Shown in pieces: positions 1 to 24,000 of a DNA stretch of 24,000 nt; positions within the stretch are counted from its first letter, which is position 1; every line of letters starts with the position of its first letter. The position numbers and the translations under genes were made by a program. Source of the stretch: Flammeovirgaceae bacterium (GTDB taxonomy: Bacteria > Bacteroidota > Bacteroidia > Cytophagales > Flammeovirgaceae); assembly GCA_965199745.1 (NCBI GenBank), contig CBDATB010000013.1, forward strand, positions 511,438 through 535,437. The letters run 5' to 3'. The notes beneath the pieces were generated by a model, which was given only the letters and a program-made list of their open reading frames with translations, was not told the origin of the DNA and searched no databases.

Positions 1-288
1 CAGATACAAGCCTGTGTCGGTGATGCCGCCACCGGGGTAATTTCTGTTGAAAATTTACTGGTCATAGGGGAGTATTTTAATATTTGGCCAAGCGAAGTAT
101 ACCTCGTAGACGTGGAACCAGGCCCCGAAGTAGCTGGCGAACAATGGACATGGGAAGTGCAGCAGTGTATCCCGCATGTAATAACTGTTATTAAAAAATT
201 GGCAACTAACGGTCCGAATGGCGAAATAAAATTGCATTTTCTCAAAGGAAATACTATATTTGACCATATATCTCACATCAATGATTAA
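1..288 (+). CDS. 3' end of a gene entering from upstream; the C-terminal region tentatively resembles a [NiFe]-hydrogenase maturation endopeptidase (HycI/HybD/HupD family)
   Basis: Frame 1 is open from base 1 to TAA at 286-288 (...ISVENLLVIGEYFNIWPSEVYLVDVEPGPEVAGEQWTWEVQQCIPHVITVIKKL...HISHIND*). By eye it aligns with the C-terminal half of the intact endopeptidase at 2152-2652 (PSEVYLVDVEP vs PPKVYILGCQS, each followed by a helix-like segment). Its stop lies 2 nt before the GTG start of the next gene. Confidence 0.45.
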   Translation, partial: QIQACVGDAATGVISVENLLVIGEYFNIWPSEVYLVDVEPGPEVAGEQWTWEVQQCIPHVITVIKKLATNGPNGEIKLHFLKGNTIFDHISHIND

Positions 289-290
289 AA

Positions 291-689
291 GTGGAAACTG
301 TAGAAAAATCAGCTCTTAGATCCCTTTTTTGGAAAGATGAAATACTTCAGGTGCTTTATTGGATGCAGGGTGAAGGCTTGGGAGAACAGGTGTCGATGGT
401 GCAAATTCTTTCATTGCTGAATACTAATGAAGATAATCTTCGGTTTCATTTGAAAAAACTCTCAGTCGATGGTGTACTGATTGCTTCAGACCCGCAAATA
501 GCCGATGACACCCTCATTCGGCTCTCACCGAAAATGTATAAAGAAGCAGGCAAGCGATTTTCCAGTGCGTTTCAGGGTTACCAAAAAACAGGACATGGTG
601 AATGCGGACCTGATTGTGAGTTTTGTTATGATGCAGACGGGCAAAAATTAGACAACTGTGTGCATAACTGTGCTACTGCAAATGAGTGA
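291..689 (+). CDS. Hypothetical small Cys-rich protein (132 aa) with a possible winged-helix-like N-terminal part; family not recognised
   Basis: GTG start tightly coupled to the upstream stop. C-terminal cysteine cluster ECGPDCEFC (C-x3-C-x2-C, Cys codons at 603, 615, 624) plus NCVHNC (C-x3-C, 657 and 669). No competing ORF. Lies on the same strand as the hydrogenase accessory operon. Confidence 0.6.
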   Translation: METVEKSALRSLFWKDEILQVLYWMQGEGLGEQVSMVQILSLLNTNEDNLRFHLKKLSVDGVLIASDPQIADDTLIRLSPKMYKEAGKRFSSAFQGYQKTGHGECGPDCEFCYDADGQKLDNCVHNCATANE

Positions 690-692
690 GTC

Positions 693-1343
693 GTGAAAGA
701 AAAATTATTCAACGATGGTGAATATATTGAAATACTGGCAAAGCTTAATGGACTTATGCGCCAGGTCGAAAATATTTCGCAGGTTGAGCATAAAGTATTA
801 ATTTACAATGTATTACAATATTTTGACTATATGCACCGAGAACCCATTACAAGGATGATGCATAGGATACAAATGGATCCGCAGCTTGAGCGTGACCTGG
901 TGAATGACAAGACGGTACAGAAGCTTTGTGAGCTTTACGATGTCAATATTGAAGCAAGTTTACCTAAAAATGCGGACTCTGCTGAATCTGAAGATGAAGC
1001 ATTTATAACAGCCACCGATATTCCGAAAAAAAAAGACTGGCTTGAATTGGGAAATTTCGATGATTTCGAAAATAAAAAGGTATACCCAAAAAATTACGAA
1101 AAAGTCAACTTCCTCATTTTGAGAATAGGCAAAGAGATATTCGCTGTAAAAAACCAATGTTATGGTTCGGTGTTGCCCATAGACATGGGAAAACTTGAAG
1201 ATCATTTTATTATTTGCCCGTGGCATGGCTGTAAATATGATTTGAAAACAGGACAAGCAGTCAACCAAGTCGGTAAACAACTGGAAATTTATCCAGTAGC
1301 AATAGTAGCCAATGGTTTAGTGAAGATAAAAATAACATATTAA
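693..1343 (+). CDS. HucE/HhyE-like hydrogenase-associated putative Fe-S protein: helical N-terminal domain plus a Rieske-type C-terminal domain with a degenerate first ligand motif
   Basis: GTG start 3 nt after the upstream stop. The C-terminus reads NQCYGSVLPIDMGKLEDHFIICPWHGCKYDLKTGQ. CPWHG matches the second Rieske box (C-x-x-H), and the two Cys are separated by 18 residues as in Rieske domains. The first box is C-Y-G rather than C-x-H. Sits in a hydrogenase operon context. Confidence 0.55.
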   Translation: MKEKLFNDGEYIEILAKLNGLMRQVENISQVEHKVLIYNVLQYFDYMHREPITRMMHRIQMDPQLERDLVNDKTVQKLCELYDVNIEASLPKNADSAESEDEAFITATDIPKKKDWLELGNFDDFENKKVYPKNYEKVNFLILRIGKEIFAVKNQCYGSVLPIDMGKLEDHFIICPWHGCKYDLKTGQAVNQVGKQLEIYPVAIVANGLVKIKITY

Positions 1344-1348
1344 GCTCT

Positions 1349-2155
1349 GTGAGAAGATTATCTGCATTGATTATAGTGTTGTCGATATTACTCGCAGCTT
1401 GTAGTCATAAAAAAGACGTAAGCAAGCATCCGATGGATAATTTGCCACAAAATGAAGCAGGGGAGGTAGTCAGGAAAGCTATTGCCTATGCAGGAGGATG
1501 GAAAAATTGGGATCAAAAAAAGAACTTTACATTTTATAAGAAAATGACTTACCTAGATAGTGCCGGAGTTGTCTCAAAAATAGTGCGGCAGCTACATGAG
1601 TATAATTTGGGTGATCTTTTTCAGGCGAACATGTCGTGGAAAGTAGATGGGGACAATTATCGTGTCATTAACAATGGGTATCAAGCAAAAAAATATTCCG
1701 ATGGGATAGAATTCACAGATCAACAGTCGAGAAATCAAGCGTGGAATTCATCGTTTGGTTCACATTATGTAATTGCCATGCCTTATAAACTGACTGACTC
1801 GGGAGCGACCTTGACCTATGAAGGGATAGATAGTACAGTCATGGGCAAACCTGTTCATGCTGTCAAGGTAACATATGCCGAAGGAATCGGAAGCTCGGGA
1901 GGAATGCACGTATGGTGGTATTATTTCGACAGAGATAATTTTGGTTTGATAGGTAATTTTTTGGACCATGGACACGGATACGTATTGACCACTTATGAGG
2001 GCTTTGAATATGTCGATAAAATCAGAATCCATAACAAAAGGTATTTCTATGAGTCTAATGAAAATAGAGAAAAATTAAGACTTGTAATTATTTATGAAAA
2101 TGAAGCAATGCAGTTTGACCGGGAACTAGATTCGGAAATATTTGAACTCAAGTGA
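1349..2155 (+). CDS. Lipoprotein of unknown function with a LolA-like or lipoprotein-sorting-like fold suspected; paralogue of 2656-3663
   Basis: GTG start. Signal peptide plus lipobox MRRLSALIIVLSILLAAC (Cys codon 1400-1402). Shares AGG..W, MP(Y/F)KLTDSG and C-terminal beta-rich blocks with the ORF at 2656-3663. Overlaps the next gene by 4 nt (GTGA). Confidence 0.7.
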   Translation: MRRLSALIIVLSILLAACSHKKDVSKHPMDNLPQNEAGEVVRKAIAYAGGWKNWDQKKNFTFYKKMTYLDSAGVVSKIVRQLHEYNLGDLFQANMSWKVDGDNYRVINNGYQAKKYSDGIEFTDQQSRNQAWNSSFGSHYVIAMPYKLTDSGATLTYEGIDSTVMGKPVHAVKVTYAEGIGSSGGMHVWWYYFDRDNFGLIGNFLDHGHGYVLTTYEGFEYVDKIRIHNKRYFYESNENREKLRLVIIYENEAMQFDRELDSEIFELK

Positions 2156-2652
2156 GTGGTACTGCAAAAATACTCATAGCCGGAGTAGGTAATGAATTAC
2201 GGCAGGATGACGCGTTCGGTATTGAGTTCGTCAGAAGGTGGAACGATACGGTGACCCACTTCGATAATGTGACGACAATAGAAGTGGGAATAGCCGGTAT
2301 TCATCTGGTACAGGAATTACATACTGGTTACGATGTACTGATTATTGCAGATGCCGTTGATTACCGAAAGAAAGCCGGTCTTATATCGATAGAAAAAGTG
2401 GAAAAGATCAGTAAGGTCGAAACTATGCCTCTGGATCAGAAAAGAGAATTCCTGGCTGATATGCATTATACCAATCCTGTCCGGGCTATGATGCTAGCGC
2501 ATGCGTTGAAAGTATTGCCGCCAAAAGTGTATATTTTAGGGTGTCAATCGAAGTGGCACGACGATTTTAATATAGGTATGAGTGATGAAGTAACCAGTGC
2601 GATACCTATTGCTATAAGTAAACTTATCGAATGGTTAGACAATGTTCAATAA
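2152..2652 (+). CDS. [NiFe]-hydrogenase maturation endopeptidase (HycI/HybD/HupD/HoxM family)
   Basis: N-terminal ILIAGVGNELRQDDAFG matches the G-x-G-N-x4-DD-x-x-G signature. IIADAVD supplies the second acidic ligand region and MHYTNP a candidate His ligand. At 166 aa the size is typical. GTG start overlaps the upstream stop. Confidence 0.85.
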   Translation: MSGTAKILIAGVGNELRQDDAFGIEFVRRWNDTVTHFDNVTTIEVGIAGIHLVQELHTGYDVLIIADAVDYRKKAGLISIEKVEKISKVETMPLDQKREFLADMHYTNPVRAMMLAHALKVLPPKVYILGCQSKWHDDFNIGMSDEVTSAIPIAISKLIEWLDNVQ

Positions 2653-2655
2653 ATA

Positions 2656-3663
2656 ATGATAAATACTATGAAAACTAAAGATCAGGAAACCACCGTACGC
2701 AAGGCTCAATCATCCAAATACATACCCTGGCTTTTTGGCCTTGAGGTTGGAGACCTTGCAAATCCTATTACCATCAGGAGGTTGAGGATTTTGCAAATAG
2801 TCGTGTTGCTGGCAATGCTATCGGGTGCCAGCTATTTACTTTGGGAAAATACATTTCGCGCTCCGACAGGAGCCGAATTGGTCAGTCAAATGGTAACCGC
2901 TGCCGGAGGCATGCAAGCATGGAATCATCTAAAATCGGGACAGTTCACCCGAACGCAGAATGTTTATGATAAGTCCGGAAAACGCCTCTCGCACCATGTC
3001 GAAACATTTTATTTCAGGAAAAATGAAAATGGCATCCAGATCATGGTCAAAGCGATAGACAGACAGGGGAAAGAAGTTGTTATTAGTAAAGACAATGAAG
3101 GATTTTGGGCAACCAAACAAGAAATACCTGCAGATCCAAAAGGTAGCTCTAAAGACCTTGGAATGATGTGTGATTCTGAATTTTGTCAGCCCGATTGTGC
3201 CGCTACAATGGCTTTTTACAGATTCTCTATGCCATTCAAACTCACGGACTCTGGCGTAAATCCCGCTGTCAACAATGTCTCTTCTTTGGGTCTATTAGAC
3301 TGGAATCCATTAGAAAATATGACCATAGAAGGCGATCCGTTGATACTGGATATTTCATTTGATCCTTCCGTAGGACGTGATAAATGGCGATTTATGGTAA
3401 ACCCTGAAACCAGCTTAATCCACAAGATAGAATACTACAATAAATCTGATTTTGGCACCTACAGACCGGAAGAGATATACTGGTCGGATCATAAAACAGT
3501 AAATGGTGTTACTTTCAGCCACCGATGGACGAAATATTGGAGCAATGGTCAGGTGATGGACGAGTATATTTATTCGGATGTATCTTTAAATAATCAGCTT
3601 GACGAAGCTTTTTTTAAAAGACCGGAAAATCTGGATTGGGTGAGTATTAATAACAATCTTTAA
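2656..3663 (+). CDS. Membrane-anchored (N-terminal signal-anchor) paralogue of the 1349-2155 lipoprotein, carrying an inserted C-x4-C-x3-C motif
   Basis: One hydrophobic helix (LRILQIVVLLAMLSGASYLLW) follows a roughly 44-aa polar N-tail. Homology blocks with 1349-2155: TAAGGMQAWN vs AYAGGWKNWD, and FSMPFKLTDSG vs IAMPYKLTDSG. The cysteine motif MCDSEFCQPDC lies at 3169-3198. Confidence 0.7.
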   Translation: MINTMKTKDQETTVRKAQSSKYIPWLFGLEVGDLANPITIRRLRILQIVVLLAMLSGASYLLWENTFRAPTGAELVSQMVTAAGGMQAWNHLKSGQFTRTQNVYDKSGKRLSHHVETFYFRKNENGIQIMVKAIDRQGKEVVISKDNEGFWATKQEIPADPKGSSKDLGMMCDSEFCQPDCAATMAFYRFSMPFKLTDSGVNPAVNNVSSLGLLDWNPLENMTIEGDPLILDISFDPSVGRDKWRFMVNPETSLIHKIEYYNKSDFGTYRPEEIYWSDHKTVNGVTFSHRWTKYWSNGQVMDEYIYSDVSLNNQLDEAFFKRPENLDWVSINNNL

Positions 3664-3675
3664 TATCTTTTTAAG

Positions 3676-4443
3676 ATGAAAATAGCAGTAGTAGGCAAAG
3701 GGGGAGTCGGTAAAACCACTGTCAGCGGAGTCATATGCAGGACTATGGCAAAAGAAGGAAGAAAGGTTTTGGCTATCGATGGCGATCCGAACCCGAATCT
3801 TTCAGCAGTCTTAGGTGTGGATAAAAAACAACCTCCTCAAAAATCGTTAAGCACCGACATCATCGAGCGGGTTCAGGATGGAGAAAGCTGGAGGTTCAGA
3901 GTAAAAATGCCCTTTGATGAAGTACTCCAAACCTACAGCCAAGATGCTAATAATGTGACCTTACTCGTAGTAGGTAAACCCGAAAAAGCCGGTACCGGAT
4001 GCATGTGTGGGTCGCATACAGTGGTGAGAGAGTTAATTCATTCTGCCCTCACTTCAGACTATCAAGCATCGATGGTGGTAGATACTGAGGCTTCACTCGA
4101 ACATATGAAACGGGGTACGTCCAAGTATGTAGAGAAAATGTACACGGTATTAGAACCCTACTATCGGTCGTTGGAAGCAGCGAGTAGATTCGCTGAGATG
4201 GCTAAAGACCTGGGTATACGTGAAGTCGCAGCTATAGGAAACAAAATAAAAACACAGGCAGAGGCAAATGCCATAAGAGAATACTGCGACAAGGAAAAAT
4301 TGCCCATAGCTATGATGGTTCCTTATGATGAAAATATTGCTGCTGCCGATCTCAAAGGAGTATCGATTGTAGATTATAATAGGGATTCCAAAGCCGTAAA
4401 AGTCATTGAAGAGTTTGTAAAGTCATTAAAATCACTCAATTAA
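3676..4443 (+). CDS. CooC-type nickel-insertion ATPase (MinD/ParA-fold P-loop NTPase, CbiA/CooC family)
   Basis: Deviant Walker A MKIAVVGKGGVGKTT. The CooC-type metal motif GTGCMCG has Cys codons at 4000 and 4006. DTEASLEHMKRGT matches the D-x-x-A-G-x-E-H-x-x-R-G block of CooC/AcsF proteins. Length is 255 aa. Confidence 0.8.
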   Translation: MKIAVVGKGGVGKTTVSGVICRTMAKEGRKVLAIDGDPNPNLSAVLGVDKKQPPQKSLSTDIIERVQDGESWRFRVKMPFDEVLQTYSQDANNVTLLVVGKPEKAGTGCMCGSHTVVRELIHSALTSDYQASMVVDTEASLEHMKRGTSKYVEKMYTVLEPYYRSLEAASRFAEMAKDLGIREVAAIGNKIKTQAEANAIREYCDKEKLPIAMMVPYDENIAAADLKGVSIVDYNRDSKAVKVIEEFVKSLKSLN

Positions 4444-4444
4444 A

Positions 4445-4693
4445 ATGTGTCTTGCTATACCGGGAAAAATATTAGCAATAGAAAAAACCGACGACGCTGT
4501 ATTTCAGATTGCTAAGGTTTCTTTTAGTGGTATCACCAAGAAGATTAACCTAGGCCTAGTCCCGGAAGCAAAAATCGGAGATTACGTACTGGTACATGTA
4601 GGAGTAGCCGTGAGTATCATAGATGAAGCTGAAGCAATAAAAACATTCAACTTTCTGCAAGGAACCGGAGAATTGGATGAGCTTTTGGAGTAA
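4445..4693 (+). CDS. hypC: Hydrogenase assembly chaperone HypC/HupF
   Basis: Canonical N-terminus MCLAIPGKI (essential Cys2). At 82 aa the size is typical. ATG starts 1 nt after the upstream stop. Confidence 0.9.
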   Translation: MCLAIPGKILAIEKTDDAVFQIAKVSFSGITKKINLGLVPEAKIGDYVLVHVGVAVSIIDEAEAIKTFNFLQGTGELDELLE

Positions 4694-4722
4694 TTCTATG
4701 CAGGTAATTGAAACCTCACCTT

Positions 4723-5385
4723 TCACCCACTCAATGCGTATGCTCCCCATCTTTGATTTTTTGGGACAAATGGGTTTAAAAGTGATTCTATCAACAAATC
4801 GAACTCCAACCGACCCGTTGGAGTAAAATACGGCAGTATCTGCGTCCATATCATCTCTTTGAAAACCCTTTCTCCACTGGTTAAACTACTCTGGTCTAAA
4901 GGTTTTGTTAAGTAAAATGTAATGATCATCCAGATGGTGTGCGCTATTATTTTGTAGTGATTCGACCTTGGTTCGCTTATCAGGATACCTTTTTTTACAT
5001 TTTGTTTAATCCAGTCATATATTTGACTTGATGTGCGTTCTGAGATTAATATTCTTTTTGAATATTGCTTTGGGTAGTTGCGTTTAATCTCCAATAAATC
5101 AATGAAGAAGAAAGAATATTTGATTAAAATATGGTAATACTTTGCCAGTTGTGTATCAAAGTCTATCAATATTGGAAACTCCTTTTTATCTGTCATAGGA
5201 TAGAGTAAGTCCGCAAGTTGATTTACTATGGATTTTATGATAGCTTCTTTACTACAAAAGTGATAAGCCAGATTTCCTACACTAATATTGGCTTCATCAG
5301 CAATGCTTTGCAGCCTGACATTAACTATTCCGCATTCATTGAATAGTCGGATGCTTTCCGCTATTATTCTTTTTTTAGTATCCAA
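4723..5385 (-). CDS. TetR/AcrR-family transcriptional regulator
   Basis: N-terminal HTH region KKRIIAESIRLFNECGIVNVRLQSIADEANISVGNLAYHF is typical of TetR_N. Length is 220 aa. The start appears to be TTG at 5385-5383, with no in-frame ATG nearby. Convergent with hypC and divergent from hypF. Confidence 0.85.
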   Translation of the reverse strand: MDTKKRIIAESIRLFNECGIVNVRLQSIADEANISVGNLAYHFCSKEAIIKSIVNQLADLLYPMTDKKEFPILIDFDTQLAKYYHILIKYSFFFIDLLEIKRNYPKQYSKRILISERTSSQIYDWIKQNVKKGILISEPRSNHYKIIAHTIWMIITFYLTKPLDQSSLTSGERVFKEMIWTQILPYFTPTGRLEFDLLIESLLNPFVPKNQRWGAYALSG

Positions 5386-5445
5386 ATTAAAAACAAGCGA
5401 TTTAGTAATACCAATAAGTAACCAAACACCCCCGAAAAGTACAAA

Positions 5446-5453
5446 TACATTTG
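5446..5453 (+). promoter_or_regulatory. Bacteroidota-type -7 promoter element (TAnnTTTG) upstream of hypF
   Basis: TACATTTG sits about 78 nt upstream of the hypF ATG. This is a motif match only. Confidence 0.3.
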
Positions 5454-5467
5454 CTTATAAGCAAATG
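5448..5467. promoter_or_regulatory. Perfect 20-bp palindrome CATTTGCTTA|TAAGCAAATG, candidate operator for the adjacent TetR regulator
   Basis: Read directly: the reverse complement of 5458-5467 equals 5448-5457. It lies in the 145-bp divergent intergenic region between the TetR gene (start 5385) and hypF (start 5531). Its left arm overlaps a TAnnTTTG motif. Confidence 0.5.
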
Positions 5468-5475
5468 AAGGAATT

Positions 5476-5495
5476 AAATATGCCACCGCATATTT
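5476..5495. promoter_or_regulatory. Second inverted repeat AAATATGC-cacc-GCATATTT in the TetR/hypF intergenic region
   Basis: 8-bp arms with a 4-nt spacer, read directly. GCATATT is also repeated directly at 5488-5494 and 5497-5503. Confidence 0.3.
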
Positions 5496-5530
5496 TGCAT
5501 ATTAAGAGTTTATTTTAATCTTGAAAACCA

Positions 5531-7786
5531 ATGAAGACATATAAAATACACCTGAGCGGACGCGTACAAGGTGTTGGTTTTCGCCCTTTTATCTATCGTT
5601 TGGCACTTGCTCATCAACTGGTGGGTAGGGTATCAAATGCTGCTTGTGGAGTAGTCATATATGTAAATACAAAAAAACCTGAGGTAGATCTTTTTCTGGA
5701 AGATGTTTTCAAGAAAAAACCTAAAGCATCATTCATTACATCACAATTGATAGAAGAAGTACCGTTTATAAAGTTCGCCGACTTCCAAATTGGTCGCTCA
5801 GAAGCTGCATCTGACATTCACATTCCACTAACACCTGACTTTGCCATTTGCAACGAATGCAAAGCCGACATTTCAAACCCAGAGAACAGGCGTTTTAATT
5901 ATGCCTTCACAACCTGTACACAATGCGGACCTCGCTACGCTATCAGTAAACAATATCCTTTTGAACGACGCCATACATCTGTCTCATCATTTCAGATGTG
6001 TTTATCTTGTGCTAGCGAATACGCTACTCCTTTGGATCGTCGCTTTCATGCCCAAACCATCAGCTGTCAGGCGTGTGGTATGCAATTGCAATTAACAAGT
6101 GTTTCTAAAAAAATACCTGAACCTGAGCAAAGGCAGGTACTGAAAAAAGTTACTGAACTGATAAAAAACGGCCACATCGTTGCTGTCAAAGGTACCAATG
6201 GCTACTTGTTGATTTGCGATGCAAAAAATACTCGTACTATTAACAGACTACGGCAAAAAAAACAACGCCCTCACAAACCTTTTGCCCTACTGTATCCCGC
6301 TATCGAACGGGTTGAAAATGATTTTTATATTTCCGAACGGGAGAAAAATACATTACAATCTGATGTTTCGCCCATAGTCATCTTGCAAAATAACAAAACC
6401 GGGACACTTTCCGAAAATATATCCCCGAATATTAGCCAAACAGGAGTGATGCTACCTTCATCGGCTTTACTTCATATTTTAATGAGTGAACTACAACAAC
6501 CCGTCATAGCAACCAGTGGAAATAGCCATGATTCACCTATTATTTCAAACCCACAAGATGCTGAAAGACACCTCGCTCACATCGCAGACTATTTTTTGCA
6601 TCACAACTTGGAAATCGTTTTTCCACAAGACGACTCACTGGTGAAATTTGCTGGTAACCGACAAATCGTCTTACGTCGTTCAAGGGGTTTAGCTCCTAGC
6701 CATATAAATATTACGGTGGCAAGCAGCCAGGCAATTTTAGCGATGGGTGCTCAACTGAAAAGTACTTTTACTTACATGCTCAACCACCATGTATATACCA
6801 GTCAATATTTCGGAAATTTAGATAATTTCTATGTATTTGAGCGTTATAGAACAACTTTGGAAAACTACTTTAAACTTTTCAAACAGTATCCGCAGACAAT
6901 CCTTACAGACACACATGAGCAATATCAGAGCAGTATTTTCGGAAAGGAATTAGCACAACAATACAATATTCCCGTTGTAAAAATTCAACACCATCAAGCG
7001 CATTTTGCAAGTGTATTGGGTGAACATCAACTTTTTAATCGAAAAGAAAAAATAATCGGTGTTGTATGGGATGGTATGGCTTTGGGAGAAGACGGGCAGC
7101 TGTGGGGAGGTGAGTTTTTTATTTATCATAGCGGTCATATGGCACGATATACTCATTTTGAATATTTTGATTGGATTGCTGGCGACAAAATGTCAAAAGA
7201 ACCCAGGCTCTGTTTATTAAGCCTTTTGAGCGAACAATCTAGGAATCATATCCGATCTAAGTTTACCGAAATCGAATGGAAAAATTATGCTCAACTGCTT
7301 AATAAAAATAAAAGCACACTGAAAACATCATCGGTTGGACGCTTATTTGATGCAGTTGCTTCCTTATTAAATCTGGTTGATTTTAATACTTTTGAAGGGG
7401 AAGCCGGCTTGTTGGTAGAAAACCTTGCCGGCACTTATACCGAAGGCGACTATATCGACTTTCTTTCGGAAGAAAGCTATCAAAAAATCCCTTCCCGTGT
7501 GTTAATACAAAAGATGCTTGACGCCCGGATGGCAGGATGTTCAATTGAACAAATAGCAGCAAGCTTTATTTTTACATTAGTCAGTTGTATTGCCGATATT
7601 GCAAAAAAACAACAGGTCAAAACCGTTGTTTGCTCAGGCGGAATTTTTCAAAATTCAGTAATTATCTCGATGCTATTGAGTGTTTTTCAAAAAATAGGCG
7701 TAGATTTGAAAACAAACCGTAACATGGCTTCAAACGACGAAAACATCTCTTTCGGACAATTAACGCATTACCTTCATACCAAATAA
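5531..7786 (+). CDS. hypF: Carbamoyltransferase HypF
   Basis: N-terminal acylphosphatase domain ([11 protein letters not shown]). Two zinc-finger pairs: CNEC...CTQCGPRY and CLSC...CQACG. These are followed by YrdC-like and Kae1-like regions. Length is 751 aa. Confidence 0.95.
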
Positions 7787-7788
7787 CT

Positions 7789-8886
7789 ATGAAATACCTG
7801 TCGGAATACAGAGACCCAGACCTCGTTAGGCAATATCTTCGGGAAATTACTAAAACAGTTACTCAGCCCTGGTCTGTCATGGAAGTTTGCGGGGGACAAA
7901 CGCATAGCCTGGTTAAAAATGGCATTATTGAAATGCTCCCCAAAGAAATTACCATGATCCACGGACCGGGCTGTCCGGTTTGTGTTACTTCATTAACATT
8001 AATAGACAAAGCTATTTATTTAGCAACTCATCAAAATACGATTCTCTGCTCGTTTGGAGATATGCTGCGAGTACCTGGTTCCAAAAAAAGCTTGCTCGAA
8101 GCCAAAGCAGAGGGAGCAGATGTACGCATTCTGTATTCTCCGCTCGAAGCCGTTAAAATTGCATCGGAAAACACTGATAAGGAAGTGATATTTTTTGCAG
8201 TAGGCTTTGAAACTACTGCCCCTGCCAACGCACTTTCTGTGGTTCATGCCTATAGTAAAGGGTTAAAAAACTACTCTATATTGGCTTCCCATGTGCTAGT
8301 ACCTCCGGCAATGGAAGCAGTGATTGCCGATGAAGAAAGCAAAATAGACGGATTCCTTGCTGCTGGACACGTGTGTACAGTAATGGGAAACTCCGAATAC
8401 TACCCCATCAGTGCAGCATACCGGGTGCCTATTGTGGTAACGGGCTTTGAACCTTTGGACATTTTACAGGGTATTCTCATGGTCGTTCGCCAGTTAGAGC
8501 AAAAGCAAGCAAAAGTAGAAAATCAATATGTGAGAATTGTACGTGATACTGGCAATACAGAGGCGCAAAATATTATCGGCGAGGTATTTGAAGTACAGCA
8601 CCAAACATGGCGTGGAATCGGTGAAATTCCCGATAGCGGCTATGGTATCAAAGCAAAATATGCAGCTTTTGATGCTGGCAAGAAATTTCAGGTAGCCATT
8701 CAGGATGCTTTAGAAAATCCTGAGTGCATTTCCGGACAAATTATGAAAGGAATTAAAAAGCCTCACGAATGTTCACAGTTTGGTAAAAAATGCACACCTA
8801 GTACGCCTGTGGGTGCTCCTATGGTCAGTAGTGAAGGAGCTTGTGCAGCATACTATCATTTTTCAAACTTGCCACAGGCTTTGTAA
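7789..8886 (+). CDS. hypD: Hydrogenase maturation protein HypD
   Basis: [14 protein letters not shown] and GFETT motifs plus a C-terminal Cys-rich Fe-S motif (PECISG...[10 protein letters not shown]...GACAAYY). Length is 365 aa. Confidence 0.95.
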
Positions 8887-8887
8887 A

Positions 8888-9948
8888 ATGACATACGATA
8901 AAAAAATAAGAATCGACCCTCACTGTCCTATGCCAAAACTGGACTTCGATATGATTACCTTGGGGCATGGAAGTGGAGGCGTATTAACTAATAAGCTATT
9001 GGACAGCAGCATTTTCGACCTGTTAAATAATGAAATCCTAAACGAACGCCAAGATAGTGCCTTTTTGAACTTAACGGGAAAAACAGCTTTTTCTACCGAT
9101 AGCTTTTTAGTGTCTCCTGTTTTTTTCCCCGGAGGAGACATCGGAGAACTCGCTATTAACGGCACCGTAAACGATTTGGCGATGTGTGGTGCTTCTCCAA
9201 AGTATATAGCCTTAAGTTTTATCCTTGAAGAAGGATTGAAGATGAGTGAATTTTGGAAAATTCTGGTGTCAATAAAATCAGCTTGTCTTCGATCGGGAGT
9301 GCAAGTTGTAACGGGTGATACGAAAGTAGTTGAAAAAGGGAAAGGAGAAAAAATCTTTATTAATACTTCCGGGCTGGGAACTGTTCATCCAAAATCTTAT
9401 ATTCATCCAAAAACGTAAAAGTTGGTGATAAGATTATTGTAAACGGAAAAATTGCTGCCCATGGGATGGCGATTATGTCTGTACGAGAGGGGCTGGAATT
9501 TGAGTCAGAAATATCGAGTGATACAAATAATCTCAACCATACGGTTATCTCACTTATCGAAAAATTTAAAAAAGATGTTCATTTTCTTACCGACCCCACC
9601 AGGGGTGGAGTAGCTACTGTTTTGAATGAACTTTGCCAAAGTTGCCATTTTGGCATCGAGCTTTTCCAAAGTACAATTCCTATTGATGAACAAGTGGCAA
9701 GTGCCTGTGAGTTGTTGGGACTTGACCCTTTATATGTAGCCAATGAGGGGCTATTTTTAAGTGTTGTACCTCACAAAATTGCCGATCAATATGTAGAAGC
9801 CTTGCAAGAAGATAATAATGGAAAATATGCTAGTATCATCGGTACTGTGGTTAAGCAACATCCGAAACAGGTTATCTTAAAAAGTAAGATAGGGGGTACC
9901 CGAATAGTCTCTATGTTGCCGGGAGAACAGTTGCCTAGGATTTGTTAA
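8888..9948 (+). pseudogene. hypE: HypE (carbamoyl dehydratase), reading frame broken by an apparent 1-nt deletion
   Basis: ATG at 8888 gives MTYDKKIRIDPHCPMP...ITLGHGSGG...FINTSGLG, then a premature TAA at 9416-9418. The -1 frame continues KNVKVGDKIIVNGKIAAHGMAIMSVREGLEFE... to the canonical C-terminus PRIC* at 9948. The shift must lie within 9382-9415, most simply in the A5 run at 9409-9413. 1061 nt plus 1 gives 354 codons. Confidence 0.85.
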
Positions 9949-10103
9949 ATAGATTACAAGCTGGAATGAGCGTTTACTACTTCGAACTTGATTCGCTGAG
10001 TGGGCAAACCAGCCGGTAGCAGTGCTAAGGAGATGTTTTTATCAATAATTTGTCTGGCAATAATCATCTTTGCTTATTTTTCTCTACTAATTTACTTTAC
10101 TGG

Positions 10104-10422
10104 TTATCCTTTCCATTTCCAAGTATTATCTACCAAATCATAATCCACAATTTTTGCTCTGTTTATCAAATCTGTATCCTCCACTTTTTCATCCATTGTC
10201 CAATAATAGTTTTCATCTAATTGTAGTAATAACCTTCTCTTGTGTAAGAGAATGCTTTAAACCCTTTTTCTCTAATAAATTGGGCTATTTTACTAAACTC
10301 CTCCTACCCACCTTATTTAAAACAACATATTCGTGTGGAGCTTTGTTGGCATAGGTTTTTGCAAAAACCCAAGAAAACTGATTAACAAAGTTTCTAAAAC
10401 GGCTTTCTGTATATGGGTACAT
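10104..10422 (-). pseudogene. Small conserved-looking hypothetical gene (about 106 codons) directly downstream of ribF, broken by two frame disruptions
   Basis: Three frame segments on the minus strand read sensibly when joined. The first is MYPYTESRFRNFVNQFSWVFAKTYANKAPHEYVVLNKVG. The second is EEFSKIAQFIREKGFKAFSYTREGYYY. The third is QLDENYYWTMDEKVEDTDLINRAKIVDYDLVDNTWKWKG*. Breaks lie near 10300 and 10220. Family not recognised. Confidence 0.45.
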
Positions 10423-10432
10423 ATTTTTGTAG

Positions 10433-11362
10433 TTATTTAGTAAAAAAAGCGATGACTTTTTGTTTATCACGGGCAATATTTTCTTTTAATAATTGTATAC
10501 TTGAAAACTTTTGCTCCTCGCGTATATACGCTTCAAAACGCACAATCACCTCTTGCTGATAAATATCTTGATCGAAGGCAAAAATATTGACTTCTAAAGA
10601 TTTTGTCAGACTTGCCGAAATGGTTGGGTTATTACCAATATTCATCATCCCCCGATACCAGCATCCTTTGTAGTGTATGCTCACGGCATAAATACCATCG
10701 CGGGGTATGAGTTTGCTTGCTTCACTCACTACTATATTAGCAGTAGGAAAACCAATTTTTCTGCCTATTTGCCTGCCCTTTACAACAACTCCGTGAATTG
10801 TATAAGACCTGCCCAGATAGTTGGCTGCCACGTCAAGTTTTCCTTCTGAGAGTGCTCGCCTGATTTTACTTGAACTTACGCCGACGGCATCTATCTCTTG
10901 TTTGGGAATTTCTTCCACACTAAAACCAAATTTCCAAGCATGTTTTTTCAAATACTCAAAACTGCCTTCTCTATTTCTGCCGAAACGGTGATCATAGCCA
11001 ATCACTAGCTTTTGTATGCTGAGTTTTTTTACTAATATGTTTTTAATAAAATCAGAAGGTTCAATATTTGCAAAGTTTTTATCGAAAGGAATAATGAGCA
11101 GGTGATCGATGGAGTATTCTGCTAACAGTGCTATTTTTTCTGATAAGTCTGATAATAATGTACACGAATTGTCGGGTTGGAGTACAGCACGTGGGTGGGG
11201 CCAAAAAGTGATTACCACACTCGTGCATTTGGTTTGTTCAGCTATTTCCTCTAAGCGATGAATAATGCGCTGATGACCGTAATGAACGCCATCAAAAGAA
11301 CCGATAGTAACAACTGTATTAGTGATATTTCCAAATACTTCCAAACCGTGATAAACGTTCAT
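10433..11362 (-). CDS. ribF: Bifunctional riboflavin kinase / FMN adenylyltransferase
   Basis: N-terminal TIGSFDGVHYGHQ nucleotidyltransferase motif, a C-terminal riboflavin kinase region (GFPTAN...) and a length of 309 aa. Confidence 0.9.
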   Translation of the reverse strand: MNVYHGLEVFGNITNTVVTIGSFDGVHYGHQRIIHRLEEIAEQTKCTSVVITFWPHPRAVLQPDNSCTLLSDLSEKIALLAEYSIDHLLIIPFDKNFANIEPSDFIKNILVKKLSIQKLVIGYDHRFGRNREGSFEYLKKHAWKFGFSVEEIPKQEIDAVGVSSSKIRRALSEGKLDVAANYLGRSYTIHGVVVKGRQIGRKIGFPTANIVVSEASKLIPRDGIYAVSIHYKGCWYRGMMNIGNNPTISASLTKSLEVNIFAFDQDIYQQEVIVRFEAYIREEQKFSSIQLLKENIARDKQKVIAFFTK

Positions 11363-11535
11363 GGGGGTGTTTGTTAATAAGTAGTGAGTTGTCTATCGTA
11401 AAACCAAAGTACTTGCAAAGTAAGTACGCTTTCAACTTATTTCATAAAAAAAATTATAACAACGCGTGAAAATACTCGTGCCTATCCGATCCGGGTCGAT
11501 ATAAATTATTGAGTTTCTGAAAAAAGTTTTTTTTA

Positions 11536-11543
11536 TACCTTTG
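11536..11543 (+). promoter_or_regulatory. TAnnTTTG (-7-like) motif upstream of ORF 11619
   Basis: TACCTTTG read directly. This is a motif match only. Confidence 0.25.
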
Positions 11544-11618
11544 TATTAGTTAGTTTAGCTCTACTACAGGTATCTTAAAAAATGCTTTTAAGCGTATTAC
11601 TCGGTAAAAATATAAACC

Positions 11619-11879
11619 ATGAAGGCATTTCAATATAAAAACTTACTGAAGACAGGTCTAGGCGAAAAAGCTATTGAAATATTAGATGGAGTATTTCAGA
11701 GCAAAGAAGAATCTTTAGCAAACAAACAAGGCCTAATCCATGCAGAAGCAACTGTAGGGCAAGAGCTAAAAACAACAGATATTAAGCTACAAACAGAGAT
11801 GAAAGAAACAAAACTAATATTTTTCTTTCTCCCTATCTACATAGCTCTGATTATTCCTAATCGTAAGAAAAGCTATTAA
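11619..11879 (+). CDS. Hypothetical small protein with a coiled-coil-like region and a hydrophobic C-terminus
   Basis: 86-aa ORF in an otherwise empty intergenic region. Its composition loosely resembles small coiled-coil plus C-terminal-TM proteins. No strong motif. Confidence 0.3.
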   Translation: MKAFQYKNLLKTGLGEKAIEILDGVFQSKEESLANKQGLIHAEATVGQELKTTDIKLQTEMKETKLIFFFLPIYIALIIPNRKKSY

Positions 11880-11921
11880 AATTTTATCATAAAAACATAC
11901 CAAAAATAATTTTTAGCACTA

Positions 11922-13194
11922 ATGGATGTACTTCTGGGCTTACAATGGGGCGATGAGGGCAAAGGAAAAATAGTAGACTACCTCGCACCGAAATACGATT
12001 TAATTACCCGCTTTCAAGGAGGTCCTAATGCAGGACACACATTGGTATTTAACGGTAAAAAATTTGTCCTCCATCAAATTCCTTCCGGAGTATTTCACCC
12101 TAAAATAAAAAATGTTATCGGTAATGGCGTAGTCCTAGATCCTATAACACTGATGAGAGAAACAGAGATGCTTGCAATGAGTGGGGTGCCTGTTGTGTCT
12201 CGTCTGTATATTTCCAAAAAGGCTCACATCATTATACCGACCCACCGCTTGCTCGATGCCGCCTATGAACAACATAAAGGAGACCACAAAATTGGCTCAA
12301 CGCTAAAAGGTGTTGGTCCTGTATACAGCGATAAAATTGGCCGGCAAGGTTTGGCGTATAGGCGATATGTTACAGGCTGATTTTAAAATTAGATACCAAA
12401 GCCTAAAGGAAAAACACCTGAGAATATTAGGTGGCTATCAGCATCCTTTACATGAACTTGCCGAGCTTGAAAAGACGTTTATGAAAGCTGTTGATTATAT
12501 GAAAAACTTACAGATCGTCGATAGCGAGTATCTCCTATTTCGAGAAATTAAGCAAGAAAAGAATATTCTGGCAGAAGGTGCTCAAGGTAGCTTACTTGAC
12601 GTAGATTTTGGCTCTTATCCTTTTGTTACTAGTTCTAATACTTTTAGCGCTGCTGCTAGTGTAGGGCTAGGTATTCCTCCGCAACAAATAAAAGAAACCT
12701 TCGGTATTTTTAAGGCTTATTGCACTAGAGTAGGCAGCGGTCCATTTCCAACCGAGCTGCACAATGAAATAGGAAAAAAACTACAAGATGCAGGTAGCGA
12801 ATACGGTGCCACTACGGGAAGACCTCGCCGCTGTGGTTGGCTCGATTTGCCTGCACTAAAGTATGCCGTAATGATTAATGGCATCACGCAGCTTTTTATG
12901 ATGAAGGCCGACGTACTCAACCACTTTAAAACTCTCCGTATATGCACTAAATATCGCCTGCTAAACGGAACGCTTACCGATCAACTGCCATACGAGTTGA
13001 CAGATGAAAACATCCAACCGGTTTACCGAGATTTTGAGGGCTGGAATTGTACGCTGAATCAGGTGAAAACTTTTGAAAATTTTCCAACTCAGCTGCTCTG
13101 CTATATTAATTTTATAGAAGAACAAACCGGCGTCCCAATTACCATTCTTTCTACTGGCCCCGATAGAGAACAGACTATTTTTAAATCATCATAA
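11922..13194 (+). pseudogene. purA: Adenylosuccinate synthetase, reading frame broken by an apparent 1-nt insertion
   Basis: The N-terminal part LGLQWGDEGKGKIVD...GPNAGHT runs to ...DKIGRQGL, then terminates out of frame at 12380. The +1 frame continues RIGDMLQADF...GATTGRPRRCGWLD... to 13194. The junction is at TTGGCG (12351-12356). Removing one G restores GRQGLRIGDML. 1273 nt minus 1 gives 424 codons. Confidence 0.9.
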
Positions 13195-13305
13195 ACTACC
13201 GCCAACAAAAGATAAAGGTTATTTATGCTAAAGTTATAGTCCTTCTCAAAATTTTCATAGTTTTACTTCTTAAAAACTATTTATCACTCATAACCCAAAA
13301 ATAAA

Positions 13306-14661
13306 ATGAAAAAAATTACACTCACCGAGCAGGAAATACCTGATAAGTGGTATAATATTATAGCAGACATGCCCAATAAGCCCCTACCTCCTATTAATCC
13401 AGCAACAAAAGAGCCTATCGGACCCGAAGCACTGGCACCGATCTTTCCGATGGAACTTATTAAGCAAGAGGTAAGCACTGAAACGTGGATAGATATTCCC
13501 GATGAGGTAAGACATATTTACAAACTGTGGCGACCTAGCCCTTTATACCGTGCTAGCGGGTTTGAAAAAGCACTGGATACGCAGTGTAAAATATTTTATA
13601 AGTACGAAGGGGTAAGCCCGGCAGGCTCACATAAACCTAATACTGCCGTAGCGCAAGCTTATTACAATAAGCAGCAAAACATCAAACGTATCACTACTGA
13701 AACCGGTGCAGGGCAATGGGGCAGTGCGCTGAGCTTTGCCTGTCAGCATTTCGGTATTGACTTGGAGGTGTATATGGTAAAAATCAGTTTTGAGCAAAAG
13801 CCCTATCGCAAAACAATGATGAATACTTGGGGTGCTCAGGTAGTTGCTTCGCCAAGCAACCGAACGGCAGCAGGAAGAAAAATCTTATCTGAAAACCCGA
13901 ACTCCACTGGTAGCCTGGGCATTGCCATTTCCGAAGCAATGGAAATTGCTGCTACTCACAACGACACTAAGTATTCGCTGGGTAGCGTACTTAACCATGT
14001 TTTATTACACCAAACCGTAGTGGGGCAAGAAGCTTTAAAACAGATGCAAAAGGCTGGCGAAATGCCCGATATAGTGATCGCTCCTTTCGGCGGAGGTTCT
14101 AATTTTGCCGGACTGAGTTTTCCTTTCTTACGTCTCAATCTTACCGAAGGAAAAAATATCCGTTGCATCGCTAGCGAACCTACCTCCTGCCCAAAACTAA
14201 CCCGTGGGCAGTTTCGCTACGACTTTGGCGATACTATTGGTATGACTCCCCTACTACCTATGTATACACTTGGACATAACTTCGTGCCAGCACCCATCCA
14301 CGCCGGTGGCTTGCGCTATCATGGGGCGGGCGTCATTGTCAGTCAATTATTAAAAGACAAAATCATAGAAGCACAAGCTGTCAATCAGCTTGAGGGCTTT
14401 CAAGCAGGCGTAACTTTTGCACGGTCGGAAGGTATCATTCCTGCACCTGAGGCAAATCACGGCATTGCTAGTGCCATTCGGGAAGCCAAGCAAGCCGATG
14501 AAGCCAACAATAGTAAGACTATATTAATCAATTTATGCGGGCATGGCAACTTTGATATGTCGGCTTATGAGGATTATTTCGCAGGAAATTTGACAGAACA
14601 CGAGCTTTCTCAGCAAGAAGTTGAACAGGCACTAAGTGTACTTGATACACCCGTGATTTAG
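13306..14661 (+). CDS. TrpB-like PLP-dependent enzyme (tryptophan synthase beta chain, TrpB2 type)
   Basis: Length of 451 aa with the extended N-terminus typical of TrpB2. PLP-lysine region SPAGSHKPNTA, plus GGGSN and C-terminal GHG blocks. No other trp genes are adjacent. Confidence 0.85.
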   Translation: MKKITLTEQEIPDKWYNIIADMPNKPLPPINPATKEPIGPEALAPIFPMELIKQEVSTETWIDIPDEVRHIYKLWRPSPLYRASGFEKALDTQCKIFYKYEGVSPAGSHKPNTAVAQAYYNKQQNIKRITTETGAGQWGSALSFACQHFGIDLEVYMVKISFEQKPYRKTMMNTWGAQVVASPSNRTAAGRKILSENPNSTGSLGIAISEAMEIAATHNDTKYSLGSVLNHVLLHQTVVGQEALKQMQKAGEMPDIVIAPFGGGSNFAGLSFPFLRLNLTEGKNIRCIASEPTSCPKLTRGQFRYDFGDTIGMTPLLPMYTLGHNFVPAPIHAGGLRYHGAGVIVSQLLKDKIIEAQAVNQLEGFQAGVTFARSEGIIPAPEANHGIASAIREAKQADEANNSKTILINLCGHGNFDMSAYEDYFAGNLTEHELSQQEVEQALSVLDTPVI

Positions 14662-14664
14662 CGT

Positions 14665-15429
14665 TTAAGCAGTACTGGAAAAATGTAATAGCTTCATCTC
14701 TTGCCCATCGAAAACTGCATAGGTTTGCTTGTTAATCCATTCACCGAGGTTAATATAACAGGAATTTTCGTCCACCGGTACGTCCATAGGGATGTGCCGG
14801 TGACCGAAAATGTAAAAATCGTGGTGCGACTTTTTCTGGGTTTTTTTGGCAAATTGCCATATCCATTCGTTTTCCCCATAGTAAATCTCAGGTTTTTTTA
14901 AATGCTTATGCCAGCTATGTGCTGCCCAAGTAGTGGCAATGCTCATGCCGACAGAAGGATGCAAAAAAGCAAAAAGACGCTGGCATATTTTGTTCCTAAA
15001 TATCTTTTTCAGTATTTTGTAGTGGCAATCTCCTGGACCTAATCCATCGCCGTGTGCCACCATTATTTTTTTATCGTTAATAATAAACACTTGAGGTTTT
15101 CTAAAAATAGATATACCGAGTTCTTCGGTAAAATAGTCGAACATCCACATATCGTGATTGCCAGTAAAAAAAATAACCTTTACTCCCCTATCCACCAGTT
15201 CAGCTAATTTTCCTTGAAAACGGATAAAGCCTTTAGGAATAACCATTTTGTATTCGAACCAGAAATCAAAAATATCACCCACTAGAAAAAGGTAAGCAGC
15301 ATCTTCTTTCAGTTGATCCAGCCAACAGACAATGATTCGTTCCCTTTCTTTTTGAGTGGCTTTTGCTCCTCCCAGATGAAAATCGGAAGCGAAATATACT
15401 TTTTTACGCAAGGGTAGTGTTATTTTCAT
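14665..15429 (-). CDS. lpxH: UDP-2,3-diacylglucosamine diphosphatase (LpxH-type metallophosphoesterase)
   Basis: Calcineurin-like motifs are present: SDFHLG, GDIFDFWFEY, GNHDMW, HGD and GHRH. I prefer the ATG at 15429 over the TTG at 15432 used by the ORF track. Confidence 0.8.
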   Translation of the reverse strand: MKITLPLRKKVYFASDFHLGGAKATQKERERIIVCWLDQLKEDAAYLFLVGDIFDFWFEYKMVIPKGFIRFQGKLAELVDRGVKVIFFTGNHDMWMFDYFTEELGISIFRKPQVFIINDKKIMVAHGDGLGPGDCHYKILKKIFRNKICQRLFAFLHPSVGMSIATTWAAHSWHKHLKKPEIYYGENEWIWQFAKKTQKKSHHDFYIFGHRHIPMDVPVDENSCYINLGEWINKQTYAVFDGQEMKLLHFSSTA

Positions 15430-15465
15430 CAAGCTTTTATCTGTAAAATCTTTCTATTTTTATAC

Positions 15466-16494
15466 TTATTTGTCGTTTTTATCGAGGCTGAAACTAAAGA
15501 CAGTGCCTTTTCCGTGCTTACTTTTTACCATCACTTGTTTGCTATGTCCTTCTAGGATATGTTTAACAATTGCCAAACCCAGACCTGTGCCTCCACGCTC
15601 TTTTGAACGGCTTTTGTCTACTCTATAAAAACGCTCAAAAATACGATCGATATGTTCTTTACTAATTCCGGTACCATTGTCTTTAATAACGATTAAAACA
15701 TTTTTTTTCGAATCAATGACACTCAATTTTACCCAGCCACCTTTTCTGCCGTACTTAATACCGTTGTGTATCAGATTGATTAGTACCCGCCTGATTTTAT
15801 GCTCATCGGCATATACTTGCAGTGCTTTTTTCGGGAGCATATTATATAGATGTATTTCCTGCCGAGCGGCTTTATCTTCAATTTCTTCAGCTACTTCTTT
15901 CACTAAGGCACATATATCAAACTTAGTCATGTGTATAGGTAAAACACCAGATTCTATCTGTGAGAGTGTTAGCAAATCTTGTACTAATACATCGAGCCTG
16001 TCGAGAGTAGTGGCAGCTTTTTCGAGAAATTTATAGTTGACATCAGGATCTTCTATCCCGCCATCAATGAGCGTATGAACGTAACCTTGCGCAGAAAAAA
16101 CAGGTGTTTTCAACTCATGTGATATATCAGCAATAAATTCTTTACGGTAAGCTTCCAGCTTTTTAAGCTCATCTATTTCACTTTCTTTATTTTTGATATA
16201 ATGGAAGATTTGTTTGTTAATTATCTGGAAAGGATTAACACTATTAGTAAGTTTTTTATCCAGCTCAAGTTGCTGCCTGCTAAGGCTGTTTAGACCGGTA
16301 TAAATCTTATTAATCTGGTTGAAAATAAGTATTTCCAAAGTAATATAAATACTAATAAAAGCGATAGTAAATACAATAATAAAGATAAAAATCAAGACAT
16401 TGGCCGGTATTTCTGTCAGGGAAAGGAATAGAACGGAAAGAAATGATATGAGGCAAGATAAGAGCAGAGCAACGCCTTTGGAGTTGTAGAGCAT
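15466..16494 (-). CDS. Sensor histidine kinase with two TM helices and a minimal external loop
   Basis: H-box ADISHELKTPV with HATPase_c N, G1 and G2 blocks (NLIHNGIKYG, DNGTGI, GGTGLGLAI). Two N-terminal hydrophobic helices are separated by about 6 residues. Confidence 0.9.
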   Translation of the reverse strand: MLYNSKGVALLLSCLISFLSVLFLSLTEIPANVLIFIFIIVFTIAFISIYITLEILIFNQINKIYTGLNSLSRQQLELDKKLTNSVNPFQIINKQIFHYIKNKESEIDELKKLEAYRKEFIADISHELKTPVFSAQGYVHTLIDGGIEDPDVNYKFLEKAATTLDRLDVLVQDLLTLSQIESGVLPIHMTKFDICALVKEVAEEIEDKAARQEIHLYNMLPKKALQVYADEHKIRRVLINLIHNGIKYGRKGGWVKLSVIDSKKNVLIVIKDNGTGISKEHIDRIFERFYRVDKSRSKERGGTGLGLAIVKHILEGHSKQVMVKSKHGKGTVFSFSLDKNDK

Positions 16495-16524
16495 GGCGTT
16501 AGTTATATTTATTATGAAAAAATA

Positions 16525-17211
16525 TTAATTCAGTTCAAATTTATACCCTACTCCCTTAACGGTTTTAATGTACTGATTACCAATTTTTTCACGAATTCTC
16601 CTGATATGCACGTCTACAGTCCTGACCAACACTAGCACGTCCGAACCCCAAATGCGTTGTAATAATTGCTCTCTACTGTAGACCTTATTGGGATTACTAG
16701 CCAAAAAATGTACCAGTTCAAATTCTTTTTTAGGCAAGTTAAAAGGTTTTTCTTTTATGTGCAATAAGTACGCAGACTTATCAATTTTTAAGTTTCCTAC
16801 AACGGTAATATCTTTATATTCTGAAGTGCTTTTTTCTTTTTGTCTCCTAAAAAGTGCATGAATTCGGCTCAATAGTGCTCGCGGCTTAATAGGTTTGGTA
16901 ATATAATCATCGGCTCCGGCACCAAAAGCAGCTACTTCAGAGTATTCTTCTGTGCGGGCAGTGAGGAAAACAATAAAGGATTGTCCTAAAACTAGATGTT
17001 CACGAATACGCCGGCAAGCTTCTACGCCGTCTAACATGGGCATCATAATATCTAACAATATCAAATCAGGTGAAAAAGTTTTCGCAACCTCAAAAGCCTC
17101 CTGACCGTTTGCAGCTTGCATCACTTGATAACCTTCTTTACGAAGGTTGTAGGTAAGTATTTCGACAATATCGGGATCATCATCGACGATTAATATTTTT
17201 TTATTTTTCAT
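16525..17211 (-). CDS. OmpR/PhoB-type response regulator
   Basis: Receiver domain (ILIVDDDPD...DLILLDIMMP...TAR...KP) plus a winged-helix trans_reg_C region (REQLL...VDVHIRRIREKI...VKGVGYKF). Length is 228 aa. Confidence 0.9.
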   Translation of the reverse strand: MKNKKILIVDDDPDIVEILTYNLRKEGYQVMQAANGQEAFEVAKTFSPDLILLDIMMPMLDGVEACRRIREHLVLGQSFIVFLTARTEEYSEVAAFGAGADDYITKPIKPRALLSRIHALFRRQKEKSTSEYKDITVVGNLKIDKSAYLLHIKEKPFNLPKKEFELVHFLASNPNKVYSREQLLQRIWGSDVLVLVRTVDVHIRRIREKIGNQYIKTVKGVGYKFELN

Positions 17212-17321
17212 ACCAATGCTTTTTTCAATTAACTGACAGCGATATCAGATCAAAGGCTGCTTAAAGCATATTTGGATAAGGGTTTATTAGGCCCTTGATC
17301 AATCACTTGAATTGCCAATAG

Positions 17322-19578
17322 TCAATGTTCAGCAATGAGTTTTTTGATTGCTTTTTCATTGATCTTTGTGTTGTATTTCGCTCTTAGCCCCCTGAGCCAT
17401 TCATCTTCTTTAATACGCTGAAAATCAGCAATAACTTGCCCTTTAGTATCTGGCAAGTCCTTCAAATCACCTGTACTAACTGCATCAACCAACACTACAT
17501 AGTAACGACCTTGATTAAAAAAATCATACTTTCCAGGCTGCCAACCAGTGCTGTCTATCCAAATATTATCACCTGCTTGAAACCATTGCTCAACAATACG
17601 GGCAGTGCTGTCTGCCTTTTGCAAGTTGCTTGCAAGATTTTTTTTACCACCACCCAAAAAACTAAAACGCACACTGTCCTCATCAAAAAGTGCGGGGGTA
17701 AGCAAAACATTTATCTGTTCATCTTGCATACCCAAAGCACTTAAATATCCTCGTATTTTATACAGTCTGTTTGCATTTACCAGTGAATCAGCATTAGTCG
17801 ACAAGGTCAGTATAATTGTATTTGATTGCTGCTGTCTGAATTTTCTGACCAGTTCATTTAAATTTTTTCGGATTTGTGCATCAAAAGCAAAAATGCCGGG
17901 TGGAAAATATATTCCCCGCAAACGAGCATCTTGTATTGCTTCGGACTCGGGCAGTTGATTGATAAAAACCGTTTTCAAAGAATCGCTTACTGTCTCAAAA
18001 ATACTCGCTTTGACCCTTTTACCCCAGCGGTAACGGTCGCGATTAGCCCGAAAATAAGCATTGACGGCGGCAGTGTCTTGGCTCTGATTCCATACTTGAC
18101 GCTCCATCAGATTAAATACCAAAATACCTTCTTTGTATTCTTTCAACAAATAGCGATATTCTGGATAATAGACTTCCAAGTGTGCTTCTTCATAGGCCAC
18201 AAGCATGTCTGCTACGTAGACCTCGTATAAAGTGTTGAGGTAGTTTTGCCGCTTAGTTGAGGGCAGTTGCTTTCTCTGTTTAGTTTTGACGTAGTTCAAA
18301 AAATGATTTTTTGTATAGCTTTGGTCAGCTATTTGTAAAAATACGGTATCGGCACCTAAAAAAGTATTCGGCTGCCATTTTCCGTATAAAACTGCTGTGT
18401 CAATATAGGTAAAAACCCACTGACGACGATTCGGAAACTCCTTGATAGTGTGTTTTTTTTTTAGCTTTTGTATCAATAGTTGGCGCGTATGCTTGCCGCG
18501 GTACGTGGATTTGACCCTAGAAGTCAAACGATCTTTTACTTCTTCAAAAGAAGCAATAGGATATTTCTGTAATAATTTAGCGATGTGCCAACCATGCGCT
18601 GTTCTAAAAGGCTGGGATATATATCCGGGTTTTTCCAGCCTAAAAGCAGCTTCAGTAAAACCGGAAATAACCTCTCCAGGACCGAATACGGGCAGTTCGC
18701 CATTTTTATTTTTACTAAAAGAATCTTCACTGTATTGCTTACAAACCGCACCCCATTTTTTACCCTCTTGAAGTGCTTGGAAAGCCCGCCTGATTTTGCT
18801 TGCTGCCTGTATAGTATCTTTGTTGTTTTTGACCATAATATGCGCCATTCTTAATTTTCCTCTCGCCGCAATACGGTCTTTTACCTGAATAATATGATAG
18901 CCAAACTTTGTTCTTACTGGCTCAGATAGCTGACCTACAGGTGTATGATAAGCAGCATTTTCAAAAGGATATACCATGCTCAAAGCAGTAAAATAACCCA
19001 AGTCTCCTTGATTTTTTTTTACCGATGGGTCTTGCGAATACTGCATTGCAAGGCTTGCAAAACTTTCCCCAGCCATTACCTGCCGCCTAATTTGTTTGAT
19101 CTTCATCAGTGCTTTTAGTGTATCTTGCGGAGGAGCATCCTCTGCAACACGGACAAGTATATGAGCGGCTTTTACTTCCTCCTGCGAACGCTTATAGGCT
19201 TGTTTTACCAGTTGGTCGATAACACCTTGGTCGCTGAGATAAGGTGCTGACAGTTGTTTTTTGTATCCTTCAAATTCTCTTTTTAAACGCTTGGTGTCTA
19301 TCTAAACCCACGCTGAGTGCTTCTGTAACTTTTAGCTTGAAATCGGTAAATAAGCCCAAATACTCCCTCAAACTCTGCTCCGTATACAATCCTGGCTTAG
19401 TGCCATAATTTTTATGATAGAAATAAACAAATTCTTCTTTGTATATCTGTTGCTCACCAACCGTTAAAATTACTGAGTCATCCCTAGAAATTCTACTCGT
19501 ATCTGCCGCCGAACGCTGACTCACCTGACATGCATAGTTGAATGCAAATAAGAATAATGGCCAGTAGCTTCTTTTCAT
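17322..19578 (-). pseudogene. Large periplasmic parvulin-type peptidyl-prolyl isomerase (SurA/PpiD-like), frame broken near its N-terminus
   Basis: The 19578-19270 ORF has a signal peptide (MKRSYWPLFLFAFNYAC...) and a chaperone-like N-domain. After ...EALSVGLD the sensible reading (DTKRLKREFEGYKKQLSAPYLSDQGVIDQLVKQAYKRSQEEVKAAHILVRV...) continues in another frame into the 19106-17322 ORF. Two parvulin domains are present: GDLGYF...GYHIIQV and NGELPVFG...HGWHIAKL. The break lies at about 19295-19302. 2257 nt is 1 mod 3. Confidence 0.8.
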
Positions 19579-19622
19579 TTCACGAATTTTTTTTTATTTT
19601 TACTTGATATAAGCAAAGGTAG

Positions 19623-19636
19623 TTGATAATTATCAA
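19623..19636. promoter_or_regulatory. Perfect 14-bp palindrome TTGATAATTATCAA in a divergent promoter region
   Basis: Read directly. It lies between the PPIase gene (start 19578, minus strand) and the sugar kinase gene (start 19696, plus strand). Confidence 0.3.
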
Positions 19637-19682
19637 ATGAAGAATAATTACTAATAAACAGCGTCAGTCAACACCAAGTTGC

Positions 19683-19690
19683 TATATTTG
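19683..19690 (+). promoter_or_regulatory. TAnnTTTG (-7-like) motif immediately upstream of the kinase start
   Basis: TATATTTG ends 5 nt before the ATG at 19696, which would imply a very short leader. This is a motif match only. Confidence 0.3.
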
Positions 19691-19695
19691 CCCTT

Positions 19696-20549
19696 ATGAT
19701 AAAACTCATAGCAGACAGCGGCTCTACCAAAGCCGACTGGTCGTTGCTTAGCAAAGATGGTAATCCTTTTCATTTCATGTCTATGGGCTTAAATCCCCTC
19801 CAAACCGATGAGCAACAATTCAGGGCGATTATCAAAAAGCAGGTACTCCCCGCACTGTCTACTCAGCCGCCTAATCACATTTATTTTTATGGTGCAGGGT
19901 GCTATCAGCAGCGTACGAGTACTCTTGTACAAGATATTTTACAATCATTTTTCTTACAGGCAAATGTTGAGGTTTATACCGATTTACTCGGTGCATGCAG
20001 GGCTTTATCTGCAAATCAGAAGAGTATTGTTAGTATTTTGGGTACAGGTGCTAGCAGTTGTGTGTTCAAACGGAACAACTATTCAAGATACAAGACTCGG
20101 TTTGGGTTATGTTTTAGGCGATGAAGGTAGTGGAGCTGTTTTAGGGGAAAAATTTGCTCTCACGTTATTTGAACAATGAGCTACCGAAAGATCTTATGGA
20201 AAGCTTTTCTAAACAATATAATATCGAAAAAGATTCAGTGCTAGAAAGGGTATATCAGAAGAATAAACCTAATCGGTATTTGGCGTCTTTTGCCCTGTAC
20301 TTACATCAAAACCGACAAAAACCTTATGTAGCTAATTTGTTAGTAAAAAATTTTCAGCAGTTTTTTGAAAAATATATTTTTTCAATACCCAATTATTCGC
20401 AATACGTATTTCATTTTACGGGTTCTATTGCTTATAACTTCTCAGAAATATTACGAAAACTCATGGACACCTACACGTTAAAAACAGGAAAAATTTTGCA
20501 GTCACCTATTGAGGGTTTAAGTGTATTCCATAGCAGATTTTACCGCTGA
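19696..20549 (+). pseudogene. BadF/BadG/BcrA/BcrD-type ATPase, i.e. a GlcNAc or MurNAc kinase-like sugar kinase (MurK-like by context), with two frame disruptions
   Basis: The N-terminus MIKLIADSGSTKADW is an actin-fold phosphate-1 motif. ILGTGASSCVF jumps to NGTTIQDTRLGLGYVLGDEGSGAVLGEK in the +1 frame, at the A3 run 20068-20070. It jumps again to LLSRYLNNELPKDL... at the A5/T3 runs 20148-20155. 854 nt minus 2 gives 284 codons. Adjacent to murQ. Confidence 0.8.
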
Positions 20550-20657
20550 GTTTGCAAAAAATTGATTGTTTTAAGCTCGATTCACAGAATTGCTCTGTTT
20601 TGTAGTTGGGATTATCAAAAAAGTAAAAAAAATAGAACTACGACAAGAGAAATAAAA

Positions 20658-21473
20658 ATGAAAATTACTGAACTACCCTCTCCCTACGATGATTTGGAGT
20701 CAATGCCTGTCGAAGAATTACTGATAAATATTAATCGGGAAGATCGGAAAGTGCCACAAGTAGTCGGTAAAGTAATTCCTCAAATCACAAAACTGGTTGT
20801 TGCCCTTGTTGCCCGCTTTAAAGCGGGCGGACGGCTTTTTTATATAGGCGCGGGAACGAGCGGACGGTTGGGCGTTGTAGATGCTTCGGAAATTCCACCT
20901 ACTTATGGTGTACCCCACGGAAGAGTTATTGGTTTAATCGCGGGCGGAGATAGCGCAATTCGAAAAGCAGTTGAATTTGCAGAAGATAGCCACCAACAGG
21001 CATGGCAAGACCTGCAAGCATACCAGATAAACGACCGCGATACGCTCATTGGTATTGCTTCTTCAGGTACAACTCCTTATGTAATTGGTGGGCTAGACAG
21101 TGCCCGAAGGCAAGGTATACTCACAGCCTGCATTACAAATAATCTCAATACGCCACTGGCAAAAATAGCTGAAATACCTGTTGAAGTCATTGTAGGTCCG
21201 GAATTTGTCACGGGTAGTACCCGCATGAAGGGAGGTACTTCACAAAAGCTTATTTTAAATATGATTTCTACGGCTCTGATGGTTCGGCTAGGCAAAATTG
21301 AAGGTAATAAAATGGTTGATATGCAGCTGAGCAACAATAAACTTATCGAAAGAGGTATGCGTATGCTACAAGAGACACTGGATGTTGATGCAGAAACTGC
21401 AGCAGGCTTACTCCAAAGATATGGATCTGTTAGGCAAGCGATAAGGCAACAAAGAGACAATTTTCACACATGA
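20658..21473 (+). CDS. murQ: N-acetylmuramic acid 6-phosphate etherase
   Basis: SIS-domain motifs are present: GGRLFYIGAGTSGRLGVVDASEIPPTYG, IGIASSGTTPYV and GSTRMKGGTSQK. I prefer the ATG at 20658 (MKITELPSPYDDLE...) to the TTG at 20562. Confidence 0.9.
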   Translation: MKITELPSPYDDLESMPVEELLININREDRKVPQVVGKVIPQITKLVVALVARFKAGGRLFYIGAGTSGRLGVVDASEIPPTYGVPHGRVIGLIAGGDSAIRKAVEFAEDSHQQAWQDLQAYQINDRDTLIGIASSGTTPYVIGGLDSARRQGILTACITNNLNTPLAKIAEIPVEVIVGPEFVTGSTRMKGGTSQKLILNMISTALMVRLGKIEGNKMVDMQLSNNKLIERGMRMLQETLDVDAETAAGLLQRYGSVRQAIRQQRDNFHT

Positions 21474-21647
21474 GCGGGCTTTCCGAAAAATGAAATGAGA
21501 AAAGACAGTTTTATTGGAGTCATCTAAAATTTTGGGTTTTAAAAAATTTAATTACTATTTTCGCACGCTATACTACTCGCAAGTAGGCTGTAGTTAATCT
21601 AAATAATTCAATTTACTTCTTTATATCTAAAAATTGAAAAATAAACT

Positions 21648-21842
21648 ATGTTAGTTATCCAAGTAAAAGATAATGAGACGATAGACAAAGCCTTGAAAAG
21701 ATTCAAGAAAAAATTTGAAAAAACTGGTGTCTTGAAGCAAGTAAGGACAAAGGCGTTTTATGAGAAACCTTCTATGAGCAGAAGAAATGCAAAGTCGCGC
21801 TCTTCTTACAAACAAAAAATGATCTTACAGGAAAACAATTAA
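21648..21842 (+). CDS. rpsU: 30S ribosomal protein S21
   Basis: 64 aa and strongly basic. ...ETIDKALKRFKKKFEKTGVLKQVR...FYEKPS..RR... is the typical S21 pattern. Confidence 0.9.
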   Translation: MLVIQVKDNETIDKALKRFKKKFEKTGVLKQVRTKAFYEKPSMSRRNAKSRSSYKQKMILQENN

Positions 21843-22034
21843 TATGTTTAACACGTGTTTAAGATAAGCTTTTGCTGCTAAAAGAAATATTTTAACAGTT
21901 TTTAATTTTTCCTTAAAGGTATAGTAAAAACATCGATAGCTCCATGAACTGATCGCTGTACTCTTAAATAGCCATCCATCGCATTGATCTTTACGCAGCA
22001 TATACGCCGTTCTCATTCAATTTAAACCACGTAC

Positions 22035-23646
22035 ATGGCTATTATATTTAAACAAATAGATGAGTTATCTCTGCGTCTGTCTGCTACCGTAGAACGAAGT
22101 GTATCTTTTCCCTTTTTCTTCTTCACCTTCTTTATGTCTATAGGCGGACTCTCTTGGGGTATTTTATGTATTGTTTTCGGACTTTATACGGCAGCGATTA
22201 TTCCACTTCTATATGTAGTATTCAGTGTTTTTAATATTCTTATTCTTAGAAAAGAAGATTTTTTCTATGAAATACGTTTTTTTCAAACGCTCAACAGTGT
22301 ACTAATGCCTTTTATTTTTCAGGCTGTTTTAGGTGGAATTGTATACACTGGCGCGGTAATGGTGTGGTCTTTACTGTCGCTCATCGCCTGTCTGATGTTT
22401 TACAAAAAAAATCAAGTGTGGCTTTGGCTACTCACTTTCGCTGTACTTGTAGGTACAAGTGTATACTTCGACCAATATTTCCAATACTTAGCATTAGAAC
22501 CCCTAAAAAGCCATACTGCTCAACAAAGTCTGTTCTTCGCTAATTTTCTTATGGTTGGTGCGATAGTCTTTTTCTTAGGCAGTTACTTCATCAATTCCCA
22601 AAGAAAAACTTTCCGTCAGTTGAAACAACTCAATACACGAGTAACAAATTCAGAAAAAAAGCTACACAAGGCTTACCAAGAAGTATTGTCTTCTGAGGAA
22701 GAAGCCAGAGAGTTCGCAGAAGAATTACAAAGAGCTAACGCAAATCTTTCTGCTGCAAATAAGCAACTAATAAATACCCAAAAATACTTAGAGAATGCGT
22801 TGGCAAGAGAGAAAAAAGCACTAAATGAAGTACTTAACAAAGATGCAGAAATCATCAAAAAAAACCAAGCTATACAGAGTAGCCTGAATTATGCCAAAAG
22901 AATACAAGATGCACTCCTTCTGTCTAAAGGTGACTTACAAACCCATTTTCCAGAGTCTTTTATCATTCACAGGGCAAGAGATACCGTAAGCGGAGATTTT
23001 TACTGGTTCGGACAGCAAGCAAATAAAATTATTACAGGAGCAATAGACTGCACGGGTCATGGTGTTCCGGGGGCAATTGTCAGCATTATAGGTAATGAAA
23101 AAATGAATGAGATTGTACATACAAAAGGTATTACGACTCCCAATAAAATTTTAAACGAGTTGCACAAAAGCATAGTCGATTGTTTAAAACAAAGAGATAC
23201 ACGTAATAGAGACGGTATGGATATGTCCATCTGTACCTATGACAAAAGCACGAATACATTAGAAACGGCAGGTGCTAAAAGTCCTTTCCTTTATATTCAG
23301 AGAAATCAACTATTTGAGATAAAAGGCGAAAAATTGCCTATTGGTCTAGTAATTAGAGCAAACATAACAGAAAGAGCATACCAAAAACATACCGTCAACA
23401 TTGACAATACTACCTGCTGTTACATGCTCTCGGACGGCTTTCAAGATCAATTTGGCGGTCTTAAAAACAAAAGGTTCATGTTGACAAGATTAAAAAAGTT
23501 ACTACAAGAAATACATCCCTTCCCAATGAAAGAACAAAAAAAAAATACTCGAAAGCACCTTAGACAGTTGGATGAATCAAGACGAAAAAAGACCAGAGAG
23601 ACAGCTAGATGACATCCTTGTTATTGGTTTTAAAATAAAAAATTAG
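22035..23646 (+). pseudogene. Multi-pass membrane sensor with a coiled coil and a C-terminal PP2C/SpoIIE-type phosphatase domain; the 3' end is frameshifted in an A10 tract
   Basis: About 6 N-terminal TM helices, then a coiled coil (EEEAREFAEELQRANANLSAANKQL), then a PP2C region (SGDFYWF...DCTGHGVPGA...DGMDMS...SDGFQDQFGG). After the A10 run (23536-23545) the annotated frame becomes a basic tail ending at 23612. The +1 frame reads [33 protein letters not shown] to 23646, which is the conserved final PP2C motif. Confidence 0.8.
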
Positions 23647-23696
23647 GCCTAGAAATACACTCAGAAAAAAATTTTGATACCAAACTATCAGCTCAG

Positions 23697-24000
23697 ATGA
23701 CAGAAGCAGAAAACATCATATCAGTAAATATTGAAGATGAAATGCGCGGTGCTTATATCGACTACTCCATGTCGGTCATTATCGCTAGAGCACTGCCCGA
23801 TGTGAGAGACGGACTCAAACCTGTACACAGGAGAGTACTCTACGGGATGGTGGAACTAGGACTTCATTTCAATAGATCGTATAAAAAGTCAGCTAGAATT
23901 GTAGGAGAAGTACTCGGCAAATACCATCCGCATGGGGATAGCTCAGTGTATGACTCGATGGTGAGAATGGCACAAGAATGGTCGTTGAGATACCCATTAG
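23697..24000 (+). CDS. gyrA: DNA gyrase subunit A, 5' part; continues beyond the window
   Basis: The N-terminal sequence is highly conserved: [37 protein letters not shown]...[20 protein letters not shown]. Confidence 0.95.

Follow-up and report, generated by a model that had tools for sequence, protein, structure and literature searches.

Accessory and maturation genes of a group 1l [NiFe]-hydrogenase (hyl) cluster in a Bacteroidota bacterium

Here we analysed a 24 kb stretch of DNA (the window). Sequence comparisons place its bases 1-9948 in a group 1l [NiFe]-hydrogenase (hyl) cluster of a Bacteroidota bacterium, of which they form the half that holds the accessory and maturation genes; just upstream, beyond the window, we predict the start of the first gene and, before it, hylL, five hylTM genes and hylS. 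The assignment to group 1l is made because the gene order matches that of 80 genomes, including the published cluster of Hymenobacter roseosalivarius. We consider, with moderate confidence, that the whole is best explained as this half of the cluster together with the seven-step working that we propose below. The cluster type, which encodes a hydrogen-oxidising enzyme, is already known, being published and biochemically uncharacterised, and its extra ORFs were earlier unlabelled or labelled by Pfam only. Ortiz et al. had seen the accessory ORFs: their neighbourhood figure gives the labels CbiA and PadR and pools the rest as 'HUO' (bioRxiv 10.1101/2020.08.06.239558). What appears to be new here is a putative protease paralogue (X188), a Cys-rich winged-helix protein (CysWH), a CooC-type ATPase with a CXC motif, a predicted exported pair of LolA-fold DUF6503 proteins and a candidate selenocysteine.

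Identity and gene order of the locus

Eight forward-strand genes form a packed block: X188 (1-288, open at the left edge), CysWH (291-689), HylE (693-1343), D6503a (1349-2155), a maturation endopeptidase (2152-2652), D6503b (2656-3663), the CooC-type ATPase (3676-4443) and hypC (4445-4693). The spacers between them are 2, 3, 5, 3, 12 and 1 nt, with one overlap of 4 nt, and the block is followed on the same strand by hypF (5531-7786), hypD (7789-8886) and hypE (8888-9948). A preliminary description of this DNA had listed these genes as tightly packed, and all of them were found, with spacers of 1-12 nt besides the overlap. Its order of the block and then hypF, hypD and hypE also held, although it had missed a minus-strand TetR gene between hypC and hypF, and the hypE gene that it reported is present but not as an intact single frame, being split by a one-base homopolymer indel. 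Pfam and NCBIfam profile searches of the 24 kb window agreed with it in detecting no hypA, hypB or structural subunit genes.

With a profile of the Cys-rich protein we identified relatives in 369 genomes and fetched the 80 best loci, all of them from Bacteroidota; the synteny counts use only those loci with enough flank for the gene in question. Where the flank allows, the Cys-rich gene is preceded by HylS (48/49), five small membrane ORFs, HylL (57/58) and the endopeptidase paralogue (74/74), and downstream of it stand the Rieske protein (76/77), DUF6503a (62/69), the endopeptidase (64/66) and DUF6503b (51/59), with CooC found in 40 of the 42 evaluable loci and HypC in 36 of 42. This synteny was decisive for the earlier suggestion that the region is the downstream half of a hydrogenase operon, the structural genes being upstream in nearly all of the fetched loci with enough flank. 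The unassigned genes, whose conserved linkage the preliminary description had proposed to check, are linked to hydrogenase genes across the same loci, and the group 1l with extra ORFs that it mentioned does exist, though it is reported from nine phyla and not from Bacteroidota alone. The roles that it had suggested for these genes (nickel delivery, electron relay, membrane tethering) are plausible, and more specific forms of them are proposed below.

Among the 80 loci is that of H. roseosalivarius DSM 11622, the published group 1l reference, where the order after hylL is the same (endopeptidase paralogue, Cys-rich wHTH protein, HylE, DUF6503, HupD, DUF6503-like) and hypC, hypF and hypD are nearby, as in the window. 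The orthologues are, however, only 30-57 % identical to the window proteins, and whereas the block in the window continues directly with the CooC-type ATPase and hypC on the same strand, the 20 kb fetched from H. roseosalivarius, whose enzyme is reported active, contain no CooC-type gene.

The CooC-type ATPase and nickel insertion

The P-loop ATPase encoded at 3676-4443, of the CbiA family in Pfam, carries a CXC motif (GTGCMCGSH), and its Walker A motif (GKGGVGKT) is deviant. Among solved structures it comes closest to CooC1 of Carboxydothermus hydrogenoformans (PDB 3kje), the ATPase that inserts nickel into CO dehydrogenase, and it matches this protein over the full length (residues 1-231; E 7e-32) with the CXC motifs aligned; length, deviant Walker A and position of the CXC are the same in both, and we infer that the window protein is a true CooC relative. 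The setting differs from that of CooC1, since no CO dehydrogenase gene is nearby and the ATPase gene stands instead with a [NiFe]-hydrogenase and beside hypC or hypF; adjacency to hypC on the same strand was counted in 35 of 44 loci. The same gene occurs in the 1l-type clusters of Armatimonadota and of a lineage of 66-70 % GC, and these clusters have no hypA or hypB either; in one of them it directly precedes hypF-C-D-E. Some relatives also depart from CooC1 in the CXC itself: in those of high GC an in-frame TGA stands in place of the first Cys codon, with a covarying hairpin after it, which makes this residue a candidate selenocysteine. From the TGA and the hairpin in these lineages we argue that the first Cys of the motif would be functionally critical.

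A review describes CooC as an ATPase that inserts nickel and resembles HypB in structure. As the second step of the proposed working, the CooC-type ATPase would insert nickel through its CXC site, replacing HypB, and on balance we find this probable. Clustering all unassigned ORFs of the 80 loci, at about 20 kb per locus, yielded no hypA or hypB family. A SIMIBI-class ATPase other than the G3E GTPase HypB is known to serve nickel insertion into [NiFe]-hydrogenase in Thermococcales, where an ATPase-type HypB of the Mrp/MinD family works with HypA. The window ATPase would be comparable to it in this respect; no HypA was seen in the hyl cluster, and to our knowledge the CXC motif of CooC has not been reported from the Thermococcales protein.

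Alternatively, HypA and HypB encoded elsewhere in the genome may insert the nickel, and the ATPase would then be an auxiliary, perhaps carrying Fe-S clusters to HylS or HylE in the manner of Mrp/NBP35, or a helper needed only under nickel scarcity. Weak ParA/NUBPL and MrpORP/ApbC matches through the P-loop would fit such a role, and so would the lack of the gene in the 20 kb fetched around the H. roseosalivarius cluster. A CbiA-type ATPase is also found beside a group 1h cluster, with hypB genes listed for group 1h in the same table. The absence of hypA and hypB, moreover, covers about 20 kb around each locus, and the genes may lie elsewhere in the genome. The Mrp/ApbC matches, however, span only the first 55 residues or so, whereas the similarity to CooC1 is full-length, lies about 20 orders of magnitude above that to any other solved P-loop protein and includes alignment of the nickel-binding CXC. 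In addition, the gene consistently adjoins hypC or hypF in three lineages, none of which has hypA or hypB in the cluster. We judge this alternative as a whole rather unlikely.

HylE and the DUF6503 pair

The HylE orthologue (693-1343) has an N-terminal helical domain and a C-terminal Rieske-fold domain (Pfam Rieske, E 2e-9), and is 30.6 % identical to the HylE of H. roseosalivarius (E 1e-34). The preliminary description had taken it for a HucE/HhyE-like Rieske-type protein, which is correct for the Rieske domain; Pfam finds no NifU domain, however, and the His ligand of the first loop, kept in the Hymenobacter protein, is missing. The ligand set is non-canonical, with one Cys in loop 1 and CPWHGC in loop 2; among 55 orthologues CPWHGC is present in 52 and the loop-1 His in one.

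As the preliminary description stated, HucE and HhyE are tied to uptake hydrogenases, and their deletion abolishes H2 oxidation in Mycobacterium smegmatis (groups 2a and 1h; PMC6883350). Both they and HylE are putative Fe-S proteins whose genes share an operon with the structural subunits of an aerobic uptake hydrogenase lacking a cytochrome b subunit, and HylE shares its Rieske-type C-terminal domain with HucE. In contrast to them, HylE has neither a NifU-like domain nor a CxxC in its N-terminal half, and its ligand pattern is C...CPWHGC as against CxH...CxxC/H; the 1l clusters outside Bacteroidota retain NifU plus Rieske. By analogy with HucE and HhyE, HylE could plausibly relay electrons or aid assembly, the fifth step of our scheme. 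The Rieske ligand set is incomplete in 54 of the 55 orthologues, which weighs against this step.

The two exported LolA-like paralogues of the preliminary description were recovered as such from the DUF6503 match, the profile-profile comparison and the predicted fold. D6503a (1349-2155) is a DUF6503 lipoprotein of LolA-superfamily fold (27.9 bits in Pfam, cut-off 22.9) with an invariant Cys18, the lipobox Cys, after a signal-like N-terminus. Its AF2 model (pLDDT 92.9) matched DUF1329, P. gingivalis LolA3, LolA-like proteins, RseB, LolA, LolB and LppX in Foldseek (E 6e-8 to 1e-3; probability 1.0, TM-scores 0.5-0.66), with which it shares a predicted open beta-barrel with a helical plug. Sequence identity to this superfamily is nevertheless about 10 %, the DUF6503 genes are dedicated to the hydrogenase operon with no Lol genes nearby, and one paralogue is anchored by a TM helix and carries a Cys triad. 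This is D6503b (2656-3663), which falls just below the Pfam cut-off and aligns with the D6503a family in hhalign (99.3 %, E 1.7e-20). Its N-terminus carries a conserved cytoplasmic motif and is followed by a single TM helix, whose hydrophobic segment comes after RR(I/L)R, and by a periplasmic LolA-like domain with an invariant C-x4-C-x3-C insertion, the Cys triad being present in 53/53 orthologues.

Of the 40 loci that could be evaluated, 28 encode an orthologous TonB-dependent receptor, in one or the other of two arrangements, and ten loci have DUF6503 with no receptor nearby. In the high-GC lineage DUF6503 is followed directly by a convergent TonB-dependent receptor, which resembles those of Bacteroidota in the plug domain only. 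The Armatimonadota 1l clusters have neither DUF6503 nor the receptor, with SBP_bac_5 and permease genes instead, and DUF6503 genes are also missing from some Chitinophagales loci; therefore the pair would not be essential to the enzyme. As a sixth step, we tentatively suggest that it might serve the envelope side, nickel acquisition with the TonB-dependent receptor being the likeliest form of this. The LolA fold usually binds hydrophobic ligands and not metal ions, which weighs against a nickel role.

The pair might instead be envelope-side partners of the enzyme itself, capping or stabilising the HylTM tubes from the periplasmic side or handling a hydrophobic ligand such as menaquinone or a lipid, with no part in metal uptake. 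HylTM1-5 have been modelled as membrane tubes (AlphaFold3, 2026), and the strongly conserved juxtamembrane motif on the cytoplasmic side of D6503b would, with its TM helix, suit contact with a membrane complex. The acyl chains or other hydrophobic ligands typical of the fold, the way these genes are interspersed among the structural and maturation genes of a single compact operon, and the ten loci in which no receptor is near point the same way. Against this, HylTM is present in the Armatimonadota and some Chitinophagales clusters from which DUF6503 is absent, and in the high-GC lineage DUF6503 is next to the receptor, at the distal end of the hyp operon and away from the structural genes. Like nickel acquisition, such a partnership is a possibility that we hold doubtful.

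Endopeptidases, CysWH and the Hyp genes

The gene at 2152-2652 encodes a regular member of the HybD/HycI family, a canonical [NiFe]-hydrogenase maturation endopeptidase of HupD/HycI type (PF01750, E 2e-15; TIGR00072, 94.6 bits, cut-off 47.45), with the motifs GNELRQDDAFG, DAV and ADMHYTNP intact. In all loci the C-terminus of HylL reads DPCMPCTTH and then continues for a tail of 22 aa finishing in REVTTCACG(I/L/V)E, its end carrying an invariant CxC in the relatives. Given the established function of the family and the tail seen in relatives, the endopeptidase would very likely cut off these 22 residues after DPCMPCTTH (third step).

The partial endopeptidase-like gene noticed earlier at the left edge proved to be the C-terminus of a divergent paralogue, X188, of which the window holds the last 95 of about 188 codons (1-288). 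In relatives the gene is immediately 3' of hylL; in one of them (locus L001) it encodes 188 aa, and the window fragment is 68 % identical to it. The X188 family aligns with HycI proteases in hhalign (93.5 %, E 2e-7, 160 columns), the sole PDB match of its profile is the hydrogenase 2 maturation peptidase (5ttx, E 0.002), and a homologous domain in P0414 clears TIGR00072 (61.7 bits, cut-off 47.45). X188 thus shares a fold-level sequence profile with the HybD/HycI family, yet its acidic and His ligand positions are replaced (GNxLxxDD by GYHxLxNHS, DAV by AIE, the His motif by GDAATGVIS), and it has an invariant motif of its own, IQACVGDAATGVISVENLL. It appears to be a maturation-protease paralogue without the canonical metal ligands.

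CysWH (291-689) is an acidic protein of 132 aa (median pI 5.1) with no match in Pfam or NCBIfam. Its AF2 model comprises a confident wHTH at 8-78, a helix at 80-101 and a low-confidence Cys tail with the motif HGECGPDCEFC...CVHNC, in which H102, C105, C109, C112, C123, H125 and C127 are invariant (alignment A1). Fusion proteins of other phyla join this domain to an endopeptidase or X188 domain (HycI+CysWH, X188+CysWH), and X188+HycI fusions occur there as well; in the window the X188 and CysWH genes are 2 nt apart. Because of these fusions and this adjacency we propose that X188 and CysWH act as a pair on the HylL C-terminus, where they may well serve, without catalysis, as a chaperone or in metal handling (fourth step). 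CysWH could otherwise be a PadR/MarR-like transcription factor controlling the hyl operon, its Cys/His tail sensing metal or redox: Foldseek returned only MarR/ArsR/SarA-type folds (best E 4e-3), JGI calls some homologues 'PadR family transcriptional regulator', and PadR is among the labels of Ortiz et al. None of the PadR or MarR models in Pfam gives a match, however, even at E 0.1, the wHTH part alone is acidic (median pI 4.7), fusion to maturation endopeptidase domains in several lineages would be odd for a DNA binder, and the gene is in mid-operon, 2-3 nt from its neighbours, so that we regard a regulator as improbable.

HypC begins MCLAIPG (PF01455, E 2e-25; TIGR00074, 81 bits), and the HypF carbamoyltransferase and HypD score 661 bits (TIGR00143) and 496 bits (TIGR00075). 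With HypE they would, as the first step and almost certainly, assemble the Fe(CN)2CO group and insert it, this being established Hyp function with the genes present. HypE reads in two frames, the AIRS N-domain in 8888-9418 and TIGR02124 positions 174-332 in 9466-9948; one A added to the A5 run at 9409-9413 gives a 353-aa protein ending PRIC that matches TIGR02124 over its full length (422 bits). The split is probably an assembly error, because the housekeeping gene purA in the same window carries a similar one-base homopolymer indel. That the two frames mark a pseudogene in a decaying locus, whose accessory set no longer works in its host, is very improbable, since the defect is a single base missing from a homopolymer, purA has a similar one-base indel, and all other genes are intact and conserved.

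The TetR-family gene (4723-5385, minus strand; TetR_N plus a TetR C-terminal domain) is convergent with hypC and divergent from hypF, and has an orthologue in 27 of 30 fully covered loci. Between it and hypF is a perfect 20-nt palindrome, CATTTGCTTATAAGCAAATG (5448-5467), a candidate TetR operator. It is present a single time in the window, against an expectation of 0 from shuffles, and its sequence is not conserved in the other loci. The TetR protein could perhaps regulate hypFDE locally through it, a seventh step that we put forward with some reserve. Taken together, the extra genes of this cluster point to a nickel-insertion route that may bypass the textbook HypA and HypB.

Gene order and probable group 1l identity of the locus

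The first 4693 bases of the window, whose GC content is about 39 %, carry eight open reading frames (ORFs) on the plus strand, separated by spacers of 1-12 nt and in one case overlapping by 4 nt, and these are followed by a TetR gene on the minus strand (4723-5385) and then by hypF, hypD and hypE on the plus strand. Profile searches identified a maturation endopeptidase of the HycI/HupD type (2152-2652, plus strand; PF01750, 57 bits against a cut-off of 23; TIGR00072, 94.6 bits against a cut-off of 47.45), HypC (4445-4693, plus strand), HypF (661 bits) and HypD (496 bits), and together with the ORF map they confirmed the preliminary description of a hydrogenase maturation locus with extra genes. 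As had also been claimed, neither hypA nor hypB was found in the window, and no nickel transporter was found there either. The remainder of the window holds housekeeping genes (ribF, purA, a PLP enzyme, a two-component system, a PPIase, S21 and others), and Rfam and tRNA scans returned no RNA families or tRNAs in the window.

The Cys-rich protein encoded at 291-689 yielded 476 homologues, the nearest named ones being those of Cyclobacteriaceae and Cecembia. In Cyclobacteriaceae bacterium YHN15 HylS is followed by five ORFs of 91-104 aa and then by HylL, after which come a 188-aa ORF, the genes for the Cys-rich and Rieske proteins, a 267-aa ORF and HycI; a 332-aa ORF, CbiA and HypC complete this series, and TetR genes, hypE, hypD and hypF lie beyond it in the opposite orientation. 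A profile scan over one genome per species found relatives of the Cys-rich protein in 369 genomes, and the best 80 loci, all from Bacteroidota except one from a MAG labelled Bdellovibrio, were analysed with tblastn and ORF tables. The same gene order was found wherever the flanks sufficed. Counting loci with the gene over evaluable loci, we obtained 74/74 for the 188-aa ORF, 57/58 for HylL, 48/49 for HylS, 76/77 for the Rieske protein, 62/69 and 51/59 for the two DUF6503 proteins (DUF6503a and DUF6503b), 64/66 for the endopeptidase, 40/42 for a CooC-type ATPase in the locus and 36/42 for HypC, and the linkage of the extra genes to hydrogenase genes is by these counts conserved across relatives. 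Two further features lie outside the window, namely a set of five short ORFs for single-pass membrane proteins that separates hylS from hylL in 52-55 of the 53-57 syntenic loci whose upstream DNA is long enough to tell, and hylL itself, whose product in syntenic relatives is 72-100 % identical to that of YHN15 (73 % for the Hymenobacter roseosalivarius reference).

Among the 80 loci is that of H. roseosalivarius DSM 11622, a published group 1l example, and the interleaved ORFs downstream of its hylL pair one for one with those of the window. The proposal that the window holds the downstream half of a hydrogenase operon is supported by this shared order across the 80 loci, and because the order is conserved, H. 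roseosalivarius included, the evidence supports reading the locus as a further member of the published cluster type, whose extra genes carry no assigned roles. In the supplement of Ortiz et al. (bioRxiv 10.1101/2020.08.06.239558) the labels CbiA and PadR are in use and the remainder is pooled as 'HUO', and a 2026 paper still calls the group 1l enzyme uncharacterised, accessory and maturation genes being absent from its discussion. The cluster type is already known; what is new here is the proposed roles for its accessory genes.

Profile and structure searches of the genes that the preliminary description had left unassigned recovered CooC, the DUF6503/LolA fold and a Rieske protein, and gave no curated family for the Cys-rich protein. 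The Rieske protein (693-1343, 216 aa) is an orthologue of H. roseosalivarius HylE (E = 1e-34) and has the Rieske fold. A NifU-like domain is present in HucE/HhyE and in the HylE of Armatimonadota, whereas in the HylE of the window we found no NifU match and no CxxC in residues 1-115. The Rieske signature CxH...CxxH/C is incomplete, the loop-1 His occurring in 1 of 55 orthologues (that of H. roseosalivarius; the window has C-Y-G) and the loop-2 sequence CPWHGC being kept in 52 of 55. The cluster of HylE, if any, would be ligated by three Cys and one His. A function as electron relay would be an analogy, drawn from mycobacterial genetics only.

Exported DUF6503 proteins and the TonB-dependent receptor

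The two DUF6503 proteins, D6503a (1349-2155) and D6503b (2656-3663), are paralogues. D6503a scores above the Pfam DUF6503 cut-off (27.9 bits against 22.9), has an invariant lipobox Cys, and was modelled with high confidence in a fold of the LolA superfamily, for which Foldseek searches of the PDB returned DUF1329, LolA3, LolA, LolB and RseB (E-values from 6e-8 to 1e-3). D6503b, at 20.1 bits below the cut-off, was assigned to the LolA fold via profile homology and has a conserved cytoplasmic motif, one transmembrane helix and an invariant C-x4-C-x3-C insertion. At its N-terminus (window 2656-2800) the sequence IPWxFGLEVKDLxxPITIRRIR stands before the single transmembrane helix. The conserved motif suggests that D6503b contacts a partner in the cytoplasm or the membrane. 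Both DUF6503 proteins are predicted to be exported, and the enzyme is placed on the cytoplasmic side because HylS is without a Tat signal. No lol genes were found in the loci, and a literature search returned no paper that mentions DUF6503.

Beyond these genes, a TonB-dependent receptor was the sole conserved neighbour, encoded in 28 of the 40 loci that could be evaluated. In the Bacteroidota loci it is either divergent from hylS (as in L001:2531-4672, minus strand) or located between TetR and hypE (L026-L041, near 14800), and in a high-GC lineage DUF6503 is followed directly by a convergent receptor gene (L086:15566-17388; L090:8622-10844) whose product is like the Bacteroidota receptor in the plug domain only. 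DUF6503 is absent from some Chitinophagales loci and from Armatimonadota clusters, which instead carry on both sides SBP_bac_5 and two permease genes of a Nik/Opp-like ABC transporter (L083:414-3981 and 13281-16709; L085:937-4354 and 13220-16105). Clusters of the Armatimonadota type also have a DUF6390 gene after hypC, and neither this gene nor the ABC genes were seen in Bacteroidota loci.

Because the exported proteins occur with a conserved TonB-dependent receptor as neighbour, we suggest with low confidence that DUF6503 and the receptor may form an envelope module, whose function would most likely be nickel acquisition. That the DUF6503 pair has instead a structural role, or one concerned with lipid or quinone, is a serious rival explanation to nickel acquisition.

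A proposed route of nickel insertion and the C-terminus of the large subunit

The ATPase encoded at 3676-4443 resembles CooC1 (3kje) over its full length (E = 7e-32), with the deviant Walker A and the CXC motifs both aligned. The Walker A sequence GKGGVGKT, at residues 7-14, is kept in 54 orthologues, GTGCMCGSH is aligned with GSQCYCREN of 3kje, and C-M/L-C is found in 52 of the 57 family members counted. According to a review, CooC acts in nickel insertion into CO dehydrogenase and is close in structure to HypB. Whereas the CooC family is associated with Ni-CO dehydrogenase or acetyl-CoA synthase, the ATPase of the window neighbours hyp and hyl genes; no genes for CO dehydrogenase or acetyl-CoA synthase were found in the window or among the conserved neighbours of the 80 loci, and in 35 of 44 loci the ATPase gene adjoins hypC on the same strand. 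When every unassigned ORF from the 80 loci was clustered, no hypA or hypB family was obtained. The gene is also present in Armatimonadota clusters, and in the high-GC lineage it stands directly before hypF-hypC-hypD-SIS-hypE, in both cases without hypA or hypB in the cluster. Because of its likeness to CooC1, its adjacency to hypC, the absence of CO dehydrogenase genes and the absence of hypA and hypB from the loci, we favour, on these sequence grounds, a role in which the ATPase would insert nickel in place of HypB. In H. roseosalivarius no CooC-type gene was found within 20 kb of the cluster, the sole match to the ATPase in a plasmid collection was an acetogen CooC, and our literature search returned no paper that links a CooC-like protein to the maturation of hydrogenases.

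In L083-L086 the gene of the ATPase looks split into two ORFs that are one frame cut by TGA at the first Cys of CXC; where the window has GTG-C-MCG, these loci read HAGxG-TGA-MCR. Scanning metagenome contigs for this pattern supplied 19 further cases, each with about 144 codons of open frame past the TGA, and the in-frame TGA was recorded in a total of 22 instances in high-GC 1l-type clusters (L083:4846-4848; L085:4830-4832; L086:8945-8947; L087-L105); every instance with enough flank lies among hydrogenase genes. Within the 60 nt that follow the TGA there is a hairpin with its loop, CGUGC, at +24 to +28, and its pairing was scored on 17 distinct sequences. Pairing was found in 79 % of cells, compared with 10-42 % when the partners were slid, and the observed covariation was reached by 0 of 500 shuffles: one pair occurs as U-A (10), G-C (6) and C-G (1) and is never unpaired, another as C-G, U-A and U-G, and substitutions that exchange one amino acid for another (Ser, Arg or Gly) keep the pairing. 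The minimum free energy of these 60 nt is no better than that of shuffles, the genes being GC-rich, and the hairpin is supported by its covariation. The hairpin looks like a bacterial SECIS element, and its covariation after the TGA makes the ATPase of these clusters a candidate selenocysteine-X-Cys form; the position of the TGA at the first Cys would in turn point to the CXC site being important in the Cys form of the window. No selenocysteine CooC was reported in the literature searched, and if true this ATPase would be a new selenoprotein family.

Bases 1-288 (95 codons) are the end of a gene for 188 aa which in relatives either overlaps hylL or adjoins it directly. Neither this fragment nor a full-length Bacteroidota orthologue gave a direct match in Pfam or NCBIfam, and the family is tied to maturation endopeptidases because hhalign aligned it with the HycI endopeptidase family (93.5 %, E = 2e-7, 160 columns), because the sole match in a PDB profile search was the hydrogenase maturation peptidase 5ttx (E = 0.002), and because a homologous Armatimonadota domain (P0414) passes TIGR00072, proteins of that type being publicly annotated as 'hydrogenase maturation protease'. 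The metal-ligand triad of HybD-type enzymes, which we take from the E. coli HybD structure to be Glu/Asp, Asp and His, is absent from this paralogue, the aligned positions having His or Leu, a non-acidic residue and no His. The family has its own invariant motif, IQACVGDAATGVISVENLL.

The gene of the Cys-rich protein begins 2 nt after that of the paralogue. In the structural model of its product a winged helix is predicted with confidence and is followed by a long helix; the tail, which bears the invariant HGECGPDCEFC...CVHNC, is poorly modelled. PDB sequence-profile searches with the family gave insignificant matches only, and no relative was found in the plasmid collection. The winged-helix fold was recovered in a structure search, where the matches were MarR/ArsR-type regulators with weak E-values, and the protein might accordingly be a transcription factor of the PadR/MarR winged-helix type; however, it has no match in Pfam or NCBIfam and its winged-helix part is acidic (median pI 4.7), and we rank this explanation lower than a role in maturation. 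The maturation reading draws on a profile search of 1.84 billion representatives, which gave 211 relatives of the Cys-rich protein. About 10 of the best 150 are fusions of 274-342 aa with the Cys-rich domain at the C-terminus and, N-terminal to it, canonical HycI in some and the 188-aa type in others. Such a fusion lies directly after HylL in Armatimonadota 1l-type clusters, and in the high-GC lineage, at 66-70 % GC, the 188-aa type is fused to HycI instead (fusions in other phyla, comprising paralogue with Cys-rich winged helix, HycI with Cys-rich winged helix and paralogue with HycI: P0277, P0306, P0319, P0321, P0332, P0338, P0461; L083:10001-10897; L086:6348-7388). HylL (L001:7561-9435; orthologues in L003-L082) has a 22-residue extension past DPCMPCTTH with the invariant end REVTTCACG(I/L/V)E. 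The HylL precursor thus has a CxC motif at its extreme C-terminus. The natural fusions, the 2-nt spacing and the CxC-ended tail of HylL support a model in which paralogue and Cys-rich protein would act jointly on the C-terminus of the large subunit during maturation.

Placing these elements into one scheme is tentative, and we consider it rather doubtful as a whole. In such a scheme group 1l maturation would follow a HypA/HypB-free nickel route, in which the CooC-type ATPase (Sec-X-Cys in some phyla), a catalytically dead endopeptidase paralogue and the winged-helix Cys/His protein (fused to the paralogue in some phyla) would load HylL via its CxC-ended tail, the TonB-dependent receptor and the LolA-fold DUF6503 proteins supplying nickel in Gram-negative hosts.

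Interrupted frames, other neighbours and significance

The hypE gene is split over two frames, the break being a run of five A at 9409-9413 where six are expected, and the addition of one A restores a 353-aa HypE with a PRIC end that scores 422 bits across the whole TIGR02124 model. A similar one-base indel, an extra G at about 12348, interrupts purA (11922-13194), and its repair gives a full-length protein. Because the indel is of the same kind in both genes, the breaks are read as probable long-read assembly errors rather than decay, and pseudogenisation of hypE was rejected. On the minus strand (17322-19106) lies a 594-aa ORF in which two PPIase (rotamase) stretches were reported, the best beginning at residue 2, and a 102-aa ORF is found just upstream (19270-19578); the 594-aa ORF may be N-terminally truncated by a further indel. 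The intergenic region of hypF and the divergently oriented TetR gene contains a candidate operator, the perfect 20-nt palindrome CATTTGCTTATAAGCAAATG (5448-5467), whose sequence is not conserved in 82 other loci. In the high-GC lineage a SIS-domain protein is encoded between hypD and hypE (L086:13069-13650; L090:5995-6573; L102; L104), and SIS is among the neighbours listed by Ortiz et al. (bioRxiv 10.1101/2020.08.06.239558). The window has a SIS gene of its own (20562-21473), which lies at a distance from the cluster and is probably unrelated.

Group 1l hydrogenases have been reported as the dominant H2-oxidising enzymes of Antarctic soils and as common in the ocean. The value of the present cluster would lie in its accessory genes, the unlabelled 1l ORFs being now described specifically enough for testing: the CooC-type ATPase as a possible stand-in for HypB, the pairing of the endopeptidase paralogue with the Cys/His winged-helix protein, which is backed by natural gene fusions, and the LolA-fold proteins with the TonB-dependent receptor as a putative envelope module. 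Should the proposed nickel route be true, it would represent a second bacterial solution to the assembly of the [NiFe] site, and it would aid the heterologous production of O2-tolerant, high-affinity enzymes.

Follow-up and report, generated by a model that had tools for sequence, protein, structure and literature searches.

CooC1 of Carboxydothermus hydrogenoformans and CooC of Rhodospirillum rubrum drive the ATP-dependent insertion of nickel into the C-cluster of Ni-containing CO dehydrogenase (Ni-CODH). In [NiFe]-hydrogenases, an endopeptidase of the HupD/HyaD type removes the C-terminal tail of the large subunit once nickel is in place. To our knowledge, no group 1l [NiFe]-hydrogenase has been produced heterologously or solved structurally. 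The HypA–F proteins are treated as universal machinery in current accounts of [NiFe]-cofactor assembly; a 2025 review (PMC12134894) makes no mention of CooC. CooC and HypB have a common overall SIMIBI architecture (review PMC9164220), and in Thermococcus kodakarensis an ATPase-type HypB of the Mrp/MinD family replaces the GTPase HypB in hydrogenase maturation. In Antarctic desert soils, group 1l enzymes are reported to outnumber all other hydrogenases and to be the dominant H2 scavengers, and they are also reported as common in seawater (Ortiz et al. and others).

We analyzed a 24,000-nucleotide stretch of a Flammeovirgaceae genome (contig CBDATB010000013.1, positions 511,438 to 535,437; hereafter the window), which is the downstream part of the group 1l hydrogenase (Hyl) cluster of this member of the Bacteroidota (Table 1). 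The window starts inside an ORF of about 188 aa, and hylS, five transmembrane (TM) genes and hylL would lie upstream of it. It fits the group 1l order, which runs from hylS through five TM genes, hylL, the 188-aa ORF, p132 and the Rieske gene, and continues with a DUF6503 gene, hupD, a second DUF6503 gene, an ATPase gene and hypC. The visible part, from the 188-aa ORF to hypC, is collinear with loci L001, L004–L013 and others that hold hylS, five small ORFs and hylL; the window itself begins downstream of hylL. In our locus survey, DUF6503 genes of the first type occur only in Bacteroidota clusters, and the second DUF6503-like gene lies immediately 5' of the ATPase gene. The frameshift in hypE is either an assembly error or the mark of a pseudogene.

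Table 1. Genes and sequence motifs of the hydrogenase cluster in the window.
Feature	Position (nt)	Strand	Evidence or detail
3' part of conserved ~188-aa ORF after hylL	1..285	+	phmmer E 6.5e-36 to the 188-aa protein of L001; synteny with L001 and L002
p132, winged-helix-like with Cys/His tail	291..689	+	Conserved pattern; weak MarR/HTH_27 similarity
Rieske-type [2Fe-2S] protein (HylE)	693..1343	+	PF00355 E 2e-9; named HylE in Ortiz et al.
DUF6503 protein, lipoprotein-like signal sequence	1349..2155	+	PF20113 E 2e-6
Hydrogenase maturation endopeptidase, HupD/HyaD type	2152..2652	+	PF01750 E 2e-15; TIGR00072 E 5e-27
Second DUF6503-like protein, 335 aa	2656..3663	+	Weak PF20113 match; conserved in Bacteroidota loci
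CooC-family ATPase	3676..4443	+	ATG start, 255 aa, MinD-type
ATPase, deviant Walker A	3694-3720	+	G7-K-G-G-V-G-K-T-T15
ATPase, CxC motif	4000-4008	+	G-T-G-C109-M-C111-G; codons TGC ATG TGT
ATPase, switch II block	4081-4116	+	D136-T-E-A-S-L-E-H-M-K-R-G147; through T148, 4081-4119
ATPase, invariant C204	4285-4287	+	
ATPase, stop codon	4441-4443	+	TAA; one spacer base (4444)
hypC, Fe(CN)2CO chaperone	4445..4693	+	PF01455 E 2e-25; begins MCLAIPG; ATG at 4445
TetR-family regulator	4723..5385	-	PF00440, PF13972; position conserved in Bacteroidota clusters
hypF	5531..7786	+	TIGR00143 E 2e-198
hypD	7789..8886	+	TIGR00075 E 6e-149
hypE, frameshift near 9406-9415	8888..9948	+	AIRS and AIRS_C on two ORFs; tblastn passes from frame 2 to frame 1

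The initial annotation had described the ATPase gene as a 255-aa P-loop ORF that stops one nucleotide ahead of hypC and carries the motifs KGGVGKTT, GTGCMCG and D-x-E-A-x-x-E-H-x-x-R-G, all of which can be read directly from the sequence and its translation. Across 52 orthologues from hydrogenase clusters, G7, K8, G9, G10, G12, K13, T14 and T15 of the Walker A motif are invariant, as are G108, C109, C111, D136, E138, A139, E142, R146, G147 and T148, showing that the Walker A, CxC and switch motifs are not chance matches. Loss of CxC in orthologues from hydrogenase operons, which the annotation had named as evidence against its reading, was not seen: every orthologue has either CxC or an apparent UxC.

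Searching the PDB with phmmer gave CooC1 as the best match (3kje, E 7e-32, residues 1–231), followed by MinD (E 2e-10). In the HMMER alignment, C109 and C111 fall on C112 and C114 of CooC1 (GTGCMCGSHT versus GSQCYCRENS). The fold predicted by AlphaFold2 (pLDDT 88) likewise has 3kje as its top Foldseek match (TM 0.77), after which NifH and ParA/MinD proteins fit about equally well. No other MinD, ParA, NifH, ArsA or Mrp protein is as near to the ATPase as CooC, and by its sequence and predicted fold the ATPase belongs to the CooC/AcsF family (COG3640). A Pfam scan found no G3E GTPase domain (PF02492) in it, and its N189-K190 pair lacks the D that would complete the NKxD guanine-specificity motif. 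In a neighbor-joining tree, the hydrogenase-linked ATPases separate from CooC1 with 62% bootstrap for a wider hydrogenase-linked clade; because all group 1l-linked ATPases fall into one clade with weak support (35%), we claim no strict monophyly for them. CooC-like paralogues at L127, L128 and L144 represent a different subfamily, having lost the CxC motif and having no hydrogenase genes nearby.

The annotation had also found neither a HypB-like GTPase nor HypA in the window, and profile, homology and motif searches all agree. Pfam and NCBIfam detected no PF01155 (HypA) or PF02492 (CobW/HypB/UreG) in the ORFs of the hydrogenase/hyp cluster (291–9948), and Pfam none in ten larger ORFs further downstream. 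With E. coli HypA and HypB as queries, tblastn against the window reached a best E of 5.6, phmmer searches for the two proteins in all six-frame ORFs of the window returned nothing, and no ORF in the window has a HypA-like MHE...CxxC...CxxC pattern. None of the 80 group 1l loci gathered with HylL alone as query gave a match to the same E. coli proteins, and a hypAB pair adjoining the structural genes, part of an outcome named beforehand as contradicting the proposed role of the ATPase, is absent from these 80 loci and from three more distant ones. The HypB search is sensitive, since the same query picked up an 85-aa HypB remnant in L103 at E 1e-30. Group 1h clusters, by contrast, carry both HypA and HypB (Ortiz et al.). 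Copies of hypA or hypB may exist outside the cluster and serve the group 1l enzyme.

Across the 80 group 1l loci, which span several phyla, the ATPase gene is found with few exceptions wherever the contig reaches far enough: in 36 of the 38 Bacteroidota loci with 5 kb or more of sequence beyond hylL, in 12/14 alphaproteobacterial loci and in both SAR324 loci. It occupies three different positions within these clusters, and its divergence follows that of HylL (r 0.95, Mantel p 0.001). Relatives of only 38–41% identity, on Solirubrobacterales-type and other contigs, also lie in hydrogenase clusters without HypA/HypB, and one of these relatives adjoins a Nik/Opp-type ABC transporter. In all of about 116 loci with the ATPase gene, it stands beside hydrogenase or hyp genes or the contig is too short to tell, and a Prismane/CODH gene is absent from all five of these loci whose genes have Pfam annotations. 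Because the gene travels with the hydrogenase, diverges in step with HylL and has no CODH gene nearby in those five loci, a role with the hydrogenase is likely and one in CO dehydrogenase maturation unlikely. Ortiz et al. show genes of this kind in one supplementary figure, under the bare label ‘CbiA’ and with no role assigned. Hymenobacter roseosalivarius, the one group 1l host in which H2 oxidation has been demonstrated (Ortiz et al. 2020/2021), has no ATPase gene less than 10 kb from hylL, and none of 120 close matches carries a Hymenobacter name. Since this organism oxidizes H2 and seems to lack the gene, the ATPase may be dispensable or replaceable.

The first cysteine of the CxC motif is replaced by an in-frame stop codon, always TGA, in 46 metagenomic loci and two SAR324 genomes. 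These TGA-bearing genes encode 36 distinct full-length proteins of 35–100% identity, with conserved motifs on both sides of the TGA. At positions +16 to +36 after the TGA, we identified a hairpin with a GU-containing loop and two covarying pairs; counted for a manually defined helix on 19 diverse sequences, 79% of cells are paired, against at most 44% when the helix is shifted as a control, and none of 500 shuffles scores as high. RNAalifold alone finds only weak structure after the UGA, and single-sequence folds of the SAR324 region are no better than shuffles. An in-frame TGA aligned with cysteine and followed by a covarying hairpin makes it probable that selenocysteine replaces the first cysteine in these variants. 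Exchange between cysteine and selenocysteine marks chemically essential residues, and the probable selenocysteine variants offer a natural probe of the metal site. Selenocysteine is a nickel ligand in [NiFeSe] hydrogenases, and is mostly found in redox-active sites.

A second gene, p132, accompanies the ATPase. It is present in 50 of 51 genome loci with the ATPase, and in 44 of 65 metagenome-type loci it directly adjoins or overlaps the ATPase gene. Its product combines a winged-helix-like N-terminal domain with a C-terminal tail of the form H-G-E-C-x3-C-x2-C...C...H. This Cys/His pattern is conserved, and the proteobacterial proteins have His-rich tails that resemble known nickel chaperones. 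Profile searches of the PDB and Pfam gave only weak winged-helix matches and nothing resembling HypA, and AlphaFold run without an alignment returned a model with pLDDT 46. By analogy with HypA, CooJ and CooT, p132 is a candidate metal-binding partner of the ATPase, or alternatively a candidate nickel sensor. The hydrogenase itself shows two cysteine features: HylL has an invariant CxC within its 22-residue cleavable tail, and HylS has an unusual four-Cys proximal cluster (Ortiz et al., Supplementary Note 1).

The initial annotation proposed that the CooC-like ATPase may act as the nickel insertase of the hydrogenase. The retained CxC motif and the lack of a hypAB pair at 80 loci strengthen this proposal, while a second candidate metallochaperone in Proteobacteria (below) and the missing gene near the H. 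roseosalivarius cluster weaken it. On balance, family membership by sequence and predicted fold, the conserved motifs, the linkage to the hydrogenase in several phyla and the lack of hypA and hypB in the clusters lead us to lean towards the ATPase being an ATP-driven nickel insertase for the group 1l hydrogenase that does the job of HypB. That the metal is nickel, which way it passes and what each partner does are inferred. ATP binding would close the ATPase homodimer, as is established for CooC1 and MinD-type ATPases, and the two C109-x-C111 loops would come together between the subunits and bind a single Ni(II), as established for CooC1. The p132 protein might pass nickel to the ATPase or receive nickel from it, in the manner of HypA–HypB or CooJ/CooT–CooC. 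ATP hydrolysis would then free nickel to the large-subunit precursor already bearing Fe(CN)2CO from HypCDEF; more speculatively, the invariant CxC of the precursor’s 22-residue tail could dock or receive the metal. Finally, the HupD protease would cut off the tail, as established for its family. In a broader and more tentative form of this model, group 1l maturation would depend on an undescribed, self-contained nickel-insertion system that replaces HypA/HypB and comprises the ATPase with its C/U-x-C metal site, the winged-helix Cys/His-tail protein and the CxC ‘handle’ of the large-subunit tail; its selenocysteine forms would be a new selenoprotein family in which selenocysteine ligates nickel in a chaperone.

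The ATPase could instead be a maturation factor of another kind. The CxC or UxC motif could bind another metal or hold an Fe-S cluster, as in NifH and Nbp35/ApbC, or it could serve redox chemistry, making the protein a thiol-redox chaperone, dependent on ATP, by which aerobic cells would hold the precursor’s cysteines, at the active site or in the tail, in the reduced state; nickel delivery would then fall to a COG0523 protein or SlyD-like proteins, or would need no helper. This fits the roughly equal nearness of the fold to NifH and ParA/MinD after CooC1, the UxC variants given the usual redox-active setting of selenocysteine, and the four-Cys cluster of HylS. Proteobacterial clusters moreover contain a divergently encoded G3E GTPase of COG0523 with a CxCC motif, whose gene adjoins the CooC-like gene and which could be a HypB analogue there; two Granulosicoccaceae loci have the COG0523 GTPase without the CooC-like gene. 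No COG0523 gene occurs in Bacteroidota group 1l clusters, however, the window included, and the CxC lies at the position of the nickel site of CooC1, unlike the CxxC of Nbp35/ApbC or the two separated cysteines of NifH. The constant partner p132 has His-rich tails typical of nickel proteins, and nickel transporters adjoin the ATPase gene in L086 and L103. We consider an Fe-S or redox role unlikely, though worth keeping in view.

Deviant Walker A motifs and this fold are also common to MinD, FlhG and ParA, so that the ATPase might position or assemble rather than handle metal, either by directing or anchoring the HylSL dimer of the cytosol to the membrane proteins HylTM or by acting with the winged-helix protein to regulate the cluster. 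Five small TM proteins are the predicted docking site of group 1l enzymes, p132 has a winged-helix-like domain, and R. rubrum CooC is reported to have been purified as a membrane-associated protein. Such a role leaves unexplained why the CxC is invariant or swapped for a selenocysteine form, why C204 never varies and why the partner has a Cys/His-rich tail, and the ATPase persists in L084–L086, whose clusters have no interposed TM genes; we judge it improbable. Least probable is that the protein matures a Ni-CODH or acetyl-CoA synthase encoded elsewhere and sits in the cluster by accident, as the JGI name of many homologues (‘CO dehydrogenase maturation factor’) and CooC1 as the best solved relative might suggest, since linkage to hylSL/hyp has survived rearrangements in Bacteroidota, Alpha- and Gammaproteobacteria, SAR324 and actinobacterial-type contigs, the Pfam-annotated loci show a Prismane/CODH gene in 0 of 5 cases, CooC normally adjoins cooS in CODH operons, the hosts are aerobic heterotrophs using atmospheric H2, and identity to CooC1 is low.

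Overall, the conserved CooC-type ATPase in group 1l clusters without HypA/HypB points to an undescribed way of loading hydrogenase nickel. If nickel is indeed inserted by the ATPase with p132, both genes would probably be needed for recombinant expression of group 1l enzymes. Moreover, the annotation ‘CO dehydrogenase maturation factor’ in aerobes would mislead surveys of CO metabolism.

Among described systems, the Hyl cluster of H. roseosalivarius has the same order after hylL as the window (188-aa ORF, p132, Rieske HylE, DUF6503, HupD, DUF6503) but, unlike the window, is without the ATPase gene. The G3E GTPases of COG0523 (CobW/ZigA/Nha3) and the ATPase would both be nucleotide-dependent metallochaperones with a cysteine motif, assuming the role proposed here for the ATPase; COG0523 is a different family, comprising GTPases with a CxCC motif. 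CooC1 (PDB 3KJE–3KJI) is nearly equal in size to the ATPase (254 versus 255 aa), and the two have in common the MinD-type deviant Walker A with its signature Lys8, a CxC at the aligned position and the switch II block D-x-E/G-A-x-x-E-H-x-x-R-G-T. They differ in that identity is only about 30–35%, and the ATPase gene, unlike that of CooC, is found in [NiFe]-hydrogenase clusters of aerobes and does not adjoin cooS. In addition, the ATPase has an extra invariant Cys204, its constant partner is the winged-helix/Cys-His-tail protein where CooC has CooJ or CooT, and many lineages of the hydrogenase-linked ATPase have probable selenocysteine variants.

HypB, a G3E GTPase acting with HypA, has the job proposed here for the ATPase: nucleotide-driven delivery of nickel to the precursor ahead of C-terminal cleavage. 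Both genes lie among hyp genes, hypB in many operons and the ATPase gene next to hypC, whereas the ATPase has a deviant Walker A, is not a G3E GTPase and has no detectable sequence similarity to HypB. The initial annotation pointed to the Mrp/MinD-type HypB of Thermococcales as a parallel, and as a functional precedent this holds: in T. kodakarensis, as proposed here, a MinD-class ATPase substitutes for the GTPase HypB. Kinship between the two did not emerge, as no chain named HypB is found among the 32 PDB sequence matches of the ATPase at E ≤ 1e-3 or among its top 50 Foldseek matches, and the archaeal protein has HypA as its partner while HypA was found in none of the loci surveyed here. These comparisons suggest that the two proteins are different branches of the MinD class; if our reading is correct, nickel-insertion ATPases of this class entered hydrogenase maturation on separate occasions in bacteria and in Thermococcales.

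The gene directly ahead of hypC encodes what the initial annotation described: read directly, it is a 255-residue deviant-Walker-A protein (G-K-G-G-V-G-K-T-T, residues 7-15) with a G-T-G-C109-M-C111-G motif and the block D136-T-E-A-S-L-E-H-M-K-R-G-T148. Its TAA is separated, again as annotated, by a single base from the hypC ATG. Pfam assigns this ATPase only general MinD/ParA-class domains (CbiA, E 4e-18), and NCBIfam returned no specific model. Among solved structures, the best sequence match is CooC1 from C. hydrogenoformans (3kje; E 7e-32, residues 1-231), whose nickel-binding Cys112 and Cys114 align with the CxC motif; MinD follows as second-best (E 2e-10). For an AlphaFold model based on 51 homologues (pLDDT 88), Foldseek likewise placed 3kje first (TM 0.77, 30% identity), with FlhG, ParA, NifH and MinD below and no HypB structure in the top 50. 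In this model residues 104-109, the CxC loop, are disordered, as would be expected of a site formed only in the dimer. Overall, sequence, motifs and predicted fold place the ATPase in the CooC/AcsF (COG3640) branch of MinD-type ATPases.

Close homologues of the ATPase (66-80% identity) are numerous in Saprospiraceae, Cyclobacteriaceae and Flavobacteriales. [quoted passage not shown] The window begins inside the 188-aa ORF, just 3' of hylL, and Pfam, NCBIfam, tblastn, phmmer and motif searches found neither HypA nor HypB in it, in agreement with the initial annotation. Frameshifts break three window genes, one of them the essential gene purA, into two ORFs each; the splits suggest indel errors of long-read assembly, not cluster decay. 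In all 82 sequences of the large subunit HylL, the DPCxxCxxH motif is followed by a 22-residue extension that ends in an invariant T-T-C-A-C-G-[IVL]-x, placing a CxC on the cleavable tail; E. coli large-subunit tails are not known to contain a cysteine. Speculatively, a CxC chaperone might dock or make its hand-off at this CxC, which is cut off after nickel insertion.

Coordinates of features in the window and in compared loci (L numbers)
Feature	Locus	Coordinates	Strand	Remark
p132, small Cys/His-rich protein	window	291..689	+	
Rieske protein	window			after p132
DUF6503 lipoprotein	window	1349-2155		lipoprotein signal sequence
Hydrogenase endopeptidase	window			between the two DUF6503-type genes
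Second DUF6503-like protein	window	2656-3663		ahead of ATPase gene
ATPase	window	3676..4443	+	255 aa
CxC codons of ATPase	window	4000-4008	+	
TAA of ATPase	window	4441-4443	+	
hypC	window			directly after ATPase gene
TetR gene	window			after hypC, divergent
hypF, hypD, hypE	window			after TetR gene
Split hypE	window	8888-9948		frameshift near homopolymer 9406-9415
Split purA	window	11922-13194		
Third split gene	window	19696-20549		
Unrelated housekeeping genes	window			rest of window
hylL, example with extension	L001	4170-6044		outside window
p132, actinobacterial-type loci	L084; L085; L086	10752-11117; 10803-11159; 10910-11245		
PadR, paralogue and MoxR/VWA stretches	L084	11101-13016; 14996-17258		
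PadR, paralogue and MoxR/VWA stretches	L085	7805-9987; 11149-12119		
Nik/Opp-type ABC transporter	L086	12264-17492		directly follows ATPase gene
FmdE-like or zinc-ribbon proteins	L086; L102; L112	17629-18414; 268-648; 2257-2493		near ATPase
TGA-type ATPases, SAR324	L062; L063	12860-13741; 19347-20201		
TGA-type ATPases, metagenomic	within L087-L145	e.g. L101:4687; L112:1090		46 loci
HypB remnant	L103	2585-2842		C-terminal, 85 aa
Permease	L103	2836-3537		HX4DH signature
COG0523/CobW-type GTPase	L073; L077; L080; L072	4830-5843; 4890-5867; 5024-5968; 5128-6090	-	also 7 other proteobacterial loci
Stretch lacking a CooC-like gene, with membrane protein and aminopeptidase	L058	16043-21878		H. roseosalivarius

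We surveyed hydrogenase loci by scanning an HylL alignment against one genome per species, so the ATPase had no influence on locus choice. Among the 80 loci kept, with 10-kb flanks, are those of H. roseosalivarius and Marinovum algicola; the set spans Bacteroidota, Alpha- and Gammaproteobacteria, SAR324, Chloroflexota, Calditrichota and Entotheonella. Comparing the window proteins with all six-frame ORFs by phmmer detected the ATPase in 36 of 58 Bacteroidota loci, 12 of 14 from Alphaproteobacteria, both from SAR324 and one of four from Gammaproteobacteria. Twenty of the 22 negative Bacteroidota loci end less than 4.5 kb past hylL, short of the expected position; the remaining two are L046, where the cluster is broken after hylL, and L058, from H. 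roseosalivarius. The gene neighbours hypC in Bacteroidota; in Proteobacteria it lies immediately upstream of hylS, and in SAR324 it comes after hypE. It has thus remained linked to the cluster despite rearrangements. Its pairwise divergence correlates with the divergence of HylL (Pearson 0.95, Mantel p 0.001, 50 loci), part of which is expected from shared phylogeny. A hypAB pair adjacent to the structural genes, named by the initial annotation, jointly with a co-varying CO dehydrogenase elsewhere, as counter-evidence, did not appear: E. coli HypA and HypB queries matched nothing in any of the 80 loci with their flanks. The sensitivity of the HypB query is shown by an 85-residue remnant that it detected in a metagenomic contig at E 1e-30. 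In contrast, for group 1h, HypA and HypB rows are present and only two rows are 'CbiA' among the 662 gene rows listed from Table S7 (Ortiz et al, 2020/2021).

Searching 50%-identity cluster representatives with the ATPase yielded 69 clusters at E <= 1e-30. In a neighbour-joining tree of 146 sequences (200 bootstraps), support was 100% for the Bacteroidota sequences, 80% for Proteobacteria with SAR324, 35% for all group 1l-linked sequences as one group, and 62% for a wider set of 52 sequences with CooC1 outside. Hits to a profile of this wider set include proteins with names from Solirubrobacterales and Thermoleophilaceae. Each of the three contexts inspected (L084-L086) is a hydrogenase cluster that lacks HypA and HypB and whose large subunit shows 50-62% identity to HylL and the same tail. 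The association therefore extends across much of the family and beyond a single phylum. Two of these actinobacterial-type clusters (L084, L085) add a PadR regulator, one or two more CbiA/ParA paralogues (one with CPCC, one Cys-free), a MoxR-type AAA ATPase and a VWA/CoxE-like protein, the latter two reminiscent of aerobic CO dehydrogenase accessory genes. FmdE-like or zinc-ribbon proteins (CxxCGE...CxxC) also recur near the ATPase in certain hydrogenase clusters.

G108, C109 and C111 are invariant in the 52 cluster-linked ATPases, so that the CxC loss in orthologues that would have spoken against a nickel role is not seen. Also invariant are Walker A, switch I (D35, D37), switch II (D136..T148), N189-K190 and Cys204, the last of which CooC1 lacks. 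The two SAR324 genomes have TGA in place of the first CxC cysteine codon, with the frame continuing. A metagenome scan with the SAR324 protein gave 62 loci, 46 of them with TGA, and never TAA or TAG, exactly at this position. They include 36 distinct full-length proteins (35-100% identity) with motifs conserved on either side of the TGA; gene callers split the genes, and the representatives P0196, P0213 and P0244 begin exactly at the Met after it. A hairpin whose five-base loop contains GU spans nt 16-36 past the UGA. Its positions are paired in 79% of cells versus at most 44% with a shifted partner, two pairs covary (UA/CG/UG and AU/GC) through synonymous or compensated codon changes, and none of 500 shuffles reached its covariation score. 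An in-frame TGA, downstream conservation and a covarying hairpin are the standard signatures of bacterial selenoproteins, and the first cysteine of these ATPases is thus probably selenocysteine (Sec; UxC). Our literature search turned up no report of a CooC that contains Sec; the TGA-type ATPases would probably form a selenoprotein family, apparently an undescribed one, an unexpected extra of the analysis. Exchange of Cys and Sec implies that the residue has an essential chemical role. In [NiFeSe] hydrogenases Sec ligates nickel, but it is more often redox-active, so a redox function without nickel is a possible alternative reading of the motif.

The small protein p132, 132 aa long, has a homologue in 50 of the 51 genome loci that carry the ATPase. 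In loci of the actinobacterial and Sec types, the p132 and ATPase genes are immediate neighbours, in either order, or overlap. This arrangement is seen in 44 of 65 loci, only 33 of which offer 400 bp or more of flank on each side. The family combines an N-terminal winged-helix-like domain, with weak MarR/HTH_27 similarity, and a C-terminal H-G-E-C-x3-C-x1-2-C...C pattern; profile searches found no Pfam family or solved relative. Proteobacterial members bear His-rich tails (HEHHHH, HDHHNHAHG) of a kind known from nickel chaperones, and p132 could be a HypA/CooJ-like partner or a nickel sensor. In the Sec-type locus L103, the ATPase and p132 are followed by a HypB remnant without a P-loop and by a permease with a NiCoT-like signature; together with the Nik/Opp-type transporter of L086, these genes link the module to nickel. 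The pair of DUF6503-type genes around the protease gene occurs only in Bacteroidota cluster versions and a few metagenomic Sec-type loci.

Two observations complicate a simple nickel-insertase model. Eleven proteobacterial loci carry a COG0523 G3E GTPase (GFLGAGKTT, CxCC, His-rich) divergent from the CooC-like gene, and two Granulosicoccaceae loci have this GTPase and a MerR-like gene with a Cys-rich C-terminus but no CooC-like gene. A COG0523 GTPase beside or in place of the CooC-like gene supports the idea of a metallochaperone slot, and in loci bearing one the CooC-like protein need not be the sole or final nickel donor. Second, H. roseosalivarius, the only experimentally validated host of group 1l activity (Ortiz et al, 2020/2021), has no CooC-like gene within 10 kb; a membrane protein and an aminopeptidase lie where five related loci (L048, L049, L051, L056, L057) have it. 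Of the 120 proteins closest to the Cytophagales-type orthologue, none bears a Hymenobacter name, in a database where only about a quarter of proteins are named.

The initial proposal of a CooC-like hydrogenase nickel-insertase thus holds for the cluster linkage, the lack of hypAB there and the invariant CxC, from which we infer the nickel-insertion role itself. This putative role is a genomic prediction with as much support as comparative data can give. Neither the papers on group 1l, nor reviews of NTPase metallochaperones (2022) and of [NiFe]-cofactor biosynthesis (2025), nor a 2026 survey of CODH operons assign a hydrogenase role to a CooC-type protein; a supplementary figure of Ortiz et al (2020/2021) draws 'CbiA' and 'PadR' genes in hydrogenase neighbourhoods, there without comment. 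The link would add a variant among nucleotide-driven nickel chaperones, of concern to hydrogenase and metallochaperone specialists. The ATPase shares sequence, motifs and fold with the CooC/AcsF family but differs in context, its client most likely not being CO dehydrogenase. We propose that it works like HypB, yet it is not itself a HypB, and it resembles the ATPase-type HypB of Thermococcales in principle only.
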